Part shown: positions 1 through 64,000 of the stretch, in pieces
Layout of the letters: each line of letters starts with the position of its first letter
Numbering within the stretch: position 1 is the stretch's first letter
DNA from: Candidatus Nomurabacteria bacterium
Lineage (GTDB): Bacteria > Patescibacteriota > Saccharimonadia > Saccharimonadales > CAIOMD01
Assembly: GCA_020631975.1 (NCBI GenBank)
Contig: JACKGO010000002.1
Location: forward strand, 7,218-71,217
Length of the DNA stretch: 64,000 nucleotides
Reading direction: 5' to 3'
Notes under the pieces: model-generated
What the model was told of the DNA's origin: nothing
Databases searched by the model: none
What the model saw: the letters and a program-made list of their open reading frames with translations, nothing else
Made by a program: the position numbers and the translations under genes

Positions 1-1287
1 CGCCAGCGTTACAGTCACCCCACACTAAGGTTGTGCCGTTACTCGTTAGACACTGCCCATTAGTACCTCGTGCGAGTCGGGTAGCGTTCGTACCGTTGTA
101 GTACAGCAGATCACCATTCGTCGTCAGACCAGATAGCGTGTTAATGGCACCTTGAGCAGTGGTGGCGCCAGTACCGCCATTGGCGACAGCTAAGGTACCA
201 CCAAGTGTTAAGGTACCACTGGTTGTAATGGCTCCACCAGTGAGGGTTAAGCCGGTGGTGCCACCGCTACCAGATACACTCGTCACTGTACCAGTAGTAC
301 TGCTCGTACCAGCACCAATCGCCGTTCTGAAGCTAGCTGCATCGAGCGCTGAGACGGTGTTATCTGCATTCACTCGTAGGAACGAGATCGCACTAGGGTT
401 CGTTAAGGTAAAGAGGTTGCCACCGACAGTAGTTGCGCCAAGGTTCGTGCGAGCACCAGCGGCGGTAGACGAGCCAGTACCACCATCGGCGATGGCAATA
501 TCTGTGCCGTTCCAGACACCACTGCTAATGGTACCAAGCGTCGTAATGTTACTACTCCCTGCCCACGTACTAAGCGCGGTGTTTTCAACATTCGCTAAAC
601 CAACCTTGCTTTTAGCTAAGCTGGTAATCCAGCTTGGGTCAGCGTAGGAACCACTCGTTAAGACAATGTTGGCAGTTGTAATACCATTTACTTGTGTCGT
701 ACTGAGTGAACCACCCGTGATGGTCGCGCCATTCAGGGTGCCGCCGCTTAGGTTACCGTTCGGCGCGACACTAAAGACAGTTGAAGTATCGCCAGAGTCT
801 CTAACTTGAATGACATCGGCTGTTTGAGCAGCAATAGCTCTAAACTTAGCGGTGACGCTAGTAGTAGCAGCTGACTGCATATTAAAGTTGGCACTGTTTT
901 GGTTGGCGGTAGTGTTCTGGATATAGTTACCACTCCCGCCAGCGTTACAGTCACCCCACACTAAGGTTGTGCCGTTGCTCGTTAGACACTGACCATTAGT
1001 ACCTCGTGCGAGTCGGGTAGCGTTCGTACCGTTGTAGTACAGCAGATCACCATTCGTCGTCAGACCAGATAGCGTGTTAATGGCACCTTGAGCAGTGGTG
1101 GCGCCGGTACCGCCATAGCCCAGGCCAACTACTCCAGTGGTTATTTGGTTACCGTTAATGGCAATTGCTGTATTACCGGCGGCGGTTAAGCGACCTTGGG
1201 CATCCACTGTAAAGGTAGCCACTGTACCAGCACCACCATAGCTGTTAGCACTTACCGTGGTGTTAGCGAGGTTAATGGTAGTACGCT
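1..1287 (-). CDS. Tail-fibre-like surface protein, distal open frame of locus A (no in-frame start; continues past the left window edge)
   Basis: Manual minus-strand translation is stop-free from ~1287 to 1: RTTINLANTTVSANSYGGAGTVATFTVDAQGRLTAAG...GNYIQNTTANQNSANFNMQ...VANGGTGATTAQGAINTLSGLTTNGDLLYYNGTNATRLARGTNGQCLTSNGTTLVWGDCNAG. It uses the same repeat vocabulary as the 3965-aa ORF. It is absent from the ORF track, presumably because it has no in-window stop. Bases ~1-181 recur at ~936-1116. Confidence 0.55.
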
Positions 1288-1342
1288 ACCAAGAGCCACA
1301 CTACCACCGCCACATAAGCCAGTGCCGGCTGTGACGCTGAGG

Positions 1343-2962
1343 CTAGAGTATTAGACCTACTGTTAGGTTCCCATTCGCACCACCATCTGTGATGGAAATG
1401 TTACTACCGCCAGTTAGGACTCGTTCGTTAGTTAGGCTGCCGTCTGGACCAAGTGTGAGGTAGCTAGCGGCAATTGGTGCACTACCACTGCCACCTGTTC
1501 CACAGGTACTACTAAAGCTGAGGTTACCAGCTGCATCACCGACAATACAGTCACCACTACCACCATAGCCACTCGGGAGCTTAAAGGTTAGGTTACTAGC
1601 AATGGCAGCAGACTGCAGTGTAGTAGTGTTGCTAGAGCCATCGTTGAGCACGAGACTACCTAGTTGGGAGGTGGTACCAACGCTGATGGTTGCTCCCTGG
1701 ACGGTGAGGGTACCACTAAAGGTTGGGGAGTTGGCGACATTGATGGTCAGGGTGCCATTGGCACCTGTGTCAGCCACGCTAATGTTAGTGCCAGCGGTTA
1801 AGACTCGTTCACCCGTTAAGGTACCGTCTAGGGCGAGGGTGAGGTAGCTGGCACCAACTGGTGCGCCACCACCGCCTGAGCCACAAGTAGCACTGAAAGA
1901 TAGACCACCTGCTCCGTTGCCAACAATACAGTCACCACTACCACCGTAAGCATTTGGGAGGGTGAAGGTCAGATTGCCGGCAGTGGCAGCAGCTTGAATG
2001 GTAGTGGTGTTGGTACTGCCATCGCTTAAGGTGAGGACACCTGCTTGGGAGGTGGTGCCAATAGACACACTAGCACCCTGAAAGACACCAGTGCCCGCCA
2101 CGGTGAGGTTACCATTGGCGGCCAGTAGCAGTCGGTCATTGCCACTGGCTTGGAACTGCAGTAAGCTACCTGCTCCGGTTTGGTTGATCCGCAGTGCCGT
2201 GTTGGCTGAGTTGACAGTTTGGGTGGCACTAGGTGCCAGTTGGGCCAGTTGGTCAGCTGTAAAGGAGCCCGTGGCTCCTTTGAGGGTTTGGGCTTGTTGG
2301 GCAGCAAAGGCGTATGGTACAGCCGTTACCTTGATGCGAGGGTTCATCTCACCATTCCATGGTGGGGTGGCGGTTTGAGTAGGACCGCCGATGTTCATGC
2401 TGAGCCAGAGTTCTTGGCTCCAGTCTATGGTGCCAGGAAAGGCTGTACCACCAGCCGTGGTATCTGCCAGGCTGACGGTCAGGTAGCCGTTCTTGACCTG
2501 GACACGGTAGTCATTGCCAGGTGCGGCACCATTGGTGTCGTAGCGAGTGTCTGTCCAGAGTAGTGTGCCACCAGAGGCTGCATCGTACAGCTTAAACTGA
2601 ACGTTGTAGTAGCCATCAGGCACCAGGGCGCCTGTGTTGGTGAGGATACGGGCTTGGAAGTTAATGGTGGTGTTAGCGGCTGCTAACGCGTTGGGTGTGA
2701 AGGCGGGCGTATATAGATATACAGCGGTAAGGAGGCTGAGAGTGAGGGTGAACAAAAGAGAGCTGGCAGTGATGGTGCGATGGAATATACGGGTTGAGTG
2801 GGAATTGGTACTACCAGGATGTAGTACGTATGTACATAATTTTGTAAGTCTATAAAAAACAAAAAACACAGACCGACTGATGTGGCTGCTGCGTTGGTGT
2901 GTACAGATAGTGTTGTTTACGCCAGGCTTATTTTTGAACCTATGGCGCAATGCGCTGAGCAT
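1343..2962 (-). CDS. Surface fibre protein locus A, N-terminal ORF (basic leader + hydrophobic segment + conserved N-domain + G/T/S/N-rich repeats)
   Basis: 539-aa ORF. It has a hydrophobic stretch SSLLFTLTLSLLTAVYLY followed by an AxA-type site (NALA/AANTTINFQ). From AANTTINFQ onward it is near-identical to ORF 53133..54860, and its leader is near-identical to ORF 34501..37092. It ends at ...GNLTVGL, where paralogs continue (TNASLSITAGTG...). The homologous frame resumes out of frame at ~1340 and again at ~1287. Confidence 0.7.
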   Translation of the reverse strand: MLSALRHRFKNKPGVNNTICTHQRSSHISRSVFFVFYRLTKLCTYVLHPGSTNSHSTRIFHRTITASSLLFTLTLSLLTAVYLYTPAFTPNALAAANTTINFQARILTNTGALVPDGYYNVQFKLYDAASGGTLLWTDTRYDTNGAAPGNDYRVQVKNGYLTVSLADTTAGGTAFPGTIDWSQELWLSMNIGGPTQTATPPWNGEMNPRIKVTAVPYAFAAQQAQTLKGATGSFTADQLAQLAPSATQTVNSANTALRINQTGAGSLLQFQASGNDRLLLAANGNLTVAGTGVFQGASVSIGTTSQAGVLTLSDGSTNTTTIQAAATAGNLTFTLPNAYGGSGDCIVGNGAGGLSFSATCGSGGGGAPVGASYLTLALDGTLTGERVLTAGTNISVADTGANGTLTINVANSPTFSGTLTVQGATISVGTTSQLGSLVLNDGSSNTTTLQSAAIASNLTFKLPSGYGGSGDCIVGDAAGNLSFSSTCGTGGSGSAPIAASYLTLGPDGSLTNERVLTGGSNISITDGGANGNLTVGLIL

Positions 2963-3240
2963 GTTTTTTTAGATTTTGTTTTAGTTTAGTTGTTTGTGTG
3001 TGTATACCGCTGTTTTGGTTTACAGGTTTTAGTATATCTGATTGGCCAAAGAGAACAAGACACTTTGTATACAAAAATAGAACATAGAAAACAAGTGAAT
3101 AAGTCGTAAATAATGTGTACAATGTGTTGTGTGTACAACATCGTTACAGTAGCAATACAAAAACACAGAGCTACCAACAGTGCTTCACACTGTATACATT
3201 ATTACAACAACAATATTTGAGGTGGTGGATTTATCCACAG
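2963..3240 (-). promoter_or_regulatory. Conserved upstream module of fibre locus A (putative promoter/operator region)
   Basis: The block recurs upstream of all four fibre loci. It contains the perfect palindrome TTGTATACAA followed by AAATAGAACA (3065-3084), two TGTACA palindromes (3116-3121, 3132-3137), the motif CATCGTTACAG, and TTATCCACAG (3231-3240) at its distal end. Confidence 0.5.
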
Positions 3241-3351
3241 TCTAATGTAATGATTATTCATTAAAAACAGCTCTTGTAATTATAAAATGCCGTTTTTACT
3301 GACGTAAAACTACCCTTCATAAGGTCTATGTTCTGTCTATTTAAAAGTGTA

Positions 3352-3657
3352 CTAAACAATTTTACTAATGGTAATAGTTGTTTTGCGTTGGCGATGACCA
3401 CGTGTTTTATGAACGCGTTTTTTTGCTTTATAACGAATAGATACGACTTTATCTGTCTTGACGTCTTGTTCGTCTACCTTTGCAGTAACTTTAGCGCCTG
3501 TTACTACTGGAGTACCAACGAGTGTTTTGTCACCGTCAATCACCAATAGTGGCTCAAATGTCACGGTCTTATCTTCAGAAAGTAGTTCTACTTGCAACGT
3601 GTCGCCTTCTGCCACGATATATTGCTTACCACCGGTGGTGATTACAGCTTTTTTCAT
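3352..3657 (-). CDS. rplU: 50S ribosomal protein L21
   Basis: 101 aa, MKKAVITTGGKQYIVAEGDTLQVE...KVVSIRYKAKKRVHKTRGHRQ. Typical L21 length and motifs. Confidence 0.9.
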   Translation of the reverse strand: MKKAVITTGGKQYIVAEGDTLQVELLSEDKTVTFEPLLVIDGDKTLVGTPVVTGAKVTAKVDEQDVKTDKVVSIRYKAKKRVHKTRGHRQRKTTITISKIV

Positions 3658-3739
3658 TACTATCCTCTTATCATTTATGAATTAGTCAACTGATATGGTA
3701 CCAGATATAGCTCTTTTAGTAAAGAGTAGCTAGGGAGAA

Positions 3740-6619
3740 CTATTTCCCCAAGGCTATTGTTAGTGTTGCACCACCTATTGTAACGCTGTCCTTGTACATA
3801 GGGTTTTGTAATACGTGTGGTGATGACAGCGTCTCTTTAGATATATAAGCTTGATGATGCTCAATAGCCTGGGATAACTTCTTATCAGGAGTACTTAGCT
3901 CACATAAAATTCTATCTTCTACATTAAAATCTGCTTTTTTACGGGCTGATTGCACCTGCCTGACGACGTCTCGTACCATGCCCTCGGCTAACAATTCATC
4001 TGTTAGAGTGGTATCAATCGTTACCTTTGGCTCTTTACCATGCTGTAACATTACTGTTTTAACATTTAGCTCCTCTTGTAAGATTGCTGTGTATGCATCT
4101 GCTAGGTGTGACGGTATTTGTACAGATGTGTTTACCTGTGCGGATGCTAATGGTTGTCTTACTTTTATGCCTGCATCTGCACGTTGTGATAGCCCTATGG
4201 TTATGAGTTCCCTTATCTGAGCCATTTGTTCAATAACAGATGTATCTATAGACTGAAAATGTGGCCAGTCAGTGAGGTGAACCGACTCTTTACCAGTGAG
4301 GTTTCTGTATAGCGCTTCGCTCATAAACGGTGTGATTGGAGCCATAATACGGCTAAGTGTCATTAAAACGTAGTGCAAGGTCGCATAGGCATCTTGTTTG
4401 TCGGTGTCGTTGTCTGTCTTCCAGAATCGTTTACGACTACGGCGGACAAACCAGTTACTGGCATCATCTATAAACGGTAGTATGGGTTTGATTGCACCTG
4501 GCAAATCGTAGTCGCCAAAGCTCTTGTCTACTTCTATGGAGAGTTGGTGTAACCTAGATACTATCCATATATCTAAGAGGTTCTTTAATTTTGATATTTC
4601 TGGTTTATTCTTTGGATTATATTCCCATTTATCTACTTCTGCATACAATGTAAAGAAATCATACATATTCCAAACCATGGCAAGTTTGCGCTGCACGTCT
4701 AAAACTTCTTTATCTTTAAGTGAGAAGTCTTCGCCGTTAAGTAGCGGTGAACCGAGTAACAAGAACCGAAAGCTATCAGCTCCGTATGCATCCATGAGTT
4801 CGTTTGGATCGGTATAGTTTTTGAGTTTTTTACTCATCTTTTTACCATCCGCTGCATTTATAAAGCCTGTACATATTAGGTTCTTAAATGGCGCCTTACC
4901 AAATAAACCTACGTTGACCGCCATTAGTGAGTAAAACCAGCCACGTGTCTGGTCAATAGCCTCTATAATAAAGTCGGCCGGAAAACTTTCTTTAAACTTT
5001 GCGACGTTTTCAAAAGGATAATGGAACTGTGCAAAAGGCATACTACCACTTTCGAACCAACAGTCTATCACCTTACCAATGTGCTTTAGTTCTACGCCAT
5101 CTACTGTAAACGTTACGTCCATGACATTTGGCAAATGATAATCGCTAAGGCTTTTACCTGTTAACTCTTTAAATTCTGCGTAACTGCCTACAACCTTAAT
5201 AACCTCTGTACCATCGGGCCGTTGGCCTTTCCAAACTGGTATTGGAGTGGCCCAGTATCTATCGCGGCTTAAGTTCCAATCTGGAGCAGAATCTATAATG
5301 TTTGCAAAGCGGCCATCCCTTAAGGTGCTTGGTGTCCAGCTCGTTTTACTATTTGCCACAAGCATTTCTTGTTTTTGATCTTGGATATCCATAAACCAAC
5401 TCGGATGTGCCCGGTACATTAATTTAGACCCACAGCGATGGCAGTGTGGGTATTCATGCTGTATATACTCAACCTTCATTGCAGAACCTTCGGCGACCAA
5501 AGTCTTGGCAATTTCTTTGTTTACGGCCCAAATGTTTTGTTCTTGCCAACGGCCAGACGTATAACTACCGTTTTCGTCTACCATTGACACTATTGGAATA
5601 CCAGCTGTTTTACACAGCTCATAATCATCTTCACCGTACGCTGGTGCTTCGTGTACAATGCCCGTTCCGTCTTCGGCGGTTACGAATTCTGCATGCAGTA
5701 CTCTGTGTGCCTCTGGACCATGGTTTTCAAATAACGGATGATACCGCTTGCCAACCAGCTCGCTCCCCTTCACTTTTTTTAACACTTTGTATGCTAATGG
5801 TTGCTTTTTTCCATCTTTAAACACACGCTCTAAGGCCGCATCTGCTACATACACTTTTTTGCCATCGTATTCTACAAGTGCATATGTAAGTTTAGAATGG
5901 AGAGCGATTGCAACATTGGCAGGTAATGTCCATGGCGTAGTCGTCCAGGCAAGTAAGTGTTCATCGGTTTCTTCTAGTTTAAAATACACATACACGCTTG
6001 GGTCAGTATCTACTTGGTAACTATTTTCCATGGCAACTTCACTCTTTGATATCGGGGTGGCATCTTTTGTGCAATACACGAGTATTTTTTCGCCTTCGTA
6101 GATTTTGCCTTTTTCGTATAGCTCTTTAAAAGCCCACCATACCGATTCCATGTATTCGTTATCCATGGTTTTGTAAGCACCCTTAAATTCAACCCAGCGG
6201 CCTATTCTATCAACGGTGTCTTCCCATTCCGTTCCTGTCTGCACCATAGAGGCTCTACACGCATTTACGTAGTCTGGTATGCTAATTTTTACACCAATAT
6301 CTTTTTTATTGGTAATACCAAGTTGTTTTTCTACAAATACCTCAGCTGGCAAACCATGGCAATCCCAACCCCAACGACGCTCAACATGTTTACCTTTCAT
6401 CGTTTGGTACCGTGCAACCGAATCTTTGACTGCAGAGATAAGTAGATGGCCATGGTGTGGTGTCCCAGTTAAGAATGGCGGACCATCATAAAATACCCAC
6501 CTATCTTTATCTGGTCTGTTGGCGACAGATTTGTTAAACGTGTCATTCTGTTTCCAGTATTCAACAACCTCTTTTTCGTATTCAGCTGGCTTTTTACGTT
6601 GCTCTTTTTTGAACTTCAC
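3740..6619 (-). CDS. ileS: Isoleucyl-tRNA synthetase
   Basis: 959 aa with a class I HIGH motif (PHHGHLL) and a KMSKK-type motif (GKKMSKKLKN), plus a CP1 editing-domain-sized insertion. The start is GTG at 6619-6617, preceded by AAAGGA. Confidence 0.97.
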   Translation of the reverse strand: MKFKKEQRKKPAEYEKEVVEYWKQNDTFNKSVANRPDKDRWVFYDGPPFLTGTPHHGHLLISAVKDSVARYQTMKGKHVERRWGWDCHGLPAEVFVEKQLGITNKKDIGVKISIPDYVNACRASMVQTGTEWEDTVDRIGRWVEFKGAYKTMDNEYMESVWWAFKELYEKGKIYEGEKILVYCTKDATPISKSEVAMENSYQVDTDPSVYVYFKLEETDEHLLAWTTTPWTLPANVAIALHSKLTYALVEYDGKKVYVADAALERVFKDGKKQPLAYKVLKKVKGSELVGKRYHPLFENHGPEAHRVLHAEFVTAEDGTGIVHEAPAYGEDDYELCKTAGIPIVSMVDENGSYTSGRWQEQNIWAVNKEIAKTLVAEGSAMKVEYIQHEYPHCHRCGSKLMYRAHPSWFMDIQDQKQEMLVANSKTSWTPSTLRDGRFANIIDSAPDWNLSRDRYWATPIPVWKGQRPDGTEVIKVVGSYAEFKELTGKSLSDYHLPNVMDVTFTVDGVELKHIGKVIDCWFESGSMPFAQFHYPFENVAKFKESFPADFIIEAIDQTRGWFYSLMAVNVGLFGKAPFKNLICTGFINAADGKKMSKKLKNYTDPNELMDAYGADSFRFLLLGSPLLNGEDFSLKDKEVLDVQRKLAMVWNMYDFFTLYAEVDKWEYNPKNKPEISKLKNLLDIWIVSRLHQLSIEVDKSFGDYDLPGAIKPILPFIDDASNWFVRRSRKRFWKTDNDTDKQDAYATLHYVLMTLSRIMAPITPFMSEALYRNLTGKESVHLTDWPHFQSIDTSVIEQMAQIRELITIGLSQRADAGIKVRQPLASAQVNTSVQIPSHLADAYTAILQEELNVKTVMLQHGKEPKVTIDTTLTDELLAEGMVRDVVRQVQSARKKADFNVEDRILCELSTPDKKLSQAIEHHQAYISKETLSSPHVLQNPMYKDSVTIGGATLTIALGK

Positions 6620-6620
6620 A

Positions 6621-6845
6621 GGTATCCTTTCAAATAAAAAACCACCCGTTGCTTCGGATTCCGACTATTGCTAGCGGAAGGTACCATCCGAATAACTTGG
6701 TGGAGTTACTTTGTTACAACTACTTACGTGAGTTTCAAACGTTGCGGTCTAGTGTAGCGTTATGGGCTAGTTCTTCGCAATGCTTCGTGGCTGATAACCA
6801 CTCATCCATAAACGGAATGCATCTCATAAATTGTCTGTTATTACT
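6621..6845 (-). promoter_or_regulatory. T-box leader (Ile) upstream of ileS
   Basis: The sense strand shows a canonical antiterminator-type element at 6692..6653. Its parts are A1 5' strand TTCGGA, a 7-nt bulge TGGTACC (UGGU complements the ACCA end of the tRNA-Ile in this window), then A2 TTCCG / loop / CGGAA, then A1 3' strand TCCGAA. A hairpin GTGG-TTATCAG-CCAC (6801..6787) displays the Ile codon AUC in its loop. An outer extension CCACC...GGTGG is followed by T7, then the SD and GTG. GGTACCTTCC can alternatively pair with the SD region GAAAGGATACC. Confidence 0.7.
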
Positions 6846-6867
6846 ATATCTGTTATTGGTCGGAATT

Positions 6868-7140
6868 TCAACCAGCCATAGCTGGACTATAATAAGTTAC
6901 TTCATTAATGAGCGGCAGCGTGTCGCCTTGCCACATTTGTAGCATTTGTCCGTCATCGGCTAGCGCCAACACACTCGGATAGCGCATGACATCATATAAG
7001 CTTGCCATTGCAGCGCCATCACGAGTGTTGACGTCGTATTTAACAAAAGAGCGGCCTGTCCGATATTCAAATTCACGTTCAAAATTGCTGACTAATCGTT
7101 CGTGCTCTGAATTGCTCCGATACAAAACCGCTACTTTCAT
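6868..7140 (-). CDS. Hypothetical small protein downstream of the RNR gene
   Basis: 90-aa ORF, 18 bp downstream of nrdJ on the same strand. No cysteines, so it is not a classical NrdH/thioredoxin. No motif recognised. Confidence 0.4.
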   Translation of the reverse strand: MKVAVLYRSNSEHERLVSNFEREFEYRTGRSFVKYDVNTRDGAAMASLYDVMRYPSVLALADDGQMLQMWQGDTLPLINEVTYYSPAMAG

Positions 7141-7158
7141 TGATCCACCTATTCTGGT

Positions 7159-9915
7159 TTAACTACATCCTGTTGTCGATCCGCACGCTGTACATACGTA
7201 GCAGCTGCCTGATCGCTGAGTTTGGTTCCCACAGTTATAGCATAACGGTGCAGTGCTATCTTTGGCAACTTTTTTTGTTGATTGTGCAGGTGTAGGTTGC
7301 ACTTCATCTGTTGATTTTGACACTATTGTCTCCTCTGATTGTGGCTCAGGAGTGTCAAGTAATGAAGCCTGTTGCAGATCATCGATATCATCGATACTCG
7401 CCAGCCCTAATTCAATTTTATCGTCAAAAGACAAGTAGTCATGCCCAAGACGCTTAAAAATGTAATCGGTTATAGATGTAGCAGTGCGAATTTGGGGATC
7501 ATCTGTAATACCAGATGGGGCATACGAACGGCTCATCATCGTCTTGACGTAACTCTTTAGTGGCACACCGTACTGTAAGCCATGGCTCACCGATATAGCA
7601 AACGAGTCCATCAGGCCAGATAGTGTAGATCCCTGCTTCGCCACATGGATAAACAATTCACCCGGCTTGCCGTCTTCGTATTCGCCTACCGTAAAGAATC
7701 CTTTGGCGTCTGCAACCCGGAACTCATAGGTTTTACTATTACGCCGTTTTGGAAGCTCGCGTTTCATGGCACTTTTGACGATATATGCATCTTTAGTAGC
7801 CTGTAGGCTATCAGCTGGTTGTTCTTGGGCGGAATCTTTTTTGGCCGTAGAAAGCGGTTGTGCAACCTTGCAGTTGTCACGGTAAATTGCCACCGCCTTC
7901 ACTCCCATTTTCCATGCATCAATATGTAATTGTTCAATATCTTCTACGGTTGCTTCTTCTGGCATATTCACTGTTTTGCTAATTGCACCAGAAATAAACG
8001 GTTGAACCGCAGCCATCATTTTTACATGACCCAGGTAGTGAATGGTGTTATCGCCCATAGAACACGCAAATACTGGCAAATGCTCTTTCTTTAGGTGTGG
8101 CGCGCCAACAATAGTCTTTTCTTCGTCTATGTATGCCACAATTTCATCTGTTTGTGCTTTGGTATAGCCAAGTTCGCGGAGTGCCCGTGGTACCGTACGA
8201 TTAACGATACTCATCGTTCCACCACCAACTAATTTTTTATGCTTTACTAAGCTAAGATCTGGCTCTATGCCTGTTGTATCACAGTCCATCATGAGCCCAA
8301 TTGTTCCTGTTGGGGCTAAAACGGTAGCTTGGCTATTGCGTACGCCGTGAATTTCTGCGAGTTCAATGGCTTCGTCCCACGTTTCTGCAGCACTGCTTAA
8401 CAAGTCTTCAGCAACTCTGCGCGCGTCAATTTTATCTACTTCTGCGCGGTGCTGTCTAAGCACTCGTGTCATTGCCTCTTTGTCTTTATGATACCCTGCA
8501 AATGGCCCAACACGGCGCGCAAGCCGTGCGCTAGTGGCATAGGCATGTCCGGTCATAATGGCGGTAATTGCAGCTGCTTGCGCCCGACCTTCTTCTGAAT
8601 CATATGGTAAGCCTTGGGCCATAAGTAATGCACCAATATTTGCATAGCCCATGCCTAGTTCGCGGTAGGCCTTAGCGTTTTTAGCAATACTATCTGTTGG
8701 GTAACTAGAATAACCCACTAAAATTTCTTGTGCAGTAAATACCACTTCTACGGTATGTTTAAACGCTTCTACATCAAAAGTGTTATCGTCTTTGATGTAT
8801 TTCATAAGATTGATACTTGCCAAATTACAGGCTGAGTTATCTAGGTGCATGTATTCACTACAAGGGTTAGAGCCATTAATTCTGCCAGCGTTTGGCGACG
8901 TATGCCAGTGGTTAATCGTGGTGTCGTACTGCATACCAGGGTCGGCACATTCCCAGGCTGCCTCGGCAAATTGCCTAAAGATATCACGTGCCCGCACTGT
9001 TTTGACTGTTTCTCCGGTGGTAACCGCTTTTAAATCCCAGTCAGCGTCAGCTTCTGCTGCTTGCATAAATTCATCCGTTACCCGCACCGAATTATTAGCA
9101 TTCTGATACTGCACGCTAAAGTTATCTTTACCGTTCAAGCTCATATCAAAGCCAGCCTCTTGCAAGGCTCGTGCTTTGCGCTCTTCTATTGCTTTGGTCC
9201 ATATAAATTCTTCGATATCTGGGTGGTCAGCGTTCAGTATGACCATTTTTGCGGCCCGTCTTGTCTTACCACCGCTTTTGATGGTACCAGCACTGGCATC
9301 TGCCCCACGCATAAAACTCACAGGCCCGCTTGCTTTGCCACCGCTCGCACTCAATGATTCTGCACTAGAGCGAAGATTAGACAAGTTGATTCCAGCACCT
9401 GAGCCACCCTTAAATATCATGCCTTCTTCTACGTACCAATTTAATATTGAAGGCATACTGTCTTCTACTCCAAGAATAAAGCAAGCGCTCGCCTGCTGAG
9501 CGCGTGATGGTACGCCAATATTAAACCAGACGGGCGAATTAAAAGCTGCCCTTTGAGTGGCTAATATAAACTTCAATTCTTCCCGAAAGCTTTCTGCCTC
9601 TTTATCGTCTATAAAGTAATCTTCTTGAACACCGGCTCTGGTAATTGTATCTACAATACGGTCAATCAATACCTTAAGGCCGTCTTCTCTGTCGGCTTCA
9701 CCTGGCGTGCCTGCAAAATATTTTTGAGCGACAATATTAATAGCATTCAGCGACCAATCTTCTGGAAACTCAACGCCTTTTTGTTCAAACACCGCTTCAC
9801 CTGTCATTGGATTAATAATTTCAGAATCCCGTTTTACCCAAGTAAGCTGATCATACGCTTTCTTACCCGAACGCGTAAAATACCGCCCTAGCCCTAGTGT
9901 TGTTGTTTCTGCCAT
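7159..9915 (-). CDS. nrdJ: Class II (adenosylcobalamin-dependent) ribonucleotide reductase
   Basis: 918 aa. RNR core motifs are present (NPCSEY active-site loop, GGGTMS..., SKTVNMP) with a C-terminal Cys-rich tail CYNCGNQTQRSGSCYVCTACGSTTGCS. It is a single large subunit with no adjacent beta subunit, and nrdR lies immediately upstream. Confidence 0.88.
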   Translation of the reverse strand: MAETTTLGLGRYFTRSGKKAYDQLTWVKRDSEIINPMTGEAVFEQKGVEFPEDWSLNAINIVAQKYFAGTPGEADREDGLKVLIDRIVDTITRAGVQEDYFIDDKEAESFREELKFILATQRAAFNSPVWFNIGVPSRAQQASACFILGVEDSMPSILNWYVEEGMIFKGGSGAGINLSNLRSSAESLSASGGKASGPVSFMRGADASAGTIKSGGKTRRAAKMVILNADHPDIEEFIWTKAIEERKARALQEAGFDMSLNGKDNFSVQYQNANNSVRVTDEFMQAAEADADWDLKAVTTGETVKTVRARDIFRQFAEAAWECADPGMQYDTTINHWHTSPNAGRINGSNPCSEYMHLDNSACNLASINLMKYIKDDNTFDVEAFKHTVEVVFTAQEILVGYSSYPTDSIAKNAKAYRELGMGYANIGALLMAQGLPYDSEEGRAQAAAITAIMTGHAYATSARLARRVGPFAGYHKDKEAMTRVLRQHRAEVDKIDARRVAEDLLSSAAETWDEAIELAEIHGVRNSQATVLAPTGTIGLMMDCDTTGIEPDLSLVKHKKLVGGGTMSIVNRTVPRALRELGYTKAQTDEIVAYIDEEKTIVGAPHLKKEHLPVFACSMGDNTIHYLGHVKMMAAVQPFISGAISKTVNMPEEATVEDIEQLHIDAWKMGVKAVAIYRDNCKVAQPLSTAKKDSAQEQPADSLQATKDAYIVKSAMKRELPKRRNSKTYEFRVADAKGFFTVGEYEDGKPGELFIHVAKQGSTLSGLMDSFAISVSHGLQYGVPLKSYVKTMMSRSYAPSGITDDPQIRTATSITDYIFKRLGHDYLSFDDKIELGLASIDDIDDLQQASLLDTPEPQSEETIVSKSTDEVQPTPAQSTKKVAKDSTAPLCYNCGNQTQRSGSCYVCTACGSTTGCS

Positions 9916-10117
9916 AGTACTACCCTCACTTTATGTTAATTATTTGATATGTTTATTAAAGCTCGCCACTTTTTTTGAGCGACCAAATACCCTCCCACAA
10001 GTACTCGTCACTATGTTGTGTGGTGTGTTCGTCTTATAGCGCGCTTTGCTTTGTATCTTAAGCCTATGGGCACTACGCTACAAAACAAAACGAACAGCGA
10101 CGATTAGATAAGTAAGT

Positions 10118-10594
10118 TTACGGCGCAGTGTCTGCTACATTCTTTTTCGCTCTTATTTGGGCCAGTTCTGCCTCGAAGCCAGTAATATCATCAAAACGAC
10201 GATAAACACTCGCAAAACGGACATACGCAACCTCAGAAAGGTTGGCAAGCTCTGTCATGACGAGTTCGCCAATAGCGCGAGAAGAGACTTCTGGGTCACC
10301 TTGGCTGGCAAGCTTGTTTTCTATGTTGGCCACTAACTGCTCTAGTTGCAAATTTGTTACAGGAGTTTTTTCGCACGCTCTGTGCAACCCTGCCAATAAC
10401 TTGTTTCTATCAAACAATTGCCGAGAGTTATCTTGTTTTATCACCACGAGCTGTGGACGCTCTCTACGTTCATAGGTAGTAAAACGTGCGTCGCAGTGAG
10501 GACACTTGCGGCGGCGGCGCGTTGATTCACCGTCGGCCACTTCCCTAGATTCAATAACTTTTGTATCGGCAAAATTGCAGTTATGACACTTCAC
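10118..10594 (-). CDS. nrdR: Transcriptional repressor NrdR
   Basis: 158 aa, MKCHNCNFADTKVIESR...CPHCDARFTTYER: an N-terminal zinc ribbon plus an ATP-cone. Confidence 0.93.
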   Translation of the reverse strand: MKCHNCNFADTKVIESREVADGESTRRRRKCPHCDARFTTYERRERPQLVVIKQDNSRQLFDRNKLLAGLHRACEKTPVTNLQLEQLVANIENKLASQGDPEVSSRAIGELVMTELANLSEVAYVRFASVYRRFDDITGFEAELAQIRAKKNVADTAP

Positions 10595-10628
10595 TTGGTT
10601 TCCTTACTTATTTAGGCTTTAACGTACA

Positions 10629-10680
10629 ATCGCTATATATAGCGTGTATGTACTGTATGATATACCCATTATATAGCGTT
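10629..10680. promoter_or_regulatory. Putative tandem NrdR boxes upstream of nrdR-nrdJ
   Basis: A perfect palindrome CGCTATATATAGCG (10631-10644) and a half-conserved second box CCCATTATATAGCG (10665-10678) lie ~34 bp apart (centre to centre), between the ftsZ stop and the nrdR start. They resemble the AT-rich palindromic NrdR-box consensus recalled from the literature. Confidence 0.5.
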
Positions 10681-10728
10681 TTCAATACATTTAATGTCGT
10701 AATTTAGTACACAGCCAAATAATACTAG

Positions 10729-12156
10729 TTACTTTTTATCGGCAGATTTATCGTCGTCCTTGTTATCGGTTTTTTCGTCATCATCGTCTTCGTCCTGCTG
10801 TTTTTTGCCACGACGAGTAAATCGTCGCAAGAACGAAGGCTTATCAAACTTGTCTTCATCTTCATCTTTGTGGTCAGCATCAAAAGTCCAAATATTAGGC
10901 ACTGGCTTGTCGTCGGTAAAATCACTAGCAGTATGCGGCTTGTCGTCTACGTCTAAATTAATATCTTTTATGTCTTCTTCTGTCATTGTTTTCGTATCGC
11001 TCACTGTTTCTAGCTTTTTACTATCATCTTTTTCTGGTTCTTCTGATGTGTCATCACCAAGAGACACTTTAGTATCATCTGTCGTAGACTCGGGCGATGC
11101 TTTTAATTCAGATACTGGGGTGGCAACCAATGGTGCATCCTGTGATGGTGCAGCGTCTAGAGGTGCCTGTGTTTCACGAATTTGCTGGCGGTTGGCAAAA
11201 TATGACGCTTCAAAGCCCGTTGCAACAACCGTTATAATTACTTCTCCCTCGAGCTCTGGGTTGATGGTTGCACCAAAAATGATGTTTGCCTCTGGGTCAA
11301 CGGCAGCAGTAATTGTTTCGGCAGCAGCATTGATTTCGTGCATAGACATGTCTAAGCCACCAATCACGTTAAATAATATGCCACGAGCGCCATCTATAGA
11401 AACTTCTAGTAGTGGTGATTCTATGGCCTGGTGAGCAGCTTCTGTGGCTCTGTCGTCACCACTTGCCCTTCCTATACCCATTAAGGCGCTACCAGCGTTA
11501 CTCATGACCGCACGGACATCTGCAAAGTCAAGGTTAATAAGCCCATGCACCGTTATTAAATCAGAAATACCCTGCACTCCCTGCCTTAAAACGTCATCAG
11601 CTACCTTAAAAGCGTCAAGCAGTGGTGTTTTACGGTCAATCGTCTGAAGAAGTCTGTCATTTGGTACGGTTATAAGAGTATCTACTTCTGTACGAAGTTT
11701 GTCTACTGCATACTCAGCATTGCGGCGGCGTTTTTCACCCTCGAACGCAAATGGTCGTGTGGCAAATCCTACCACCAAGGCTCCTTGCTCTTTGGCAATT
11801 TCTGCAATGACATGGCCAGCACCGCTACCGGTACCACCACCAGCGCCAATAGTAACAAATACCATGTCTGCGCCTTCTAATATCTTTGCAATATCGTCAC
11901 GCGATACATTAGCGGCATCTTCTCCCACTTGTGGGTCAGCACCAGCGCCAAGCCCTTTGGTAGAATCTCCACCAATATGAAGCTTAGTCTGAGCCTTTGA
12001 GTGGTGGATTGCTTGAGCATCAGTATTAATAACAATAAACTCTACACCGGTAACTCCGGCTTCTACCATCCTATTTACAGCGGCGCCACCAGCACCACCT
12101 ACACCCACTACCTTTATGCGGGCAAACGTTTCAATTTCTGGGCTTACTTGAGGCAT
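10729..12156 (-). CDS. ftsZ: Cell division protein FtsZ (long acidic linker and charged C-terminal tail)
   Basis: 475 aa with the tubulin signature [15 protein letters not shown]-type motif (NTDAQAI) and a conserved C-terminal peptide-like DKPSFLRRF, followed by ~30 highly charged residues. Confidence 0.97.
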
Positions 12157-12281
12157 ACGATACCACTATCCTTTCGAGATACATTAACCTTGTGTTGCTA
12201 TCTATTGTACTTGCCATAGAAAATGTATTCAAGCATCTAAATATAAAAAAGATTTTGTACTAATAATTCGCACACCAAGGA

Positions 12282-13520
12282 CTATCTTTTTATAAAGCTT
12301 TTTATTTTTGTGAACACACCGCTGCTTAAATTACGAGCAGTAATACTTTGTGTGTTCATAGCATCTAAACCTAGAATACCATCTAGATTCATCAGCCCAA
12401 TTGCTGTAGCAAATTCTGTACTTTTTACCGTATCAGCTAAACCACCAATATGGTGTAACTTGCCTATTCTGGTGTGAAGCTCTAGTTGTTCACGAGCAAA
12501 ATCGGCGAGCCCTGGAGTATTAGCAACACCACCGACAAACACTACACCACCCGGCAAACGCCGTGACCGCTTGGCTTTTGCAAATACTTTGTCAACTTCT
12601 TCTAGTAATTCTTCAAATCGTGGAATAATAATGTCATATATACGGGATGTATCAAATTCATACACCACCCCATCGTCGGTGAACGATACTTTTTTAGATA
12701 CAGCAGCCTCTGGCTTAAGTGATGCATATTTAGTTTTTATTTTTTCGGCTATTTCTAAATCGGCTTTTAGACCAATAGCAAGATCATGCGTAAGGTGTTG
12801 CCCGCCTATCGGCAATACGGCAAGCGACACTATTTCTCCGTCTTCTATAATTGCAATATTGGTAGTACCTGCGCCTATGTCAACGAGTGCAGTGCCAGAT
12901 TCTTTTTGTCGCCTATCGAGTACAACTTCAGCTGCAGCCACACTAGAAACTGTGCGCTCAGCTATATGCAGTTGTGCTGCGTCGACGGCATCGTTAAGGG
13001 TTCGTATACACTGTAACCCTGCTGTTACTACTAAAATATCTGCCTCTAAACGCACGCCCTGCATGCCAACTGGATCTTTAATATTGTCTTGGCCATCAAC
13101 CCTATAGCTTTTTGTAAAAATTTGTATGATATCTCGGTTATTTGGCATATTTATGACCGTTGCTTGCTCTTCTACACGGGCAATATCATCTCTGGTAATT
13201 ATTCTGTCTGGGCTATTGGTAGATACCATACCACGTGACATCTGTGCACCAATACTGGCTCCATTTACATTAACCGTAACATCCTGTACACGAATACCTG
13301 CCATACGTTCAGCTTCTGATACCGCTTCGCCTATAGCACGCGTAACATCTTCTACGTGCGAAACACAGCCTTTTCTCATACCAGTGTTTTGAGCACTGCC
13401 AATACCTATTACCGACATTGTGTCGTCTGGGTTATTTTGCTCGGGCATGCCAATGACACACCGAACAGCAGAAGTACCGACATCTAAACCAATAAAATAT
13501 GAGTTTTTTTGCATTATCAC
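12282..13520 (-). CDS. ftsA: Cell division protein FtsA
   Basis: 412 aa. Actin-like ATPase motifs (IGLDVGTS, DIGAGTT, GGVANTPG). Immediately upstream of ftsZ. Confidence 0.92.
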   Translation of the reverse strand: MIMQKNSYFIGLDVGTSAVRCVIGMPEQNNPDDTMSVIGIGSAQNTGMRKGCVSHVEDVTRAIGEAVSEAERMAGIRVQDVTVNVNGASIGAQMSRGMVSTNSPDRIITRDDIARVEEQATVINMPNNRDIIQIFTKSYRVDGQDNIKDPVGMQGVRLEADILVVTAGLQCIRTLNDAVDAAQLHIAERTVSSVAAAEVVLDRRQKESGTALVDIGAGTTNIAIIEDGEIVSLAVLPIGGQHLTHDLAIGLKADLEIAEKIKTKYASLKPEAAVSKKVSFTDDGVVYEFDTSRIYDIIIPRFEELLEEVDKVFAKAKRSRRLPGGVVFVGGVANTPGLADFAREQLELHTRIGKLHHIGGLADTVKSTEFATAIGLMNLDGILGLDAMNTQSITARNLSSGVFTKIKSFIKR

Positions 13521-13569
13521 TAGTATACCGCCTACGCTTGGGCAATCGCAAGCAATTTACAGAGATATA

Positions 13570-14319
13570 TTACAGTCGTGTAAGGATTTCGGCGCCAGTA
13601 TCGGTAATTAACACCGTATCTTCAAAGTGAGCCGACAAGCTGTTATCTTTTGTTACAATCGTCCAACCGTCTGCAGCTGTGTATACAGCATCGGCACCAA
13701 GTGTAGACATTGGCTCTATTGCTATTGTCATACCAGCTCGTAGAACAGGGCCGCTACTGCGCATGCTAAAGTTAGGAATATTTGGATCTTCGTGTAGTTG
13801 ATGCCCAACCCCGTGCCCAACCAAATCTCTCACGATTCCAAAACTATTCCGCTGCATTTCTTTTTCTATAGCGGCGGCAATGGTACCAACCCGCACCCCA
13901 TCGCTTAGCGACCCTACGCCGGCATCTAAGGCAGCAAGGGTGCCTTTAACAAGCTTTTTTTTCTGTGGAGTAGACACACCAGCGATAAAACTTCTGGCGG
14001 CATCCGTTATCATGCCACCATACGTCACTCCAAAATCTATACTTACTATGTCGCCATCTTTCACAATGTAAGAACCGGGTATCCCATGTACTACTTCGTT
14101 ATTAACAGATATACACATAACATCAGGAAACCCACCATAGCCAAGAAACGTTGGTTTACCACCTAGTGCGCGTAACTCTTTAGCAGCAATATCGGCAAGT
14201 TGCTTCGTTGTTATACCTACTTCAATTGCATTGCCCACTAACGCAAGAATTGTGGCATTCATTTTGCCACTTTCTCGTTGTTTAACAAGTTCTTGGGCAG
14301 TTTTGATACGTGTCATCAT
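13570..14319 (-). CDS. map: Methionine aminopeptidase type I
   Basis: 249 aa with metal-ligand motifs (VVHGIP, DIVSIDFG, GHGVGHQLHE, IAIEP, FEDTVLIT). Its start overlaps the adk stop by 4 bp. Confidence 0.95.
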   Translation of the reverse strand: MMTRIKTAQELVKQRESGKMNATILALVGNAIEVGITTKQLADIAAKELRALGGKPTFLGYGGFPDVMCISVNNEVVHGIPGSYIVKDGDIVSIDFGVTYGGMITDAARSFIAGVSTPQKKKLVKGTLAALDAGVGSLSDGVRVGTIAAAIEKEMQRNSFGIVRDLVGHGVGHQLHEDPNIPNFSMRSSGPVLRAGMTIAIEPMSTLGADAVYTAADGWTIVTKDNSLSAHFEDTVLITDTGAEILTRL

Positions 14320-14864
14320 AGCGAAATACCAGCTGCCACGACACCTTTTTTAATATCGGCATGAACAACCTCGGCTGGTTGCTCACCATTTACTTCTATA
14401 ATGGGAATGCCTTTATTTGCGAATACCTGAAGCAGTGGTTTAATATCTTTTTCGTATTCTAAAAACCGTTCATTAATCGCTGCGGGTTTGTCATCTGGGC
14501 GCCCTCTGTGTAGCAACCTCTCTAGCACGACTTCTTCATGCGCTTTTAAATGAACTATCGCTTCAACTTTTTCATTAATAGCATGCGCCGTAGATAGCAG
14601 CCATTCAGTCTGTGCAACTCGGCGCGGAAACCCGTCTAATATTATTTTGTGACTACCAGCAATCTTGCGTAGTTCTGTTTCTAAAATTGCTTCTACTTCG
14701 TTATCATTCAGCAGCCTGCCACTATTCATTTCTTTTTCTAAATCACCAGTCAAGCTACTTCTTAGTAGCTTGCCCATAGAAATCCAATGCCAGCCCTGTA
14801 CAGTGGCCAGTAACTTACTCTGTGTGCTCTTGCCAGATCCAGCAACCCCTACGACGATTATCAT
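14316..14864 (-). CDS. adk: Adenylate kinase (short form)
   Basis: 182 aa with P-loop GVAGSGKSTQ, ISMGKLLR and ILDGFPR motifs. It has 4-bp overlaps with both neighbours. Confidence 0.85.
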   Translation of the reverse strand: MIIVVGVAGSGKSTQSKLLATVQGWHWISMGKLLRSSLTGDLEKEMNSGRLLNDNEVEAILETELRKIAGSHKIILDGFPRRVAQTEWLLSTAHAINEKVEAIVHLKAHEEVVLERLLHRGRPDDKPAAINERFLEYEKDIKPLLQVFANKGIPIIEVNGEQPAEVVHADIKKGVVAAGISL

Positions 14865-15298
14865 ACAATGTTCTCTATGTAGTTTTTAACGCGTTCAGAA
14901 ACAAGTCGGCCATCGGCTTTACCCTGCGCTTCTTTCATAACTAGTGGCATAATTTTCGCAAAATTTGCCTCACCAGCCATTGGCGCTACTGTCTGTATCA
15001 TTGCATCAATTTGCTCAGCAGATAAATCTGCGGGGGCATATTGGCTGTACAGGTTCCGCTCAAATTCTTCTTGGGCTGCTTGTTCTTGCCTATCGTTCGC
15101 TGCATATAAATCGCGTGCTTCGATACGCTTTTTCATTTCTTTCTTGATAACTTGCACAGCCCCATCGTCAGATAAAACGCCACCAGCTTCAATTTGGGCA
15201 TTTTTTAAGGCACTGTACAAAAGCCTGAGTGCTTCAGTAGTTTTTTTATCGCCCGCCTTTAACGCTGCATTGGCATCGTTATGTATACGATCAAGCAT
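14861..15298 (-). CDS. yqeY: GatB/YqeY domain protein
   Basis: 145 aa, ...ALKAGDKKTTEALRLLYSALKNAQIE...IKKEMKKRIEA.... Typical YqeY pattern and typical position after rpsU. Confidence 0.8.
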   Translation of the reverse strand: MLDRIHNDANAALKAGDKKTTEALRLLYSALKNAQIEAGGVLSDDGAVQVIKKEMKKRIEARDLYAANDRQEQAAQEEFERNLYSQYAPADLSAEQIDAMIQTVAPMAGEANFAKIMPLVMKEAQGKADGRLVSERVKNYIENIV

Positions 15299-15513
15299 TA
15301 CCGTAAGCCTAGTTTGGCTCGCTTATTCTTTTGTGCTTTGCGTTCGTTACGAATAATTGCTTTGGTACGACGATCGCGCTTGCTGATTGGCTTTTCATGA
15401 TATTGCAATTGCTTCACTACTGCCAAAACGCCAGCTTGCTGCACCTTACGATTAAAACGCCTAATAAGGCTTTCGGTGGACTCTCTCACATCTTTTTTAG
15501 TAACTTGGATCAT
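15298..15513 (-). CDS. rpsU: 30S ribosomal protein S21
   Basis: 71 aa, basic, ...ESLIRRFNRKVQQAGVL...HEKPISKRDRR... Confidence 0.9.
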   Translation of the reverse strand: MIQVTKKDVRESTESLIRRFNRKVQQAGVLAVVKQLQYHEKPISKRDRRTKAIIRNERKAQKNKRAKLGLR

Positions 15514-15564
15514 ACTTTAAACAATTCTACGGTACTTTGACATATTTTTCAAGGGTAAAATAGA

Positions 15565-15870
15565 TTATGGCCGCCGTAATTGACCTGCAGACGTCGGACG
15601 CTGGTTAGCACGTTGGCTTTTTAGCACAATACCTTGCAACTCTTTAAATATTGGAAAATTCTTATTCGTAGAATATATTTTCGTGTTCCCTTGCTTTTCG
15701 CTTGTTAAAAAACCTACTTTTTCTAAGCGTTTTAATTCACGCTGAATATTCCCAGCGTCTTCTTTAATAAGTTTTGCAAGGCCACGGACATGGGTTTTAA
15801 AATCAGGAAATTTAGCATAGACAACTATGATTTTTCTGCGGACCCGAGAAGTAATAAAAACATCTAACAT
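15565..15870 (-). CDS. Small winged-helix DNA-binding protein (ArsR/MarR-like)
   Basis: 101 aa. ...LAKLIKEDAGNIQRELKRLEKVGFLTSEKQGNTKIY is a wHTH recognition helix plus wing pattern. Divergent from priA. Confidence 0.55.
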   Translation of the reverse strand: MLDVFITSRVRRKIIVVYAKFPDFKTHVRGLAKLIKEDAGNIQRELKRLEKVGFLTSEKQGNTKIYSTNKNFPIFKELQGIVLKSQRANQRPTSAGQLRRP

Positions 15871-15963
15871 TTTTTCACCTATTGTTTATAGAACAACGTT
15901 AATTATAGACGTATTGCCTTGTTTTGTAAAACCGTTTTTATAAATATGCCGTATCATTACTAT

Positions 15964-17880
15964 ATGACATATATCGAGGTGAGTATCGCGGCACCTTTTA
16001 CTGGTAGAAAATTTTACACCTACGAATCAGTCAATATAATTGATATTGGAACAATTGTACAAATACCCTTTGGCACAAAAAAGTCGCTCGGTATCGTAAG
16101 AAACATAGTCAAAAAACCAACGTTTAAAACCAAGCCTATACAACAGATTACGCCGCTTATTGTTTCTGCCAAGTCACTACAACTACTGCGCTGGATGGAG
16201 CATTTTTACCCATACGACTTTGGTGAAATTACCAATTTATTTATCCCTCAAAATGCATTAACAAAATCACGCAGTGCGTCAAGCGTACGTCCCAAAGTAA
16301 CAGCAACCATCCAACCTAAGCTCACGAAAGATCAAACAGAAGCTCTGCAGATTATACAAAGTAATCAGCACGTTTTGCTGCATGGTGATACCGGCACTGG
16401 CAAAACACGAGTGTATTTAGACTATGCGAACAGCGTACTTGCCCAAGGTAAATCGGTACTTATTTTAACACCAGAAATAGGGCTCACACCTCAGCTAAAA
16501 CAAACGATTGCCGCTGCCTGCCCATATCCACTCCATGTGGTGCATTCACAAAATACACCAGCGTACAGAAAGTTAATATGGCAAACGGCGGCTGCAAACA
16601 CAGAACCTGCTGTATTTGTTGGGCCACGCTCAAGCTTGTTTCTGCCGTACCAAAATCTTGGGCTCGTTGTCATAGACGAAGCTCATGATAATTCATATAA
16701 AAGCATGCAAAGTCCAAAATATAATGCAGTTTATGTGGCAGCCCAGCTTGCAAAAGTTCATAAAGCACATTTTATACAAAGTACTGCAACGCCAAACGTA
16801 GCAGATTACGCAGCGATACAAAATCACCAAGTACCTATCGCCCGAATGACAACAATTGCCGTTGGTCCTATCAAGGCTTCTGGCCAGGTAATAGATTTAC
16901 GCGATAAACAACTTTTTACAAAACATCGTCTTATAGCAGATGAGCTACTACGTGCAATTGAAGACGCTTTACAAAACGGCGAACAAACCATGCTTTTTAT
17001 TAATCGCCGTGGCAGTGCACGAATTGTGCAGTGTAATGCATGTGGCCATATACGTGCCTGCCCTACGTGCGGATTGCCACTCACCTATCATCACGATACT
17101 CACAAAATGTCCTGCCATATTTGCAATCAAACCTACCACGCCACAAGCCAGTGCGCAGCGTGTGGTTCGGCTGATTTATTATATTTTTCGCCAGGGACAA
17201 AAGGTCTCGAACAAGAAATTCAAAGCCTATTTCCTAAGGCACGTGTTATACGGTTTGACCTTGATGTATCCGCAAAAGACACCATACAACGCAAACTAAG
17301 CGGCTTACAAACCGGCGCTTACGATATTATTATTGGCACCCAACTTATTAGTAAAGGGTTCGATTTACCCCACCTAAGTGTTGTGGGGGTGCTCAACGCT
17401 GATAGCGGCTTTTCTATTCCTGATTTTAGGGCAGAAGAAATCACCTTTCAGCAAATTTATCAGGTAACAGGTAGGGTTGGTAGAGGCCATACTTTGAGCA
17501 AATTTTTTATTCAAACAAGACAACCAACCCACCCTGTTATAGAAGCTGCCCTGCATAGAAATTGGCAAGATTTTTACGATTACGAACTGCACAAAAGAAA
17601 ACTCTTTACCTACCCACCATTCGCGTATTTAGCGGTGCTTAGTATTACCAAAAAAACCAAGGCGACTGCGCAAAAAATAGCCCAAAAAACCTACGATTTA
17701 TTAAATAACACAAGCCAACTAGAGCTGCTTGGGCCAACACCCAGCTACCATGAAACCTCGCACGGTGGCTATACCTGGCAAATACTCGCTAAGTCAACGT
17801 CTAGGGCAACCCTTGTAGCGGCACTCGTAAGCTTGCCTAGTGAATGGAGTATCGATATTGACCCCACTAGCGTTTTATAA
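15964..17880 (+). CDS. priA: Primosomal protein N' (PriA helicase)
   Basis: Walker A GDTGTGKT, DEAH-type box VIDEAHD and a Cys4-Cys4 zinc region (CNACGH..CPTCG...CHICN..CAACGS). The ORF track starts at 15919; the Met at 15964 (MTYIEVSIAAPF) fits PriA N-termini better. Confidence 0.9.
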   Translation: MTYIEVSIAAPFTGRKFYTYESVNIIDIGTIVQIPFGTKKSLGIVRNIVKKPTFKTKPIQQITPLIVSAKSLQLLRWMEHFYPYDFGEITNLFIPQNALTKSRSASSVRPKVTATIQPKLTKDQTEALQIIQSNQHVLLHGDTGTGKTRVYLDYANSVLAQGKSVLILTPEIGLTPQLKQTIAAACPYPLHVVHSQNTPAYRKLIWQTAAANTEPAVFVGPRSSLFLPYQNLGLVVIDEAHDNSYKSMQSPKYNAVYVAAQLAKVHKAHFIQSTATPNVADYAAIQNHQVPIARMTTIAVGPIKASGQVIDLRDKQLFTKHRLIADELLRAIEDALQNGEQTMLFINRRGSARIVQCNACGHIRACPTCGLPLTYHHDTHKMSCHICNQTYHATSQCAACGSADLLYFSPGTKGLEQEIQSLFPKARVIRFDLDVSAKDTIQRKLSGLQTGAYDIIIGTQLISKGFDLPHLSVVGVLNADSGFSIPDFRAEEITFQQIYQVTGRVGRGHTLSKFFIQTRQPTHPVIEAALHRNWQDFYDYELHKRKLFTYPPFAYLAVLSITKKTKATAQKIAQKTYDLLNNTSQLELLGPTPSYHETSHGGYTWQILAKSTSRATLVAALVSLPSEWSIDIDPTSVL

Positions 17881-17895
17881 GTTACCTCTGTTATA

Positions 17896-18486
17896 ATGAC
17901 AGCTATGACACAAAATCCGCGAGACTTAATAATATCTTTGCCAAACCCCCACCTTCGGCAACGTTCAAAACGCGTTGGTATCGTCACCAATGACACTACC
18001 AAGCTCATCCAAACGATGATTGACGCGACCCTCGATTGGGAAGACAGTCGCAAACACGAAGTCGGTGTCGCCCTCGCTGCGCCGCAAATAGATACCTTGC
18101 TACGCGTTGTTATCATTAGGGAAGATTTCGAAGACAAAACAAACCGCACATTTACCATCCTTATAAATCCGGAAATTACAAAATACGAAGGTGATCTTAT
18201 AGAAGATTACGAAGGATGTCTAAGCATTCAAGATATTTACGGAAAAGTTCCCCGCTATAATAAAGTGCGCGTTAAAGCGCTAGATGCCAATGGCAAAGAA
18301 TTTCGCTTTACGGCAGAGGGCTTTTTGGCACGCGTTGTCCAACACGAAATAGACCACACCAACGGAATTGTTTTTATAGATCATATAAAAGACGACCCTG
18401 CCGCATTTTATAAACTAGATGACGAAGGGCATTTAGAACCGCTTAATTATGAAGCAGACATTAAAGCCAACCATCTTCTTTGGTAG
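17896..18486 (+). CDS. def: Peptide deformylase
   Basis: 196 aa with GVALAAPQI, EGCLS and QHEIDH motifs. Confidence 0.93.
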   Translation: MTAMTQNPRDLIISLPNPHLRQRSKRVGIVTNDTTKLIQTMIDATLDWEDSRKHEVGVALAAPQIDTLLRVVIIREDFEDKTNRTFTILINPEITKYEGDLIEDYEGCLSIQDIYGKVPRYNKVRVKALDANGKEFRFTAEGFLARVVQHEIDHTNGIVFIDHIKDDPAAFYKLDDEGHLEPLNYEADIKANHLLW

Positions 18487-19360
18487 TGGACCCGTCGCTG
18501 CTAAGTCGCTCGCGCTGCTACGCGTATGGCACCCAGTAAGTTTGGTGGTTACTAAGCGCACACCGTCTCATCATAAAGAGCCAGCACCCATAGAATTATA
18601 TGCAAAAACAAACAATCTACCCATTACCTATGCAGACACCAAGCAAGAGCTAGACGAACTATCATTACCAGACGCAAACTATGGTATTGTCATAGATTAT
18701 GGCGTTATTATTAGCGAACACGTAATTCAGCACTTTCCACGCGGAATTATCAATAGCCATTTTAGTCTACTGCCGCAGTGGCGCGGAGCCGATCCAATAA
18801 CATACGCGCTTTTAAGTGGCCAAAGCCAAAGTGGTGTGAGCCTTATGATTATAGACAAAGGTATGGATACTGGCCCGCTTATTGCTACAAAAGCCCTGCC
18901 AATTGCAGCAAACGATACGAACCAAACATTAACAGAAAAGTTACTACTGCTAAGCGACAAGCTCTTGCAGGCAACACTTCCTCGCTATGTTCAGTCAGAA
19001 GTACTGCCTACTCCCCAGCCCCATACCATTGCCACATATTCACAAAAGCTTACTAAGCAGTCTGGCATACTAAACTCCAATAAGTTAGCCAGCGAATTAG
19101 CCCGCGAAGTACGTGCCTTTGCAGGGTGGCCAGGCAGTAGACTGTGCTATAACAACGTCTGGCTGACCGTTACACAAGCTGTGGCAAGCAACCTAGCAGT
19201 ACCTGTTGGCACCCTTGTGTTTCACGGTTCTGCATTGCATTATGGTTGCAAAAACGGCAGTCTACAAATAACCGAACTACAACCAGCCGGCAAAAACAAA
19301 ATGAGCGCAACCGCTTTTTATAACGGCTACGCTCACAAATTATCGCTTACAAAAATGTAG
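18449..19360 (+). CDS. fmt: Methionyl-tRNA formyltransferase
   Basis: 303 aa. IFFGSGPVA N-terminus, INSHFSLLPQWRGADPI formyltransferase motif, and a C-terminal beta-barrel-like domain. It overlaps the def 3' end by 38 bp. Confidence 0.9.
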   Translation: MKQTLKPTIFFGSGPVAAKSLALLRVWHPVSLVVTKRTPSHHKEPAPIELYAKTNNLPITYADTKQELDELSLPDANYGIVIDYGVIISEHVIQHFPRGIINSHFSLLPQWRGADPITYALLSGQSQSGVSLMIIDKGMDTGPLIATKALPIAANDTNQTLTEKLLLLSDKLLQATLPRYVQSEVLPTPQPHTIATYSQKLTKQSGILNSNKLASELAREVRAFAGWPGSRLCYNNVWLTVTQAVASNLAVPVGTLVFHGSALHYGCKNGSLQITELQPAGKNKMSATAFYNGYAHKLSLTKM

Positions 19361-19362
19361 CG

Positions 19363-19704
19363 CTAGGCTGCTTGCGGGGGTGTATCATTGGCAGCTTGCT
19401 GTGATGCAGAAAGTATCTGCGGTGCGCTCGCCTTAATTTCGCCTTTAAGCTTTTCTAGTTCACCCTTTACTACTTCTTTGTAGTTCGGAGCATTGGCTTC
19501 TAGCCACTTAAGGGCTCCCTCTTGATCATTACGGTTCATAAAGCCTTCAAATTCGGTCAGCTGAGCTTCTGTTAAGCCACTCGCCAATACGGTACCAACA
19601 CGCATTTCAAGTGTTTCTACTATTTGGGCAATTAAAGCTTGCTTTTCTGCCTCTGGCAATGCTGCCAAACCTAGTTCTGCTATAAAATCATTGTCTATCT
19701 TCAT
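19363..19704 (-). CDS. Small helical hypothetical protein (resembles CPR DUF5663-type proteins, from memory)
   Basis: 113-aa ORF, FIAELGLAALPEAEKQALIAQIVETLEMRVG...LTEAQLTEFE. The family assignment is unverified. Confidence 0.5.
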   Translation of the reverse strand: MKIDNDFIAELGLAALPEAEKQALIAQIVETLEMRVGTVLASGLTEAQLTEFEGFMNRNDQEGALKWLEANAPNYKEVVKGELEKLKGEIKASAPQILSASQQAANDTPPQAA

Positions 19705-19745
19705 GCACTTAATCCTTACTTATTTCTATTTTAGTATACAACGTT

Positions 19746-21233
19746 TTACCGTTTTGGCATGTATTCTGCCAGTACTTTAACTACATCTTTTGTATTCCAA
19801 CTACCATTTACACGTATCTTCCACTCTTTGCCTTCACCAAAAGTATCTACATCAAGCCCTGCTTCTTGCGCTTTTTTTACAGCTTCTTGTAAAGCGCTTC
19901 CAGCTCTATCACCATATGTGTTATGAGCGGCATCCCAAGGATAATTTGCTTTAGATTCAGCGAATTTTTCTTGTACACTTGTCAGATTACTGCTGTCTGG
20001 AGTTGATTCTATACCTGTTGGGGTTGCCATATCTGTACCACCCCCAGATCCACCAGTCGTAGTTGTAACCTCTGGGGAAGATTGCATAGATGGACTTACG
20101 TCTCCTAGCGAGCTTGCTTCAGGTGTCGGTTGAACAGAACCTTGTACCACACTAGGATTCGTCGTCTCAGAACTTAGTTCGGGTGTTGCCGACAAACTAG
20201 CGTCAGAGGGTGCCGCATCTGGGCTTACCGAATTATCAACACCAATTACTTGATCCGTACCGCCACTATCAAATCCACGCATTGCCATATAGGTACCCGC
20301 TACTACCAACGCTCCAGCCGCTATACCGCCAAGCAACTTATATCGTTTCTTGTTTTTTTCTGGCAGTTCTTTCCACGAGTTACTCATTTCAGCAAGCTTA
20401 GCCTTTGCAACAAGAAATAGTTTGGTCGGAACTTCTTTTACTTTCTGCATCGTCGTCTGTTCGTCTTCTTGGTCGCTAGTATCTACCTGTACAGAGTCAA
20501 ATGTACCTCCTGGTACCTTATCACCGTCACTAGAGTCAGCAACGATGCTAGTGGCGCTATCGCTTTCCCTACCACTATCTGCTACTTGAGTATCTGCAGC
20601 ACGTTCTTTAGAGTTTACATTTACTAGTTCGCTTTCTTGTATTCTCTTAACAAGTCGGTCATTAGTACCATCATTTGCCGGACGCGAGACTTTATATACC
20701 ACGCCCTCATCATTATTTATGATTTCTTCTACAGTCCATCCGTCTTCTATGACACCGCTCGTATGTTGAACACGCACAGAGTCACCTAACTCAAATTTAT
20801 TGGGAAATTCTTTATTTAACAATTCAGCAAGCATAGCATTTTGTTCAACTTCCCCTATAACTTCAAACTGACCAATGAATGATTTATACATATCTAGAGC
20901 ATGTTGCATATCTTGCAGACTACCGTTTTGACGAGCCTCGATAAAAATTTGCTGTAAATCAGCCCATTCTTCGTCTAGTTCTTCTTGTGCATCTAAATCA
21001 TCTTCTTCGGCTTCAAGAATCGATTGCTCGTATTCAGTATTATAGTCTTTACGTTCTTGGCTAGTGTGACCATATGCATTTAGGATATCTTCATGGCTTA
21101 AGTGCTTCTTCTTTCCAGTTTCAGGGTCAACACCGTATACATGAGTAGCTCCGTTTTTGTAGTTAGTTTGCTCGATTGTACTATATGTATCCAATACCAA
21201 CTTACTGGGTTCGTTTGATAATTTTTCTGACAT
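19746..21233 (-). CDS. Hypothetical single-pass membrane protein
   Basis: 495 aa: an acidic N-terminal region, one hydrophobic helix (LLGGIAAGALVVAGTYMAM), an S/T/P-rich linker and a small C-terminal domain. No recognisable motif. Confidence 0.5.
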   Translation of the reverse strand: MSEKLSNEPSKLVLDTYSTIEQTNYKNGATHVYGVDPETGKKKHLSHEDILNAYGHTSQERKDYNTEYEQSILEAEEDDLDAQEELDEEWADLQQIFIEARQNGSLQDMQHALDMYKSFIGQFEVIGEVEQNAMLAELLNKEFPNKFELGDSVRVQHTSGVIEDGWTVEEIINNDEGVVYKVSRPANDGTNDRLVKRIQESELVNVNSKERAADTQVADSGRESDSATSIVADSSDGDKVPGGTFDSVQVDTSDQEDEQTTMQKVKEVPTKLFLVAKAKLAEMSNSWKELPEKNKKRYKLLGGIAAGALVVAGTYMAMRGFDSGGTDQVIGVDNSVSPDAAPSDASLSATPELSSETTNPSVVQGSVQPTPEASSLGDVSPSMQSSPEVTTTTGGSGGGTDMATPTGIESTPDSSNLTSVQEKFAESKANYPWDAAHNTYGDRAGSALQEAVKKAQEAGLDVDTFGEGKEWKIRVNGSWNTKDVVKVLAEYMPKR

Positions 21234-21377
21234 GGCTAATAATTACCTTTCCTTAGGTTTCTTACGGTTGGAGTGTTATGGGTTTTTATGTTATTTACGT
21301 ATTACTATTGTTGTTTAAATAAATACTAGCATAAGAACATAAAAATGTCAATAGTCAAATAATAGGTGTAATGTTGG

Positions 21378-23147
21378 TTACAGGGTGCGTTCGTGGGTTT
21401 CGCTGGTGTAAAGTTCTATACGATCGCCTTCTTGTATGTCTAGGCGCGCAGTGGTTTCTATACTAATGCCACACATTTCGCCCTGACTAACGAGCTTGGT
21501 GTCGGTTGGGCCATGCTTTAAGTTGGTGACAACTAAATCTTTGGCAAGCTGCGTATCATCACGATAGATGTTGGCAAAGGCTGGTATGACAAGTTGGCCT
21601 TTTGTGACTTCACCACCACAAATGAGTTCAGTCTTGGTTGTTTTAAATACTCCCCGAACAACTAATCTACCCTGTTCTGTAATCACTTCTTCTGGTGCAA
21701 GGAGGTTACTCATTTCGGCGCGGGTATCGTCAATTAATTCATATATAACCTTAAACAATCTTACCCGTACGTTATCGCGCGAGGCGAGTTGCTTGACGCT
21801 TTGTGGCATACTTACATGAAAACCATAAATAATTGCATTACTGCTGGCTGCCATACGGATATCGTTTTCTGTTACACTGCCAACACTAGATCCAACAATG
21901 CGTATCGCAACCTCGTCTGTGTCTAGCGTTTTAAGGGCATCTACAACAGATGTCAAAGATCCTTGCACGTCTGCTTTTACAACAATATTTAGTTCTTGTT
22001 GTTTGGTTTTTTGGTTAATCAGCCGTATTAAATCTTTGCTCGACATGTTGCTACGCATGGCACTAGCGGCATGCGATATATGGTAAGCTTCTGCAGCATT
22101 CCTTGCTTCTTTTTCAGATGAAACAGTACTAAAACTTTCGCCAAATTCTGGCAGCGCCTTAAAGCCAATAATGACTACTGGTGTAGATGGAGGTGCCTGT
22201 TGTAATACACCATGTGTTGTAGATTCTAGAACACGTACTTTTGCATACGTATCGCCAGCCACTACAAAATCGCCTCGCTTTAGGGTACCTTGCTCTACAA
22301 GCGCAACAGCAATTGGCCCCTTGCCATGTTCCATGTGCGATTCTATAATCAAGCCTTCTGCAGGTACATCGGTATCTGCCTTGAGCTCTTCTATGTCTGC
22401 TACAAGTAGCACCATGTCTAGTAGTTTATCGAGGCCTTCTTTAGTCTTTGATGACACTCCTACAACAATAGTATTACCACCCCACTCTTCTGGTAACATT
22501 TCTTGTTCGGCAAGCTGCTGCTTTAAAAGCTCTATATTTGCGCCCGGTTTGTCAATTTTGGTAGCGGCTACAACCATATGCACGCCGGCTTTACGAGCAA
22601 ACCGTATCGCCTCTAGCGTTTGTGGTTTTATGCCATCGTCGGCTGCTATCACAATAATAGCTACGTCTGTTAAACGAGCCCCGTGTTCCCGCAAAGCGGC
22701 AAAGGCTTCGTGCCCTGGCGTGTCCAAAAAGGTAATTTTACGCTTGTTATGTTCTACTTGGTACGCAGATATGTGTTGGGTTATACCACCTGCTTCTTTA
22801 TCTACTACATGGCTACTACGAATAACGTCTAGCAAGCTTGTTTTGCCATGGTCTACATGGCCCATTACGGCCACAACTGGTGGTCGTTGCACCGCTTTAT
22901 CAGATACTTTGCGTTCGCGCGTTGCCAATGTCTCTGCCACAACGTCTACTTTTTTTACAACAAGCTCTATATCTAAGCCTAGTTCATCTTTAATTATCTG
23001 GGCTGTTTCAGCATCGATAGTTTCGTTTATAGTCACCATGATGCCATTCTTAAACAGCTCTGTAATTAGTTTAGATGCCGGTAAAGACAGCTTATCAGCG
23101 AGGGCGCCAACAGTAATTTGTTCGGTAATTTCAATCGTTCGTGCCAT
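21378..23147 (-). CDS. infB: Translation initiation factor IF-2 (short form)
   Basis: 589 aa with GTPase motifs GHVDHGKTS, DTPGHEAF and ATKIDK. Confidence 0.95.
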   Translation of the reverse strand: MARTIEITEQITVGALADKLSLPASKLITELFKNGIMVTINETIDAETAQIIKDELGLDIELVVKKVDVVAETLATRERKVSDKAVQRPPVVAVMGHVDHGKTSLLDVIRSSHVVDKEAGGITQHISAYQVEHNKRKITFLDTPGHEAFAALREHGARLTDVAIIVIAADDGIKPQTLEAIRFARKAGVHMVVAATKIDKPGANIELLKQQLAEQEMLPEEWGGNTIVVGVSSKTKEGLDKLLDMVLLVADIEELKADTDVPAEGLIIESHMEHGKGPIAVALVEQGTLKRGDFVVAGDTYAKVRVLESTTHGVLQQAPPSTPVVIIGFKALPEFGESFSTVSSEKEARNAAEAYHISHAASAMRSNMSSKDLIRLINQKTKQQELNIVVKADVQGSLTSVVDALKTLDTDEVAIRIVGSSVGSVTENDIRMAASSNAIIYGFHVSMPQSVKQLASRDNVRVRLFKVIYELIDDTRAEMSNLLAPEEVITEQGRLVVRGVFKTTKTELICGGEVTKGQLVIPAFANIYRDDTQLAKDLVVTNLKHGPTDTKLVSQGEMCGISIETTARLDIQEGDRIELYTSETHERTL

Positions 23148-23246
23148 TGCCTATGAGCTCCTTCCTCTTACCCGCAGGGGGCGCCCGCTCAATGTAGCGC
23201 CCCCAATTATTGTTGTTGTTTTAGCTACATAACGTTAGGGTAGCTG

Positions 23247-24308
23247 TTATGCATCTTTGAGGCTTAACGCAATTTTGCGAGCCTCTTTGTTAATCTCTAA
23301 CACTTTAAACTGTTTCTTTTCATCTAGTTTAAAGATTTTTTCTGGGTCTACAGCATCTTCTTCGCCATTGGTAATTTCTGATACATGTACCAATGCTTCT
23401 ACCGCGGGCGTAAGCTGCACAAACGCACCAAATGGTGTAATTCGTGTAATAGTACCTTCTACGGTTTGGCCTTTTTTGAACTGATCAACATCGTGTAACC
23501 ACGGGTCTTCAGATAACTGTTTGATACTCAGGCTCAGCCGGTCTTTATCAATGGCAATCACCTTAGCTTTAATAACTTCGCCATTTTTAACGTATTTACG
23601 TGGGTCTTCTACACGTTCCCAAGATATCTCAGAAATATGAATAAGCCCTTCTATACCGTCTACATTAACAAACGCTCCAAAATCTATGACACCTGTTACG
23701 GCTCCTTCTACAACGTCGCCAACATTTAGTTCGGCAAAACGTGCTTGCATGTCGTCTTTAATAGCTGCTTTTTCGCTAAAGATAAGTTTGTTATCTTTGC
23801 GGCTAGCATCTAAAATGCGTACTCTTAGTGGCTTATTAATAAGCGCATTAAGCTTTTGCAAGATTTCGTCTTTGTCTGCACCACTCACCCGTGGGTAGTG
23901 ATCTGCACTAAGTTGGCTTACTGGCATAAAGCCACGTATACCTTCTAACTCTATTAGTAAACCACCACGATTAGCATCGTATGCGGTTACTTCTATAACT
24001 TCTTCTGCCTCTGCAACGCGGGCGAGTTCATCCCAACCGCGGTCTTTGACAGCTTTTTTAAGGCTGAGTAGTGCGTGGCCTTCTTCCATTTCTGGGTCTA
24101 CCACACTGGCACTTACCACTTGGCCTTCTTCTAATTTTTGATTACCAATTTCTCGGCGCATGACTACACCAATGCCTCGTGGGCCTAGGTCTAGCCAAAT
24201 TTCATGCTTTTTTATGGTGCTGATAGTTGCTTCTACAACATCACCAGCTTTGAGCGCAGTCACTTCGTGCTGCGTTAATAGGTCGTCCATGGTTACCTTA
24301 GTTGACAT
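23247..24308 (-). CDS. rpsA: 30S ribosomal protein S1 (four S1 domains)
   Basis: Repeated S1 OB-fold pattern (G.VV.G.V......G..V.L). The ORF track starts at 24350, but the ATG at 24308 (MSTKVTMDDLL) is preceded by AAGGAG at 7 nt. Confidence 0.9.
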   Translation of the reverse strand: MSTKVTMDDLLTQHEVTALKAGDVVEATISTIKKHEIWLDLGPRGIGVVMRREIGNQKLEEGQVVSASVVDPEMEEGHALLSLKKAVKDRGWDELARVAEAEEVIEVTAYDANRGGLLIELEGIRGFMPVSQLSADHYPRVSGADKDEILQKLNALINKPLRVRILDASRKDNKLIFSEKAAIKDDMQARFAELNVGDVVEGAVTGVIDFGAFVNVDGIEGLIHISEISWERVEDPRKYVKNGEVIKAKVIAIDKDRLSLSIKQLSEDPWLHDVDQFKKGQTVEGTITRITPFGAFVQLTPAVEALVHVSEITNGEEDAVDPEKIFKLDEKKQFKVLEINKEARKIALSLKDA

Positions 24309-24460
24309 ATATTTACTCCTTATAGATATATTTCTGAGCCTCGTTAACAATGATCCGCCCGGACGTTAAGGCGTGCATCGTTGCCACCAAGAAAACAGAT
24401 TAGTCTTATTATACCGCATAGTCCCCTCTGTAGCAACAGAGGTTCACCCCTAACCCATCA

Positions 24461-25018
24461 GCCTATTCATACCTACTTTTCTCATCCAGCAAGAAAGGTA
24501 AACAAAAGTGCCTCGGCGGTTGCAGGCTCTTTATAGCTTCATTGTCAAACTAAACAAACAGCCTCCAGGACTCCTTTTAGTCGGCCCAACCAAATAGTAT
24601 AGATCAGGTTGGGCTTGGCTGTCGGCTTTCTTGTTGTTTATTTGCCATTCATCTATCAGGAGTCTACAAAGCCAACTGCGCCCCAGGGCGCATAAAAAGA
24701 AAATAGTTCATTTACCATCCGACAGCTGACGGATGGCTGGGTCTGGGCATATCCTCCTCGTACAGATTAGGATGATGTAAAACGTATCATGGCCAAGACA
24801 AAAAGGTGTTGAAGCCGGCTATTCATTGATAAATAAGAAAAAGCCGGAAAGTTCTTTTTGTGCCATGTGGGTTTTACTATCAGCCTAGTAAGATGAGGAG
24901 GCTGCCCAGCGCTTTTGTTACAACTTTTGGCGGTAAAAGTTGTACGTTACATAAATAAAGTAGAATAAGCTATTTGTTTACTTTTCTTGCTGGATGAGAA
25001 AAGTAAGTATGTATAGGA
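24461..25018 (+). ncRNA. Structured non-coding element R1 (bounded by ~50-bp inverted repeats; paralog of R2)
   Basis: No ORF of 60 aa or more. 24461-24511 is the near-perfect reverse complement of 24968-25018 (core TACTTTTCTCATCCAGCAAGAAA[A/G]GTAAACAAA). Many internal hairpins are present (GCCCAACC/GGTTGGGC, GCGCC/GGCGC, CCATCCG/CGGATGG, CCGGCT/AGCCGG). The 3' ~230 nt aligns with 26826-27150. The strand was chosen only because the element abuts the plus-strand ROK gene. Confidence 0.4.
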
Positions 25019-25051
25019 TTCTTTGTGTAGTACGTGTGGTAAGATAAAAGA

Positions 25052-25864
25052 ATGATATTAGCAATAGACATTGGGGGGTCAAAAACACTCATTGCCCCAT
25101 GCGACGAACAAGGTAATCCAGTACAAGAAATTAAGTTTCCTACGCCACAAAAATATAGCGATTTTAAAAAAGAATTGGCTGCTAACGTTGTGGCAATAAC
25201 AACTGATTATAATCTGGTAGTGGCTGCTGTACCTGGCAAGCTAGACAGGCAAAATGGCATTGCCCTTGCCTTTGGCAATTTGCCATGGAAGAACGTACCC
25301 ATTCGGGCAGATATCGCCAAAATTACTGGCAAAAAAACACTCATAGAAAACGATGCAAACTTGGCTGGTCTTTCAGAAGCAAACCGTATAAAACCACTAC
25401 CACACGTCGCGCTGTACATAACTATTAGTACTGGTATCGGAACCGGCGTCATTACAGACGGTGTGCTAGACCCTGACTTTTTTGACGCAGAAGGTGGCAA
25501 TATGCTGCTGGAACATGAAGGCAAATTACAAATATGGGAAAAGTTCGCAAGCGGCAGAGCCATTGTTGCAAAATATGGCAAACGTGCATCAGAAATAAAT
25601 GACCCAAAAGCGTGGCAAGACATAGCCAAGCTATTTGCCATTGGTATCGTAGATCTTACATGCGTTCTTGACCCAGATATCATTATTATAGGCGGTGGCG
25701 TAGGTACTCATTTTAAAAAATATGGTGCCTATTTACAGAGTTACATTAAAGAAATAACACCGGTGTTAGTAGCCACACCAAAAATCGTGCCTGCACAAGC
25801 AGCAGAAGAAGCTGTCGTGTATGGGTGTGCGGTACTTGCAAAACAGTATGCCCAGCGTAGCTAA
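25052..25864 (+). CDS. ROK-family sugar kinase (glucokinase-like)
   Basis: 270 aa, N-terminal ILAIDIGGSKT, ENDANLAGLSE, and a second phosphate motif IIIGGGVG. Confidence 0.85.
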   Translation: MILAIDIGGSKTLIAPCDEQGNPVQEIKFPTPQKYSDFKKELAANVVAITTDYNLVVAAVPGKLDRQNGIALAFGNLPWKNVPIRADIAKITGKKTLIENDANLAGLSEANRIKPLPHVALYITISTGIGTGVITDGVLDPDFFDAEGGNMLLEHEGKLQIWEKFASGRAIVAKYGKRASEINDPKAWQDIAKLFAIGIVDLTCVLDPDIIIIGGGVGTHFKKYGAYLQSYIKEITPVLVATPKIVPAQAAEEAVVYGCAVLAKQYAQRS

Positions 25865-26318
25865 TGTCTTATCGGTCCTAAAAACACAGTACCCTAACGT
25901 GAATTTTGTAAAGGGCAACAAGTTTGCGTGGTCGCCCAGTAATAAAACTGTGACCTACCATATAACCAATACAAATGATACGCAGTCTGCTTGGGCACTT
26001 ATACACGAGGTCGCCCACGCTAGCCTTAACCACATAGACTATAAAAGTGATGTCGATCTTTTACGACATGAGGTCGCAGCGTGGCAAGAGGCAAAGACCA
26101 TGGCGCTTGAGCTTGGTGTTCCTATAGATGAAGACCACATTCAAGATTGCCTAGATACATATCGCGACTGGTTACACAAACGCGCAACCTGCCCTTCTTG
26201 TACTGTTGTAGGGTTGCAGCGTAGTAACGGCACGTACGGCTGTTTTAATTGCCAAACCAGCTGGAAGGTCCCATCTTCGCCACTGTGCCGCGTGTCCCGC
26301 ACAATTGTCACCAGTTAA
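25821..26318 (+). CDS. Putative zinc metallopeptidase (HExxH, ImmA/IrrE-like) with C-terminal zinc ribbon
   Basis: LIHEVAHASLNH (HExxH) plus CPSC...CFNC. It overlaps the ROK 3' end; an alternative start is the Met at 25848. Confidence 0.55.
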   Translation: MGVRYLQNSMPSVANVLSVLKTQYPNVNFVKGNKFAWSPSNKTVTYHITNTNDTQSAWALIHEVAHASLNHIDYKSDVDLLRHEVAAWQEAKTMALELGVPIDEDHIQDCLDTYRDWLHKRATCPSCTVVGLQRSNGTYGCFNCQTSWKVPSSPLCRVSRTIVTS

Positions 26319-26825
26319 TTATGAATAGTTAGTATGGAATCATCTAGCGTCATTTAATAATTTGGTAGATTTCACTTATTAATACTTGTTTAAGCAACAA
26401 AACTGTCGAGAGGAATACTAGTACTCTTATCTATTTTTGTAATCCTACTTTGCATGCTATAGTAGGCAAACCACCGCAATGTATTCTCTTTCTTTGTCTG
26501 GTCAAAATACCCTATCCAACTTTATGCGCTAAAGTTGGGCAAAGCACCGGGGCTGCGTTTTACCTATGCGTGCACTATGGATAACTATAACAACTGCAAA
26601 AAGAATCCGTCAGTAGACGGACAGGCTCCACCCTAGCTTTATTACTTCAGATAATGGTGGCTTAACACCTTTTTGCTTATAAGTTGTTATTGTTACCGAT
26701 TGCATCCTGGGTAAAGCCGATGCCCCGGACCCCCATGCGCCACTTGTGACGCTTAGAAGAATACCTTCTTTGTTTGTGCCGATAGGCACAAAGGGCATCT
26801 TCTTTGCATAGTGATTTAGATGCCG

Positions 26826-27150
26826 TATTTATGACATGTCCAAGGCAAAAAGATGTTTGAGCAATTTATTCTGAAGTAAAAAGCAAATTGTTAGTTCTTT
26901 TTGCGATATGTCAGAAATACTGGCAAGTACGTCGTTGCAAAGAAGCGCCGAGGCTTTTTGTTACTTTTTAGCCGGCAGAAAAAGTAAGCAAATACTTTTG
27001 TGCCAATGTACTCATGTATCAATAGATAAGAACTGCGGTGCTACGCCCAGCGCTTTTACGCAACTTTTGGCGGTAAAAGTTGCAAAGGATCAGTCTAAAT
27101 ATGCTATTTTTATCCGCTAGCTGACAGACTGTTAGAAAAAGTAAGTAATA
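26826..27150 (+). ncRNA. Structured non-coding element R2 (paralog of R1 3' part)
   Basis: It aligns by eye with 24786-25018. The block GCCCAGCGCTTTT(3-4 nt)CAACTTTTGGCGGTAAAAGTTG (27045-27082 vs 24904-24942) is near-identical. Hairpins at equivalent positions have different sequences (CAATTT/AAATTG here vs CCGGCT/AGCCGG in R1; GGCATCT/AGATGCC vs CATATCC/GGAT(G)ATG). The only ORFs here are short and unconvincing. Confidence 0.35.
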
Positions 27151-27252
27151 ATTCTTGGAAAGCAGAGTAGAATTAAATGCATGTTTGAAATAATTGGTTT
27201 TAGCATAATTATATTGACTTTTTAGCAATAGCGTGTTAGATTAGTGTTTATA

Positions 27253-27295
27253 GAGGGTGTTCTCTGTCTATGCAGGCAGATGGCACTCTTTTTTT
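27253..27295 (+). terminator. Hairpin + T7 immediately upstream of the KGG gene RBS (terminator or attenuator)
   Basis: Stem TCTGTC/GGCAGA (27263-27280) with outer GAG../..CTC pairing, followed by T7 (27289-27295). AAGGGAGGA and ATG follow within 30 nt. Confidence 0.45.
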
Positions 27296-27321
27296 ATTTA
27301 GTAATCAAGGGAGGATACTAA

Positions 27322-27519
27322 ATGGCAGGTACAATAACAGGCGGTAAAAGTGCCGCTGCGACAAACAAGGCTAAATACGGCAAAGATTTTTATGCACGTA
27401 TTGGCGCAATGGGCGGCAAAAAAGGCACAACTGGTGGCTTTGCAGCCAACCGTGAGCTTGCTCGAACAGCAGGCGCAAAAGGTGGCCGTATTAGCCGCCG
27501 CACAAAAGCTACTAAATAG
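27322..27519 (+). CDS. KGG-repeat stress-induced protein
   Basis: 65 aa, ...GGKKGTTGGFAANRELARTAGAKGGRISRR.... Glycine/lysine KGG-type repeats. Strong RBS GGGAGGA. Confidence 0.8.
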   Translation: MAGTITGGKSAAATNKAKYGKDFYARIGAMGGKKGTTGGFAANRELARTAGAKGGRISRRTKATK

Positions 27520-27548
27520 TAATTTACATTACGTATTGAATAGCTAGT

Positions 27549-27581
27549 AAAAAACAGGATCTTTTTAGGATCCTGTTTTTG
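27549..27581 (+). terminator. Rho-independent terminator of the KGG gene
   Basis: AAAAACAGGATC-TTTTTAG-GATCCTGTTTTT: a perfect stem followed by a T-run. Confidence 0.75.
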
Positions 27582-27623
27582 CATTGTAGGCACTACGTGG
27601 GTACTAATTTTCTGGCAAAAGAA

Positions 27624-27661
27624 AAATGCAACTACCAGCTGCGAGATTAGTAGTTGCATTT
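27624..27661. terminator. 12-bp hairpin with T-runs on both strands (possible bidirectional terminator)
   Basis: AAATGCAACTAC...GTAGTTGCATTT. It lies ~215 bp downstream of the locus B stop on the minus strand. Confidence 0.45.
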
Positions 27662-27876
27662 AACTTTTTGAAATGTTTTTGTTTGTACTTACATTATTGC
27701 ACTGTAATGCTTATGGTGCAACACTTTTGCACAAAAATAGTGTTCACTTTTTTTTACCCCTGTAATTTCTGTGGATAAGTTTGGTAAAACTATACACCAT
27801 GCAACATATGTTTGAATAGCTCTGCCATTTTTATACTCAGCTTTATGCACACATATTAATAATTTAGTAGCCTATT

Positions 27877-30777
27877 TTACTGCACAATGATGTAGTCAAA
27901 CGTATACGTTTGGCCGGTTATTGGTGCATTAAGTGTTTGTATTATTAGTGTGTTTTGCTGCGTGCTATTAAATATTTGTAGGCTAGCTGTGTTGGCATTT
28001 TTGGCAGATAATATGGCTCTTGGTGCTATATCAAACTGTGCGTTAAAAGCTATTTCGGCTAAGTCGCCTGCTGTGGTGTTGGCACCAGCAATTATAGTTA
28101 TGGTTCCGGCGGTGTCGTTACCTTCTATGGTTACTTGTGGGGCTGGTATGTTGTTTAGGGTGTCTTCTGTACCTGCTGCTGTACCTGCTGTTGCTACTGG
28201 GGCGTTACCAGCTGTTATGATGTGGCCGTTTATAGTAATGTTAGCTACGGTGATGTTCTCTACTGTTAGGTTGCCGTTAAAGATAGCGTTGCCATTAACC
28301 GTAAGGCTTGTTAAGGTTGTGTTGCCAGATACATTCAGGCTACCGCCAATAGACATATTGCCATTAATAGTAGCGCTGCCACTAATGTCTAGGCTGGCAC
28401 CTTGTAAGACGGTACTTAGTGGTGGGCCTGGGTAATAGCCTTGTTCTACATAAACCATAACGGTAGTTTTACCACTTAGCGGATCCCAGGCTTCTAGAGC
28501 TTTACCTATAACGGTACCGGCAGCTTCAGCTTTTTGAGCTTTACCAGTGTCTGGTGAAGTAGTAATGTAGTCACCTGGTTGGATGTTGCTGGAAGCAACA
28601 GATATTTTAACTGGTACACGGCCGTTTAGAGCGACAGGCATTGGGTTGTCTTCTTCTTTTATGTTATGACCAGCCGAAGTGAAGTCCCCATAATTGTTAG
28701 ATACAATACCTATAACATTAGCTTGGTACGAACTACTGGTTTTAACTAGGCGAGTTACCTGGCCTTTTACTTTGTTCCAGTCTACATTACCGTCTGTTTC
28801 GTCGTAGGTATTAACCATTTCAGTGCCTATGGCCACAATGTCGCCATATTCAACACCACTAGTGACCGGGTACATTTCTGCGTAGTCAGCAGCTGGGGCT
28901 GCGTTACAGTCACGAAGTTGATAGGCAGTGTTGGCTGTTGGTGCGGTACCATTTGCTAGGCTAGAACAAACAGCGTTGGTACTAGCAGCATTACCTAGAG
29001 CAACACTTACAAAGCCCCGGGCGGTGGTGGTGTCTACATTTAGCAATGTGTTGCCGGCTGCATTTTGTACTTGGAAGGCAGTTGTTGAGTCAACTGAATT
29101 CTTAAATACACTTGGGGACTGTTCACTGGCGATTTTTAGGTAGACATCGTCGTAGTACCATGTACCCGTTGCACCTGTTCGTTTTGTTAAATTAAAGTTC
29201 ATAAAGTACTTGCCCGCAGGAACAACGACACTGTTAGTTCTGAGCGTGTAACTTGTGCCAGGATCTGTCCAGACATCTGTTGTGAAGCTAGGGTTGGCAA
29301 AATCTTTATCTGTAAACTCAACATAGAAACCACCAGTACCGCCACCACCGGCAGAACGCTTGACCCAACCTTCATAATAAATTACCTGCCCAGGTTGCAC
29401 AGGCACCCTTTTAACGGTACCCACATCTTTAGGTCCAGCCGCACTTATGCTATATGAATTATTGCCAGACCTAGCATTATTGTTGACTATATCACCAGTT
29501 GTCCACCACCCACTGGAACTAGCATTACCCAAACCAGACTCAAAACCAGGATTTTCAATTTCATTATTGTTATCTCTTATAGAATTGTTAATGATATAAC
29601 CTGTGCCTACAGTTGACCCAGTTTGATTATCCATATTGAATAATACATTGCCTGTAGCATTTTGAAGCTGAAATGCTTGGGTCGTATCTGTAATGTTTTG
29701 AAATACAGCCGAGCCGTCCGAGTACACACGAACTACATTTTGCGGAGAACCGCTAACTGTTAAGTAAATACCATTCTTACCTTGAAGCTGTAGAATATCG
29801 GTGTCGGTGGTTGACTGTTCACCTACCCAAACATTAGTACCAATGCCGTAATCGCCAAAGTAAAGTCTTGCTGTTGCTCCACTTGACGTTGGGTCATCGC
29901 CAATAATAACCCTACCGTTTGCTGTGTCCACCTTTAGCATTGCGACACCGGCTGCGTTCTGCACCTGAAAAGCGGTAGGCGAGTTGACTTGGTTTCTAAA
30001 TAAGCTTTCTCCATTGCTATTTATGCTAACTATGGGGTTAGTGGCACCCTGCAAGTAAAGTGGAAACCTGTTTGTGCCAGTAGTCAAATTCTCTACAAAA
30101 ATACCATAATTGTTGGCAATGGTGCCGTTGTTTAGTGGGTTGGCTACACTAATGCCAATAGCGTTTGTAATGGTTCCCGTGCTAGAGTTTCTTATTTGGG
30201 CATTAATACCTGTTGCGTTTGTAATTGTGCCTGTGGTTTGGTTGAATACTCTAAATTGTCCACCATATACATAACCGACTGTACCCGTTCCCTCGTTAGC
30301 TGCTTGTCCATTAACGCCATAGAGTAAGGCATTTGTCATGTTGTTACTGGTTGTTCCAGCCCAAGTACCGACTGCGGCATAAGATTCATTAGAAACTGAA
30401 GAAGGCGTAGCTGTTACAGTGAATAATGAACCATTTTGATTGAAGGTGTTGCTGGTAGCAACAGTATCAACATATAAACCAGAACCTCCAGAGACATTCT
30501 GACTTATCAGATTTTCTAAATAAATAGCTGACCCAGAAGTGTCTATTGTGAATAAACTGTTACTAGCGCTATTCTGCACCCTGAAGGCAGTGCTTGAATC
30601 TACTGTGTTTTTGAAGGTTGTAGCGCCAGTGTTACCTACTGTTAGCACATTGCTAGCGCCTTTTTGTAAGGTGAGTAAGTTACCACTTGCACCTGTTTTG
30701 TTAATGAATATAGAGCTGTTATTGGTAACTATCTGTTTGTGCGCTGGCTGGAGCGAGCTGTACAAAGCCAGTTCCAC
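27877..30777 (-). CDS. Locus B C-terminal ORF (fibre repeats, CBM-like jelly-roll, shared C-terminal module)
   Basis: 966 aa. It contains an NPGFE...W...YYDDVYLKI carbohydrate-binding-module-like segment. The last ~150 aa (NLTVENITVANITINGHIITAGN...TYTFDYIIVQ) are homologous to the C-termini of loci C and D. Confidence 0.6.
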   Translation of the reverse strand: MELALYSSLQPAHKQIVTNNSSIFINKTGASGNLLTLQKGASNVLTVGNTGATTFKNTVDSSTAFRVQNSASNSLFTIDTSGSAIYLENLISQNVSGGSGLYVDTVATSNTFNQNGSLFTVTATPSSVSNESYAAVGTWAGTTSNNMTNALLYGVNGQAANEGTGTVGYVYGGQFRVFNQTTGTITNATGINAQIRNSSTGTITNAIGISVANPLNNGTIANNYGIFVENLTTGTNRFPLYLQGATNPIVSINSNGESLFRNQVNSPTAFQVQNAAGVAMLKVDTANGRVIIGDDPTSSGATARLYFGDYGIGTNVWVGEQSTTDTDILQLQGKNGIYLTVSGSPQNVVRVYSDGSAVFQNITDTTQAFQLQNATGNVLFNMDNQTGSTVGTGYIINNSIRDNNNEIENPGFESGLGNASSSGWWTTGDIVNNNARSGNNSYSISAAGPKDVGTVKRVPVQPGQVIYYEGWVKRSAGGGGTGGFYVEFTDKDFANPSFTTDVWTDPGTSYTLRTNSVVVPAGKYFMNFNLTKRTGATGTWYYDDVYLKIASEQSPSVFKNSVDSTTAFQVQNAAGNTLLNVDTTTARGFVSVALGNAASTNAVCSSLANGTAPTANTAYQLRDCNAAPAADYAEMYPVTSGVEYGDIVAIGTEMVNTYDETDGNVDWNKVKGQVTRLVKTSSSYQANVIGIVSNNYGDFTSAGHNIKEEDNPMPVALNGRVPVKISVASSNIQPGDYITTSPDTGKAQKAEAAGTVIGKALEAWDPLSGKTTVMVYVEQGYYPGPPLSTVLQGASLDISGSATINGNMSIGGSLNVSGNTTLTSLTVNGNAIFNGNLTVENITVANITINGHIITAGNAPVATAGTAAGTEDTLNNIPAPQVTIEGNDTAGTITIIAGANTTAGDLAEIAFNAQFDIAPRAILSAKNANTASLQIFNSTQQNTLIIQTLNAPITGQTYTFDYIIVQ

Positions 30778-32930
30778 AACTACCCCAACTAGGTGCAGCC
30801 CCTACCCCATTAGATATTAGGCATGAACCACTGGCGACAGCTGCTAGTTTGCTTATGGTTGTAGCACCTGATGCATAGAGTAAGTCACCTGTGGTGTAGC
30901 TACTAAGACCAGTACCACCGTTGGAGACACTTAGGGTTGTATTGAAGTAAGTAGCACTGTTTCTGTCTACTGCTCCAGTGCTAAGCACACCAGAACCATT
31001 AGTTTGTAGTAAACCTGCAGTGTTTAAGCTACTAAATGTAATGGTACCAGAGCTAGTAATAGCGGTAGCGTTTTGGATAGCTCTACCTGAACTGATGACA
31101 GTTGTGGCTCCTACTTGTAAGTTACCACTTACTAGATTTAGGCTATCGCCAGTTGCTAAGTCTAAGCGGTTAGCGGCGCCACGGCTTAAGGCAGTGTCTC
31201 CACCAAATGTTAGACTGCCGCCAATAGTGGCATTGTTTGTAATGGCAAGGCTGGTACCGACACCTGTAGCACTTAGTCCACCACTAAAGGTAGAAGCTGT
31301 AGCAGTGCTGGCTCCTCTACCAGTAACGGTAGCTAGGGTATCTGCTTCTGTGAATGAGGTTAGACAGGTTGCAGTAGTACAAAGAGTGCCACTAGAGTTA
31401 GGTAGAGTCCATGTCTGGTTAGCGGTTGATCGGCACTAGTAATAGTTCCGTTGAATCTAGCTGCACCACCTGCTGTAACGGACAATATAAGCTGGTCGTC
31501 TGTAGCAGTGGCAGTCCCGGTTGTTAGGTTCCGCACATATGCGGTGTTGTTTAGTTAGTGCTCCGGTTAGAGTTGATGTGCCAGTTACGGCTAGAGTGCT
31601 ACTTAGAGTTGTGGCACCATTTAGAGTGTTAGCACCAGTACCTGTTGAGAAGGTGGTAGCACCAGATTGAGTGAAGTTACCTGATGTAGTGAAAGCACCT
31701 GTGCCAAGAGCTAATGTGTTTGCACCGGATACAGTAACTGAGCTATTGAAGGTGGTGGCACCATTTAGAGTGTTAGCACCAGTACCTGTTGAGAAGGTGG
31801 TGGCACCAGTTTGGGAGAAGTTGCCTGTGGTTGTAATAGCACCAGAGTTGAGTACACCTAGTGTAGTTGTACCGGTTACTCCGAGTGTTCCGCCGATGGT
31901 TGCGTTGTTAGTAACACTAAGGCCGGTGCCAGCACCTGTAGCGCTTAAGCCACCACTGAAGGTAGAAGCTGTAGCAGTGCTAGCTCCTCTACCAGTTACG
32001 GTAGCAAGGGTATCTGCTTCACTAGCTAGACCACAACTGCCCCATATAAGCGTAGTCGCATTACTAGTTAGACACTGACCATTAGTACCTCGAGCTAGTC
32101 GAGTAGAGTTAGTACCGTTAGAGTACAGCAGATCACCATTAGTAGTTAGACCAGATATGGCGTTAATGGCGCCTTGAGCAGTAGTAGCGCCGGTACCGCC
32201 ATTAGCGACGGCTAAGGTACCACCTAGAGTTAAGGTACCACTAGTAGTTATCGGGCCACCACCTAGGGTTAAGCCAGTGGTGCCACCACTACCAGATACG
32301 CTAGTAACTGTACCAGTAGTACTGCTAGTACCTGCTCCAATAGCGGTTCTGAAGCTAGCAGCATCTAGAGCTGAGACAGTGTTGTCGGCATTAACTCTTA
32401 GGAATGTAATGGCGCTTGGGTTAGTAAGAGTAAATAGGTTACCACCGACTGTAGTAGCCCCCAGGTTAGTTCGAGCACCAGCGGCGGTAGACGAGCCAGT
32501 ACCACCGTTAGCGACTGGGACACTAGCTACAGTACCAAGTACACCAGCTGCGGTATTGGTGACAATACCGGCTGTACTAAGACCACTAAAGGTAATAGTA
32601 CCAGAGCTAGTAATAGCGGTAGCGTTCTGGATAGCTCTACCTGAGCTAATGACAGTTGTGGCTCCTACTTGAGGTTGCCACTAGATACATTAACATTACC
32701 CGTACCATTTGGAGTTAGAACAATGTTACCGTTACCCGCAGTAGTTTGCACATTAAGATTATTAGAACCGTCTGTGTAAAGTTTGGAGAGTTGGTTGTTA
32801 TTAACCTGGTTAGTAGAAGTAAAATCACCACCGACATAGAGTGGGCCGTTATTTATCTTCTTAAGACTTATATGATCAATTAGAGTGGTTTCACCACCTA
32901 CCGAAGCATAGTTTGTTAAAATGATAACCC

Positions 32931-33758
32931 TTACATATTTGGTGCCAACTGGGAAGTTGGGGAATACCGTTCCTCTCCACTGGTGGTTGCATTAAATTTA
33001 TGCCAGTTGCCATCGTTAGGAATATTATAGGCAGAGGCAGCAAAATAACACCAACTACCACAAGGCGCGGTCAGAATAGCTACTTTCGATGCGTTATATG
33101 CTTTATATCCAAAGTATAATGTTCCTGGGGTTGAGCCAGTAACTGTTTCTTTGAAATAGCCTTCTAGTTGCAGAGTGTCTTTAGTTGGGTCAACCGGTAT
33201 ATAGTCATCTGACTCAATAGTGCCAGCATTAACCGACTGAGCTGTATAGTTACCAGAGTTAGCTCCGGTAACAATGCCAGTAATCCCTGACCATCCTGCG
33301 GTAGTATTTGTTTCAAAGTCACCATTATATAAAAGATTATCGTTATCTGGCACTAAGTAGCCGCCTTGAGTGATTTTACCCGTTACGGCTAAGTCACCAG
33401 TTACCTGAGCGCCTGTACTACTGACCCTAAATCGTTCTGTGCCACCAACACTAAAGCCGAGGTTGTTGGCATCTATACGGTACATACCCATGTTGGTAGA
33501 GCTACTAAAGCTGTAGCTTGGGCCACCGACTGCACCATCTGCTGCTTGGAAAAGACCGGCTGTAGTTAGCCTATTAGTACCGTTTTGTTGGATGTTACCA
33601 CTTACTAGGTTAAGACTATCACCAGATGCAAGGTCTAGGCGGTTGGCTGCACCACGGCTTAGGGTAGTGTCTGCACCAAAGGTTAATGAACCAGAACAAG
33701 CAAAGTTACCACTAGAATTAGTGATTGTACAGCCTGTAGAACTATTGCCACCAGCCAA
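32931..33758 (-). CDS. Locus B internal ORF fragment
   Basis: 275 aa. It contains the RGAANRLDLASGDSLNLVSGNIQQNGTNRLTTAGLFQAADGAVGGPSYSFSS block and a YNGDFETNTTAGWSG CBM-like domain, both also present in the 3965-aa ORF. It is truncated at SGEE.. by a 1-nt loss relative to the paralog. Confidence 0.5.
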   Translation of the reverse strand: MAGGNSSTGCTITNSSGNFACSGSLTFGADTTLSRGAANRLDLASGDSLNLVSGNIQQNGTNRLTTAGLFQAADGAVGGPSYSFSSSTNMGMYRIDANNLGFSVGGTERFRVSSTGAQVTGDLAVTGKITQGGYLVPDNDNLLYNGDFETNTTAGWSGITGIVTGANSGNYTAQSVNAGTIESDDYIPVDPTKDTLQLEGYFKETVTGSTPGTLYFGYKAYNASKVAILTAPCGSWCYFAASAYNIPNDGNWHKFNATTSGEERYSPTSQLAPNM

Positions 33759-34500
33759 TAGAACATCTCCCGTAGTATTCAGAACTTCAATTGGAGCATC
33801 TACATAAGTACCACCATTGTATCGCTGGACTTGAAATGCTGGGTTAGCACCTCCGCCAATAGCACCTATTGACCAGTTGGTAGTAGCACCATAGCTAAAT
33901 GATAATCTCTGAGAACCTGTGCTACCGCCAGTTATTACAGCGGCCGCTTCACCACTGCCCGGCCCAACAGTTAATCCACCACCAACAGTAGCATTGTTGG
34001 TAACACTAAGGCCCGTACCTGCTCCGGTTGCACTTAGGCCGCCACTAAAAGTTGAAGCAGTTGCAGTGCTCGCACCACGAGCTGTGACAGTTGCTAGGGT
34101 ATCTGCTTCAGAGAATGAGGTTAGACAAGTGGCGGTGGTACAGACAGTGCCAGTTGTTGGAAGCGTTAAGCTGGTAGCGCCACTAGTAGTAAAGAATAAG
34201 CTGTTACCAGCTGTAGATAACGGAATAATACCAGAGTTATCTTGTAGAGTGTAAGTTCTAGCAGCGGTTAGGTTGGCGTTGGTTATCGTACCGTCAAAAC
34301 GAGCACCAGTACCAAGAGCGGCTGAAGTAATAAGAATACGATCATCGGTTGCCGTAGCATTATCTACAGTTAGACCACGAATGGTAGCTCCGCCAGTGAA
34401 GGAGCTAGCTGTGGTAGTTGTAGCACCACGAGTAGTAACACTTTGAGGGTATCTGCTTCAGCCGCTAGCTTGCCATTAAAGGTTGTCCAATCGGCGGCAG

Positions 34501-37092
34501 TTAAGAAACCTTTAGTTGAACCACTAGCTGCTTGGCCGTTAGCGTAATCAAGGGATATAACGCCGGCGGCATCGTTAAAGTCGGCGGCTGTAAAGGTAGC
34601 AGCACCTTGGTAGTGCCATTAGCTGCGGCATCGGCAATAGTTAGAGCACCAGTCGTAGCACTAAGTGACAATGCTCCACTAGCACTGACAGCTACCGTAC
34701 CAGAACCGTCAGGTAGAGTAATAGTTCGAGCAGTAGCACCTAGTGTGGTTAAAGCTTGAAGAGTAATAGTGCTAGAACCAGCACCGGAACTTCTAAAGAC
34801 AACTCCACCATTATTAGAACCAGTTGTACCAAGGGTTAGAGCATTAGCTGCAGTGAAGGTGTTAGCAGCACTAAAGCTGTTAGCTTGGTCTTTGTAAGCA
34901 ACATTACTTAGTGTGCCGCCAGTATTAATGTTGGCGCCATTTAATAGAATGCTAGTTGTAGCATTAAGAGTGGCAGCAATACCAGTACCAGTACCAATAT
35001 TAAAGTTAGTGTTCTGGGCTGTACCTGGTGTAGTACCTTGAGCTTGGATATAGTTGGCCGAACCAGAGCTAGCTGCAAATGCGGTACAAGTAATGGTATC
35101 TCCTAGAGCAGTAATAGCGTTACCAGCACTACAGGCAGCTGGGTAATTGTTTAGAGCAGTCCAGTCAACTGTACTGCCAGAACCAATAGTTAGGGTGTCG
35201 TTAATATATGTATCTGTGATGACACTACCCTGCCAAGTACCACTAGTAATAGTGCCAGTAGCGGTAATAGCGCTTAAGTTACCAGTAGTTAGAATAGTAC
35301 CGGTAGCATTAGGTAGAGTGTAGGTTCTGTTAGCAGTTAAATCGGCGCTGGTAATAGTACCGGTAAAGCGACCGGCTCCACCAGTTGTGACACTGAGTAC
35401 TAATAGATCATCTGTAGCTGTAGCTGTGTCTACGGTTAGACCGCGGATGGTAGCTCCGCCAGTGAAGCTTGGGTTGTTAACCACATTAACCGTCAAACTC
35501 CCATTAGCCCCACCATCAGTGATGCTGATGTTAGAGCCGGCGGTTAGAACTCGTTCGTTAGTTAGGGTACCGTCTAAACCTACGGTAATGTAGCTAGCAG
35601 CAATTGGAGCGCTACCACTACCACCTGTACCACAAGTACTGCTGAAGCTTAGGTTACCACTAGCGTCACCAACAATACAGTCACCACTACCGCCGTAGCC
35701 ACTAGGTAGTTTGAAGGTTAGGTTACTAGCAATAGCAGCTGACTGGAGAGTGGTCGTGTTAGAGCTACCGTCGCTTAGGACTAAGCTACCAGCTTGGCTG
35801 GTAGTACCGACACTAACGGAAGCTCCTTGGACAGTTAGAGTACCGCTAAAGGTTGGAGAGTTAGCGACATTGATGGTCAAGGTGCCGTTGGCACCTGTGT
35901 CAGCGACGCTGATGTTAGTGCCAGCACTGAGCAAGCGTTCGTTAGATAGACCAGAGTCATAAGCTAGGGTGAGATACTGAGCATTGTTAGGAGCACTACC
36001 ACTACCACCTGCTCCACAGGTACTGCTGAAGCTAAGAACACCAGTGCCGTTAGTGACTAGACAGTCACCGCTAGTGCCGTTAGTAGCTGGGAGGGTGAAA
36101 GTCAGGTTAGAGCTAATGGCCGCTGACTGGATGGTGGTGGTATTACTGCTACCGTCACTAAGAGTGAGAACACCAGCTTGAGTAGTAGTACCAATACTGA
36201 CACTGGCGCCTTGGAAGACACCAGTACCAGCTACGGTTAGGTTACCGTTAGCTGCTAGCAGTAGTCGGTCGTTACCACCAGACTGAAGCTGGAGTAAGCT
36301 ACCAGTACCAGTTTGGTTGATCCGCAGTGCCGTGTTGGCTGAGTTGACAGTTTGGGTGGCACTAGGTGCCAGTTGGGCCAGTTGGTCAGCTGTAAAGGAG
36401 CCCGTGGCTCCTTTGAGGGTTTGGGCTTGTTGGGCAGCAAAGGCGTATGGTACAGCCGTTACCTTGATGCGAGGGTTCATCTCACCATTCCATGGTGGGG
36501 TGGCGGTTTGAGTAGGACCGCCGATGTTCATGCTGAGCCAGAGTTCTTGGCTCCAGTCTATGGTGCCAGGAAAGGCTGTACCACCAGCCGTGGTATCTGC
36601 CAGGCTGACAGTCAGGTAGCCGTTCTTGACCTGGACACGGTAGTCGTTGCCAGGTGCGGCGCCATTGGTGTCGTAGCGAGTGTCTGTCCAGAGCAGTGTG
36701 CCACCAGAGGCTGCATCGTACAGTTTAAACTGGACGTTGTAGTAGCCATCAGGCACCAGGGCGCCGGTGTTGGTGAGGATACGGGCTTGGAAGTTAATGG
36801 TGGTGTTGGCGGCTGCTAACGCGTTGGGTGTGAAGGCGGGCGTATATAGATATATAGCGGTAAGGAGGCTGAGAGTGAGGGTGAACAAAAGAGAGCTGGC
36901 AGTAATGGTGCGATGGAATATACGGGTTGAGTGGGAATTGGTACTACCAGGATGTAGTACGTATGTACATAATTTTGTAAGTCTATAAAAAACAAAAAAC
37001 ACAGGCCCGCTTATGTGGGATCTGTGCCTAAGATATCTGTTGGTAGGTGCGACGTTGCGGCCTTTTAGCCAATAACGCCATTTGCGCAGCAT
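34501..37092 (-). CDS. Locus B N-terminal ORF (leader + conserved N-domain + repeats)
   Basis: 863 aa. The leader MLRKWRYWLKGRNV... is identical to the locus D remnant. The N-domain AANTTINFQARILTNTGALVPDGYYNVQFKLYDAASGG... is shared with A and C. Confidence 0.7.
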   Translation of the reverse strand: MLRKWRYWLKGRNVAPTNRYLRHRSHISGPVFFVFYRLTKLCTYVLHPGSTNSHSTRIFHRTITASSLLFTLTLSLLTAIYLYTPAFTPNALAAANTTINFQARILTNTGALVPDGYYNVQFKLYDAASGGTLLWTDTRYDTNGAAPGNDYRVQVKNGYLTVSLADTTAGGTAFPGTIDWSQELWLSMNIGGPTQTATPPWNGEMNPRIKVTAVPYAFAAQQAQTLKGATGSFTADQLAQLAPSATQTVNSANTALRINQTGTGSLLQLQSGGNDRLLLAANGNLTVAGTGVFQGASVSIGTTTQAGVLTLSDGSSNTTTIQSAAISSNLTFTLPATNGTSGDCLVTNGTGVLSFSSTCGAGGSGSAPNNAQYLTLAYDSGLSNERLLSAGTNISVADTGANGTLTINVANSPTFSGTLTVQGASVSVGTTSQAGSLVLSDGSSNTTTLQSAAIASNLTFKLPSGYGGSGDCIVGDASGNLSFSSTCGTGGSGSAPIAASYITVGLDGTLTNERVLTAGSNISITDGGANGSLTVNVVNNPSFTGGATIRGLTVDTATATDDLLVLSVTTGGAGRFTGTITSADLTANRTYTLPNATGTILTTGNLSAITATGTITSGTWQGSVITDTYINDTLTIGSGSTVDWTALNNYPAACSAGNAITALGDTITCTAFAASSGSANYIQAQGTTPGTAQNTNFNIGTGTGIAATLNATTSILLNGANINTGGTLSNVAYKDQANSFSAANTFTAANALTLGTTGSNNGGVVFRSSGAGSSTITLQALTTLGATARTITLPDGSGTVAVSASGALSLSATTGALTIADAAANGTTKVLLPLQPPTLTMPPALYPLITLTAKQLVVQLKVS

Positions 37093-37370
37093 GTTGGTTT
37101 TTTGGTTTTTTTGTTTTTTTAGTGTTTGTGTGTGTATACCGCTGTTTTGGTTTACAGGTTTTAGTATATATGATTAGCCGCAGCAAGCAAGCCATTTTGT
37201 ATACAAAAATAGAACATGTGAATACACCCAAAAATGTGTAAATAATGTGTACAATATGTTGTGTATACAACATCGTAACAGCTTTAATATATAAAATCTT
37301 ATAGTTAGATAGCAAAATTAATTGTAATATTATTTACAACATTATAATTATACCACGTAGAGTTTTCCAC
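37093..37370 (-). promoter_or_regulatory. Conserved upstream module of fibre locus B
   Basis: T6-GG-T7-G-T7 tracts (37097-37119) next to the ATG, TTGTATACAAAAATAGAACA (37197-37216), TGTACA (37248-37253), CATCGTAACAG and TTTTCCACAG (37362-37371). Confidence 0.5.
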
Positions 37371-37407
37371 AGGTATATTTTAATTATCTTACAAAATTGA
37401 TTACATG

Positions 37408-38415
37408 TTACTCAAGGTTTTGTGTCATATGTTCATACACAATAACTGAAATTTTACCTATGTGTTGGCTGGCGAATTCATCACTACCATTAATCATTAC
37501 ACACAGTAAGTACGGGCGTGTTGGTACGTAAAATATGCCACAATCACTTTGAGTACTTTGCTCAAAACTCCCAATTTTATGGGCTATAGTGGGCATTGTA
37601 TCTTGCGGTATGTACCGTTTTAGCCTGTCATTAAATGTTGTATTTGTAAGTGTATACAACATTTCTTGGGAATGTTCTTTAGATATATAGCATGCAAAAT
37701 ATAAGCATTTTAAGATAGAAGAATACGCCTCTGCACCAATTAAAGTTGAGCCTTCTTTATCGCTAGCATAAGATAAATCAACAAAATTAAATACTTGATC
37801 AATTGTTTGTAAGCCTACTTTTTGTGATAATACATCTGCTAGTGCCCGCAAGGCTGTGTTGTCTGAATCTCGTAACATTGTTGTTACTAGATCGTCTAAT
37901 GTCAGTTTGTAGCCACTGCCCTTTTTATATAAACTACCGTACGTACTGTCTAGATTTGCTTGCGTTAAAGTAATAATATCGTCTTTTTTCAGCGTACCTT
38001 CTTCTAGCGCATGGTAGTATTGCATGGCAAAAGGCACTTTAAGCAATGATGCGCCAATTAAGGTGTGTGTTTCGTTAAGCCCAACAGATGTTCCGGTAGG
38101 TAAATACTCATAATAAATGCTGTAGTCAATGTTTTGTAAGTTCGCATCTGTGTAATCTGTTAACTTTTGCCTTAAATCTGTAAAATTCACGATTCGTTCA
38201 TTGCCATTAGTGCTAAGGATACGATCTGCTAGCAAATTATAGCGTTCCTGTTTGGTGTTTAGTGAATTCTTATAAATTACTACAGTTAAGACGCCCCCAG
38301 ACACCATGCCAAATACAATCAAAACGACTGCAATTGCCAGCCGCTTGGCCACCTGTTTTTTGTTTTGTACTCTTAGCATAAGCGTAAGTCTAATTATAGC
38401 ACCCAATAGCCCCAA
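37408..38415 (-). CDS. Membrane-anchored class A beta-lactamase-like serine hydrolase
   Basis: 335 aa with an N-terminal TM helix, SxxK (SLLK), SDN (RDSDNTAL) and a KTG-like HKIGS. Confidence 0.65.
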   Translation of the reverse strand: MGLLGAIIRLTLMLRVQNKKQVAKRLAIAVVLIVFGMVSGGVLTVVIYKNSLNTKQERYNLLADRILSTNGNERIVNFTDLRQKLTDYTDANLQNIDYSIYYEYLPTGTSVGLNETHTLIGASLLKVPFAMQYYHALEEGTLKKDDIITLTQANLDSTYGSLYKKGSGYKLTLDDLVTTMLRDSDNTALRALADVLSQKVGLQTIDQVFNFVDLSYASDKEGSTLIGAEAYSSILKCLYFACYISKEHSQEMLYTLTNTTFNDRLKRYIPQDTMPTIAHKIGSFEQSTQSDCGIFYVPTRPYLLCVMINGSDEFASQHIGKISVIVYEHMTQNLE

Positions 38416-39033
38416 TTACGGTGTATTGGCTATAAATTGCTTGATCACGTTAAGATCATCATGATACGCCTTATAATCTGCTACAAAATCGGCATAATTA
38501 ACATCATCAAATAGTTCTAAAATCTTATTTGACTTAACCCAGTCTGCAGTTTTATTGCCCAAATAATATGGCAAGCTAGACCATTCGTAGGTATTATAGT
38601 TATCTGGGTTTAAATGAATGTAACGGCTGATGTGTAGTAGCTGCGCATCATCAGTAATTCTTACTGCACGATACCTCTGCTGAAACACTGGCCCGACCCG
38701 TTTGTATTTTTTGTTAAAGTACATGCCGTACGCTGTGGCCAAACTCCGCATAAAATTTGTAATTGCTGTGGGGTCTTCTTTTTGGTAAATGAACAAATGA
38801 AAGTGGTTGCTCATTAAGCAATAAGCCAGTAGATCAACTTCGTTATAAAAATTTGGGTGGTTCGTTCTATTTGCCTTCTTCACTTTTTTTATACCAAGAT
38901 ACCGCTTTAATAGCGCTAAGAAAACAATAAAGTCTTCTTGATCCCTAAATATACGATTTTTATTTACACCCCTGTTATAAAAATGATAGTAACTCTCGGC
39001 TGCGTACTGCTTAATAAGGTTTCTTCCCGGCAT
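38416..39033 (-). CDS. Y1 (HUH) transposase-like protein, IS200/RayT-like
   Basis: 205 aa with the HUH motif NHFHLFIY and a C-terminal catalytic-Tyr helix ISRYIHLNP. Its stop abuts the start of the hydrolase gene (38416/38415). Confidence 0.75.
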   Translation of the reverse strand: MPGRNLIKQYAAESYYHFYNRGVNKNRIFRDQEDFIVFLALLKRYLGIKKVKKANRTNHPNFYNEVDLLAYCLMSNHFHLFIYQKEDPTAITNFMRSLATAYGMYFNKKYKRVGPVFQQRYRAVRITDDAQLLHISRYIHLNPDNYNTYEWSSLPYYLGNKTADWVKSNKILELFDDVNYADFVADYKAYHDDLNVIKQFIANTP

Positions 39034-39063
39034 ACCACCATCCTACCACACCCACCCCCTTTC

Positions 39064-39150
39064 TGCTATCGGGTCCAACCCGATAGCATGTTGTGAAGGT
39101 GTACGCCGCTGTGTGGTAGGCCACTTGCTATCGGGTCCAACCCGATAGCA
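39064..39150. repeat. Two identical REP-like hairpins upstream of the RayT-like gene
   Basis: TGCTATCGGG-TCCAA-CCCGATAGCA occurs at 39064-39088 and 39126-39150 (10-bp stem, same loop orientation). The second is preceded by GTAGG. A 10-bp inverted repeat CCTACCACAC / GTGTGGTAGG (39042-39051 / 39111-39120) brackets the first. Confidence 0.6.
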
Positions 39151-39744
39151 AAGGTTTTGAGGGGTTTAGGGGGGTTTGGGGGGTGGATTTGTTTGTTTTT
39201 TTGTTGGGGTAGATTGGGTGTAAAAGTATAGCCCATAGTTGTTTAAACTGTGGGCTATACTTATTTTATTTTTGGTTTGTATGGGTTTAGGCAACTCCGC
39301 AGTGTGCCTGCCCTGCTTGTGTTGGTTTTTGTTTTGTTTTAGCTGGCGAATAGTATTCGCGTTTTGTAGAGAACAAGCGATGATGCACTATTTGGGTGCA
39401 CTACGCCCGGCTCACTTTTTTATAGATATTTATTTTGGTTTTTTATGCCCTGCTTTGTTGGTACTACTTTCTTTAAAGTTCCGCAGCTTTATTGATGTAT
39501 GTACCATAGGGTTGGTGTAGTTTTTTGTGTTGGTGTTATTTTTAAAGTGTTTGTTTTTGGCTAAGGTTGTTTTTATGTATCTGCGATGGTACACAGACAC
39601 CTTAGCATCATGGTGGGCTATGCCCACCAATGTAGTAGATAGTAGTTTGTAGATAGTATTTTATAGTGCGCGCAATATGCATACCGCACTGTTTAGCTTT
39701 GTTGTCTTTGTTTTTACTGGTGATATTACTGTTATTATTCATGT

Positions 39745-42700
39745 TTATTCCACAATAAAGTACGTAAAGGTGTACGTCTTTCCGGCTTGAGGTGCCTGAT
39801 CTGTATAAATACTAAAGCTGGTGTTGGTGGTTGTAGAGCCGTCGTAATATGCGCCTACTTTGGCACTATCGCGGTTAGCTGGGCTAAATACTACGCGTGG
39901 TTTATTGGTAAAGGCAGTATTAAAGGTAACTTTTGCGAGTTCGTCTGCGGTTGTGTTTGCGCCGGCAACCACTGTAATAGTGCCGGATGTATCGTTACCA
40001 CTAACAGTTACTACGGGGGCTGCGATATTGTTCAGTACGTCTTCTGTGCCAGCTGCTACGCCTGTGCTGACCGTAGGTGTATTACCAGCAGTGATAATTT
40101 TACCGTTTACGGTGATGTTAGCGACGGTGATGTTCTCTACTGTTAGGTTACCAGCTATTACTACATTGTCTGTTACAGTTAGGCTCTTCATGGTTACTGG
40201 GCCGGTGACATTTAGGCTACCTACTATATTTAGGCTACCTTGTATTGTGCCACCGTTAGTGAGGTCTAGAATGTTGTTAGAGGCCGGTTGAATGGAGTTT
40301 TCAAGCGCGGTAAGGCGATTTTGAGCATCGGTTATCATGGCTTGTTGTTCTTGAACGGCGCCGATGAGAGGTGTGACGAGGCCTGCGGTATCTAGTAGCA
40401 GATAACCTTGACTATCTACGCTCACAAATTCAGGTAAAACCGTTTGGACATTCTGAGCTATTAGCCCGAGTTTTTGGGTACCAGGATCTGACTTGTATCT
40501 ATAGTAAGTGGGCTGTAGTTGCATTATCTTAGCAAGATTGCCTGTTGCTGAACTATCTATATATTTCAGCCTTTCATCTGATGTGCATGATAGAGAACCA
40601 TGTATAGTACAATTTGAAGTTTGGGTATAAAGACTCAGGCTCATTCGTTGACCTGGGTCACCAATTGTCGCCCATTGAGCACCGGGGTTTAGAGCTAGTG
40701 CCGAAGTAGAATTATTTACTCCTATATATGCAGCATTAGTACCAGTATTAGTCCAAAGTTGCATGTAATTATAGTTACCATACACTCTAAAACTATTGTT
40801 TTGATATGTTCGAACAACATTACTTTCGATAGAGTATATGCCCGCACCATAATTCTCGTTATACCATCCTGTCTGTCCATAAGACCTAAACCAGTTAGAT
40901 GCATAGACAGCACTATCAGCTGTAATGCTACCATTACTCCAAAAGCCACCATTATATATATTGGCATACTTGTTAGTAATTGACGCGCCATCTTGCCAAA
41001 TCTGCTCGCGACTATGAGTTATGACTGCAGCTGGTGAATACTGTACGAGTACATCACTATTTACATTGTTACCATCATTCTGGACCCCAATGATCAATGC
41101 GCCGTTTTCTGTACTATCACCCCAGTAGTTATAAGCATTATTATCGTTATCCCAATGTATATACCCATAATCAGAACCACCCGTATCTACCCCACCAAAC
41201 AATTCTTCTCTTCCAAAAAAGATATCCTTACCAGCATTGATACCCACACCAGTACTTGTAACGGCAAACGAGCGTTTTTGTGCTTGTATTTTGTCTACAT
41301 AAGCAGTTATCGCACCAGCGGCATCACCCTGGCCTGTACTAATAACTATTCTGCCTTTTAACTTGCCGGCAGGTATTTGGAATGTACCTCTACATTCTGC
41401 CCAGCTCGTTGTGAGGTTGCAATCTTTTACTGTGTATATGGCTGCTCCTGGGACAAAGAACATAGGGTCATTTGCACTATCGTTCAAAAGTATCCCAATG
41501 GAAAGATTTGGTACAACACCACCGGCGGTACCTGAGTAAAAACCATAGGCGGACACTTCTATAAATTCGCCGGGTGATACATCAAATGAATCTAACATAT
41601 CATACCGCTGGTAACCACCCCCACCCGGGTTTGCCGCAAAAGTGGCAGCCGCAGAATATGAACCAACATTGCCATAATGAGTGGCACTTCTGGTAGATGT
41701 TGAGCGGAGTTGCCAAAATGTACCATAGCCAATTGGTACATCATTTGCTGCGTTCCATTGTTCTAGATCACCGTTAACTAAAATGCTTTGTGCGTAGGAA
41801 TACGCATTAGCACCATTAACCTTTAGTAGGTCTGTTGTATTTACCATGCTCAACGCCCCGCCTGACGAAGTCCATACAGCAGCGCTAATATTTTGCCAAG
41901 AGCCGGCATTATTTTTTACCTGCAAGGTACCAGCATTGTCTCTTATGCCATAACCAGCTGAACCACTGGTTGAGCCGAAGTTGAGATAGCTGTTTGAGCT
42001 AGCAAGTATGTTGCCATTTACTGTTAATTTAGCTGCAGGATTAGTGTCGCCAATACCGACATTGCCATCGCTAAGAATTGTCAGTTTGTTACTCCAGCCG
42101 CTTGCTCCTCTAGTAAAGAATGAAAGGTTTGCGTATGCACTGCCATGATTGATATTCTGTGCAGCAATACCCGCCGCTATACTGCCATTGCCGTGAAACG
42201 CTAGCTCTGTCCAGTTATTTGTAGTTCCATCACTGTTCCTGAGAGCCATTTGAGCATTGCTACTAAATGCTCCGGTAGATGTATTGGCCTTTGAAACATC
42301 CAACAAATATTGTGGGTTAGTTCGGCCGATTCCCAAATTACCAGCTGTGGTTAATGTCATGTGTGCCGTTGCTGCACCGTTGGCATGGAAGGCTAAATTA
42401 TACCCGTTGTTCGTGACAAGTCTTGCTGTGGTATCGCCGGTGCTTGCGGCTACACCCAAAATGTTGGTTCCACCTGCTTGCCACATTTGGTTAAAGTCGC
42501 CTGCGGCATTTGTAAAGGTTGCGGGCGCTGTGTAGTTAACAGTTAGCCTATAGCTTGACCCCGTTGTACCGACCGAGACATTACCGTTGTTACCCATAAA
42601 CATAGTGCTTGTAGAAGAATTATTGCGAATGTTGAAGCCACTTGCACCATAGTTAAGATACATTACATTGTCGCTCCACCTTGGCCACAAGAACTGTTCA

Positions 42701-45700
42701 TATGTTCCACCAGAATTTTTAGCCTGCAAGGTAGCTGTGTTTTCAAACTGCAATACACCACCAGTGCCAGTAACAACAAGATTGTTCGCTTTACCTTCAC
42801 CGCTTATCCAATAATTGCTTGAACTTTGTGCACTACTGTTTTGGTTCTGAATATAGTTACCACTTCCACTAGCCGGAGCAAAAGCTGTTGAGTCTAGACC
42901 GTCTAGCAAATCGGCATTAAGGTTTGTAACTTTTGTTGTAGACGATACGGTAAATGGCGAAGTACCAGTTGCAATAGTAGAGGTGAACCTAGTACCTTGT
43001 ATTACGCCAGCAGCCGTTAGGTTGCCAGAACCATCTAAGACTAAGCCGTCTAGTTGGGTGCCCGATGAGTTAACTGTTGAAAAGCGCATTGAATTATCTA
43101 ACAAGCGAATCATTGAGCCACCGCGGTTGGTGTTAATGCGCGGGAAGCCAGTGGTGTTGTACATATTGTTAGCTATACCAACACCAGTGTATGTGTAGCC
43201 AGGTTCGCTTGCCCACAGCATAAGATCTGCTGTGTTAGTTGCACCACCATCACCAATAGAATGAAGCAATAGTTGCGTATCACCATGACCACCATATACT
43301 TCTAACTTGCGGCTAGGTGTAGCAGTGCCTATGCCTACTCTGTTGAGAGCTGCATCTACAAATAGTGTGTTTGTGTCAAAGGTGGCGTTACCAGTTACTG
43401 ATAGAGTTGATGTGATGCTGGTAGCACCATTCAACGTATTAGCACCGGTGCCAGTGCTAAAAGTTCCGCTACCGGTTTGGCTAAAGTTAGAGTTATTAGC
43501 TACAGTTATACCACCGTTGAAGGTACCAAGGCCCGTGAAGGTGCTGGTGCTGGTTACAGCTAGTGTACCGCTAAATGTTGCAGCACCAGCATTTGTAATA
43601 GTTAGTCTTGCGGTATTTGCTGTCTCTAATACAAGTGCTTGTGAATCGTTAGTGCCCAGAGTTGCCGTAGTACCAAAGCTGTTACCGTTTTGGATAAAAG
43701 GTCCGCTTTGGGAAGGCGTATTTATTAAAGTGTAATTAATAGGTGTAGTTTCGTCTGTTACTAATGCCCCACTCCATGCATCACCCCAGCCATCTATACT
43801 GCTATGGCCTGCTATTATTTCTTCTATAACCACCTTGGGGTACTGCCAAACTGTAGAAGTATTGCCTAGCATGATAACTGGATTTGTACCGTTACTAGCT
43901 AGTCTAATTGTAGTGAATGGTGCACTACCGCGTATTTCGGCCGAAGCATTTACCCAGCTTGGAGTAGTGTAAGCATATCCGCTAACTATTGCCTCCCACG
44001 CACCATAGCCCGAATAATCATAGCCCTTAATAGTGAATCTTAACATAGTAGCAGTAAAGCCTTTTGGCGCGGTAAGCACTATAGTACCAGTTTGGTTTGA
44101 AGCAGAAATGTTATACGTATAAACATTTTTATATGTTCTTACGTTGTTTTGAGACCTACTAGTGACGCCGTTTACATCAAGTGCTGTGTTCGGCGTAGTC
44201 GTACCTATACCTACATTACCGTTGTTTTGCACGGTTAGTTTAGTTGTGTCTGCAGTTTGCAGATATAGATTACCTGTACCGCGTGAGTTAAGTATTAGAT
44301 TTTGGTTATTTGTTGAACGAATTTCGTTTTGTAGTGGCGTACTGTCGTATGATGATCCTAGTAGCAAGCCTCTAGCCCTTATATTGGTAGCACCACTAGC
44401 AGTAGTTAGTACCGAAAGGTTACCAGCATCTGTCATGATTTGACCACTAATAACATTTAGGCTATCCCCGCTGGCTATGTCTAGGCGGTTAGCTGCACCA
44501 CGGTATAAGTTAACGTCTGAGCCAAACCGTAGTGGGTACGTAGCGCTGGAATCAGATAATGTTGTTAGGCCTCTTGCTGTAGTGGTGTCGGTGGCTGTAT
44601 CACCCAGTGTGGTGTTGCCGGCTACTGTTAAAATACCGGCTGCAGCTAGTGTGCCGGAAGCATTACTAACAGTAATGGTGCCTGTGCTTGTAGTTAGTAG
44701 GCTATAGTTATTCTGAGAAGAAAGTAGTGCGCTTGGTTGTATACGGAATGCATTGTTTGTACCTGCTCCAGTGATACCAAATAAAGTATTGCCAGTTATG
44801 TCTAGGCTAGCTATTGTAACTTCACTGCCACCAGCAGGCGCAGTAAAAGAAGTGGCGCTGAAGTAGTTCATACTAGAACCTTCAGAAGTTACGGTTACTT
44901 CGCTTGACTGACAAGCTGCCACAGCCTGAGCATCTATATAAGTTACATTAGGTGCACCGCTGTCATTAACCATACGAACATTGCTCCAACAACTTGTGCC
45001 ATTTTGACTGAGCATAGTTATTGAGCCAGATGTTCCCCAGTCTTTGACAACATTCATGACAATTTGGTTAGGAACTCCACTACCGCCACCATTAGACAGT
45101 ACTATTTTTGCTGCACCTCTACCTGCCCCACCACCCGCGCTAGTCGCTATACGGTACCAGTTACCAGCAACGAGAGTACCACCTTGTGTTGTAGTAGTTT
45201 TGGTAACGGCACCAATATCTGAAGCAACTTGTGCAGTCGTACGATATTTAAGAACACCACTGTCATTGGTGACAAAACCAGTAAAGGTTGCGTCATCTGC
45301 AGTTTGGTTTATAGTCGTAGCTCCACTAGTAACGGTTAAGCTGCCAGTAAAGTTAGCTGATGATGATATTGTTTGACCATTAATGAGACCAGAGCTTATG
45401 GTACCTATATTAACTAAGTTGCCACTGCTGTCTATACGATTAGTTCCTGCACCTGCACCAGTATTAATGCCTTGTACGCCATTCACAGATGAGTTAAACA
45501 GAAAGCCAGAGCCACTGGTTTTAGAGAATGAACCGTCGCCTAGGCTTATTGTACCTGTGGTGCCGTTACCTACATATACGGCACCGAATCTACCAGTGCC
45601 TGTAATGTTAAGGTTACCAGTTTGGGCTGTTCCTGGTGTACTGCCTTGCAATTGTACATAGCCACTGCCACCTGTAGCCGGCGCAAAGGCGGTAGAGTCA

Positions 45701-48700
45701 AGACCATCTAGCGTTGTTGCATCTACACAGTTGTTAGTTACACCAACGTTAGTAGCAGCCACAGTAATACAGCTACCAGCACCAACTGTAAGGGTAGTAG
45801 AGCCACCAAGTGCAGTGCTACCACCGCCAGTTAGACCATTGCCAGCTGTTACAGTTAGGGCACCGCTGCCAGTTAGATAAGTATTAGCGATGGTATTACC
45901 TTGGTAGGTTACATTTTGGAGGACTCCGGCGTTAGTGAGGCGGGTTGTGTTGTTGGTTAACAATGAGCCTGAAACGATATTTAAGCTGCCATTATAGATT
46001 GTTCCTCCATTGGTACTCACATACAGCTCTTGATATGGTGATGCTTCACCAAAGTCGAGATATAGATCTCCTATCTGAATACCGTTATTAGAAGCGTCTT
46101 CTGTTATGGTTATGCGATACCCTTTTACATACTTCCCCATAGAATTAGAAGCGTAGTAGTAGTTTTTGCTATAGCCCGTGACATTAGTAACTGTTTCCCA
46201 GTTATATGTGATGTTGTCTAGTGACGTATATAGCTCAATTGTGAAGTTAGTTGGTCTCCAGTACCTACTGTTCCACCCGTAAGATACTCCTCCTGTCTGT
46301 GTATTTCTTACAGGAAAATCAACTTGTACTATAGCAGGTGCTACTGCTGACACATCTCCACCTGATGTTGTAGTGGGTGTTGTGTCACCATCAAATAACG
46401 ATGCTAACGATGAAAATAGTCTTACGGCACCAGGCTGTGTAACAGTATAGCCGGGGCGTGATGTAGCATTATAAAGAATATTATATTCACCTGCTCTAAA
46501 ATTCATGGTATTTCCACCAACAGGGCTCGTAGCATTGATAATGTTATTTGCTAAGATGTTGACTGAGCCATCAGACTGTACCCTAAGTCTTTCATTTCCA
46601 CCGGTGCTAAAGCCGAGCGTATCAGCGCCGACTAAATACATACCAGTATTAGTATCACTACTAAAGCTGTAGGATGGGCCACCTACTGCACCATCTGCTG
46701 CTTGGAATAGACCGGCTGTGGTTAGTCTGTTAGTTCCGTTTTGCTGGATGTTACCACTTACTAAGTTAAGGCTATCACCTGTAGCGAGGTCTAGGCGGTT
46801 AGCGGCGCCACGACTGATGGTAACATCTGAGCCTAGGGTAAGGTCAGCGCCTGTCACTGTAAGATCTTGAGCAATGGTGACATTAGCCCCATTTAATGCT
46901 ATTCCACCGCCAGCAGTGTTGTTTATAACAAGGTTGTTTGAACCACCGTATTGGAAGTCTGCAAAGTTAATTGGTGTGCCATTGGCATCTGCTTGTAAGC
47001 GAATATAGTTATTTGAGCTATTAATGCTGTCGTTTTTAAACACCGCCATAGTGCCCCCACCATAGCCATCACCTATTCCATAAACTTGGAAAAAGCCACT
47101 GCCACTACCGTTTTGGAAGATATTGCTACTGCCCGTGAATGCTGAGCCAGTGTCTACAGTTAAACTTCCACCTAGGCGGCCATTGCCACTTATCCAAAAG
47201 TTGCTAGAACTTTGGGCACTTGCATATTGGTTTTGGATATAGTTACCGCTACCTGATGATGAAGCAAATGAGGAACAAGTTATTGTGTCGCCAAGTTGAG
47301 TTATGGCCTGCCCTGCGCTACAAGCACCTGGATAGTTTGTCAGTGCAGTCCAGTCTACTGAGCCTGCTGAACTGACCGTTAAGGCATCGTTTATATATAT
47401 GTCGGTTATGACATTGCCGTTCCATGTTGCGCCAGTAATGGTGCCTGTTGTAGAAACGTCTAAACCCGAACTATCTATGCTAAAGTTACCACCGCCACTA
47501 AACCCGTAAGCGCCACTGGATTGGCTGTAACCAGTGATGCTAGAAAGAGCCCCAGCGGCGCTAAGCCGTTGCGTGCCACCAGTGTATAAGTTGCTTGCAA
47601 TATTTACATACCCAGAACCATTAGGAGTTAGAACAATATTGCCGTTACCAGCGACGGTTTGGATGTTAAGGTTATTTGAACCATCTGTGTAAAGCTTAGA
47701 AACTTGGTTGTTATCTACCAAATTAGTACTAGTAAAGTCACCGCCAACGTAAAGTGGGCCATTATTTATCTTTCTAACACTAACGTGATCAATTAACGTT
47801 GTTTCACCACCTGCTGAGCTGTAGTTAGCTAGGAATAGTACCCGAACATATTTTGTACCCACTGGGAAGTTGGGGTAAGAAGTACCTTCTCCACTGGTTG
47901 TCGCATTTAGTTTATGCCAATTACCGTCGTTTGGAATATTATAGCTAGCTGAAGCGAAGTAGCAATACGTACCACATGGTGCAGTGGTTATTGCCGATTT
48001 TGCTGCATTGTAGGCAATGTAACCAGCGTAGATAACACCTGGAGTAGTGCCTGTAACAGTTTCTTTGACATATGCTTCAAACTGAAGTGTGTCTTTGGTT
48101 GGGTCTACTGGTATATAGTCTTCAGATAATACTGTTGAAGAGTTAACTACTCTTGAAGTGTAATTGCCTGAGTTACCGCCGGTCGTTGTGTCTGTCAAGC
48201 CCGACCAGCCCGCAGTTGTATTAGTTTCAAAATCTCCATTGTAGACTAAGTTGTCGTTATCTAGCGCTAAGTAACCACCTTGTGTAATTTTACCCGTTAC
48301 AGCTAAGTCACCAGTTACCTGAGCCCCAGTAGTAGTGACTCTAAGCCTTTCTGTCCCAGCTACACTAAAGCCAAGATTGCTAGCATCTATACGGTACATG
48401 CCCATATTTGTTGAGCTACTAAAGCTATAGGCTGGCCCACCAACTGCACCATCTGCTGCTTGGAAGAGACCGGCTGTGGTTAGCCTATTAGTACCGTTTT
48501 GTTGGATGTTACCACTTACTAAGTTTAGACTATCTCCTGTAGCAAGGTCGAGGCGGTTGGCTGCGCCACGGTATAGGTCAACATCTGCACCAAAGCGAAG
48601 TGGATAGGTGCTGCTTGAGTCAGATAGTGTTGTTAAGCCTCTGACGGTCGTCGTGTCTGTGTTCGCATCACCCAGAGTGGTGTTGCCGTTTACTTGTAGA

Positions 48701-51642
48701 GTGCTTGCAAGTGTTGTTGCGCCGTTGAGGGTATTGGTACCTGTTCCAGTAGTAAATGTCGTACTACCAGTCTGAGTAAAGTTGCCAGTCGTTGTAATGG
48801 CACCAGATGTGTTTAGGGTTCCAGCAACATTCAACTTGTACGTACTGGTGTCAGTAGAACCAATGGCGGTGTTGCCGGACGAAGTGTTGACGACGAGCTT
48901 GTCAGTATTGACCGTGAAGGTGCCAGCCACACTGAGCGCACCGTTCATCAGACCAGCACCAAGGTTGTCTATGCTAAAGCGGGTAATACCATTAGCTTGG
49001 AGTTCTATGCCAAAGGCATCGTCTGCCCCAATGATGACGTTACTGCCAAAAGTATTACCACCTTGCAGGATGTCACCATTGCCACCAGTACCAGCACAGT
49101 TGCCAGTTGTGAGACAGACCGTACCCGTGGCATTAGGGAATGTGATGGTACGGTTAACGGTTGGATCAGCAATCGCAAAGGTGGTGGTGTAGGCATTGTC
49201 AGTGGCTCCTTGGAAGACCAGTGCATTGGTACCAAGCAGTTGTGAGGTAACGGTTAAGCGGTCTAGGCTGGCGTTGTTACCAATGGTGGTATTGCCTTGG
49301 ACGGTAAGGTCACCTGTGGCGGTAAGGTTGGCAAACTGTACATTGCTGGTGGTGGTGAGGTTCTGGCCCGTGTCGTAGGCGAGTTGGGCATCACCAATAC
49401 TATCTGCGGTAATGCTGAGATTAATGTTTGGACTAGAAGCAGATACCGCTATTTGGCTATTGCCTTGGATGGTGAGCGCACCACCTAAGCCATTTAAGGC
49501 TGTCACGCCACCAGATCCACCAACACTGGCTTGGCTGACCCACGTAAAGCCACCCGTGGTGTTATCGTAGGTGAGGACATAGCCGTTCGTACCAGCACCA
49601 GCTACGTTGGTGCTTTCTAGATCAATTGCTTCTAAGGTACCGTTAGTAACTTCACTGCCCTCTATGGTGGTACCGAGACTGCTGGTGAGGGTGACACTGC
49701 CACCCAATGCCACCGCGCCACCACCTGTTAAGCCAGTGCCAGCCGTCACGGTGACTTGGCCACTACCAGTCAGACGAGCATTGGCCACCGTACCGCTACT
49801 TATGTTGCTACCATTAAGAGCACTTAAGGCTGCACCATTGCCACTGAATGAGGTAGCCGTGACAGCACCGGCGCCAGTCACACGGAAGTTACTAATACCG
49901 TTGGTTTGCCAGTTAACGTAATCGCCCGCGTAACCACTGCTGGCGTTAATACCAATGTAGGTACCGCTGGCACTGCCGGCAGCAATTGCACTACCAAACT
50001 TGAGGAGTGATGAGGTGGCCGACAAGGCGGGCACACCAGTGAAATCTGCAGCGACACCGCCGGTGACACTACTCGTCAGGGTTGCACTGAAGGTCTTGGC
50101 CCCACTGACGGTTTGGGTATTGTTAAGTAACATCACGTTACTGCTAAGACGAGCGTCAGCGACCGTGCCAGAAGCAATGTTACTACCATTTAAGTTGGTT
50201 AGGTTAATACCACTCACAGCTGGTAATTGGCTGCTGGCATTAAGCTGCACCAGTTGGCTGGCACCGTTAAAGCTATTGCCTTGTAAGGTAACGTTACTAC
50301 TAAGACGGGCGTCAGCGACCGTGCCACTGGTAACTTGGTTACCGTTAATAGCAATGGAGCTAGCGCCGGCAGCGGTTAAGCGGCCATCACTATCTACCGT
50401 AAAGGTTGCTACACTGGATGCACTGCCATAGCTACCACTCGTCACAGTCGTACTGGCGAGTTCAGACGCATTCACTGCTCCAGCAGCAATCTCACTAGAA
50501 CCAACACTATCTACTGCTAAGGAACTTGCTGTTAAGCTGTCATTGGCAATTTGGGCATCACCAATACTATCTGCGGTAATGCTGAGATTAATGTTTGGAC
50601 TAGAAGCAGATACCGCTATTTGGCTATTGCCTTGGATGGTGAGCGCACCACCTAAGCCATTTAAGGCTGTCACGCCACCAGATCCACCAACACTGGCTTG
50701 GCTGACCCACGTAAAGCCACCCGTGGTGTTATCGTAGGTGAGGACATAGCCGTTCGTACCAGCACCAGCTACGTTGGTGCTTTCTAGATCAATTGCTTCT
50801 AAGGTACCGTTAGTAACTTCACTGCCCTCTATGGTGGTACCGAGACTGCTGGTGAGGGTGACACTGCCACCCAATGCCACCGCGCCACCACCTGTTAAGC
50901 CAGTGCCAGCCGTCACGGTGACTTGGCCACTACCAGTCAGACGAGCATTGGCCACCGTACCGCTACTTATGTTGCTACCATTAAGAGCACTTAAGGCTGC
51001 ACCATTGCCACTGAATGAGGTAGCCGTGACAGCACCGGCGCCAGTCACACGGAAGTTACTAATACCGTTGGTTTGCCAGTTAACGTAATCGCCCGCGTAA
51101 CCACTGCTGGCGTTAATACCAATGTAGGTACCGCTGGCACTGCCGGCAGCAATTGCACTACCAAACTTGAGGAGTGATGAGGTGGCCGACAAGGCGGGCA
51201 CACCAGTGAAATCTGCAGCGACACCGCCGGTGACACTACTCGTCAGGGTTGCACTGAAGGTCTTGGCCCCACTGACGGTTTGGGTATTGTTAAGTAACAT
51301 CACGTTACTGCTAAGACGAGCGTCAGCGACCGTGCCAGAAGCAATGTTACTACCATTTAAGTTGGTTAGGTTAATACCACTCACAGCTGGTAATTGGCTG
51401 CTGGCATTAAGCTGCACCAGTTGGCTGGCACCGTTAAAGCTATTGCCTTGTAAGGTAACGTTACTACTAAGACGGGCGTCAGCGACCGTGCCACTGGTAA
51501 CTTGGTTACCGTTAATAGCAATGGAGCTAGCGCCGGCAGCGGTTAAGCGGCCATCACTATCTACCGTAAAGGTTGCTACACTGGATGCACTGCCATAGCT
51601 ACCACTCGTCACAGTCGTACTGGCGAGTTCAGACGCATTCAC
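39745..51642 (-). CDS. Giant tail-fibre-like surface protein (largest intact ORF of locus C)
   Basis: 3965 aa. Contents: 389-aa tandem repeats; three RGAANRLD(L/I)A(T/S)GDSLN(L/V)(V/I)SG.I blocks; two CBM-like jelly-roll segments (YNGDFETNTTAGWSG..., VNGDLEQWNAAN...); a peptidase-S74-type intramolecular chaperone motif CTSDERLKY...LGLIAQNVQTVLPEFV + coiled coil; and a ~170-aa C-terminal module shared with loci B and D. The Met start lies inside a repeat, so the true start is probably at 54860. Confidence 0.75.
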   Translation of the reverse strand: MNASELASTTVTSGSYGSASSVATFTVDSDGRLTAAGASSIAINGNQVTSGTVADARLSSNVTLQGNSFNGASQLVQLNASSQLPAVSGINLTNLNGSNIASGTVADARLSSNVMLLNNTQTVSGAKTFSATLTSSVTGGVAADFTGVPALSATSSLLKFGSAIAAGSASGTYIGINASSGYAGDYVNWQTNGISNFRVTGAGAVTATSFSGNGAALSALNGSNISSGTVANARLTGSGQVTVTAGTGLTGGGAVALGGSVTLTSSLGTTIEGSEVTNGTLEAIDLESTNVAGAGTNGYVLTYDNTTGGFTWVSQASVGGSGGVTALNGLGGALTIQGNSQIAVSASSPNINLSITADSIGDAQIANDSLTASSLAVDSVGSSEIAAGAVNASELASTTVTSGSYGSASSVATFTVDSDGRLTAAGASSIAINGNQVTSGTVADARLSSNVTLQGNSFNGASQLVQLNASSQLPAVSGINLTNLNGSNIASGTVADARLSSNVMLLNNTQTVSGAKTFSATLTSSVTGGVAADFTGVPALSATSSLLKFGSAIAAGSASGTYIGINASSGYAGDYVNWQTNGISNFRVTGAGAVTATSFSGNGAALSALNGSNISSGTVANARLTGSGQVTVTAGTGLTGGGAVALGGSVTLTSSLGTTIEGSEVTNGTLEAIDLESTNVAGAGTNGYVLTYDNTTGGFTWVSQASVGGSGGVTALNGLGGALTIQGNSQIAVSASSPNINLSITADSIGDAQLAYDTGQNLTTTSNVQFANLTATGDLTVQGNTTIGNNASLDRLTVTSQLLGTNALVFQGATDNAYTTTFAIADPTVNRTITFPNATGTVCLTTGNCAGTGGNGDILQGGNTFGSNVIIGADDAFGIELQANGITRFSIDNLGAGLMNGALSVAGTFTVNTDKLVVNTSSGNTAIGSTDTSTYKLNVAGTLNTSGAITTTGNFTQTGSTTFTTGTGTNTLNGATTLASTLQVNGNTTLGDANTDTTTVRGLTTLSDSSSTYPLRFGADVDLYRGAANRLDLATGDSLNLVSGNIQQNGTNRLTTAGLFQAADGAVGGPAYSFSSSTNMGMYRIDASNLGFSVAGTERLRVTTTGAQVTGDLAVTGKITQGGYLALDNDNLVYNGDFETNTTAGWSGLTDTTTGGNSGNYTSRVVNSSTVLSEDYIPVDPTKDTLQFEAYVKETVTGTTPGVIYAGYIAYNAAKSAITTAPCGTYCYFASASYNIPNDGNWHKLNATTSGEGTSYPNFPVGTKYVRVLFLANYSSAGGETTLIDHVSVRKINNGPLYVGGDFTSTNLVDNNQVSKLYTDGSNNLNIQTVAGNGNIVLTPNGSGYVNIASNLYTGGTQRLSAAGALSSITGYSQSSGAYGFSGGGNFSIDSSGLDVSTTGTITGATWNGNVITDIYINDALTVSSAGSVDWTALTNYPGACSAGQAITQLGDTITCSSFASSSGSGNYIQNQYASAQSSSNFWISGNGRLGGSLTVDTGSAFTGSSNIFQNGSGSGFFQVYGIGDGYGGGTMAVFKNDSINSSNNYIRLQADANGTPINFADFQYGGSNNLVINNTAGGGIALNGANVTIAQDLTVTGADLTLGSDVTISRGAANRLDLATGDSLNLVSGNIQQNGTNRLTTAGLFQAADGAVGGPSYSFSSDTNTGMYLVGADTLGFSTGGNERLRVQSDGSVNILANNIINATSPVGGNTMNFRAGEYNILYNATSRPGYTVTQPGAVRLFSSLASLFDGDTTPTTTSGGDVSAVAPAIVQVDFPVRNTQTGGVSYGWNSRYWRPTNFTIELYTSLDNITYNWETVTNVTGYSKNYYYASNSMGKYVKGYRITITEDASNNGIQIGDLYLDFGEASPYQELYVSTNGGTIYNGSLNIVSGSLLTNNTTRLTNAGVLQNVTYQGNTIANTYLTGSGALTVTAGNGLTGGGSTALGGSTTLTVGAGSCITVAATNVGVTNNCVDATTLDGLDSTAFAPATGGSGYVQLQGSTPGTAQTGNLNITGTGRFGAVYVGNGTTGTISLGDGSFSKTSGSGFLFNSSVNGVQGINTGAGAGTNRIDSSGNLVNIGTISSGLINGQTISSSANFTGSLTVTSGATTINQTADDATFTGFVTNDSGVLKYRTTAQVASDIGAVTKTTTTQGGTLVAGNWYRIATSAGGGAGRGAAKIVLSNGGGSGVPNQIVMNVVKDWGTSGSITMLSQNGTSCWSNVRMVNDSGAPNVTYIDAQAVAACQSSEVTVTSEGSSMNYFSATSFTAPAGGSEVTIASLDITGNTLFGITGAGTNNAFRIQPSALLSSQNNYSLLTTSTGTITVSNASGTLAAAGILTVAGNTTLGDTATDTTTARGLTTLSDSSATYPLRFGSDVNLYRGAANRLDIASGDSLNVISGQIMTDAGNLSVLTTASGATNIRARGLLLGSSYDSTPLQNEIRSTNNQNLILNSRGTGNLYLQTADTTKLTVQNNGNVGIGTTTPNTALDVNGVTSRSQNNVRTYKNVYTYNISASNQTGTIVLTAPKGFTATMLRFTIKGYDYSGYGAWEAIVSGYAYTTPSWVNASAEIRGSAPFTTIRLASNGTNPVIMLGNTSTVWQYPKVVIEEIIAGHSSIDGWGDAWSGALVTDETTPINYTLINTPSQSGPFIQNGNSFGTTATLGTNDSQALVLETANTARLTITNAGAATFSGTLAVTSTSTFTGLGTFNGGITVANNSNFSQTGSGTFSTGTGANTLNGATSITSTLSVTGNATFDTNTLFVDAALNRVGIGTATPSRKLEVYGGHGDTQLLLHSIGDGGATNTADLMLWASEPGYTYTGVGIANNMYNTTGFPRINTNRGGSMIRLLDNSMRFSTVNSSGTQLDGLVLDGSGNLTAAGVIQGTRFTSTIATGTSPFTVSSTTKVTNLNADLLDGLDSTAFAPASGSGNYIQNQNSSAQSSSNYWISGEGKANNLVVTGTGGVLQFENTATLQAKNSGGTYEQFLWPRWSDNVMYLNYGASGFNIRNNSSTSTMFMGNNGNVSVGTTGSSYRLTVNYTAPATFTNAAGDFNQMWQAGGTNILGVAASTGDTTARLVTNNGYNLAFHANGAATAHMTLTTAGNLGIGRTNPQYLLDVSKANTSTGAFSSNAQMALRNSDGTTNNWTELAFHGNGSIAAGIAAQNINHGSAYANLSFFTRGASGWSNKLTILSDGNVGIGDTNPAAKLTVNGNILASSNSYLNFGSTSGSAGYGIRDNAGTLQVKNNAGSWQNISAAVWTSSGGALSMVNTTDLLKVNGANAYSYAQSILVNGDLEQWNAANDVPIGYGTFWQLRSTSTRSATHYGNVGSYSAAATFAANPGGGGYQRYDMLDSFDVSPGEFIEVSAYGFYSGTAGGVVPNLSIGILLNDSANDPMFFVPGAAIYTVKDCNLTTSWAECRGTFQIPAGKLKGRIVISTGQGDAAGAITAYVDKIQAQKRSFAVTSTGVGINAGKDIFFGREELFGGVDTGGSDYGYIHWDNDNNAYNYWGDSTENGALIIGVQNDGNNVNSDVLVQYSPAAVITHSREQIWQDGASITNKYANIYNGGFWSNGSITADSAVYASNWFRSYGQTGWYNENYGAGIYSIESNVVRTYQNNSFRVYGNYNYMQLWTNTGTNAAYIGVNNSTSALALNPGAQWATIGDPGQRMSLSLYTQTSNCTIHGSLSCTSDERLKYIDSSATGNLAKIMQLQPTYYRYKSDPGTQKLGLIAQNVQTVLPEFVSVDSQGYLLLDTAGLVTPLIGAVQEQQAMITDAQNRLTALENSIQPASNNILDLTNGGTIQGSLNIVGSLNVTGPVTMKSLTVTDNVVIAGNLTVENITVANITVNGKIITAGNTPTVSTGVAAGTEDVLNNIAAPVVTVSGNDTSGTITVVAGANTTADELAKVTFNTAFTNKPRVVFSPANRDSAKVGAYYDGSTTTNTSFSIYTDQAPQAGKTYTFTYFIVE

Positions 51643-53224
51643 TGCTCCAGCAGCAATCTCACTAGAACCAACACTATCTACTGCTAAGGAACTTGCTGTT
51701 AAGCTGTCATTGGCAATTTGGGCATCACCAATACTATCTGCGGTAATGCTGAGATTAATGTTTGACTAGAAGCAGATACCGCTATTTGGCTATTGCCTTG
51801 GATGGTGAGCGCACCACCTAAGCCATTTAAGGCTGTCACGCCACCAGATCCACCAACACTGGCTTGGCTGACCCACGTAAAGCCACCCGTGGTGTTATCG
51901 TAGGTGAGGACATAGCCGTTCGTACCAGCACCAGCTACGTTGGTGCTTTCTAGATCAATTGCTTCTAAGGTACCGTTAGTAACTTCACTGCCCTCTATGG
52001 TGGTACCGAGACTGCTGGTGAGGGTGACACTGCCACCCAATGCCACCGCGCCACCACCTGTTAAGCCAGTGCCAGCCGTCACGGTGACTTGGCCACTACC
52101 AGTCAGACGAGCATTGGCCACCGTACCGCTACTTATGTTGCTACCATTAAGAGCACTTAAGGCTGCACCATTGCCACTGAATGAGGTAGCCGTGACAGCA
52201 CCGGCGCCAGTCACACGGAAGTTACTAATACCGTTGGTTTGCCAGTTAACGTAATCGCCCGCGTAACCACTGCTGGCGTTAATACCAATGTAGGTACCGC
52301 TGGCACTGCCGGCAGCAATTGCACTACCAAACTTGAGGAGTGATGAGGTGGCCGACAAGGCGGGCACACCAGTGAAATCTGCAGCGACACCGCCGGTGAC
52401 ACTACTCGTCAGGGTTGCACTGAAGGTCTTGGCCCCACTGACGGTTTGGGTATTGTTAAGTAACATCACGTTACTGCTAAGACGAGCGTCAGCGACCGTG
52501 CCAGAAGCAATGTTACTACCATTTAAGTTGGTTAGGTTAATACCACTCACAGCTGGTAATTGGCTGCTGGCATTAAGCTGCACCAGTTGGCTGGCACCGT
52601 TAAAGCTATTGCCTTGTAAGGTAACGTTACTACTAAGACGGGCGTCAGCGACCGTGCCACTGGTAACTTGGTTACCGTTAATAGCAATGGAGCTAGAGCC
52701 GGCAGCGGTTAAGCGGCCATCACTATCTACCGTAGCACATGGATGCACTATAGCTACCACTCGTCACAGTCGTACTGGCGAGTTCAGACGCATTCACTGC
52801 TCCAGCAGCAATCTCACTAGAACCAACACTAAAGGAACTTGCTGTTAAGCTGTCATTGGCAATTTGGGCATCACCAATACTATCTGCGGTAATGCTGAGA
52901 TTAATGTTTGGACTAGAAGCAGATACCGCTATTTGGCTATTGCCTTGGATGGTGAGCGCACCACCTAAGCCATTTAAGGCTGTCACGCCACCAGATCCAC
53001 CAACACTGGCTTGGCTGACCCACGTAAAGCCACCCGTGGTGTTTATCGTAGGTGAGGACATAGCCGTTCGTACCAGCACCAGCTACGTTGGTGCTTTCTA
53101 GATCAATTGCTTCTAAGGTACCGTTAGTAACTTCACTGCCCTATGGTGGTACCGAGACTGCTGGTGAGGGTGACACTGCCACCCAATGCCACCGCGCCAC
53201 CACCTGTTAAGCCAGTGCCAGCCG
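49385..53224 (-). repeat. Tandem repeat, 1167-bp unit x ~3.3 copies, inside locus C
   Basis: Identical ORF-track translations recur at +1167/+1166 bp in several frames (49607/50774/51940; 50000/51167/52333; 49878/51045/52211). Copies 1 and 2 look identical. Copy 3 and partial copy 4 carry the indels listed for locus C. Confidence 0.9.
51699..52760 (-). CDS. Locus C repeat-copy ORF fragment
   Basis: 353 aa. Apart from its first ~10 and last ~15 residues it is identical to one 389-aa repeat unit of the giant ORF. It is bounded by indels. Confidence 0.45.
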   Translation of the reverse strand: MVAIVHPCATVDSDGRLTAAGSSSIAINGNQVTSGTVADARLSSNVTLQGNSFNGASQLVQLNASSQLPAVSGINLTNLNGSNIASGTVADARLSSNVMLLNNTQTVSGAKTFSATLTSSVTGGVAADFTGVPALSATSSLLKFGSAIAAGSASGTYIGINASSGYAGDYVNWQTNGISNFRVTGAGAVTATSFSGNGAALSALNGSNISSGTVANARLTGSGQVTVTAGTGLTGGGAVALGGSVTLTSSLGTTIEGSEVTNGTLEAIDLESTNVAGAGTNGYVLTYDNTTGGFTWVSQASVGGSGGVTALNGLGGALTIQGNSQIAVSASSQTLISALPQIVLVMPKLPMTA

Positions 53225-54860
53225 TAATGCTAAGGCTGGCATTTGTCAGACCTACGGTTAAGTTCCCATTCGCCCCACCATCTGTGATGGAGATGTTAGA
53301 ACCAGCCGTCAGGACTCGTTCGTTGGTGAGGCTGCCGTCTAGACCAAGTGTGAGGTAGCTAGCGGCAATTGGTGCACTACCACTGCCACCTGTTCCACAG
53401 GTACTACTAAAGCTGAGGTTACCAGCTGCATCACCGACAATACAGTCACCACTACCACCATAGCCACTCGGGAGCTTAAAGGTCAGGTTACTAGCAATGG
53501 CAGCTGACTGCAGCGTGGTAGTGTTGCTAGAGCCATCGTTGAGCACGAGACTACCTTGTTGAGTCGTTGTACCAACGCTGATGGTTGCACCCTGGACGGT
53601 GAGGGTACCACTAAAGGTTGGGGAGTTGGCGACATTGATGGTCAGGGTGCCATTGGCACCTGTGTCAGCCACGCTAATGTTAGTGCCAGCGGTTAAGACT
53701 CGTTCACCCGTTAAGGTACCGTCTAGGGCGAGGGTGAGGTAGCTGGCACCAACTGGTGCGCCACCACCGCCTGAGCCACAAGTGGCACTGAAAGATAGAC
53801 CACCTGCTCCGTTGCCAACAATACAGTCACCACTACCGCCATAGGCATTTGGGAGGGTGAAGGTCAGATTGCCGGCAGTGGCAGCAGCTTGAATGGTGGT
53901 GGTGTTGGTACTGCCATCGCTTAAGGTGAGGACACCTGCTTGGGAGGTGGTGCCAATAGACACACTGGCACCCTGAAAGACACCAGTGCCCGCCACGGTG
54001 AGGTTACCATTGGCGGCCAGTAGCAGTCGGTCATTGCCACTGGCTTGGAACTGCAGTAAGCTACCTGCTCCGGTTTGGTTGATGCGCAGTGCTGTGTTGG
54101 CTGAATTGACAGTTTGGGTGGCACTAGGTGCCAGTTGGGCCAGTTGGTCAGCCGTAAAGGAGCCCGTGGCTCCTTTGAGGGTTTGGGCTTGTTGGGCAGC
54201 AAAGGCGTATGGTACAGCCGTTACCTTGATGCGAGGGTTCATCTCACCATTCCATGGTGGGGTGGCGGTTTGGGTGGGACCGCCGATGTTCATGCTGAGC
54301 CAGAGTTCTTGGCTCCAGTCTATGGTGCCAGGAAAGGCTGTACCACCAGCGGTGGTATCTGCCAGGCTGACGGTCAGGTAGCCGTTCTTGACCTGGACAC
54401 GGTAGTCATTGCCAGGTGCGGCGCCATTGGTGTCGTAGCGAGTGTCTGTCCAGAGTAGTGTGCCACCAGAGGCTGCATCGTACAGTTTAAACTGGACGTT
54501 GTAGTAGCCATCAGGCACCAGGGCGCCAGTGTTGGTGAGGATACGGGCTTGGAAGTTAATGGTGGTGTTAGCGGCTGCTTTAGCTACGGGTGTGAAGGCG
54601 GGCGTATATAGATATATATACAAGGAGAGGATGGTGACAAGAGCAAGAGCAAGCAAAGCAAAGCGGGAAAGCTTTGTTACGAGAGAAGACCGAGCTGCTG
54701 GATACAAGTTGTTGGATGATGGAGGAAGCACAGCATGCAAAAGAAGCACCTCGTGGATCATCTGCTTTGTTGTCTTGTGGGTAGGTGCGGCCTTACCACG
54801 ACGACGGAGGAGATGACGGGTGCGTGAAAGTATGTGACTAGTGCGGGATAGTCTGTTCAC
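53133..54860 (-). CDS. Locus C N-terminal ORF (distinct basic leader + TM, conserved N-domain)
   Basis: 575 aa with leader MNRLSRTSHILSRTRHLLRRRGK... and TM FALLALALVTILSLYIYLY. From AANTTINFQ onward it is near-identical to locus A. It ends at ...SSLGTTIGQ, where the repeats read SSLGTTIEGSEV. Confidence 0.7.
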   Translation of the reverse strand: MNRLSRTSHILSRTRHLLRRRGKAAPTHKTTKQMIHEVLLLHAVLPPSSNNLYPAARSSLVTKLSRFALLALALVTILSLYIYLYTPAFTPVAKAAANTTINFQARILTNTGALVPDGYYNVQFKLYDAASGGTLLWTDTRYDTNGAAPGNDYRVQVKNGYLTVSLADTTAGGTAFPGTIDWSQELWLSMNIGGPTQTATPPWNGEMNPRIKVTAVPYAFAAQQAQTLKGATGSFTADQLAQLAPSATQTVNSANTALRINQTGAGSLLQFQASGNDRLLLAANGNLTVAGTGVFQGASVSIGTTSQAGVLTLSDGSTNTTTIQAAATAGNLTFTLPNAYGGSGDCIVGNGAGGLSFSATCGSGGGGAPVGASYLTLALDGTLTGERVLTAGTNISVADTGANGTLTINVANSPTFSGTLTVQGATISVGTTTQQGSLVLNDGSSNTTTLQSAAIASNLTFKLPSGYGGSGDCIVGDAAGNLSFSSTCGTGGSGSAPIAASYLTLGLDGSLTNERVLTAGSNISITDGGANGNLTVGLTNASLSITAGTGLTGGGAVALGGSVTLTSSLGTTIGQ

Positions 54861-55195
54861 TGCGGATATTTATTTTTATTTAGGCTGCACTACATTGCGG
54901 ATGTAATGAGCGTTTTTTGTTGCGGTTTGTCTGCGGATGACTTTGTTTATTTAGTTTTTTGCTTTTGACAAACTTACTTACCAGCATATCTGAGGCAACA
55001 GAGATGTACAAGACTTTTTGTATACAAAAATAGAACACAGAAAGAAACATAAAAACACATACATAGTGTGTGCAATATGTAGCGTTACTTACATCGTTAC
55101 AGGAGCAATATATAAAACACAGAGCTACCAACAGTGCTTCACACTGTATGCATTATTACAACAACAATATTTGAGGGGGTAGAGTTATCCACAGG
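54861..55195 (-). promoter_or_regulatory. Conserved upstream module of fibre locus C
   Basis: TTGTATACAAAAATAGAACA (55018-55037) and CATCGTTACAG. The distal block AAACACAGAGCTACCAACAGTGCTTCACACTGTAT.CATTATTACAACAACAATATTTGAGG is shared only with locus A. TTATCCACAG is at 55185-55194. Confidence 0.45.
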
Positions 55196-55240
55196 GATAT
55201 AGAGAGTTTAAAGGTAATTTTGATAATTACTGATGCAACA

Positions 55241-57384
55241 TTACTCTATTACAAAGTATGAATACTTGTATGTTTTGCTGGTTTGCGTGGTGTTGGGTGT
55301 CCCAAAAGTAAAACCATTAGCAGTTGGTGTTGCAAATACTTGTATACTGGCACTGTCTATGTCTTGGCCAGTAATTACTACCTTGGGGGTGTTACCGAAT
55401 GCTTGATTAAACGTAACCTCTGCAAGCGTTCCAGCCGTAGTATTAGCACCAGCAACTATAGTTATGGTACCGGCGGTGTCGTTGCCCTCTATGGTGGTTA
55501 CTTGTGGAGCTGGTATGTTGTTATTGGTATCTTCTACTCCAGCTGCAGTGCCTACAGTAGCTGTTGGGTGTTGCCAGCTGTTATTATGTGGCCGTTGACT
55601 GTTAGGTTAGCTACTGTGACATTTTGGACTGTTAGGTTGCCGGCTATGACAACATCGTCTGTTACGGTTAGGCTACTCATGGTTACTGGGCCAGTGACAT
55701 TTAGGTTGCCTACTACATTGAGGTTACCTTGTATGGTGCCACCGTTGGTAAGATCTAGAATGTTGTTAGAGGCTGGTTGGATAGAGTTTTCTAGGGCGGC
55801 TAAGCGATCTTGAGCGTCAGTTATTTGAGTTTGCTGTTCGCCTATGGCTGCTATGGCATAAATAGGTAGTAAGTCGTAGCGCAGCTTTAGGTAGCCGTTT
55901 TCGTCAGTAGATACTAGTTCAGGTGCTACCTGTAATACTTGCTGAGCTATAAGGCCATATTGTATTTCGTTACCCGTAGCACCAGTATAGTAGTTTTACC
56001 AAGTTGGTTGAACTTATAGGTCACTGCTTGTAAGTTAGCAACTTTATTTAAGATACCACTCATACTAGTAACTTCTTCTTTAAAGCGTTCATCAGATGAA
56101 CATGTACCAGTTAATGCGGCACCATCAAACCGTTTTATACAACCATTGGTACCGCTGGTGCCCACTTTAACATCACCATAAACCCTTAGCTTGTCGGTGC
56201 CGTCTTGTACGCCACCAATACCTATACAGCCAGTACCTACGGTAGTACCAGTACCAAAGCCACCGCCACCAAAGATGACATTGCCTATTGATAGTTGGTT
56301 GGAACCTGTTGTGCTTTGGGCATCTATGTCATAGCCAATTATGATGTTTGTGTCGCCAGCAGTTAAATTATCTCCAGCCTGGTAGCCAATTGCGATATTA
56401 CTTGAACCTGTACTATTAATTAGACTACTTCTCCCGACAGCAGTATTGCCCCAGCCGGTGGTATTGTAATATAAACTATTGCGACCTATAGCAACATTTT
56501 CACTGCCATTAGTGTTAGAGTATAGGCTACTATCACCGACAGCAGTGTTACTAGAATTTTGATTGAAAAATAAGCTGTAAGTACCAACAGCGACATTAGC
56601 ACTTCCCCATTGATTATAGTATAGACTATACAAACCGATTGAAGCATTAGCGGTGCCATTGCTGTTATTGCGTTGACTATTAGAGCCGATGGCTGTGTTT
56701 GATGTGCCACTAGTAACAACACTTAGGCTATTAGCACCTATAGCCGTGTTATTATCGCCTGTTGTGTTTAATCTTAAAGAGTTTTGACCTAAACCAGTAT
56801 TATTGCTGCTTCTACTGGTCGCTCTAAGCTCTAATGCAACATTGTTCGAGCTGTCTTTAATTGCCAGTACACTTGTGTTAAAGCTAACTTCTCTAATACT
56901 GATTATGGTTATACTACCATTATATAAAATACTATTAGGATTGATATAAAAACCTGATGTATTTGTTGTCGTAATAAAAGCGGTCAGAAACAGTTGTATT
57001 GCTATTCATAGTTGCGCTAGATAAACCTAACTGAAAAGAAGCAGTTTGGGCATTAACTACAGTAGAATAGGTAATAGCATTGGAAGTTAATGGTGGTGTT
57101 GGCGGCTGCTAACGCGTTGGGTGTGAAGGCGGGCGTATATAGATATACAGCGGTAAGGAGGCTGAGAGTGAGGGTGAACAAAAGAGAGCTGGCAGTAATG
57201 GTGCGATGGAATATACGGGTTGAGTGGGAATTGGTACTACCAGGATGTAGTACGTATGTACATAATTTTGTAAGTCTATAAAAACAAAAAACACAGGCCC
57301 GCTTATGTGGGATCTGTGCCTAAGATATCTGTTGGTAGGTGCGACGTTGCGGCCTTTTAGCCAATAACGCCATTTGCGCAGCAT
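55241..57384 (-). pseudogene. Fibre locus D: small chimeric paralog (shared 5' cassette + Hep_Hag/YadA-head-like repeats + S74 chaperone motif + shared C-terminal module), frameshifted
   Basis: The leader ORF 57109..57384 matches locus B until an A5 (vs A6) tract at 57280-57284 shifts the frame. The body ORF 55947..56633 (…NTAVGDSSLYSNTNGSENVAIGRNSL…CSSDERFKEE…) breaks at ~55985. The remaining C-terminal module is readable to F-V-I-E-stop at 55241, with another shift near 55570. Confidence 0.6.
55947..56633 (-). CDS. Locus D body ORF fragment
   Basis: 228 aa with repeated N(T/S)A(V/I)G-type head repeats, then GTCSSDERFKEEVTSMSGILNKVANLQAVTYKFN (S74-type motif). Confidence 0.5.
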   Translation of the reverse strand: MYSLYYNQWGSANVAVGTYSLFFNQNSSNTAVGDSSLYSNTNGSENVAIGRNSLYYNTTGWGNTAVGRSSLINSTGSSNIAIGYQAGDNLTAGDTNIIIGYDIDAQSTTGSNQLSIGNVIFGGGGFGTGTTVGTGCIGIGGVQDGTDKLRVYGDVKVGTSGTNGCIKRFDGAALTGTCSSDERFKEEVTSMSGILNKVANLQAVTYKFNQLGKTTILVLRVTKYNMAL

Positions 57385-57665
57385 GTTGGTTTTTTGGTTT
57401 TTTGTTTTTTTAGTGTTTGTGTGTGTATACCGCTGTTTTGGTTTACAGATTTAAGTATATATGATTAGCCGCAGCAAGCAAGGCACTTTGTATACACAAA
57501 AATAGAACATGTGAATACTACAAAAATGTGTAAATAATGTGTACAATATGTAGTTATATATACATCGTTACAGATATAGCATGCATAGATTCATGAAATT
57601 ATTGCTAAATATATTGTATGTTAATTTACAACATAATAATTATACTGTGCAGAGTTTTCCACAAG
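57385..57665 (-). promoter_or_regulatory. Conserved upstream module of fibre locus D
   Basis: T6-GG-T6-G-T7 tracts (57390-57411), TTGTATACACAAAAATAGAACA, CATCGTTACAG and TTTTCCACAAG (57655-57665). Confidence 0.45.
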
Positions 57666-57835
57666 TATAATAGATAAAAGCTTTCCTGTTCGGAGGGCTT
57701 TTATAAATTACGGCACCGTGACAAGACCCCACAAAAATTATTTTGCGGGGAACCCCGCTATTTATCATAATATAGGGAAAATAGCACGCTGTAACAAAAG
57801 ATAAAAGCCCTCCTATTCGGAGGGCTTTTATATAA

Positions 57836-57949
57836 TTCGGCACCGTGCTATTTTCCCAGGCTTTGATTGGCCAAGTATTGTAACCGCTGCTAGGCTTAAC
57901 TACTGTGTTCGGCATGGGAACAGGTGTTTCCCTAGCGCCATGGGCACCG
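57836..57949 (-). rRNA. rrf: 5S rRNA
   Basis: The sense strand reads TCGGTGCCCATGGCGCTAGGGAAACACCTGTTCCCATGCCGAACACAGTAGTTAAGCC...CACGGTGCCGA. It has the conserved CCCATGCCGAACACAG core and a terminal helix, followed by hairpin AAAAGCCCTCC-GAAT-AGGAGGGCTTTT. Confidence 0.85.
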
Positions 57950-58321
57950 ATATTAGTCCCGCTCTATACTAGACTGCAGGGACTTATATCGACGTCCATC
58001 AACGATAGATATTGTTACAAAAAGCATTATGACAAACACAAATAGCTAGTTAATTACTGCCAATTTCTCGTACGATGCAACAAAACGATATTACATCATA
58101 CGAGATGCATAAAAAGTCGATGGATCTATTAGTACGCTTTGGCTGAATGTATTGCTACACGTACACCTTGCGCCTATCAACCTGATCGTCTTTCAGGGAT
58201 CTCTATAGGGAAATGCAATCTTGGGATTAGTTTCGCGCTTAATATGCTTTCAGCGCTTATCTAGACCGCACTTAGCTACCCAGCTATGCCTGTAGGTCAG
58301 ACAACTGGTACACCAGCGGTG

Positions 58322-58354
<33 letters not shown>

Positions 58355-58390
58355 TTCCCTCACATTTCCTATTGTCCACATCGGATATAA

Positions 58391-58424
<34 letters not shown>

Positions 58425-58452
58425 ACGTACCTCTTTAACCGGCGAACAGCCG

Positions 58453-58483
<31 letters not shown>

Positions 58484-58542
58484 AGATGAGCCGACATCGA
58501 GGTGCCAAACAGCGCCGTCTATGTGAACTATTGGGCGCTATA

Positions 58543-58575
<33 letters not shown>

Positions 58576-59070
58576 TGCGTTGCCGATTCCACACTCATAT
58601 ACATAATGTATGGACAACGGGTCACTTACTCCCACTTTCGTGCCTGCTTGGCTTGTAGGCCTCACAGTCAAGCTGGCTTATGCGTATGCACTATCACTAC
58701 GATTTCCATCCGTAGCTAGCCAACCTTTGAACGCCTCCGCTACTCTTTAGGAGGCAACCGCCCCAGTTAAACTACCCACCAGACACTGTCCTCGAACCGG
58801 ATAACGGTCCAAGTAAGAACAAAGTAACAACAAGGGTGGTATTTCACTGAAGACTCCACCATCGCTAGCGCGTTGGCTTCATAGTCTCCCACCTATGCTA
58901 CACATGTTGTCACCCAGCTCAATGTCAAGCTGTAGTAAAGCTCCACGGGGTCTTCTCGTCCTGATGCGGACAGACGGCATCTTTACCGCCAATGCACTTT
59001 CACCGAGTCCCTTCTTGAGACAGTACCCATATCATTACTCCATTCGTGCGGGTCAGAACTTCATATCGTT

Positions 59071-59765
59071 AGCTGTAATTTTCATTACAGATCAGACTAT
59101 ATCTTCATCTCGCTTCGATCACTTGGAGGAGTTCGTTCATGGTGTATTTTCGTTTACCTGATTCGTTCATGGCATATGCTTTTGTGATAATTGCCGCTAA
59201 TTTCACACTGTTAAGGTGTTGCAACGCTGCAATTTGATCGCATATCCAAGCAAAAGTTATATAATCATCTAACTTCTGCGTACGTAATGGATATTTCTTA
59301 AAATGTGGTAAGACTTTCGTTCTTAAATCGCCTACAGACCTGACTTCATACTTGTAAGTTTGGTCATGTTTGCTAAAACGTATAGCTCCACATCCGAAAT
59401 AGTCTTGAATATCTTTCAAGACAGAAAGGCTTCTCTTGTTTTGACCTATTGAAAAACTAGGTCTCACTTCGATACCTGTTTTCATCTTAGCTCTTTTGTT
59501 GAAAGAGACAGAAAAACAACCTTCCCCATCTACAAATCCGGTAATATACCATGCTTGCTCCGTAAGCGTCGTTTCTTGTAAGCGAGAGCCAACGTATTGT
59601 ACATTTTGCGTCATGTACCTCTCCTTTCGGATCAGTCGTTACGGCTTCCCCTTAGTTAAAGGGATTGCCACGAGATTACCAATCGTCTTGACCAGACGCT
59701 TAGGCTTCCTCGTTATTAGTTGGTTTACTTACATTGTGTTGCCACAATCTTCAGGCAAGTTTCTT
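59071..59765 (-). mobile_element. Intron (group I-like) in 23S rRNA at the E. coli U1951/A1952-equivalent site
   Basis: Exon sequence CCTTGTCAGGT | 695 nt | AAGTTCTGACCCGCACGAATGG, compared with E. coli CCUUGUCGGGU1951 A1952AGUUCCGACCUGCACGAAUGG. The numbering is anchored on m5U1939 and m5C1962. The 5' exon ends in U and the insert ends in G, as in group I introns. Confidence 0.75.
59105..59614 (-). CDS. LAGLIDADG homing endonuclease (single-motif type) encoded in the 23S intron
   Basis: 169 aa, ...WYITGFVDGEGCFSVSF... (LAGLIDADG motif), similar in size to I-CreI-type homodimeric enzymes. Confidence 0.85.
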   Translation of the reverse strand: MTQNVQYVGSRLQETTLTEQAWYITGFVDGEGCFSVSFNKRAKMKTGIEVRPSFSIGQNKRSLSVLKDIQDYFGCGAIRFSKHDQTYKYEVRSVGDLRTKVLPHFKKYPLRTQKLDDYITFAWICDQIAALQHLNSVKLAAIITKAYAMNESGKRKYTMNELLQVIEAR

Positions 59766-62383
59766 ACCTGACAAGGAATTTCGCTACCTTAGGACGGTTA
59801 TAGTTACCGCCGCCGTTCACTGGGGCTTCAGTTTGTGCCGTGAAGCACGCCCCTTAACCTTCCAGCACTGGGCAGGAGTCAGCCCCTATACATCCACTTT
59901 CGTGTTAGCAGAGACCTGTGTTTTTGGTAAACAGTTGCATGGGTTCTTTCGCTGCGGCCCCGTCACACTATTTATTACTAAATGTGTTATAAAGGCTGTA
60001 GCTTTCTTCTCTCAAATCTTCGGTTGCCCTAAAAAGAAGTTATAACTTTTTAAGGACTTTTGGCTGATCTTGTAATGATCAGTGTGAGTGTTTTCAAAAA
60101 GAAAACTTGCCAATACTGTTGTTGCTATTACAACAACTCCTTCACAGTAATAAACACTGTGACGGGGCAGACCTTATCCCGAAGTTACGGTCGCTGTATT
60201 GCCGAGTTCCTTAAGAAGGGTTCTCTCGTACGCCTTGGTCTACTCGACCTGAGCACCTGTGTCGGTTTGCGGTACGGTCGGCAATATCTATACACTCACA
60301 GACTTTTCTGGTCAGCTTGGGTCACTGGAATCGTGTCCGAAAGGACACTCTCATTCGCGCTTCAGACGAATCCTAGACGCTTAGACAGTCATACCATTAG
60401 ACTGCTCCAACTACCATGCCGCGAATCTGTGAGCAACAATATCGCCGGTACGGGAATATTAACCCGTTGTCCATCGCCTACGCTACGCGCCTCGGCTTAG
60501 GCCCGACTAACCCTGGGATGATTACCATGGCCCAGGAAACCTTGCTCTTTCGGCGGACAGGTTTCTCACCTGTCTTAAAGTTACTTATTCCAGCATTCTC
60601 ACTTGTTGCCGCTCCACCAAACCTTACAGTTCAACTTCACTGCAGACAACAACGCTCCTCTACCACTGCCACTAATGTGACAATCCATATCTTCGGTATT
60701 ACGCTTTAGCCCCGTTACATTTTCCGCGCAGGGTCTCTTGATGAGTGAGCTGTTACGCACTCTTTAAATGAATGGCTGCTTCTAAGCCAACATCCTCATT
60801 GTTTAAGAAACCCCACCTCGTTTCCCACTGAGCGTAAATTTAGGGACCTTAGATGATGGTCTGGGCTGTTTCCCTTTCGAGCGCCGAGCTTAGCCCCGAC
60901 GTTCTAACTGCTGTGCTTACACAAATGGTATTCGTAGTTTATCAAGGGTGAGTACCCTCGCGGGCCTCAGTCCGAAACAGAGCTCTACCCCCACTTGCTA
61001 CTACACAACGCTAGCCCTAAAGCTATTTCGAGGAGAACCAGCTATCTCCGAGTTCGATTGGCATTTCACCGCTAACCACAGGTCATCCGGGAGTTTTGCA
61101 ATTCTCTACGGTTCGGCCCTCCACGTAGTTTTACCCACGCTTCAGCCTGCCCATGGTTAGGTCACCCGGTTTCGGGTCTATTAACAGATACTAATCGGCC
61201 TATTCAGCCTCGCTTTCACTACGCCTCCGGTATAAACCTTAAGCTCGCACCTGCCAATAACTCGCTGGATCGTTCTACAAAAAGCACGCCGTCACAGTCT
61301 AAAAGACCGCTCCGACTCCTTGTACGCACACAATTTCAGAATCTATTTCACTCCCCTTTCGGGGTTCTTTTTACCTTTCCCTCGCGGTACTTGTTCGCTA
61401 TCGATCGTAAGATATGTTTAGCCTTGGAAGGTGGTCCTTCCAGCTTCAGTCAGAGTTTCTCGTGTTCCGACCTACTTGAGTGTCAAAACAATCTAATAAA
61501 TTAGGTTGTTTCTAGGGATATATCCCACCAAATAATAAGGTTAGCGATACTTTGCATACCGGGCTCTCACCGTCTATGGCATATCGTTCCAAACATTTCT
61601 GCTCGCCTCGCTAATTTTTTACCTTACATACAGAAATGACAGTCTGTATTCTCAAGTGAGACGACTACGCGAACGTAGTATTCTCACTTGGCTATTTGAT
61701 CCTCACAACCCCCTTTTAATATTCGTCTGTCAACTTATCCGTTTTGCAACGGAAACTAAAAAGGTTTGGGCTCTTCCGGGGTCGCTCGCCACTACTGCCG
61801 GAATCGTTGTTTACTTTCTTTTCCTCTCCCTACTAAGATGTTTCAGTTCAGGAGCTTACCTCTACCTATCCTATGTGTTCAGATAAGAGTGACTAGGTAT
61901 GACCCTAGCCGGGTTCCCCCATTAGGACATCCGCGGTTCACCGTTTATTTGGCAACTCCCCGCGGCTTATCGCAGCCTATCACGTCCTTCTTCGGTATCT
62001 TACGTCAAGGCATCCGTTATGTGCGCTTATGTAACTTTTTATGCATTGATTTCATTAACTAGCTATTGGTGTTTACCAATAGCTGTTTGCCGTTTGTCAT
62101 ATTTACTACTGTATACATTATCCTGTGAGGTGTATACAGTATGCTCTAAATTGTTAAGATACTAACTTGAACAGAGATTATCTGTTAGATACCCTGTTTC
62201 AAGTCTACACGTTTGTTTAAGGATTTTTATGCGCCTCAAACAAGCGCCTAGACTTGACCCATATCATAGTAGCAACTGTCATCAATAAAGTAAAGCAATT
62301 ATTGTTGCGACATTTACTACTATTTTATATCTGTTTTTATGGTTATGCTTATTTACTACGGATCGTAATTATAAGCTTCATTT

Positions 62384-62426
62384 TGGTGGGCGATGGAGGA
62401 CTTGAACCACCGACCTCGTCATTATC
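62384..62426 (-). other. Orphan copy of the tRNA-Ile 3' half (anticodon loop to CCA)
   Basis: 43 nt identical to 62461-62503 (sense GATAATGACGAGGTCGGTGGTTCAAGTCCTCCATCGCCCACCA), 34 nt downstream of the full gene. Confidence 0.8.
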
Positions 62427-62460
62427 TCTGTTGAGAAAATGATAAGACATAAGCCCCAAC

Positions 62461-62537
62461 TGGTGGGCGATGGAGGACTTGAACCACCGACCTCGTCATT
62501 ATCAGTGACGCGCTCTAACCAGCTGAGCTAATCGCCC
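62461..62537 (-). tRNA. tRNA-Ile (GAU), CCA encoded
   Basis: Sense strand GGGCGATTAGCTCAGCTGGTTAGAGCGCGTCACTGATAATGACGAGGTCGGTGGTTCAAGTCCTCCATCGCCCACCA. Cloverleaf arms pair; anticodon loop is CTGATAA. Confidence 0.93.
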
Positions 62538-62575
62538 ATCCCAGTTGTGACTTACGAATTGTTAACTTGCATTTA

Positions 62576-62611
62576 CAGTGACACGCTCTAACCAGCTGAG
62601 TTAATCGCCCC
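62576..62611 (-). other. Orphan copy of the tRNA-Ile 5' half (acceptor to anticodon stem)
   Basis: Sense strand GGGGCGATTAACTCAGCTGGTTAGAGCGTGTCACTG has 2 substitutions relative to the full gene. It ends in the anticodon loop, 38 nt upstream of the full gene. Confidence 0.75.
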
Positions 62612-62705
62612 TGCCAATAGTTACTTAAAGTACATTTAAAAGTACTGTACCAGTGACTACCAATTGTAAGTGACACACCAGGCCACTTGTCTCGTTGTTA
62701 TACAC

Positions 62706-62782
62706 TGGTGGAGCAACGGGGACTCGAACCCCGGACCCCCTGCTTGCAAAGCAGGTGCTCTAGCCAACTGAGCTATTGCCCC
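62706..62782 (-). tRNA. tRNA-Ala (UGC), CCA encoded
   Basis: Sense strand GGGGCAATAGCTCAGTTGGCTAGAGCACCTGCTTTGCAAGCAGGGGGTCCGGGGTTCGAGTCCCCGTTGCTCCACCA. G3:U70 is present. Confidence 0.93.
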
Positions 62783-63018
62783 ATAAATACTAGCCTAACA
62801 AATTGTACCTAATAATAGCATATTTGTAAAAGTACTTATTATGCAAAAGGGTGCTTCTTGCTATACGAGAAGCACCCTTTGTACGTTAAATATTGAATAG
62901 TGCGCGTCAACGATTTTTTTGAAATCATCTGTCACCCCATAAGAGGTGATAAAGCAACAAGTGATTTCAACTTGCTACCAGACCGACCATCTCGCATAAT
63001 GCGAGATTGCTACTCCCT

Positions 63019-64000
<982 letters not shown>

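Follow-up and report, generated by a model that had tools for sequence, protein, structure and literature searches.

R1 and R2 are two of the three copies, in the 64-kb window (the whole stretch of DNA analysed here), of a composite palindromic repeat restricted to a few related species of Saccharibacteria. At the heart of each unit lies a long hairpin (LH) of 165-185 nt, found in the window at 24741-24912(+), 26789-26955(+) and 26545-26729(-); the last is an inverted third copy, which an earlier note on this DNA, describing R1 and R2 as two structured elements upstream of the ROK and KGG genes, did not include. Six further LH units were found in related Saccharimonadales contigs, and all units are confined to the rpsA-ROK or the HExxH-KGG intergenic region, where each is directed towards its neighbour gene. 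The copies are direct and inverted duplicates inside these two regions, and the units are accessory DNA upstream of the rpsA, ROK and KGG promoters, outside those transcription units. We consider that the family may well be a locus-bound palindromic repeat with REPIN- or MITE-like behaviour, a reading in which our confidence falls a little short of even.

Anatomy of the repeat unit

The likeness of R1 and R2 noticed by eye was confirmed by local alignment (score 140 vs. 61 ± 7.7 in shuffles, z about 10). The homology spans 24745-25017 and 26790-27160, and any likeness further left was not significant (z about 2). Within it, the core at 24904-24942 and 27045-27082 is identical at 13/13 and 22/22 bases on the two sides of a variable linker of 3-4 nt; shuffled sequences gave no match equal to it. 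The core hairpin with the loop GGCGGT is also real (10 bp in R1, 9 bp in R2). However, the core is not a motif in its own right, as its GCCCAGCGC is the 3′ foot of the LH and pairs with the CTGGGC of GGTCTGGGCAT. The elements also begin further upstream than had been proposed, at about 24672 and about 26725.

Each unit consists of two small hairpins, the LH with its complementary variable arms, a T-run and a short AT-rich hairpin. In the LH, a GC foot (CYGGGC/GCCCRG) and a centre (CAAAAAGG/TTCTTTTTG) are conserved, and the arms between them vary in sequence while keeping their complementarity. The GC-rich foot stands directly before a run of three to six Ts in 9/9 units, and the order LH, T-run, short hairpin is likewise seen in 9/9; the short hairpin that closes the unit has the pattern xxACTTT..AAAGTxx.

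In R1, the two small hairpins (24677..24734, plus strand; H0, TGCGCCCCAGGGCGCA, at 24677-24692 and H1, ATCCGACAGCTGACGGAT, at 24716-24734) are conserved, with stems compensated in R3 and R7. The LH (24741..24912; covariance model (CM) score 171.9 bits) forms 57 Watson-Crick and four G-U pairs, with the foot CTGGGC/GCCCAG, the conserved centre ACAAAAAGG/TTCTTTTTGT and the apical stem CCGGCT/AGCCGG. Directly after the foot come the T-run (24913..24916) and short hairpin A (24919..24944; TACAACTTTT GGCGGT AAAAGTTGTA), which is the hairpin of the core and whose stem is compensated in R3 (GCTCCTTTT/AAAAGGAGC). Module B of R1 follows at 24973..25017, with its hairpin at 24978-25006.

R2 lies in an insertion of about 845 nt (E2, 26324..27167) between the HExxH gene and the KGG promoter, as compared with species that have a spacer of 140-150 nt; the insertion contains R9 and R2 head to head, and the orthologous region in L050 measures 961 nt. 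The R2 LH (26789..26955, plus strand; CM score 140.3 bits) has the apical stem CAATTT/AAATTG, and after GCGCCGAGGC-TTTTT comes short hairpin B (26961..26987; TTACTTTTT AGCCGGCAG AAAAAGTAA). What had been taken for a 95-nt insertion in R2 (26900-26997) is no simple insertion, but holds the true 3′ arm of the R2 LH with its foot, T-run and short hairpin. Behind it, 26995..27083 comprises a 3′ arm orphaned from a second LH unit (26995-27053, with GCCCAGCGC at its end; 84% identity with the 3′ arm of R5 in L055), TTTT and another short hairpin A (27060-27083). R9 (26545..26729, minus strand) has the foot CCGGGGC/GCCCCGG and scores 44.9 bits (E = 3.6e-11). After its LH and TTTG, a short hairpin (CCAACTTTA TGCGC TAAAGTTGG; 26516..26538, minus strand) is compensated in L050 (CCTACTTT/AAAGTAGG).

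Pairing in the long hairpin is maintained by compensatory change

Each of the nine units folds as a single rod with a dG of -56 to -76 kcal/mol, its arms joined by 53-62 Watson-Crick pairs (fold z = -9.5 as RNA and -10.2 as DNA for R1, and -4.9 for the R2 LH). Over 47 pairs tested, pairing is kept in 94% of the cells, vs. 40-49% with slid partners, and both sides have changed in 19/47 pairs, vs. 3-7 in the slid controls; these values were reached by 0/500 shuffles. When all nine units are taken together, compensation is seen in 21/34 pairs and extends to the foot (U-A to G-C). The elements are structured, as had been proposed, and the claims that they are non-coding and unlike described RNA families were also supported: a search of 5.8 billion proteins gave no homologue for the ORFs that cross them, and Rfam 15 returned nothing relevant at gathering thresholds or at E<=5.

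The individual helices put forward earlier fared less uniformly. CCGGCT/AGCCGG in R1 and CAATTT/AAATTG in R2 do form a truly compensated stem, but it is the apical stem of a far longer hairpin. The second helix (CATATCC.. in R1, GGCATCT.. in R2) is not conserved as a local hairpin, since its bases belong to the 5′ arm of the ~170-nt hairpin and pair ~100 nt downstream (e.g., CCTCCTC with GAGGAGG). In the third, the R1 stem TTACTTTTCT/AGAAAAGTAA is real, but the supposed R2 equivalent CTATTTTTA/TAGAAAAAG is imperfect, and the hairpin at 26961-26987 is a better counterpart.

Selection would maintain the hairpin for its ability to pair when single-stranded, as RNA or as ssDNA, a pattern that REPINs and ERIC-type MITEs also show. 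A strand bias able to tell the two apart was not found in the G-U pairs (38 vs. 29) or in the summed dG (-598 vs. -574 kcal/mol). The core blocks exceed the genes beside them in conservation (e.g., TGGCCAAGACAAAAAGGTGTTGAAGCCGGCT, 31/31 identical between R1 and R3), and this suggests a sequence-specific function beyond pairing.

One possible, though doubtful, explanation is that the LHs are the genes of a new family of structured sRNAs of about 170-250 nt; equally doubtful is its corollary that the T-run behind the GC foot marks the 3′ end of such RNAs and that they act in trans by means of an A-rich apical or a conserved internal loop. LhrC and Qrr are multi-copy sRNAs to which the side-by-side paralogous copies could be likened. 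The strong covariation with invariant unpaired and central blocks fits this explanation, as do the GC foot and T-run, which resemble an sRNA 3′ end, the conserved U-G (5/5) and G-U (7/9) pairs on the element strand, and the persistence of copies at unchanged loci in species that have diverged to 65-82% nucleotide identity in their genes. A weak promoter-like sequence (TTGCCA-17-TACAAA) ends 7 nt before the first hairpin of R1. However, no consistent promoter was found for the units, head-to-head pairs leave only 60-71 nt between their 5′ ends, which is occupied by hairpins, and the complementary strand folds nearly as well. Moreover, close relatives dispense with the elements, truncated and orphan half-units are tolerated, and Rfam holds no match.

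The palindromes might instead act as double-stranded DNA, as sites for a dimeric regulator or nucleoid protein forming operator arrays at the three promoters. Palindromes of the form xxACTTTT..AAAAGTxx occur only in the element-bearing regions (5 observed vs. 0.32 expected), and the palindromes lie 35-125 nt upstream of the promoters. Their stems, however, switch with compensation (CAAC to CTCC; CCGGCT to CAATTT to CCATCATT) and their spacers range from 4 to 12 nt, and therefore it is complementarity that is conserved and no recognition sequence. As a palindrome of 170 nt is no operator either, we regard this explanation as very improbable.

The units lie upstream of the predicted promoters

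The earlier note saw in R1 and R2 cis-regulatory leaders or riboswitches of ROK and KGG, with a hairpin followed by T7 before KGG as the expression platform of R2. Every unit is indeed oriented towards a downstream gene, the elements are structured with covariation, and a hairpin plus T-run looks like an expression platform. However, the predicted promoters sit between the elements and the genes. The predicted extended -10 of ROK (TGgTAAGAT, 25037..25045, plus strand) is located downstream of R1 and 6 nt before the ATG; there is no SD, so that ROK is apparently leaderless, and R1-less relatives (L021, L024 and L025) share this -10 geometry. KGG similarly has its own predicted promoter and 5′-UTR outside R2 (27214..27324, plus strand), which 10 species conserve whether or not they have R2: the promoter TTGACT-17-TAGATT (27214-27242) precedes two hairpins, one terminator-like with T7 (27253-27296) and one showing the SD in its loop (27296-27323). 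The hairpin with T7 thus falls outside R2 and is conserved in species that lack it. More generally, the flanking promoters are conserved even in relatives without units.

Two forms of the riboswitch idea found no support. A riboswitch in a 5′ leader does not fit with R1 lying upstream of the ROK -10 and R2 upstream of the KGG promoter, both promoters being predicted, and a riboswitch with a stable gene-family association does not fit with units of one type that face rpsA, ROK or KGG interchangeably and are missing in close relatives. In addition, R1 is inverted in some strains, Rfam gave no match, and the single rod, whose largest internal loop, close to the apex, measures 7-8 nt by 4-5 nt, has no multi-helix junction typical of ligand pockets. 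In summary, the leader reading is largely refuted, and we rate a leader role for R1 and R2 as highly improbable.

If the units are repeats, as we favour, their most likely cis effect would be that the GC foot and the T-run stop or process transcripts reading in towards the neighbouring promoter. Such a unit would serve as an insulator or a terminator, without ligand sensing, and the hairpin-plus-T-run may, as a predicted activity, terminate read-in transcription. The rod of 55-65 bp far exceeds any typical intrinsic terminator.

Segment E1 occurs in both orientations

R1 is part of a 556-bp segment, E1 (24462..25017), at which the homology with relatives stops (about 24452) and resumes (about 25035), and which is absent as a segment from related species. 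It is bounded by 45-nt inverted repeats (24462-24506 and 24973-25017) that are 93% complementary and correspond to two oppositely oriented short-hairpin modules. The right repeat (IR-R) is module B of R1, and the left one (IR-L, minus strand) is an inverted copy of module B facing rpsA, whose reverse complement aligns to module B of R2, R3 and R4 and which has a GC box, CGCCGAGGC, at 24510-24518 (minus strand). Among 16 conspecific contigs, E1 is in orientation A in 10 and in orientation B in six. Four of the inverted ones (L003, L005, L010 and L017) carry an IS in E1 and two (L011 and L019) do not; in L019, a 2503-nt flank is 100% identical to that of A contigs. The IS of the L003 lineage, inserted at 24623..24628, is 1042 bp long and encodes a 309-aa transposase (HTH_29/HTH_32/rve_3), and its ends (GAAAATTCCCAC..AAATGCGAC) are unrelated to the E1 repeats. 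The inversion would most likely arise by recombination between the 45-nt repeats, without a dedicated invertase.

Alternatively, E1 could be a programmed phase-variation switch (inverton), flipped at palindromic 10-9-10 sites within the 45-nt repeats by a site-specific recombinase encoded elsewhere, which we think improbable. Both 45-nt repeats hold TTACTTTTCT-N9-AGAAAAGTAA, both orientations occur among genomes that are at least 98.8% identical, one B flank being identical to A contigs, and several contigs break in or at E1. L019 could, however, be a chimera of co-occurring strains, and L011 has a 6-nt deletion in the rpsA-side repeat. A tyrosine or serine recombinase was not found among the window ORFs scanned, which were all but several, the 3965-aa one among these, nor among the precomputed Pfam assignments within ±10 kb of the locus in relatives, and the short-hairpin spacers of 4 to 12 nt are unlike recombinase core sites. 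A promoter-like sequence inside E1 (CCGACA-18-TATACT, 24625->24596) points outward at the left end, and an effect in which this promoter-like end and the hairpin/T-run end are swapped between rpsA and ROK is just as improbable. The sequence matches the consensus at 9/12 positions, which is at chance level (9 such matches found vs. 6.9 expected in the region), and rpsA and ROK each keep a promoter outside E1.

We likewise give little credence to the combined proposal that the LHs are a new functional class of structured RNA in Saccharibacteria and that E1 is a true invertible switch. If it held, the essential rpsA and the ROK sugar-kinase operon would swap which of them faces the read-out end of E1 and which the hairpin/T-run "stop" end whenever E1 flips, and this would be the first phase-variable regulatory switch described in a CPR bacterium, built from the short-hairpin module of the RNA element itself.

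Distribution among relatives

Homologues of the elements exist in other species, and none of the copies found is scattered at unrelated positions, contrary to what the earlier note had named as outcomes that would speak against its elements. Units face rpsA in L052 and L060, ROK in the window, L055 and L060, and KGG in the window and L050. Units are missing in L021-L025, L051, L053 and L070 and also in L054, where a remnant persists, and in relatives with 86-93% identical S1 the intergenic region spans only 140-264 nt and has no element. Between species, the copies differ through deletion, inversion and the reshuffling of modules, and the breakpoints fall at the short hairpins. In L060, two units stand head to head; L054 retains a hybrid hairpin left by deletion or inversion, L059 is a mosaic, and the L052 contig stops within the element.

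Covariance-model searches found no copy outside the two intergenic regions in the 64-kb window and about 236 kb of other loci, an extent that amounts to about 10% of one genome and, in the relatives, to one neighbourhood. Core scans of genome and metagenome contigs gave no other full element, returning chance matches, the species itself and, in the unrelated contig L045, one match limited to the short hairpin. At the borders of E1 and E2, no clean direct repeat indicating a target-site duplication was seen against empty sites; the E2 borders show a loose 13-nt similarity (26311-26323 and 27168-27180). As the copies are undispersed and no target-site duplication was found, transposition is a conjecture, and the units could instead be a functional RNA that resides at these loci.

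The element regions could also form part of the chromosomal replication origin, since the cumulative GC skew is lowest at 24-26 kb, rpsA diverges from ROK, and the non-coding DNA here is extensive and hairpin-rich. However, DnaA boxes are not enriched (19 vs. 16.6 expected), a single box with 1 mismatch falls in the two regions, close relatives wholly lack the elements, and the minus strand holds the rRNA operon and most genes on both sides. We regard an origin as barely conceivable.

Comparison with known systems

6S RNA is a rod of some 180 nt that opens into a large central bubble and is present in all relatives. It was rejected as an identity of the LH, which gave no RF00013 match at E<=5, has its largest internal loop near the apex and is absent in close relatives. 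Compared with intrinsic (Rho-independent) terminators, the GC-rich closing stem of every unit abuts a T-run in the same way, but the stem has 55-65 bp rather than 5-15 bp and a second, AT-rich hairpin follows the LH. E1 resembles invertons such as fimS and the Bacteroides PS loci in having a few hundred bp between inverted repeats, near genes and in both orientations. It differs in that an adjacent recombinase or a convincing internal promoter was not found and its repeats copy a repeat module.

BIMEs and the pneumococcal BOX elements are intergenic mosaic repeats built from modules. The present family may resemble them in its varying number and order of hairpin modules, here the LH with short hairpin A, B or d, and the orphan half-units and hybrid hairpins are examples of this. 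The module sequences are unrelated, however, and the copy number here is very low.

REPINs are REP doublets that form hairpins, with conserved ends and a compensated spacer, and are mobilised by RAYT Y1 transposases (Bertels & Rainey 2011, PMC3116915). The LH is similarly one long hairpin in non-coding intergenic DNA, with conserved ends and a spacer that is variable yet complementary through compensation, and remnants and clusters occur among its units too. The window also contains a RAYT-like Y1_Tnp gene (38416-39033(-); PF01797, E = 3.3e-9), whose protein is 52-58% identical to those of REP-flanked Y1_Tnp genes in relatives. However, REPINs measure 70-110 nt and occur as tens to hundreds of dispersed copies, whereas the LH, at 165-185 nt, is conserved at its centre too, and all its known copies lie in two adjacent intergenic regions. 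REPINs also share their REP with the RAYT flanks, whereas the RAYT-flank hairpin of the window (TGCTATCGGGTCCAACCCGATAGCA), which was found there only at 39064 and 39126, is unrelated to the LH and the short hairpins.

ERIC/IRU, Correia and other MITEs are intergenic imperfect palindromes of 100-400 bp, and MITE and ERIC hairpins affect mRNA processing (reviewed in PMC3184786). MITEs are marked by target-site duplications, occur as many dispersed copies and often have a parent IS whose ends match theirs, and no such feature was found for the LH family. The likeness lies in the terminal inverted repeats, given by the pairing LH arms and by E1 with its 45-nt repeats, in the long RNA hairpin that would form once transcribed and may alter mRNA processing or termination, in presence or absence that varies between close relatives, and in the tie to plastic regions and IS elements.

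Two spacers are filled by units of a long hairpin

The look-alike elements R1 and R2 each lie in a long intergenic spacer: R1 in the 743-nt spacer (IG1) between rpsA, encoding ribosomal protein S1 (23247-24308, minus strand), and the ROK kinase gene (25052-25864, plus strand), and R2 in the 1003-nt spacer (IG2) between the gene of a 165-aa protein with an HExxH motif (25821-26318, plus strand) and that of the 65-aa KGG stress protein (27322-27519, plus strand). Since Saccharibacteria genomes are very small and tightly packed, non-coding spacers of 0.7-1 kb are conspicuous. The S1, ROK and HExxH proteins are also found in NCBI Candidatus Saccharibacteria (Saccharimonadales) MAGs, including GCA_041402185.1. 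The HExxH protein, encoded downstream of ROK, has a C-terminal CxxC..CxxC pair and no match in Pfam, and its length differs among strains (165, 156, 139 and 122 aa).

The likeness of R1 and R2 is significant (24745-25017 against 26790-27160; local score of 140 versus 61 ± 7.7 in shuffles), and the alignment of the left halves of IG1 and IG2 is not (z about 2). Within the window, the 38- or 39-nt core reported in the earlier note is confined to 24904-24942 and 27045-27082. The five window occurrences of ACTTTT-N-AAAAGT all fall within IG1 or IG2, against 0.32 occurrences expected by chance.

Each copy folds as a single long hairpin (LH), in which the ~170 nt between the feet form one irregular rod without a junction. 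The foot, or closing GC stem, is made by the upstream G-rich block GGTCTGGGCAT, which pairs with a block, GCCCAGCGC, that the earlier note had already singled out. The R1 fold (24741-24945) reaches -85.9 kcal/mol; its z is -9.5 when folded as RNA and -10.2 when folded as DNA, and the R2 fold (26789-26990) has z = -4.9. All units share one grammar, in which the LH is followed by T3-6 and this by a short AT-rich hairpin (type A, B or d). A third window unit, R9 (26545-26729, minus strand), was matched by the covariance model (CM) and stands head to head with R2. The short hairpins recognised before are real, and the stem CCGGCT/AGCCGG (CAATTT/AAATTG in R2) is real too, as the apical stem of the LH rod; the second hairpin of that list, in contrast, is not a local hairpin but part of the LH 5′ arm. 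Similarly, what had been taken for a 95-nt insertion in R2 contains the 3′ arm of R2 itself, with its foot (GCGCCGAGGC), T-run and short hairpin, and is followed by the orphan 3′ arm of a second unit (26995-27053); a copy in another species has a 3′ arm with 84% identity to this one.

An anti-terminator pairing of CCCCGGACCCC with GGGTCTGGG was dropped, since the box is the foot of the inverted neighbour R9. A pseudogene or small protein was also rejected, the ORFs over R2 and over R7 (a further unit) having neither homologues nor Pfam matches.

A 31-nt hairpin (CTTGCAACTTTTGGCGGTAAAAGTTGCAAAG) almost identical in sequence to R2's short hairpin A was seen in an unrelated metagenome contig (L045, 464-494), between convergent genes and just past the stop codon of a 346-aa gene, possibly a sugar isomerase as judged from its sequence by eye. 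Because this copy stands by itself, the short hairpin may also occur alone, as a REP singlet or a terminator would.

Pairing is maintained through compensatory changes

In an alignment of five units, 94% of the cells of the 47 tested pairs can pair, compared to 40-49% when the partners are slid by 1-3 columns. Both sides have changed in 19 of the 47 pairs (3-7 in the slid controls), and none of 500 shuffles matched the observed pairing values. With nine units aligned, 21 of 34 consensus pairs are compensated. Compensation includes the foot (CUGGGC/GCCCAG to CGGGGC/GCCCCG) and extends to short hairpin A (ACAAC/GTTGT to GCAAC/GTTGC to GCTCC/GGAGC), and the apical stem is paired in each of the six or more sequence versions seen. 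Since pairing is kept through compensatory changes, it is the hairpin itself that is maintained, and the repeat's pairing is clearly under constraint. The central intuition of the earlier note, a conserved fold, was therefore right, and the observation goes beyond its estimate: a 170-nt covarying hairpin is present in three copies in the window and has homologues in other species.

The main rival explanation is a structured sRNA family, in which the fold would be kept as an RNA. Two conserved G-U positions on the element strand give a hint, no more, in this direction. An excess of G-U pairs in an early whole-element count shrank, on the long hairpins, to 38 on the element strand versus 29 on the complement (summed dG of -598 and -574 kcal/mol, respectively), a difference that does not separate RNA from DNA or one strand from the other, and is not used as evidence. 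Against this rival we prefer a locus-bound hairpin repeat. Xer/dif-like and attC-like sites were set aside on reading the sequences, as spacers differ in length, arm sequences are replaced with compensation, and no short hairpin comes close to attC length.

The units found lie in two spacers and are absent from close relatives

Contigs of relatives were located using S1 homologues as anchors. Five of them (L021, L024, L025, L051 and L053; S1 86-93% identical) have no element; in this group IG1, where rpsA and ROK are adjacent, measures 163-264 nt and the HExxH-KGG spacer 51-150 nt. Homology between the window and the element-less relatives ends at ~24452 and restarts at ~25035, and again ends at ~26306 and restarts at ~27202. 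In L053 the ROK-HExxH-KGG block is inverted (839-2931), with rpsA facing KGG across 592 nt, and in L025 the KGG cassette is inverted (3442-4510).

The remaining contigs differ in what their spacers contain. One unit faces ROK in L055-L058, and two head-to-head units, one toward rpsA and one toward ROK, occupy an 875-nt IG1 in L060-L064 and L066-L068. L050 has two units, R10 and R3, in IG2 and 281 nt of unrelated sequence in IG1; in L052 the contig end falls inside a partial unit facing rpsA. The IG1 of L054 (313 nt) contains a short hairpin of hybrid type, L059 is a mosaic, and in L070 and L071 IG1 is instead occupied by a 23S_rRNA_IVP gene (115 aa; 2411-2758 in L070).

The earlier note had proposed searches with Rfam and with a CM. 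No relevant Rfam family matched the elements, whether at gathering thresholds or at E<=5. With five units as its basis, the CM detected nine distinct ones, including homologous units in other species, all of them in IG1 or IG2, and had no other match in the 64-kb window, the element-less relatives or viral contigs. The core 18-mer had 17 single matches in 185,579 species genomes, with unrelated flanks, as expected by chance, and the core had only chance matches in viral contigs. Its 20-mer had four matches in JGI metagenomes: two in the same species, one by chance (L046) and one to the short hairpin only (L045).

Two further window features were noted. The 23S rRNA match at 58108-62041 is 3934 nt long; as it exceeds the 2925-position model, the gene would have a ~1 kb insert (intron or intervening sequence), and inserts in rRNA genes are frequent in CPR. 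A hairpin, AAAGGAGCC-CGT-GGCTCCTTT, is present in three identical copies (2261-2281, 36394-36414 and 54156-54176).

Predicted promoters lie downstream of the elements

ROK has no SD and an extended -10 (TGgTAAGAT) 6 nt before its ATG (25037-25054). An extended -10 (TGnTAnnAT) 6-8 nt before the ATG, with the SD absent, is found in four species (the window, L021, L024 and L025), and the geometry is the same in relatives without R1; judged by this arrangement, ROK appears to be leaderless. The best promoter match for rpsA (24436 to 24408, predicted) is in the conserved part, outside E1, the 556-bp segment (24462-25017) that contains R1.

Ten species, some with R2 and some without, conserve the predicted KGG promoter (27214-27242), the hairpin followed by T7 and a hairpin that presents the SD. 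The region 27187-27324 reads TTGACn-17/18-TGnTAnATT, then AGAGGGTG, a perfect hairpin of species-specific sequence, GGCACTC and T5-7; the 5′ UTR continues with ATTTAGTA, a loop with the SD AAGGGAGGA, then TACTAAAT and G. Each species has its own sequence for the inner stem of the terminator-like hairpin. The hairpin and T7, previously suggested to be an expression platform of R2, thus belong to KGG's own leader, since they are conserved in species without R2. With its terminator-like and SD-presenting hairpins, this leader, which has no Rfam match, is a stronger candidate than R2 for a cis-regulatory RNA.

A leader or riboswitch reading of R1 and R2 is unsupported: the predicted promoters lie downstream of the elements, one element type faces three unrelated genes, close relatives lack it, and its fold is a single rod.

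GC skew is negative over 4-24 kb and zero to positive over 26-56 kb, turning at ~24-26 kb, and the minus strand carries most genes on either side of the turn. Giant genes (27.9-37.1 kb and 39.7-51.6 kb) may explain the turn. A replication origin at the spacers was rejected: the skew minimum is suggestive, but relatives can do without the elements and DnaA boxes show no enrichment.

The segment containing R1 occurs in both orientations

E1 is bounded by 45-nt inverted repeats (24462-24506 and 24973-25017), which are two opposed copies of short-hairpin module B, 93% complementary. The segment has the window orientation in ten conspecific contigs and is inverted in six, with flanks 98.8-100% identical. 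Four of the six inverted contigs carry a 1042-bp IS at 24623-24628 and two, including the NCBI genome, do not. In one inverted contig, L019, the 2503-nt ROK-KGG flank is 100% identical to that of window-orientation contigs, so the flip would be recent, recurrent or heterogeneous within samples; alternatively, L019 may be a chimera of co-occurring strains.

A programmed inverton, with a dedicated invertase turning the segment, is a minor rival: both orientations and the terminal repeats would suit it; against it, no recombinase gene was found among the ORFs scanned. Marker analysis allowed no reading of the crossover, as the repeats are mosaic and L011 has a 6-nt deletion in one of them. We consider recombination between the repeats more likely than a dedicated invertase.

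The IS (L003, 1758-2799) encodes a 309-aa transposase with HTH_29/HTH_32/rve_3, is flanked by a duplication of about 6 bp and lies inside E1 in one strain lineage. In L005 and L010 a different gene lies left of the IS, suggesting that a rearrangement has occurred or that the assembly was joined here. In L044 (Ga0116152_10029456, 1-3685), E1 and the IS have ROK on either side; a sample containing both orientations, or two strains, would be expected to yield such a palindromic assembly.

Discussion

This analysis shows that a previously undescribed hairpin repeat fills the 0.7-1 kb spacers. The repeat probably also gives rise to the local inversions, deletions and broken assemblies around rpsA. 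Our overall reading, which we hold tentatively and with slightly less than even confidence, is that of a locus-bound, recombination-prone hairpin repeat whose foot and T-run may stop read-in transcription. The CM and the module grammar provide a concrete model to mask or annotate these spacers, and warn against annotating them as riboswitches or genes. The repeat may provide initial access to DNA inversion in CPR, and is a manageable system in which to ask whether hairpin repeats resembling REPINs can be kept as locus-bound elements.

Among known systems, an intrinsic terminator resembles the unit in its GC foot and T-run and differs from it in that the LH stem is 4-10 times the usual length. 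A RAYT-like Y1_Tnp gene (38416-39033, 205 aa, PF01797) adjoins a Beta-lactamase2 gene in the window, and upstream of it one 25-nt hairpin (TGCTATCGGGTCCAACCCGATAGCA) is present in two identical copies, at 39064 and 39126; a link to the elements was rejected, these hairpins being unrelated to the LH and short-hairpin elements. In L021 and L054, homologous Y1_Tnp genes lie between inverted TTGCAAGGACGGTTCTTGCAA repeats, a REP-RAYT arrangement in Saccharibacteria. Derivation of a MITE from the strain IS was rejected as well, since the IS ends mismatch.

In behaviour, the closest match is the REPIN, with ERIC-type MITEs second. REPINs are intergenic hairpins with conserved ends, in which compensatory changes on both sides are reported to be common (PMC3116915), and for MITE hairpins an influence on the fate of mRNAs and a role as markers of plastic regions are reported (PMC3184786). 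Within the window and the other loci searched, the elements described here differ from both in dispersal and copy number and in having no matching REP or IS. As to a target-site duplication, comparison of the element borders with empty sites showed no clean direct repeat, only a loose 13-nt similarity (26311-26323 and 27168-27180). Hence, this likeness, together with these differences, places the element among the palindromic intergenic repeats, as a new form.

Follow-up and report, generated by a model that had tools for sequence, protein, structure and literature searches.

Frame breaks in four giant fibre loci of a Saccharimonadales contig as probable leftover errors of a long-read consensus

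Do the many broken reading frames in the giant fibre genes of this CPR epibiont-like bacterium belong to the organism or to its assembly? The window, that is the whole stretch of 64,000 nucleotides analysed here (contig JACKGO010000002.1 of GCA_020631975.1, Candidatus Nomurabacteria bacterium), carries four giant host-interaction genes, which taken at face value become about 20 fragments or pseudogenes, and such an annotation would invite stories of decaying or phase-variable surface systems. The first-pass annotation had weighed silent or decaying cassettes and slipped-strand switching against a technical origin, with a slight lean to the latter. Our results back that lean much more strongly, with intact comparators that differ only by indels, and the defining features of the biological readings are absent. 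The 17 breaks found here are very probably leftover long-read consensus errors, a technical artefact, rather than pseudogenes or on/off switches.

Four fibre loci and their breaks

Three-frame translation of the window gave 17 frame breaks, all in four paralogous minus-strand fibre loci (seven in B, four in C, four in D and two in A).

1..2962, minus strand: fibre locus A, N-terminal 2.96 kb; the gene runs off the window start
27877..37092, minus strand: fibre locus B, one 3072-codon gene once seven small indels are repaired
39745..54860, minus strand: fibre locus C, with a 3965-aa ORF (39745-51642) carrying a Peptidase_S74 domain (PF13884)
55244..57319, minus strand: fibre locus D, about 690 codons, with four breaks (~57078, ~56975, 55994-55997 and 55566-55568)

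The upstream region and the N-terminal coding region are common to all four loci (D8, D17 and D20 families), and C-terminal domains are reported as present in all four. The family is mosaic, and N-terminal regions have been swapped between paralogues. If the breaks fell at random over the coding sequence, the chance of 17 out of 17 in the fibre loci would be about 3e-5. The non-fibre ORFs, about 22.4 kb in all, are uninterrupted and include IleRS (959 aa), RNR (918 aa), PriA (653 aa) and IF-2 (589 aa). The first-pass annotation was thus right that the disruptions are confined to the fibre genes and that the housekeeping ORFs, these four among them, are unbroken, its estimate of roughly 25 kb being measured at ~22.4 kb. 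Its minimum counts also held for B, D and A (at least seven, three and two; 7, 4 and 2 counted), its figure of at least five for C was too high as only four frame changes were counted, and the eight changes that it listed in B and C were all found within about 10 nt of where it had placed them. Its description of the breaks as mostly ±1 nt changes in 2-3 nt homopolymers stood in its first part (about 12 of 17), while the homopolymer part fits only about half. The homopolymer runs at the break sites are 1-4 nt long, and B5, B6, B7, both locus A sites (A1 and A2) and the -8 nt site in C are not homopolymer-length changes. No motif common to the break sites, such as a methylation site, was found in the contexts compared; GATC adjoins B6 only, and CCT-CAA is common to B2 and B4.

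Locus B has an N-terminal hydrophobic anchor or signal-like segment, repeats rich in T, S, G and N, and a C-terminal block that recurs in C and D; a Pfam search of this locus gave no match at all. Its breaks all fall within 30725-34605.

34605..34608, minus strand: B1, 1 nt missing; coding strand ACCAA-GGT (AAAGG to AAGG), where homologous repeat units of L011 (77% nucleotide identity) have ACCAAAGGT
34445..34446, minus strand: B2, 1 nt missing; coding strand CCCT-CAAAG, the missing base being the third position of the Leu codon before CAA
32974..32975, minus strand: B3, 1 nt missing; plus strand CCT-CTCC, where the locus C paralogue has CCTTCTCC and homologue L022 reads through
32671..32672, minus strand: B4, 1 nt missing; coding strand AACCT-CAAG, where the internal paralogue at 31031-31147 has AACTTACAAG
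31552..31553, minus strand: B5, 2 nt missing, non-homopolymer; plus strand GTTGTTT--AGTTAG, where L018 has GTTGTTTACAGTTAG
31427..31428, minus strand: B6, 1 nt missing, non-homopolymer, adjoining GATC; plus strand GCGGTT-GATCGG, where L018 has GCGGTTAGATCGG
30718..30726, minus strand: B7, net +1 nt; the window has GTTATTGGT, L018 has GTTAGTTG, and L013 and L020 have ATTGGTTG
30727..32062, minus strand: block of 1336 nt whose only differences from L018 are B5 and B6, both internal, and B7 at the edge

Seven edits of 1-2 nt produce a locus B ORF of 3072 codons with a terminal stop only; the edit at B5 took out 1 nt, with the same effect on the frame as putting back the 2 nt missing relative to L018. 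The segments between the breaks are each still open in the correct frame, and neither nonsense substitutions nor larger deletions were found across the 9.2 kb of the locus. L018 is an independent metagenome scaffold from another strain, with flanking housekeeping DNA 98.4% identical to the window and an uninterrupted fibre ORF of 2638 aa, and it is 100% identical to the window on either side of B5. B7 coincides exactly with the switch of the window from L013-like to L018-identical sequence, and the alleles of L018 and of L013/L020 are both intact at this position.

The comparators available for B1-B4 and for all the D breaks are only 77-85% identical, and relative to them these breaks are window-specific. 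The unique domain spanning B3-B4, used as a query against JGI metagenome contigs, GTDB genome representatives and IMG/VR, yielded only relatives of 51-71% identity, or none. At the protein level, a search with the repaired middle of B (1401 aa) did not find a near-identical protein; the best match, P0001, had 83% identity over 17% of the query, and its source, a Flye-style contig, is fragmented in turn. When the frameshifted 863-aa and 966-aa ORFs of locus B were looked up exactly, no public assembly had a record of them, which is weak evidence against the existence of these alleles elsewhere, as the choice of start codon matters.

In locus C, the N-terminal 3.2 kb is split into three further pieces, and the database relatives are labelled 'tail fiber domain-containing protein' and come from Candidatus Saccharimonadales MAGs.

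49371..53225, minus strand: tandem repeat with a period of 1167 nt, three near-identical copies and the start of a fourth
53134..53146 (~53141), minus strand: C1, 2 nt missing (CTCT to CT); plus strand CACTGCC--CTATGG, where the other three copies have CACTGCCCTCTATGG
53042..53044, minus strand: C2, 1 nt extra (TT to TTT); plus strand GGTGTTTATCG, where the other three copies have GGTGTTATCG
52735..52739 (~52737), minus strand: C3, a complex shortfall of 8 nt, with substitutions close by, as compared with copies 1 and 2
51763..51764, minus strand: C4, 1 nt missing (GG to G); plus strand ATGTTT-GACTAG, where the other three copies have ATGTTTGGACTAG

The 1167-nt copies are 99-100% identical, and over about 375 nt the four copies agree at 100% but for three indels, every one of which occurs in a single copy. 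C3, a loss of 8 nt accompanied by substitutions, could be partly real variation. The locus also has in-frame differences of -3 and -9 nt.

In locus D, the coding strand reads AAAA where AAAAA is expected (55994-55997) and CCC where CCCC is expected (55566-55568); several related contigs are without the entire locus. Locus A is broken at two sites.

~1349, minus strand: locus A break, 2 nt missing
1284/5, minus strand: locus A break, 1 nt missing

At both, the window is the lone outlier among five homologues (the comparators being L005, L040, L028 and the window's own locus C), and the bases are missing in the window only. L028, another large-contig MAG with 98.5% identity, has frameshifts at other sites, where the window is in frame. 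Comparison with related loci, which had been proposed earlier as a check, thus returned intact alleles at B5-B7 (L018) and at A1 and A2 (L005, L040, L028).

Indels without substitutions and two accuracy regimes

The background variation was measured against short-read-style contigs at least 99% identical to the window (41.8 kb), which differ from it at 430 substitution sites and by about 15 indel events. The indels lie between genes or in RNA genes, or are compensated only a few nt away, and none leaves a net frameshift in a gene. The breaks with an exact comparator gave 0 substitutions and 6 indels (Fisher p = 5e-9 against this background), and wherever the comparator was exact or near-exact the frameshifting indel was the sole difference between the window and the intact allele (B5-B7, three of the four C breaks, A1 and A2). 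The fibre ORFs are unbroken, at 930 to 3235 aa, in every MEGAHIT-style or scaffold-style contig recovered. Judged by sequence comparison, our results show indels that appear specific to the window, free of substitutions and absent from each independent contig that reaches them, both properties having been checked with exact or near-exact comparators, and B1-B4 and the D breaks being window-specific only.

Four contigs match the window at 100% over 10.2 kb of distinct sequence. If errors were as dense there as the breaks are in the bad stretches, about 20 would be expected, so two accuracy regimes exist within one contig. The best matches of the contigs at least 99% identical end at 2536, 29177, 36531 and 49018, two contigs of greater divergence (94-98% identical) extend to 35499, and every break falls in stretches outside the best matches of all contigs. 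All 112 housekeeping homopolymers of at least 5 nt are unbroken, and the longest homopolymer in 30700-34620 is one single 5-mer.

Consensus error and the biological alternatives

The favoured mechanism supposes a long-read-derived assembly, in which certain fibre-gene stretches would have kept long-read-level indel errors, roughly 1-2 per kb and mostly deletions; at every place open to a check, the window has short-read accuracy. In C the affected stretches would be the near-perfect 1167-nt copies and in B its mosaic, strain-variable middle, and locus D and the junctions of the shared N-terminal repeat would be affected too. Short reads may not have been placeable there, or the short-read graph may have broken and been bridged with long-read consensus. 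Contiguity through three 99-100% identical tandem copies and four paralogues would imply long reads; the sequencing technology is inferred, as is the failure that applied at each site, which may be repeat multi-mapping, strain-mixture consensus or hybrid bridging. The portions consulted of PMC8812927, PMC9262707 and the proovframe preprint (10.1101/2021.08.23.457338) describe that long-read assemblies retain indel errors and that short-read polishing is unreliable in repeats, so that errors stay.

The first-pass annotation had named multi-copy regions that short reads cannot polish as the cause. This fits C with its 99-100% identical 1167-nt copies, and lacks support in B, where no paralogue of the broken stretch within the window exceeds 92% identity over 99 nt. 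Multi-mapping inside the window is therefore not supported for locus B, and a strain mixture, or a long-read bridge over a point of breakage in short-read assemblies, is more likely there. Some observations count against consensus error: a number of the indels do not alter homopolymer length, B is broken in a part that has no high-identity repeat in the window, the -8 nt site in C comes with substitutions, and a second large-contig MAG also concentrates its frameshifts in fibre genes.

Recent real frameshifts that inactivated all four fibre genes, an early pseudogene decay brought about, for example, by weaker selection in an enrichment or by a change of host, are unlikely. The breaks keep to a single gene family that is non-essential and varies between strains, other strains can dispense with locus D, and the related MAG GCA_041402185.1 also has broken fibre genes; but its frameshifts are at other sites, which are in frame in the window, and its PriA gene call is truncated (284 aa, compared with 653 aa in the window), which suggests a general inaccuracy of that assembly. 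Several breaks per gene (7, 4, 4 and 2) would need time, yet exact comparators gave no substitution against six indels, and natural variation in the same population runs at about 430 substitutions to 15 indels. The absence of any stop from the 3072 repaired codons of B and of larger deletions from its 9.2 kb, and the 1336 nt that apart from indels are 100% identical to the intact L018 allele, also stand against decay.

It is quite improbable that the indels are real products of a lineage-specific process which makes 1-2 nt indels in fibre genes without repeat tracts. Such a process would predict the frameshifts of the second MAG, and if true it would explain why breaks occur only or mainly in the fibre genes of two independent large-contig assemblies; it would switch or scramble giant mosaic adhesin genes, with frameshift patterns that differ between strains or cells.

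Phase variation, in which slipped-strand events at the breaks would turn the contingency loci of a variable surface system on and off, is largely refuted by the lack of repeat tracts, and we hold it to be highly improbable. The loci are of surface type, hypervariable and multi-copy, and some changes are ±1 nt in short runs; against this, the runs at the breaks are 1-4 nt, with one 5-mer as the maximum in 30700-34620, at least five sites involve no change of run length, the longer runs found in other genes are intact, and one gene would carry seven switches where one would suffice. A silent-cassette archive, in which the broken stretches are unexpressed donors for recombinational antigenic variation and their frame is irrelevant, is hardly credible either. 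The mosaicism is clear, with an identical 1336-nt block within otherwise diverged alleles, N-terminal exchange between paralogues, and presence or absence of locus D between strains. However, each broken stretch sits mid-way in a full-length gene with an upstream region, an N-terminal anchor and a C-terminal domain of its own, edits of 1-2 nt restore one clean ORF, the same block is in frame inside a long ORF in L018, and no promoterless partial copies were seen in the window. Programmed ribosomal frameshifting was rejected, as the break contexts hold no slippery heptamer (X XXY YYZ) and homologous sites are in frame in other assemblies, and DGR-type mutagenesis, which makes adenine-directed substitutions and not indels, was ruled out.

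If the breaks are consensus errors, the genes are to be read as intact. The organism itself most likely has an uninterrupted gene for a giant surface fibre at each of the four loci, with lengths of about 700 to about 5000 codons (A running off the window). The main value of this result is a caution against taking the sequence at face value, and it offers a reusable, read-free test, in which indels without substitutions are sought against independent contigs or the genome's own identical repeat copies. The biology worth following is the strain-hypervariable, recombining fibre family and not the frameshifts.

Comparison with known systems

Slipped-strand contingency loci are phase-variable surface genes in Neisseria, Haemophilus and Campylobacter, with a homopolymer or short tandem repeat tract of roughly seven or more units at the switching site. 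The window resembles them in having ±1 nt frame changes in genes for variable surface structures, but its sites have no tract, and several breaks lie mid-gene instead of one tract near the 5' end. Cassette-based antigenic variation is represented by pilE/pilS, vlsE and the MgPa repeats of Mycoplasma, and a silent archive consists of promoterless partial copies without the N-terminus beside one expression site. The fibre family shares with these systems its multiple copies, mosaic recombining segments and strain-level hypervariability; unlike them, the four loci are complete with their own N- and C-termini, and the breaks are point indels and not truncated cassettes.

The residual indels of long-read and hybrid assemblies, as far as they are described in the portions consulted of PMC8812927, PMC9262707 and 10.1101/2021.08.23.457338, are similar in being small, mostly deletions and gene-splitting, in lying in tandem repeats and in paralogous and strain-variable regions while the remaining contig is at short-read accuracy, and in being absent from short-read assemblies of the same population. 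Compared with what those portions describe, many sites in the window differ in not being homopolymer-length errors, and the broken part of B differs in having no high-identity repeat in the window; what probably applies there is a strain-mixture consensus or a long-read bridge and not simple multi-mapping. A last comparison bears on the genes and not on their frame breaks. Unlike Peptidase_S74 fibre proteins, locus B is without any Pfam match, and locus C, with its C-terminal Peptidase_S74 (endosialidase chaperone) domain, is like the tail-fibre-like giant surface proteins of Saccharimonadales and other CPR.

The fibre genes and their surroundings

The relatives of the proteins encoded in the window are labelled 'Candidatus Saccharimonadales bacterium', and these relatives, together with the single rRNA operon and the interrupted 23S gene, indicate a bacterium with a small genome, of the type found in the Saccharimonadales (CPR/Patescibacteria). 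Four paralogous giant fibre genes are set between and among ordinary genes, which include those for IleRS, class II RNR, FtsZ, FtsA, PriA, IF-2, L21, a Y1 transposase and a beta-lactamase-like protein.

1-2962, minus strand: fibre locus A, extending past the window edge
27877-37092, minus strand: fibre locus B, no Pfam match
39745-54860, minus strand: fibre locus C, Peptidase_S74 (endosialidase chaperone) domain near the C-terminus
55244-57319, minus strand: fibre locus D
57835-64000, minus strand: the one rRNA operon
59108-59614: LAGLIDADG endonuclease ORF interrupting the 23S gene

Loci A, B and D have an upstream region and N-terminal coding block in common (99% identity over 212 nt), and locus C carries a shorter N-terminal block about 90% identical to theirs. 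The family is mosaic and hypervariable among strains whose remaining sequence is more than 99% identical: past 29177 and 35499 the alleles become abruptly divergent, and the paralogues trade N-terminal regions. This is the behaviour expected of host-recognition fibres. In several related contigs (L041, L043 and L047) the 5S rRNA flank at 57672 is joined directly to 55194, a short distance upstream of locus C, and locus D is missing, so that locus D with its upstream region (55195-57671) is, on these junctions, a strain-specific insertion or deletion; in another contig (L040) a gene resembling loci A and C occupies the position of locus D. A 1336-nt block (window 30727-32062, corresponding to 7511-8850 of L018, an independent metagenome scaffold of another strain) is identical in two strains that differ by 1.6% in housekeeping DNA and far more in the rest of their fibre alleles, which implies that fibre modules have recently recombined or undergone gene conversion. 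The terminal segment of L018 is 98% identical to part of locus C (48320-48839).

Other features of the window also vary or recur among samples. The 23S rRNA gene (58108-62041) spans 3.9 kb as compared to a 2.9-kb model, and the intron-like insertion that holds the LAGLIDADG homing-endonuclease ORF is 100% identical in other samples (L038, L046). Between loci B and C, at 37408-39033, a Y1 (IS200/REP-type, PF01797) transposase-like gene and a beta-lactamase2-family gene show 100% protein identity across 35 collection blocks. A 495-aa ORF without a Pfam match (19746-21233) adjoins a DUF5663 gene; it is absent from GCA_041402185.1, whose contig L012 skips 19706-21302, and is replaced in contig L015 by a 541-aa ORF and an extra DUF5663 copy, with a transposase-like gene a few kb off. 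The region is a second small variable island. Flanked by a 165-aa ORF and the gene for the KGG-repeat protein, a stretch of roughly 1 kb (26319-27321) holds no credible ORF and no Rfam match, and is conserved across related contigs, with an 11-nt indel at 26393 in L018.

Distribution and character of the frame breaks

The breaks of locus B were read from three-frame translation of 30600-34700, each frame hop being mended by an edit of 1-2 nt. The coding path of the locus changes frame seven times in this interval, and after the seven repairs it is one continuous ORF, 3072 codons long, without any internal stop.

34605-34608: B1, -1 nt
34445/6: B2, -1 nt
32974/5: B3, -1 nt
32671/2: B4, -1 nt
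31552/3: B5, -2 nt
31427/8: B6, -1 nt
30718-30726: B7, +1 nt
(B1-B7 are plus-strand positions)
~53141, 53043, 52737 and 51763: the four frame changes of locus C

Locus D has four frame changes and locus A two, and the remaining 22.4 kb of ORFs in the window has none. These counts agree with the first-pass annotation, which had confined the breaks to the fibre genes, with at least seven in B, three in D and two in A, and whose eight listed base changes were all correct; its minimum of five for locus C was too high. Its statement that the breaks lie mostly in short homopolymers held for about half of the sites, which are run-length changes, and failed for B5, B6, B7, A1, A2 and the 8-nt site in locus C. 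Among the housekeeping homopolymers of at least 5 nt, none of 112 was broken, and 30700-34620 contains one homopolymer of 5 nt. The minus strand of 31460-32680, a 407-codon in-frame piece of locus B, has no ORF of at least 100 aa from ATG, GTG or TTG, so that the fragments of B would be skipped altogether by gene callers and not even annotated as pseudogene pieces.

Comparison with related contigs

Exact-protein look-ups of neighbouring genes brought up dozens of contigs that belong to this population and come from other samples (the Y1 transposase, the small KGG protein, L21 and the LAGLIDADG ORF). Most bear MEGAHIT-style (k141_) or scaffold names, and their short-read origin is taken from this naming. 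They are 98.4-100% identical to the housekeeping DNA of the window, and in all of them the fibre genes run unbroken to the contig end, with ORFs of 3235, 3050, 2638, 2353, 1855, 1609, 1588, 1517, 1465, 1453, 1448, 1330, 1020, 1019 and 930 aa. Across the 41.8 kb of the window covered by contigs at least 99% identical, substitutions occur at 430 distinct sites and indel events number about 15, the latter all intergenic, in RNA genes, or in pairs cancelling within a few bases inside divergent patches. The exact-comparator blocks at the breaks, as against this background, hold 0 substitutions and 6 indels (Fisher p = 5e-9). Four contigs match 10.2 kb of distinct window sequence at 100%, while indel density in the broken stretches is about 2 per kb, which indicates two accuracy regimes within one contig. 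The best matches of the contigs at least 99% identical stop at 2536, 29177, 36531 and 49018, 35499 is reached by two more divergent contigs (94-98% identical), and all breaks fall where no contig's best match covers.

The main comparison for locus B is with L018, 98.4% identical in the flank and with an uninterrupted ORF of 2638 aa. Window 30727-32062 is 100% identical to it save at exactly B5, B6 and B7. At B5 and B6 bases present in L018 are missing from the window, and the restored residues agree with a homologue reading ...GALTVNNTAYVRNL... and ...DLTAN.... At B7 the window reads GTTATTGGT, as compared to GTTAGTTG and ATTGGTTG in two intact alleles, exactly where the window switches from sequence resembling contig L013 to sequence identical to L018. 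B7 looks like a blend of the two intact alleles, and we infer that it reflects either a consensus of mixed haplotypes or an artefact of the junction. For B1-B4 and the D breaks the comparators are homologues only 77-85% identical. A single-base gap in the window was seen at B1 and B2 against repeat units of L011, at B3 against the locus C paralogue and at B4 against an internal paralogue; within the window, no paralogue of the broken B stretch exceeds 92% identity over 99 nt. L011 (ENA ERZ25039527 contig_76697) is a Flye-style contig whose homologous fibre gene carries at 7251-7319, in one of four otherwise identical tandem units, a private substitution and a 1-nt insertion (GTGTCATT>GCGTCCATT) by which the ORF is terminated. 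The position is 8 nt downstream from the B2-equivalent site, and genes further downstream on L011 are fragmented too.

Locus C contains a tandem repeat (49371-53225) with a period of 1167 nt (389 codons), in three copies 99-100% identical and the start of a fourth. Over about 375 nt the four are identical save for GG>G in copy 3 and TT>TTT and CTCT>CT in copy 4, each private to one copy and each frame-shifting. Copy 3 has further differences of -8, -3 and -9 nt near 52737-52831, which may be real in-frame variation or errors. In locus A, compared with two short-read contigs with intact ORFs, one related MAG and the window's own locus C, the bases at A1 and A2 are missing from the window alone. 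That MAG, GCA_041402185.1 (617-kb contig, 98.5% identical to the window), has its own locus A frameshifts at other sites, where the window stays in frame, and a PriA gene call truncated to 284 aa (the window has 653 aa); its assembly is thus the noisier one and does not testify to shared biology. Two D breaks, AAAA for AAAAA and CCC for CCCC, were deduced from the frame in which the protein reads and from the C-terminal block of B, which is homologous.

Origin of the breaks

The frame breaks are very probably an artefact and not a biological feature. The first-pass annotation had leaned slightly to a technical origin, and that lean is strengthened by indels unaccompanied by substitutions, private to the window, with intact alleles elsewhere. 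A real and recent inactivation of the fibre genes is unlikely, because the substitutions and stops that should accompany it are missing. Slipped-strand phase variation is highly improbable in view of the lack of repeat tracts at the breaks, and an archive of silent cassettes no more credible, since the loci are complete genes and L018 carries the 1336-nt block in frame. Programmed frameshifting was rejected: the sites are in frame in other assemblies and lack slippery motifs. It is very unlikely that any natural process would yield many indels, several per gene, with no substitutions and no repeat tracts, private to one assembly, in a sequence that otherwise matches the intact allele of another strain exactly.

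Three 1167-nt copies and four paralogues resolved in one contig imply long reads. The artefact would then have arisen in a long-read-derived assembly whose unique DNA was corrected to short-read accuracy and whose repeat, mosaic or strain-variable stretches were left with long-read consensus errors; short-read assembly and polishing probably both failed in the fibre loci because the family is hypervariable and mosaic. In locus C the near-perfect tandem copies are the evident cause of the uncorrected errors, and for locus B the candidates are a further genomic copy, a strain mixture (hinted at by B7), or a gap in the short-read assembly graph that was bridged by long reads. Failure of short-read polishing in repeats is described in one report (PMC8812927), and truncation of genes by indels in long-read data is described in another (PMC9262707) and in the proovframe preprint.

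Follow-up and report, generated by a model that had tools for sequence, protein, structure and literature searches.

The 64-kb stretch of DNA analysed here (the window) is chromosomal DNA of an uncultured Saccharibacteria-type (Patescibacteria) bacterium and includes four or more paralogs that encode giant secreted fibre proteins. To judge from the sequences compared, the 5' heads of these genes, and whole fibre loci, recombine far faster than the nearby chromosome mutates. Recurrent short-tract gene conversion and unequal recombination between the promoter-bearing paralogs, in the manner of the bab and opa genes, is the probable explanation. Surface-gene recombination of this kind is familiar. 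It is seen here in Saccharibacteria, for which a full-text search of the literature found no description of gene conversion in surface genes. Saccharibacteria live as obligate epibionts and have genomes of about 1 Mb, and little is known of how their host recognition works.

Giant fibres take up more than 25 kb of the window. Its minus strand has four copies of a ~590-bp cassette, all pointing the same way, and a search of the window gave no inverted repeats. The preliminary description had placed the four copies where a shared edge motif and self-BLAST both find them. With the final base of TTINFQ as the anchor (2654 in A, 36787 in B, 54549 in C, and 57080 in D), the copies share the starting motif CTGTGGAWAAMTC at 3228-3240, 37360-37372, 55182-55194, and 57652-57664, with four matches compared with 0.26 expected by chance. 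Each copy has a different unique flank. Cassette A (2654-3240) is downstream of rplU (3352-3657), cassette B (36787-37372) is downstream of a beta-lactamase-like gene (37408-38379), cassette C (54549-55194) adjoins the tail of locus D, and cassette D (57080-57664) lies ~170 nt downstream of a 5S rRNA gene. The copies had been described as four versions of one cassette. C is a divergent type, and most of its 5' untranslated region (UTR) and leader cannot be aligned with the others at high identity. When each copy was divided into blocks, cassette A consisted of a T1 distal block, A-type mid, promoter-proximal, UTR, and N-leader blocks, an ABD-type leader, and a putative PNALA cleavage site. Cassette B reads T2-B-BD-BD-BD-ABD-PNALA, and D is B-like (92.6%). 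Cassette C has a T1 distal block like that of A and its own mid block, 5'UTR, and leader.

The previously suggested layout of promoter, 5'UTR, and signal leader requires adjustment, to ~280 nt of noncoding and ~306 nt of coding DNA, because the leader open reading frame (ORF) is 102 to 104 codons long. The upstream DNA is conserved over ~190 nt, from CTGTGGAWAAC to the perfect palindrome TTGTATACAA, and is followed by an A-rich 5'UTR and then by the leader. The palindrome lies inside the invariant block TGTTCTATTTTTGTATACAAA at 37197-37206 in B, 3065-3074 in A, and 55018-55027 in C (three matches versus 0.21 expected); copy D has a 2-nt insertion at this position. We regard the palindrome as a candidate operator or promoter element. 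All four copies retain the whole upstream region, as expected if each keeps its own promoter, but a promoter consensus scan found sites no more often than in shuffled sequence. The best hand-picked candidate (TTGTTC, TTGCTT, or TTGTAC, a spacer of 16 to 17 nt, and TATACT or TATGCT) scores only 8 of 12. The promoter was therefore left unassigned, and the upstream region is referred to below as having putative promoter and operator functions. A search for structured RNA in the 5' region gave no Rfam match above noise and a fold z-score of -1.3. The sequence TGTGGATAA, which resembles a DnaA box, is confined to the cassette edges; there was no other sign of a replication origin.

The B leader ORF (36787-37092, minus strand, 102 codons) has equivalents on the same strand at 2654-2962 in A, 54549-54860 in C, and 57080-57385 in D, where it is frameshifted. 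The B leader has a basic N terminus, VFFVFY, the hydrophobic stretch SSLLFTLTLSLLTAIYLY, and TPAFTPNALA, followed by AANTTINFQ. The C leader reads MIHEV...KLSRFALLALALV...PVAKA. A basic n-region, a hydrophobic h-region, and an AxA motif, with HRTITASSLLFTLTLSLLTAIYLYTPAFTPNALA directly preceding AANTT, are Sec-type features, although the leader is unusually long for a signal sequence (102 to 104 amino acids [aa]). The leader may be an extended signal peptide that ends in AxA and would be cleaved there. Gene callers chose the same leader ATG in contigs from the European Nucleotide Archive (ENA), and PGAP instead places the start at an internal TTG. Look-ups of exact protein sequences returned no record for the PGAP product (P0001), the 863-aa B ORF, or the 335-aa beta-lactamase ORF. 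The leaders of related proteins are ~23 to 92 aa long, most of them 40 to 66 aa, and are often similarly built.

The fibre genes are members of an unnamed family without a Pfam model, here called INFQ-head giant fibre proteins, which is found widely among Saccharibacteria. A search for homologues yielded 75 proteins at E<=1e-5. In about 70 of these the INFQ head falls in the first 400 residues; the others are without an N terminus. GTDB representative genomes contain 261 relatives, nearly all labelled Saccharibacteria or Saccharimonadia. Family members begin with a long leader and a mature start of the form xxT[IL]NFQ[AG]RL that leads into an Ig-like N-terminal domain; a variable body comes next, and then a Peptidase_S74 chaperone tail. 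The full N-terminal signature, a long leader and then xxT[IL]NFQ[AG]RL...PDGxYxhxFKhY, is present in the window genes, whose mature start (TTINFQARI) opens the Ig-like domain. Residues N8, F9, Q10, A11, G18, D23, G24, F30, Y33, and W43 are invariant in the family alignment (A2). The N-terminal domain is Ig-like as modelled with AlphaFold, and a fold search of the model against the PDB returned only generic Ig-like sandwiches, all at E>=0.057. Paralog pairs of other genomes likewise share 5' homology, which extends from -556 to +382 in RYN_415. As in phage tail fibres and endosialidases, PF13884 is found near the C terminus (in the giant C protein and the D tail), and the fibre-like architecture is modular with exchangeable modules. 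In contrast to phage tail fibres, the genes are chromosomal, beside housekeeping genes, and have putative secretion leaders. A phage origin of the head was considered and rejected; viral contigs in IMG/VR contain no relatives of it.

The four copies are mosaics of one another, with identity jumping between ~20-50% and 97-100% across sharp boundaries. In self-BLAST, B and D are 92.6% identical over 597 nt (36787-37377 and 57080-57669). A is 84% identical to B over 1,808 nt and to D over 507 nt. A and C share a distal block (83% over 215 nt; 3031-3240 and 54983-55194) and a long tract at the mature start (96% over 1,410 nt; 1315-2721 and 53208-54616, minus strand), and B is diverged in this tract beyond the first 480 nt. 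Identity in 40-column sliding windows confirmed that A is a chimera, as the preliminary description had maintained. Its distal block is C-like (90 to 92%, versus 41 to 52% for A and B). Its leader coding sequence (A positions 2866-2656) is shared with B and D at 97 to 100%, with C at 18 to 85%. In the intervening segment (A positions 2998-2866), B and D are 98 to 100% identical, and A and B are 32 to 72% identical. The first ~480 nt of mature coding sequence, which encodes the predicted Ig-like domain, has been homogenised in A, B, and C (2178-2653, 36311-36786, and 54073-54548, minus strand; 95 to 100% identical). From ~480 to ~1,340 nt, A and C remain mostly at 92 to 100%, with two windows at 84 to 88% and a drop near the end, and B falls to 50 to 92%. 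Maximum chi-square tests on triplets gave p<0.002 in four of five cases and p=0.01 for C versus A/B, and thus the breakpoints are statistically sharp and divergence along the paralogs is not uniform.

Same-species contigs from independent metagenomes have flanks 99.8 to 100% identical to those of the window and cassettes with different block combinations. In 24 such contigs, positions in the 1-kb flanks that depart from the window number 0 to 2 at the A and B loci and 4 to 8 at the D locus, whereas the 590-nt cassette has up to 33 mismatches and 23 gap positions at the A and B loci and more at D. Nearly all of the variant bases are copied from another paralog. At the A locus, differences match the B, C, or D copy of the window, with no private sites in two contigs (L015 and L016), one in L017, and 7 to 10 in most others, partly at the alignment ends of partial contigs. 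The A-locus mid block is of A or C type, the promoter-proximal block and the UTR plus N-leader are each of A or BD type, and the putative cleavage site is PNALA or PVAKA, giving at least six mosaics. The B locus is constant in 11 contigs except for the PNALA/PVAKA patch, and the D locus has three different contents. Several block switches fall across shared stretches of only ~22 to 53 nt, in k141 contigs, SPAdes-type scaffolds, and two NCBI metagenome-assembled genome (MAG) contigs (L022 and L013, the latter from a 617-kb contig). These contigs, which come from different samples, are mostly short-read assemblies. Because short-read assembly can mix paralogs with long identical stretches, what lies on either side of the ~270-nt leader that is identical in A, B, and D, or of the ~480-nt shared N-terminal domain, is not reliably linked; this affects the PNALA/PVAKA patch and the pairing of heads with bodies. 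The finding that block combinations vary by sample at one locus, with variant bases that match other paralogs, strongly supports the earlier proposal of segmental gene conversion.

Simple duplication with subsequent uneven divergence, in which the copies never recombined and purifying selection was strong on some blocks, is extremely unlikely. TGTTCTATTTTTGTATACAAA, YLYTPAFT, and TTINFQ are invariant in every cassette type and are probably under selection, as that explanation would have it. However, the relationships between copies are incompatible along the sequence: over the distal block and body A is nearest to C, yet its leader is identical to those of B and D. A single locus between identical flanks also has different paralog-derived blocks in different strains. 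Mosaic identity, the maximum chi-square tests, block typing, and the comparison of flanks with cassettes all contradict it.

It is quite unlikely that the cassette copies or chimeric junctions are assembler mis-joins or consensus mixtures. Such an artefact would account for the concentration of frame disruptions in the repeated fibre genes, for the two differences between D and B that are -1 homopolymer changes, and for the restriction of the D junction and tail to this assembly among same-species contigs. However, an independent contig (L001/L015) matches A at 98.3% over 879 nt, from the flank through the cassette into the first 118 nt of the body, and the B flank and cassette are reproduced without gaps in Joint Genome Institute (JGI) and ENA contigs (99.5% over 2,577 nt in L043 and 99.8% over 10,276 nt in L025). 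L043, a B locus, was the one contig recovered when JGI metagenomes were scanned with the palindrome-block pattern; a scan with the TTINFQ pattern gave no match. The C-type cassette is present in three other assemblies. D is just 2.5 kb, between a unique rRNA flank and C, a distance easily spanned by a long read, and a collapsed repeat could not give four loci that each have a different unique flank.

Locus D differs from the other three. Identity to B ends right after the TTINFQ codons, as originally noted, and is at background (25 to 50%) immediately beyond. The sequence that follows (55256-57079, minus strand) had been regarded as an unrelated passenger. It is instead a tail module of the same fibre family, the last ~600 aa of a fibre gene starting mid-domain, with YadA-like NTAIG repeats, a Peptidase_S74 chaperone domain, and a C-terminal beta domain. 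The tail is joined out of frame, so that the leader frame reads CYYLFYCS and then stops past the junction, and at least four further frame changes follow. The concept of a head recombined onto different fibre bodies rested mainly on D, and an out-of-frame junction, a mid-domain tail, and at least five disruptions are not those of a working fusion. In other samples the D locus is occupied by a fibre gene that is normal and in frame, or by a C-type cassette that follows the rRNA operon directly (L042 and L038), and the D-locus junctions fall within nonshared sequence just past the rRNA terminator. Most likely, D is a strain-specific head-plus-tail remnant of a deletion. Copy D also has a -1 deletion in a T6GT6 tract (57280-57295), giving T6GT5, which occurs in window D only. 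Phase variation at this tract was rejected because the tract does not vary among 22 contigs.

Gene conversion and unequal recombination between the paralogs would proceed as follows. Direct copies with long identical stretches would be patched continually by ordinary homologous recombination, with short patches of tens to a few hundred bp copied from copy to copy and whole genes between copies occasionally deleted or replaced. The direct orientation of all copies and the lack of inverted repeats fit deletion and conversion rather than inversion. The outcome would be a homogenised head, presumably preserving common regulation, export, and attachment; block-wise mosaics at one locus that differ by strain; and strain-specific gain, loss, or truncation of genes, of which locus D of this assembly may be one case.

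A site-specific recombination switch acting at the CTGTGGAWAAC motif and the TTINFQ boundary, like Mycoplasma vsp, vpma, and vsa or a shufflon, is very unlikely. The cassettes do share an abrupt 5' edge, marked by an 11-nt motif unique to them, the 3' edge of D is sharp, paralog homology begins exactly at the mature N terminus in two other genomes, and the DNA that separates C from B includes a Y1 (IS200-like) transposase gene. However, the Y1 gene is at the same place in every B-locus contig, and Y1_Tnp was the only recombinase-type match among the 18 larger ORFs scanned with Pfam, which included no serine or tyrosine (Xer/integrase) recombinase. The uniform direction of the copies, population breakpoints scattered over many cassette positions rather than at one site, and a D tail that begins mid-domain also argue against such a switch.

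A programmed system for antigenic or host-range variation, like pilE/pilS, vls, or msp2, in which one expressed gene is rewritten often from silent donors such as D, is unlikely. In its favour, the mosaic recurs in short patches, variation at A and D far exceeds that of their flanks, and D, which is nonexpressible as it stands, could in principle donate sequence. However, all four copies have the full upstream region and leader and three of the four have complete N-terminal coding sequence, and thus there is no distinction between expression site and silent cassette. The head is the most homogenised part rather than a variable exposed region, and no recombination-initiating element was identified. 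The analogy to these systems drawn in the preliminary description, which needs one expression site and promoterless cassettes, is therefore not apt. The genes resemble pilE/pilS, vlsE, and msp2 as mosaic surface-protein genes generated by segmental gene conversion. Those systems have a single expression site, promoterless truncated donors, and variation in the exposed region, whereas here the promoter-proximal head is exchanged and homogenised, and all copies are potentially autonomous.

Recombination between paralogs that each have an upstream region has closer parallels. The babA, babB, and babC genes of Helicobacter pylori occupy loci A, B, and C, with intragenomic conversion giving chimeras that have the 5' part of another paralog, and both locus occupancy and chimeras vary by strain (PMC4552749). 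As in bab, there are several chromosomal loci, each with its own upstream region and with shared 5' homology (in bab also 3'). Chimeric, paralog-derived alleles that vary by strain at one locus are likewise a feature of the bab and opa type, although here they are known mostly from short-read contigs. In contrast to the ~80-kDa outer membrane adhesins encoded by bab, these are secreted fibres of multiple thousands of residues in a Patescibacteria lineage, and conversion extends over ~280 nt of upstream noncoding DNA. The 5' coding region of bab has CT-repeat phase variation, whereas the sole tract here is the invariant T6GT6. Neisseria has ~11 dispersed opa loci, each with its own promoter and a conserved leader-peptide region, which form mosaics by interlocus recombination; opa switching depends on CTCTT repeats in the leader. 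A leader repeat of this type is absent here, and the proteins and organisms are unrelated to those of opa. In Mycoplasma vsa, different 3' bodies can become fused to a block of promoter and 5' coding sequence (PMC2268961). The paralogs in the window resemble vsp, vpma, and vsa in having a conserved 5'UTR and signal-peptide region, followed in Mycoplasma by unrelated bodies. The Mycoplasma genes are clustered, lie in both orientations, and depend on one promoter or expression site, and a dedicated Xer-type recombinase acts on defined sites. By contrast, an upstream region accompanies every copy in the window, the copies are all direct and extend across more than 55 kb, and the scanned ORFs include no recombinase of that type.

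If the fibres mediate attachment, recombination between paralogs would be a ready source of variation for host range or for evasion of phage or immunity. A more far-reaching possibility is that the head is a dedicated handle for recombination by which an obligate episymbiont of very small genome re-assorts host-binding fibre bodies and tails at high frequency, with D-like remnants as silent donors and promoter-block swaps rewiring expression, as part of a programmed switch in host range or immune evasion in Patescibacteria. We offer this tentatively and consider it doubtful.

Fibre-type loci are where MAG assemblies break or become unreliable, and thus frameshifts and "hypothetical" fragments annotated at such loci should be treated with care. 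Frame disruptions in the window number at least two in A, six in B, two in C, and five in D, and may be long-read consensus errors. The same genes in short-read contigs have long intact ORFs (at least 3,235 aa, 1,019 aa, and 930 aa), and disruptions are not obvious in the 24 kb of housekeeping genes in the window, and thus the window consensus may be imperfect in the fibre genes. The remainder of the B gene (27877-34500, minus strand) continues in other frames, with at least six frame changes, to a 966-aa ORF (27877-30777), in which PF13884 had no match. That domain is present in the stitched D tail (E=6.8e-12) and at residues 3688 to 3740 of the giant C protein. The remainder of the C gene (39745-53132, minus strand) includes a 3,965-aa ORF with Peptidase_S74 near its C terminus. 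TRF is blind to a period of 1,167 nt; the tandem units of C at 49371-53225 on the minus strand have start-to-start spacings of 1,167, 1,166, and ~1,147 nt.

The four cassette copies, which head the fibre loci A (2654-3240), B (36787-37372), C (54549-55194) and D (57080-57664), all lie on the minus strand. They were compared by self-BLAST and a 40-column sliding identity, anchored on the last base of the codons for TTINFQ, the first residues of the mature-protein head (2654, 36787, 54549 and 57080, respectively). The 5' start of each cassette, CTGTGGAWAAMTC, has four matches in the window versus 0.26 expected, all in cassettes. Sliding identity in the distal block was 90-92% between A and C versus 41-52% between A and B. 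The leader was shared by A, B and D (97-100%) and unrelated in C (18-85%), and in one segment B and D were 98-100% identical with A diverged at 32-72%. A, B and C were 95-100% identical across the initial ~480 nt of mature-protein coding sequence; over the next ~900 nt A and C remained mostly at 92-100%, declining toward the end, and B was down to 50-92%. The identity of D was at background exactly past TTINFQ. This comparison reproduced every element of the four-copy mosaic reported in the preliminary description, which is confirmed as an observation, and the breakpoints were significant by maximum chi-square (p<0.002 for four triplets, p=0.01 for a fifth).

Contigs carrying the same loci were found in many samples by exact-protein look-up of neighbour genes: rplU for locus A, the Y1 transposase and beta-lactamase-like genes for locus B, and the LAGLIDADG gene of the 23S intron for locus D. 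The contigs came from ENA megahit k141 assemblies, WANG18-1 scaffolds, JGI, Logan and two NCBI MAGs, one with a 617-kb contig. Flank identity to the window was 99.1-99.6% at locus D and 99.8-100% at loci A and B, where each kilobase held 0-2 differences. In the ~590-nt cassettes, up to 33 mismatches and 23 gap positions separated the A- and B-locus copies from those in the window, and D-locus copies differed by more. Nearly all differences at locus A were the base of another window paralog, with no private sites in L015 and L016, one in L017 and 7-10 in most other A-locus contigs.

Block types, called with diagnostic oligos, varied by locus. At locus A the mid block was of type A or C, and both the promoter-proximal block and the UTR with the N-terminal leader were of type A or B/D. 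Locus B was invariant in 11 contigs apart from a cleavage-site patch (PNALA or PVAKA). Locus D had three states: a cassette of distal type T2 plus a tail in the window; a third distal type, T3, whose B/D leader is in frame with a normal fibre body (open for at least 930 aa in L035); and a C-type cassette immediately past the rRNA terminator, with the 2.5-kb D unit absent, in L036, L038 and L042. An 8-nt UTR deletion is common to the B-type patch at locus A in L019 and a B-locus allele (L023/L125), which would fit a B-to-A transfer. Near-identical flanks around cassette variants apparently copied from other paralogs support and extend the reading of segmental gene conversion proposed earlier.

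In short-read contigs, linkage cannot be trusted across long identical stretches, here the ~270-nt leader of A, B and D and the ~480-nt N-domain of A, B and C. Therefore, the pairing of body with head in L027 or L035 and the PNALA/PVAKA patch were not relied on. The D-locus junctions sit in sequence that the types do not share and so, by this reasoning, cannot be assembler jumps. The window itself has many frame disruptions, concentrated in the fibre genes; none was obvious in the housekeeping genes at 3.7-27 kb of this segment of bacterial chromosome (IleRS, class II RNR, FtsZ, FtsA, PriA and IF2). Short-read contigs carry long intact ORFs (at least 3235, 1019 and 930 aa) in the same fibre genes. 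Two differences between D and B are -1 changes in homopolymers, and, compared with L013, the window copy of A is missing 2 nt and then 1 nt at sites that are not homopolymers. The disruptions may reflect either consensus error or real decay.

The leader frame of D continues past TTINFQ as CYYLFYCS and then stops. The DNA that follows, previously described as an unrelated passenger, codes for the C-terminal ~600 residues of a fibre, in a different frame and with four more frame changes. It comprises YadA-like NTAIG repeats, an S74 domain, intact by score once stitched (E=6.8e-12), and the C-terminal domain common to B and C. Compared with the intact relatives in L012 and L124, the tail starts mid-domain, and no other same-species contig contains it. 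The out-of-frame junction and mid-domain start indicate that D is a head-plus-tail remnant, which would most simply have arisen when a full-length gene underwent an internal deletion. On the same grounds D is not a fusion of a head with a new body, and the earlier picture of a portable head grafted onto different bodies is not supported.

The copies are arranged as direct repeats, and a search of the window for inverted repeats found none. Breakpoints are scattered across many positions, the window ORFs scanned include no dedicated recombinase, and the Y1 gene is fixed in place, all of which favours general homologous recombination. In this scheme, short-tract gene conversion would homogenise and shuffle the head, and unequal crossing-over between direct copies could remove or replace whole units. 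The latter step is suggested by the 2531-nt distance between D and C and by strains that are missing exactly this unit. Elsewhere in Saccharibacteria, paralog pairs show the same habit, with homology from -556 to +382 in one genome and from the exact mature N-terminus in two others. The Y1_Tnp gene (IS200-like tyrosine transposase, PF01797, 205 aa; 38416-39033, minus strand) is flanked by the end of the C fibre gene and, on the other side, by the beta-lactamase-like gene upstream of B. It occupies the identical position in every B-locus contig and therefore looks domesticated or immobile.

Cassette behaviour resembles that of Neisseria opa genes. It also matches the multi-locus paralog conversion of Helicobacter pylori bab, where strains differ in locus occupancy and chimeras arise in the first 60-240 bp (PMC4552749). 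Mycoplasma vsp, vpma and vsa similarly have a conserved 5'UTR and signal peptide followed by unrelated bodies, but their single promoter, inversions and Xer-type recombinase are absent here (PMC2268961; scanned ORFs). The analogy drawn earlier with pilE/pilS, vls and msp2 fails because those systems are defined by one expression site plus silent cassettes, an arrangement not found here. No simple-repeat phase switch was evident in the cassettes. This is a new example in Patescibacteria of well-known surface-gene dynamics, relevant to episymbiont biology and a warning on MAG quality at such loci.

The non-coding part of the cassette (~280 nt) contains blocks invariant across all types (CTGTAACGATGT, ACAYATTGTACACATTATTTAC and TGTTCTATTTTTGTATACAAA), separated by segments that occur as discrete types. 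TGTTCTATTTTTGTATACAAA includes a perfect palindrome, TTGTATACAA (three matches versus 0.21 expected). Promoter-like hexamers were not enriched in the cassette, so its designation as a promoter is an inference from conservation. The 5' region matched no known RNA families and was not predicted to fold stably. The ATG or GTG start follows an A-rich stretch with no obvious Shine-Dalgarno sequence. A, B and C have an open frame of 102-104 codons from the start codon to the Q of TTINFQ; A and B differ by a 3-nt in-frame indel, and the wholly different C leader is equally open. Gene callers chose the same start in independent contigs. Leaders of relatives in other species are about 23-92 residues long (most 40-66), often with the same layout: a basic N-terminus, then a hydrophobic stretch, in many cases a YT[RP] motif, and finally AxA. 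On these grounds the full 306 nt is read as coding for an extended secretion leader; the alternative is the internal TTG start chosen by PGAP for the B product (P0001). In two A-locus contigs from two samples (L014 and L020), ~110 nt are missing from the central leader-coding block (about 3700-3810), a loss that breaks the long leader ORF and gives the called start MSPLLCLPSS...PVAKA. The missing stretch may reflect a gap in the assembly or an allele with a natural deletion in the leader.

The genes are chromosomal and encode giant, putatively secreted fibres of head-body-tail design. The family hallmark is the mature N-terminus xxT[IL]NFQ[AG]RL..PDGxYxhxFKhY (75 matches; 261 loci in GTDB representatives). 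AlphaFold models residues ~7-120 as an Ig-like beta-sandwich (core pLDDT around 90, mean 73), and a PDB fold search with the N-domain model returned no specific relative (best E-value 0.057). Relatives of the head occur essentially all in genomes labelled Saccharibacteria or Saccharimonadia, and none was found in viral contigs; NCBI labels P0001 'hypothetical protein H6795_02370 [Candidatus Nomurabacteria bacterium]'. The B gene (27877-37092, minus strand) is ~9 kb long; its 863-aa ORF is the first part only, with at least six frame changes down to a 966-aa ORF at 27877-30777. The C gene comprises a 3965-aa ORF and upstream fragments, about 15 kb in total, and like the D tail has a Peptidase_S74 intramolecular chaperone domain near the C-terminus. 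It also contains ~3.3 tandem units (49371-53225, minus strand), mostly 98-100% identical and spaced 1167, 1166 and about 1147 nt start to start; the 1166-nt unit is one base under a multiple of three and coincides with frame breaks at 51642-51699 and 52760-53133.

In another relative (L124 1-8921, JGI 3300056626), a D-like tail forms the C-terminus of a giant fibre gene broken into 1268-, 1068- and 306-aa fragments. It has 96% aa identity to the D S74 region and a position equivalent to the end of B, which suggests that tail modules, too, move between fibre genes. A related species (L011 9300-24344, JGI 3300056808) has a syntenic 1447-aa fibre gene directly past the RNR gene cluster and, after it, an S74 fibre gene of 3735 aa. 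The upstream region of its fibre gene is not alignable to the cassette and has TTATCCACA ~315 nt before the start codon.

The rRNA operon (57835-64000, minus strand) includes a 23S gene (58108-62041, minus strand) that spans 3934 nt where the model has 2925 positions. Within it is a 169-aa LAGLIDADG homing-endonuclease ORF (59105-59614, minus strand; PF00961, E=5e-28), and together these features point to an intron. At least 24 contigs, drawn from many samples, encode exactly this protein. The transcribed order is 16S, tRNA-Ala(TGC), tRNA-Ile(GAT), 23S (tRNAs at 62461-62782, minus strand), opposite to the common Ile-then-Ala order of the spacer. The terminator hairpin of the operon (window 57665-57720, compared with L035-L042) is AAGCCCTCCGAACAGGAGGGCTTTT in every other contig, apart from two base substitutions in L035 and L037. 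The window version, ...CAGGAAAGCTTTT, has a weakened stem, and ~35 nt between two TGTG microhomologies are absent from the window directly upstream of the D cassette.

What the first reader, a model, noticed from the sequence alone, without database searches (positions are those of the whole stretch)
39745..40600. Peptidase-S74-type intramolecular chaperone motif is internal and followed by a conserved ~170-aa module shared by loci B, C and D
In phage tail spikes and fibres, the S74 intramolecular chaperone domain (Ser-Asp-x-Arg-x-Lys, here CTSDERLKY at ~40568-40590 and CSSDERFKE at ~56088-56110) is the extreme C-terminus and is autocleaved after trimer folding. Here it is followed by a coiled coil (AVQEQQAMITDAQNRLTALENSIQ) and then a further module. 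That module runs ...GSLNVTGPVTMKSLTVTDNVVIAGNLTVENITVANITVNGKIITAGN...GTITVVAGANTTA...KTYTFTYFIVE. It is also the C-terminus of locus B (27877-28440), which lacks the S74 motif, and of locus D (55241-55800). If S74 cleavage occurs, this module would be released or stay non-covalently attached. If it does not occur, the module may be the cell-envelope anchor or the receptor-binding tip. Either way the architecture departs from the textbook S74 arrangement.
Basis: partly seen in the sequence, partly recalled or inferred. Interest (0 to 1): 0.55.

Follow-up and report, generated by a model that had tools for sequence, protein, structure and literature searches.

The report
Self-cleaving fibre chaperone followed by knob
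Three giant surface-fibre genes of a Saccharibacteria-like bacterium end in a shared stalk-and-knob module placed after a phage-type self-cleaving folding domain, which normally is the very end of such fibres, so the probable variable binding tip sits beyond a predicted cut site.

Summary
Residues 3688-3740 of the 3965-aa ORF (39745-51642, minus strand) are a genuine Peptidase_S74 intramolecular chaperone (Pfam E 3e-12). The Ser/Lys dyad is intact, and profile hits to solved phage and MYRF chaperone domains end inside the 'coiled coil'. That helix is therefore the normal end of S74, not an extra. The extra part is the last 180 aa: a 69-aa repeat stalk plus a 111-aa beta-sandwich knob (AlphaFold pLDDT 97.7). 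It is shared with locus B (54% identity) and locus D (51-68%). New here: locus B does not lack a chaperone. It carries a phi29-gp12 (Peptidase_G2)-type autochaperone at the same position. Among the closest family representatives, 77 are G2-type, 13 S74-type and 4 other. The module is unannotated in Pfam and NCBIfam, has about 3,300 clusters, and the genomic loci found are almost all Saccharibacteria/Patescibacteria. More distant members put the stalk and knob directly on fibres or on small membrane-anchored stalks. A prophage tail-fibre-position ORF ends in the same knob. The distal half of the knob is swapped between otherwise near-identical proteins. Best reading: a Bdellovibrio-MAT-like adhesive fibre with a variable knob beyond a self-cleaving junction. 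Cleavage and the fate of the 278-aa fragment are untested. New variant of a known kind.

The parts
40582..41079 (-). Phage-tail-fibre-like tip region just upstream of the S74 domain (locus C residues ~3522-3687). It contains two Cys that are invariant in the family (C3678, C3686). It ends at Thr3687, the predicted P1 residue of self-cleavage.
   Evidence: PHROG tail-fibre profiles phrog_5481 and phrog_1980 align from residue 8 or 61 of the last 451 aa through the S74 part. Invariant C16 and C24 in alignment A4.
40288..40581 (-). Peptidase_S74 C-terminal intramolecular chaperone domain (residues 3688-3785). Ser3688 (40579-40581) and Lys3693 form the dyad in SDERLK. The terminal helix AVQEQQ...ENSIQ is at 40288-40359.
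   Evidence: PF13884 E 3.6e-12. The family profile A4 hits solved chaperone domains: 8jov_1 E 4e-16, S16 gp37 6f45 E 2e-10, MYRF 7dc3 E 3e-6, T5 8hqz and GA-1 3gud. The 8jov chain ends at profile position 117, inside the helix. S, D, R and K are invariant.
40081..40287 (-). Linker plus repeat stalk (residues 3786-3854) with roughly six-residue periodicity. It ends in the conserved junction motif NG(H/K)IITAGN.
   Evidence: AlphaFold model pLDDT 81-92 but extended, with no intrachain secondary structure. Weak sub-threshold Bactofilin hits in relatives. This is the DNA segment most conserved between loci C and D, 82-88%.
39748..40080 (-). C-terminal beta-sandwich knob (residues 3855-3965). It carries the near-invariant GNDT(S/A)GT loop and ends ...KTYTFTYFIVE. 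The stop codon is at 39745-39747.
   Evidence: AlphaFold pLDDT 97.7, pTM 0.88. BFVD matches to two uncultured Caudovirales proteins: E 3e-8 and 3e-7, TM 0.80 and 0.83, 30% identity. No significant PDB match. A profile search places the module at the extreme C-terminus in essentially all listed members.
28423..28887 (-). Locus B: phi29-gp12 / Peptidase_G2-like autochaperone domain (residues 631-785, DYAEMY...GRVPVKIS...GYYPGP). It occupies the position that S74 holds in locus C.
   Evidence: Profile A2, whose first row is locus B, hits the phi29 pre-neck appendage autochaperone 3gqh at E 2.3e-6, starting at its first residue DFAEYFE. It also hits 6qz9 and 3suc, and the chaperone domain D4 of tailspike Dpo31 (28nb) at E 1e-5. 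D and E of DYAE are invariant. PF11962 is sub-threshold in relatives, 22.5 bits against 25.
27880..28392 (-). Locus B copy of the stalk (28204-28392) and knob (27880-28203). The stop codon is at 27877-27879.
   Evidence: tblastn 54% identity over 174 aa, E 5e-49. Coordinates.
55244..56105 (-). Locus D copy, read in three frames: S74 start (56010-56105), rest of S74 with helix and stalk (55567-56013), knob (55244-55567). The breaks are single-base homopolymer frameshifts at 55994-55997 and 55566-55568.
   Evidence: tblastn segments at 41%, 68% and 51% identity. Partial PF13884 hit. Homopolymer context. Intact close relatives P0003 and P0021 exist.
51643..54860 (-). Probable 5' continuation of the locus C gene. 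It includes a 1167-nt tandem repeat array (49371-53225, 98-99% identical copies) and an N-terminal hydrophobic signal or anchor segment (FALLALALVTILSLYIYLY...AKA/AANTT) in ORF 53133-54860.
   Evidence: Self-megablast. Translations. The reading frame of the giant ORF continues upstream of its listed start.

Best explanation
Loci B, C and D are the 3' ends of three paralogous giant cell-surface fibre genes of a Saccharibacteria-like (CPR) bacterium. They are built like phage tail fibres and like the Bdellovibrio 'mosaic adhesive trimer' (MAT) fibres. Each has an N-terminal signal or anchor, a very long repetitive fibre, and a C-terminal cassette. The cassette has three parts in a fixed order. 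First comes a self-cleaving intramolecular chaperone: S74-type in C and D, phi29-gp12/G2-type in B. Next is a ~65-aa repeat stalk, and last a ~110-aa beta-sandwich knob. Proposed mechanism: after Sec export the chaperone domain trimerises and nucleates folding of the fibre upstream and of the stalk and knob downstream. The Ser3688-Lys3693 dyad then cuts between Thr3687 and Ser3688. In the mature structure the chaperone, stalk and knob would therefore be a separate 278-aa (29 kDa) chain per subunit. I think the knob is the exposed, distal, specificity-determining ligand-binding head. It would be held on the fibre end only non-covalently, as a chaperone 'cap' that can be retained or shed. I think this more likely than the knob being mere disposable folding scaffold. 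Shown here: the identity of both chaperone domains and conservation of their catalytic residues; the knob fold and its homologues in phage-derived sequences; the C-terminal position throughout the family; the near-obligate coupling with a chaperone domain in the closest relatives; and mosaic variation in the distal half of the knob. Inferred: trimeric state, N-proximal and C-distal topology, actual cleavage, the fate of the fragment, and ligand binding.
For: S74 identity and boundaries. G2-type domain in locus B and relatives. Module shared by the three loci.

Family size and position: 3343 representative clusters at E<=1e-3, 353 at E<=1e-30. In essentially all of the 150 best-scoring proteins the match runs to within about 10 residues of the C-terminus, in proteins up to 4006 aa.

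Coupling: of the closest representatives with at least 330 aa upstream, 77 are G2-type, 13 S74-type and 4 other. Three of those four carry a third related domain and one a degenerate S74-like domain.

Taxonomy: of 62 genomic loci, most are titled Saccharibacteria or Saccharimonadia, the rest are unnamed MAGs or other Patescibacteria, plus one 'Burkholderiales' bin.

Distal-head reading. (i) Small ~300-350-aa proteins consist of a cytoplasmic N-terminus, one TM helix, a stalk and the knob (L024, L026, L029, L032, L056). (ii) A prophage tail module (tail assembly protein, minor tail protein, J-like tail protein, integrase) carries a 624-aa ORF in the fibre position that ends in the knob. (iii) BFVD gives matches with TM 0.80-0.83 to uncultured Caudovirales proteins, then weaker matches to H-type-lectin and tail-fibre tips. 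(iv) Mosaicism: P0001 and P0007 are 87-100% identical through the S74 tail, helix and stalk but 14% identical in the distal half of the knob. Within the window, the DNA identity peaks lie in different segments for C/D and for D/B, and the last ~180 nt are the most divergent.

Precedents. MAT fibres have a signal peptide, a conserved N-terminal domain and adhesive C-terminal tips, and self-cleavage of Bd3182 at S782 was shown experimentally (PMC10769870). Chaperones have been proposed to act as transient fibre caps (PMC10579305).
Against: No experiment shows cleavage here. In phages and in Bd3182 the cleaved S74 domain dissociates, which would remove the knob from the fibre. There is no cysteine in the 278-aa fragment that could tether it.

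The trimeric state and the stalk geometry could not be modelled, because only monomer prediction was available.

The knob has no significant match to any solved lectin or receptor-binding domain (best PDB TM below 0.5, E above 0.05). H_lectin Pfam hits are far below threshold. Ligand binding is therefore inferred from context only.

The BFVD 'phage' hits come from metagenomes, which can contain CPR DNA. No match was found in 50,697 deposited phage genomes.

The N-terminal hydrophobic segment is followed by AKA/A, so it could be a cleaved signal peptide rather than an anchor.
Confidence: 0.45

Rival explanations
1. Disposable assembly cassette. The stalk and knob are simply an enlarged leaving group. 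They would act as a strong C-terminal trimerisation and registration nucleus, comparable to a foldon, that helps three exported 4,000-5,000-aa chains find each other outside the cell. The nucleus is cut off with the chaperone and discarded. The true tip would then be the phage-like domain upstream of Ser3688.
For: The module lies entirely downstream of the predicted scissile bond, and the catalytic S, D, R and K residues are invariant. It is coupled to a self-cleaving chaperone in about 96% of close relatives, across two or three unrelated chaperone types. Cleaved S74 domains are released in phages and in Bd3182 (PMC10769870). The region upstream of S74 matches phage fibre tips. There is no covalent tether.
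Against: A pure folding nucleus should be uniformly conserved. Instead the distal half of the knob is swapped between near-identical backbones. The same stalk and knob are the permanent C-terminus of fibres without any chaperone domain, of small TM-stalk-knob proteins and of a prophage fibre-position ORF.
Confidence: 0.22
2. Cell-envelope anchor with MYRF-like release. The knob binds the producer's own wall or S-layer and holds the C-terminus at the cell. Self-cleavage then frees the fibre or its distal end from that anchor.
For: A constant C-terminal module on many different passenger proteins is typical of sorting or anchoring domains. In MYRF an internal S74/ICA domain precedes a membrane anchor, and cleavage releases the N-terminal trimer (PMC3742443). 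Some bacterial S74 homologues found here end in a hydrophobic helix plus a basic tail after the helix (P0198, P0216, P0234). A possible cleaved signal peptide (AKA/A) would leave the protein without an N-terminal anchor. Locus B gives a very weak T9SS C-terminal-domain hit, 15.8 bits against a cutoff of 40.
Against: Small family members already have an N-terminal TM helix, which places the knob at the far end of the stalk. The knob occurs on a prophage tail-fibre-position ORF. The allelic mosaicism of the knob does not fit binding to a conserved self structure. MAT fibres are N-proximal and C-distal (PMC10769870). The T9SS hit is far below threshold.
Confidence: 0.13
3. Uncleaved internal trimerisation node. 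In this context the chaperone domain folds but does not cut, or cuts only under some signal. The protein would then be one continuous fibre with the knob covalently attached.
For: A functional variable knob makes most sense if it stays attached. S74 cleavage can be inhibited by partners in MYRF (title and abstract of PMC12803276, listed). phi29 gp12 chaperone release is reported to need ATP, which is absent outside the cell (my recollection of Xiang et al. 2009, not checked here).
Against: The Ser-Asp-x-Arg-x-Lys motif is invariant in all 10 aligned S74-type members, and D and E of DYAE are invariant in 23 G2-type members. Selection is therefore keeping the catalytic residues.
Confidence: 0.15

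Closest known systems
Bdellovibrio bacteriovorus MAT (mosaic adhesive trimer) fibres (Caulton et al. 2024, PMC10769870)
   Same: Both are chromosomal, phage-fibre-like cell-surface fibres of a bacterium that lives on other bacteria. Both have a signal peptide, a conserved N-terminal domain, a long fibre and mosaic C-terminal ends. Both occur as paralogous families within one genome. S74 domains with an SDxxxK motif are present, and self-cleavage has been shown for Bd3182.
   Different: [quoted passage not shown] Here the two are in tandem, with chaperone, then stalk, then knob. A G2-type chaperone is the commoner partner. The proteins are 3-5 times longer, and the genomic loci found are almost all from Patescibacteria.
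Phage tail fibres and tailspikes with a C-terminal S74 intramolecular chaperone (endosialidase K1F, T5 pb1, S16 gp37, GA-1 gp12; PF13884, MEROPS S74)
   Same: Homologous domain (E down to 4e-16 against solved chains). Same Ser/Lys motif, same terminal helix, and a fibre-tip-like region upstream.
   Different: In the phage proteins the chain ends within a few residues of the helix. In close short homologues the median tail after the domain is 9 aa. Here 180 further residues follow.
phi29 gp12 pre-neck appendage autochaperone (Peptidase_G2, PF11962; PDB 3gqh, 3suc)
   Same: The locus B-type domain aligns from the first post-cleavage residue (D-F/Y-A-E) and in the GvvS and GRVPVK-like segments. 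D and E are invariant. It sits C-terminal to a fibre or beta-helix.
   Different: It is below the Pfam threshold and only about the first third aligns confidently. It is internal and followed by the stalk and knob. It is extracellular, so the ATP-dependent release described for phi29 cannot apply as such.
MYRF (myelin regulatory factor) ICA domain
   Same: It is the one well-studied case of an internal S74/ICA domain with functional sequence downstream, where cleavage separates two functional parts. The ICA chain 7dc3 is hit at E 3e-6.
   Different: MYRF is eukaryotic and its downstream part is a membrane anchor and luminal region, not a stalk and knob. Cleavage releases a transcription factor.
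H-type lectins and distal knobs of phage or pyocin fibres (HPA 2ce6, SLL-2 3wmp, AP22 gp53 4mtm, R-pyocin fibre 6cl6, Pam1 tailspike 7eea)
   Same: All are small C-terminal beta-sandwiches at the end of trimeric fibres. They are the top-ranked, though weak, structural neighbours.
   Different: TM-scores are below 0.5 and E-values above 0.05. Pfam H_lectin scores 13 bits against a cutoff of 24. The GNDTxGT loop and FIVE/Q terminus are specific to this family.

Membership tests
Peptidase_S74 / C-terminal intramolecular chaperone domain (PF13884, MEROPS S74) | Profile match above the curated threshold | tested here: met
   Locus C scores 44-47 bits against a cutoff of 22, E 3.6e-12, over residues 3688-3740. 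The broken locus D ORF scores 23.4 bits.
Peptidase_S74 / C-terminal intramolecular chaperone domain (PF13884, MEROPS S74) | Catalytic Ser-Lys dyad in the S-D-x-R-x-K motif at the N-terminal boundary of the domain | tested here: met
   SDERLK in C and SDERFK in D. S, D, R and K are invariant in 10 aligned family members. The motif aligns with SDERHK, the first residues of GA-1 chain 3gud.
Peptidase_S74 / C-terminal intramolecular chaperone domain (PF13884, MEROPS S74) | Homology to solved chaperone domains over the whole domain, including the terminal helix | tested here: met
   8jov_1 E 4e-16, 6f45 E 2e-10, 7dc3 E 3e-6, aligned over profile positions 16-120.
Peptidase_S74 / C-terminal intramolecular chaperone domain (PF13884, MEROPS S74) | Domain forms the extreme C-terminus of the precursor | tested here: not met
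   180 residues follow the terminal helix. Phage profiles and chains end at the helix.
Peptidase_S74 / C-terminal intramolecular chaperone domain (PF13884, MEROPS S74) | Autoproteolysis after trimer folding | not testable with these tools
   Needs expression of wild-type and S3688A constructs.
Peptidase_G2 / phi29 gp12 autochaperone (PF11962), for locus B | Profile match above the curated threshold | tested here: not met
   No hit for locus B itself. Two relatives score 22.5 and 17.3 bits against a cutoff of 25.
Peptidase_G2 / phi29 gp12 autochaperone (PF11962), for locus B | Homology to the solved autochaperone, starting at the post-cleavage Asp | tested here: met
   Profile A2 against 3gqh gives E 2.3e-6, aligned from residue 1 (DFAEYFE). 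28nb gives E 1e-5. A second weak stretch covers the GRVPVK and GQIAVR segment.
Peptidase_G2 / phi29 gp12 autochaperone (PF11962), for locus B | Conserved acidic residues at the cleavage boundary (D-x-A-E) | tested here: met
   D15 and E18 are invariant in 23 sequences. Their catalytic role is taken from my knowledge of MEROPS G2 and was not verified here.
H-type lectin (PF09458), for the knob | Profile match above threshold or clear fold match (TM at least 0.5) | tested here: not met
   13.6 and 12.6 bits against a cutoff of 24, in relatives only. HPA 2ce6 gives TMq 0.39 and E 0.16. SLL-2 appears only with the full-length model, at E 0.064.
Bactofilin (PF04519; JGI names two fragments 'CcmA'), for the stalk | Profile match above threshold | tested here: not met
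   12-17 bits against a cutoff of 27.9. The similarity is probably repeat-composition only.
T9SS C-terminal sorting domain (NF033708) | Profile match above threshold | tested here: not met
   15.8 bits against a cutoff of 40, E 0.009, locus B only.
MAT-like chimeric adhesive fibre (functional class, PMC10769870) | Signal peptide, conserved N-terminal domain, long fibre, variable C-terminal tip, multiple paralogues | tested here: inconclusive
   An N-terminal hydrophobic segment and an N-terminal region conserved between the B and C genes (84% DNA identity) are present. There are three paralogues, and the tip is mosaic. Homology of the N-terminal domain to the MAT N-domain, the trimeric state and adhesion were not tested.

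The most novel reading that the evidence does not exclude
The self-cleaving chaperone is used as a built-in breakable joint, like the SEA or GAIN autoproteolytic domains of animal surface proteins. The fibre would carry its variable adhesive knob on a non-covalent, pre-cut junction, made with either of two unrelated chaperone types. The epibiont could then stick to a host cell through the knob and later tear free by shedding it. Alternatively it could release soluble trimeric knobs as decoys or signals. This would be a new functional use of phage intramolecular chaperones in bacterial cell-cell attachment.
Probability: 0.15. Interest if true: 0.8.

Novelty: new variant of a known kind. Interest (0 to 1): 0.58.

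Why it matters
How Saccharibacteria and other Patescibacteria recognise and hold their host bacteria is largely unknown beyond type IV pili. This work defines an unannotated C-terminal family of about 3,300 clusters. Nearly all genomic loci found for it are from that group. It has a confidently predicted fold, phage relatives and cassette-like variation in its distal half, which are the hallmarks of a specificity determinant.

The arrangement also breaks the rule seen in phage fibres and in Bdellovibrio MAT fibres, where a self-cleaving chaperone and a binding head are alternative endings. Here they are in series, and the arrangement occurs with at least two unrelated chaperone types. That suggests the cut site between fibre and knob is itself functional.

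The question can be tested directly with one recombinant construct and a Ser-to-Ala mutant. If cleavage occurs and the knob stays on, it would change how these chaperone domains are understood.

Tried and rejected
(1) Single-sequence phmmer of the last 451 aa against PDB sequences found nothing relevant. Family profiles were needed.

(2) A profile of the knob against PDB sequences gave only chance-level aminopeptidase hits.

(3) The idea that the knob is an H-type lectin was a lead from sequence pattern. The Pfam hits are far below threshold, and Foldseek gives TM about 0.4. Rejected as membership and kept only as a distant resemblance.

(4) The stand-alone module hypothesis was rejected. The short 'stand-alone' hits P0009, P0003 and P0019 lie at a contig end or directly follow, or overlap, a large upstream ORF of the same fibre gene.

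(5) The word-indexed protein search returned only short proteins (306 aa or less), and just 3 hits for the S74 segment alone. It could not give an unbiased census of S74 architectures. The exhaustive profile search and the genome scan were used instead.

(6) tblastn of the module against 50,697 deposited phage genomes gave no match.

(7) Tandem Repeats Finder missed the 1167-nt repeat because its period limit is 500. Self-megablast found it.

(8) Literature searches for S74 or intramolecular chaperone together with Saccharibacteria or Patescibacteria found no paper describing this arrangement. The Cell 2023 Tn-seq paper mentions adhesins but no tail-fibre or chaperone domains.

(9) The organism could not be named. 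The best genomic relative of the module is 72% identical, from a Saccharibacteria MAG.
Full report
CONTEXT. The window is bacterial chromosome of the CPR/Patescibacteria type. It holds an rRNA operon at 57835-64000 on the minus strand. The 23S gene spans 3.9 kb because of an insertion that carries a LAGLIDADG endonuclease ORF. The closest relatives of the proteins studied here come from Saccharibacteria metagenome-assembled genomes. The finding lies at the 3' end of a 3965-codon ORF, 39745-51642 on the minus strand. That ORF probably continues upstream to about 54860. On the way it crosses a 1167-nt tandem repeat array at 49371-53225, whose copies are 98-99% identical. It also includes an ORF with an N-terminal hydrophobic signal or anchor segment.

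OBSERVATION. CTSDERLKY is residues 3686-3694 (window 40561-40587). Pfam Peptidase_S74 (PF13884) matches residues 3688-3740 and begins exactly at Ser3688, with E 3.6e-12 and 47 bits against a cutoff of 22. It is the only Pfam domain in the whole protein. tblastn of the last 450 aa against the window finds the terminal ~175 aa again at 27880-28392 (locus B, 54% identity, E 5e-49). It finds them in three frames at 55244-56105 (locus D, 41%, 68% and 51% identity in the three pieces). Both frame breaks in D are single-base differences in homopolymer runs, A4 at 55994-55997 and C3 at 55566-55568. D may therefore be intact in the organism. Close relatives with an uninterrupted version exist (P0003, P0021).

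WHERE S74 ENDS. Phage tail-fibre PHROG families align to residues 8-283 of the last 451 aa and reach the last positions of their own profiles there. Examples are phrog_5481 at 743-1040 of 1043 and phrog_1980 at 247-441 of 449. A profile of the S74 region from ten family members (A4) hits several solved chaperone domains. These are a tail fibre (8jov_1, E 4e-16), phage S16 gp37 (6f45, E 2e-10), the MYRF ICA domain (7dc3, E 3e-6), the T5 L-shaped fibre (8hqz) and GA-1 gp12 (3gud, which starts SDERHK). That helix (residues 3762-3785) is therefore the canonical end of the domain. Ser, Asp, Arg and Lys of the motif are invariant in the ten sequences, as are two cysteines 10 and 2 residues before the Ser. 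The truly additional part is residues 3786-3965, 180 aa.

THE ADDITIONAL MODULE. AlphaFold2 on a 24-sequence alignment gives pLDDT 91.4. The first ~60 residues are confidently extended with no intrachain secondary structure. This is what a strand of an intertwined oligomeric stalk looks like when predicted as a monomer, but that reading is inference. Residues ~62-176 form a beta-sandwich. The knob alone gives pLDDT 97.7 and pTM 0.88. Against the PDB there is no significant match. The best-ranked neighbours are distal domains of phage or pyocin fibres and tailspikes, and H-type lectins, all with TM below 0.5 and E above 0.05. Against predicted viral structures two uncultured Caudovirales proteins match strongly (E 3e-8 and 3e-7, TM 0.80 and 0.83, about 30% identity). 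A tail of weaker matches to H-type-lectin and tail-fibre tips follows. No Pfam, NCBIfam or PHROG model covers the module. Only sub-threshold Bactofilin, H_lectin and T9SS-CTD hits appear.

THE FAMILY. An exhaustive profile search of 1.84 billion representative proteins finds 3343 clusters at E<=1e-3 and 353 at E<=1e-30. In essentially all of the 150 best proteins the match runs to within about 10 residues of the C-terminus. Many of them are 1,000-4,006 aa long (one search gives a median of 0 and a maximum of 9 residues after the knob). A scan of one genome per species returns 62 loci. Most are titled Saccharibacteria or Saccharimonadia, and the rest are unnamed MAGs, Peribacteria or Parcubacteria. 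One 'Burkholderiales' bin may be mis-binned, though I did not check that. Apparent stand-alone copies lie at a contig end or directly follow, or overlap, a large upstream ORF of the same gene.

LOCUS B IS NOT CHAPERONE-LESS. Most family members share the sequence found just upstream of the module in locus B. Its consensus is aDyAE...GvvS...AL.GRVPVKV..enGpI..GDylT.Ss.PG.amKAT. A 23-sequence profile of this region (A2, first row locus B) hits the phi29 pre-neck appendage (gp12) autochaperone 3gqh at E 2.3e-6. The alignment starts at its first residue, DFAEYFE, which is the new N-terminus created by gp12 self-cleavage. The profile also hits the full-length gp12 chains and 'chaperon domain D4' of tailspike Dpo31 (28nb, E 1e-5). 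Pfam Peptidase_G2 is hit just below threshold in two relatives. The D and E of DYAE are invariant. So the same stalk and knob follow either of two unrelated self-cleaving intramolecular chaperones. Local HMMs were run on the 164 closest family proteins, and those with at least 330 aa upstream were counted. That gives 77 G2-type, 13 S74-type and 4 others. Three of the four have a third domain related to the second half of G2 (AFTGSHY...), and one has a degenerate S74-like segment.

MORE DISTANT MEMBERS. Among 66 ORFs in the fetched loci that carry the knob, 18 have S74, 12 have G2 and 36 have neither. The last group includes large fibres in which the stalk and knob follow fibre repeats directly. 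It also includes ~300-350-aa proteins made of a cytoplasmic N-terminus, one transmembrane helix, a stalk and the knob. One IMG/VR contig (L004) carries PHROG-confirmed tail assembly, minor tail and J-like tail proteins plus an integrase. A 624-aa ORF in the fibre position of that contig ends in the knob and has no chaperone domain.

VARIATION. P0001 and P0007 are 87-100% identical through the S74 tail, helix and stalk. They are 73-77% identical in the first half of the knob and 14% in a 30-residue window of its distal half. In the window, C and D are most alike at the DNA level (82-88%) over the stalk. D and B are most alike (75-89%) over the junction and first half of the knob. The last ~180 nt are the most divergent in all pairs. 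This is a recombinational mosaic with a variable distal half of the knob, as seen in receptor-binding proteins.

MECHANISM. Several things are established by these results. Both chaperone domains are identified and keep their catalytic residues. The module has a defined fold and a constant C-terminal position. It is coupled to a chaperone domain in close relatives, and its knob varies by cassette exchange. The rest follows from known behaviour of the families. S74 domains trimerise, nucleate folding of the upstream fibre and cut at the Ser. This has been shown for phage proteins, for MYRF and for the bacterial fibre Bd3182 (PMC10769870, PMC3742443). By that rule the chain would be cut between Thr3687 and Ser3688, giving a 278-aa, 29.2-kDa fragment without cysteines. 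My best reading, at confidence 0.45, has three parts. The fibre is N-proximal and C-distal, as in MAT fibres and in the small TM-stalk-knob relatives. The knob is the exposed, variable binding head. The pre-cut chaperone junction holds it non-covalently, in the manner proposed for chaperone 'caps' (PMC10579305). There are three rivals: a purely disposable folding cassette (0.22), an uncleaved node (0.15) and a self-wall anchor with MYRF-like release (0.13). The mosaicism of the knob and its use without any chaperone domain argue against the first and the last. Conservation of the catalytic residues argues against the second.

COMPARISON AND NOVELTY. The closest known system is the Bdellovibrio MAT fibre family. 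There, and in a phage tail-fibre atlas (10.1101/2024.10.28.620165), an S74 domain and a lectin-like or beta-sandwich head are described as alternative C-termini. MYRF is the studied precedent for an internal S74 domain. Three things are new here. The chaperone, stalk and knob are arranged in series. The arrangement occurs with at least two unrelated chaperone types. The knob family itself is unannotated and, among the genomic loci found, almost confined to Patescibacteria. I found no paper describing this. I rate it a new variant of a known kind, with interest 0.58.

LIMITS. No multimer modelling was possible. There is no experimental evidence on cleavage or binding. The viral structure matches come from metagenomes that may include CPR DNA. 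The word-indexed protein search returned only short proteins, so it gave no unbiased census of S74 architectures.

Noticed in passing
window 58108-62041 (23S rRNA, minus strand), ORF 59105-59614: The 23S rRNA match spans 3.9 kb instead of about 2.9 kb. It contains a LAGLIDADG homing-endonuclease ORF (PF00961, E 5e-28), which indicates an intron or insertion as often seen in CPR rRNA genes.
   Followed up: partly
window 49371-53225: A tandem array of about 3.3 copies of a 1167-nt unit (98-99% identical) lies inside the giant fibre gene. The ORF breaks at about 51700 and 52760-53133 fall inside it. The gene is therefore probably one reading frame of about 5,000 codons (39745-54860), broken either by assembly or sequencing errors or by real frameshifts.
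   Followed up: partly
window 27877-37092: The locus B gene also appears fragmented: ORFs 34501-37092, 32931-33758 and 27877-30777 on the minus strand, with long antisense ORFs in between. Its N-terminal part is 84% identical in DNA to that of the locus C gene (35499-36856 against 53264-54618).
   Followed up: partly
window 36787-37209 and 57080-57500: The 5' leader and start regions of the locus B gene and the locus D gene are 98% identical over 423 nt, including the peptide MLRKWRYWLKGRNVAPTNRYLRHRSHISGPVFFVF. This suggests a recent duplication or gene conversion, or a shared regulatory cassette.
   Followed up: no
window 55566-55568 and 55994-55997: Both frameshifts that break locus D are one-base length differences in homopolymer runs (CCC and AAAA). 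Similar ORF breaks occur in related metagenomic contigs (L002 at 9848/9850, L003 at 2502-2530). The cause could be systematic sequencing error or slippage-based phase variation.
   Followed up: partly
window 37408-39033: Immediately downstream of locus C lie an IS200-like Y1 transposase (38416-39033, PF01797 E 3e-9) and a Beta-lactamase2-family protein with an N-terminal membrane segment (37408-38415, PF13354 E 3e-33). A Beta-lactamase2 gene also lies about 8 kb from the module gene in L003.
   Followed up: no
proteins P0198, P0216, P0234 and P0188, P0199, P0204, P0228: Some short bacterial S74 homologues continue after the terminal helix. Some continue into a hydrophobic helix plus a basic tail, a possible membrane or sorting anchor that would give a MYRF-like layout in bacteria. 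Others continue into Pro/Ser/Thr-rich tails of about 110-120 aa.
   Followed up: no
proteins P0043, P0077, P0135 and P0144: A third domain type lies upstream of the stalk and knob (NAFTGSHY...GNGD.WIADNGSGN..IGDPLISS..GHAMRD). P0144 instead has a degenerate S74-like segment, SSQAYKHN in place of SDxRxK. Neither was characterised.
   Followed up: no
loci L024, L026, L029, L032, L056 (ORFs ending at the match): A family of small Saccharibacteria and Parcubacteria proteins of about 300-350 aa. Each has a cytoplasmic N-terminus, one TM helix, a repeat stalk and the same knob, like 'mini-spikes' on the membrane.
   Followed up: partly
window 40585-40587 and 40609-40611 (Cys3686, Cys3678): Two cysteines 2 and 10 residues before the catalytic Ser are invariant in all ten S74-type family members. 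The cleaved-off fragment has none. They might form a disulfide that stabilises the new C-terminus.
   Followed up: no
proteins P0009, P0011: JGI names two fragments of this family 'cytoskeletal protein CcmA (bactofilin family)'. The Bactofilin Pfam score is only 12-17 bits against a cutoff of 27.9, so the name is probably an artefact of the repeat stalk.
   Followed up: yes
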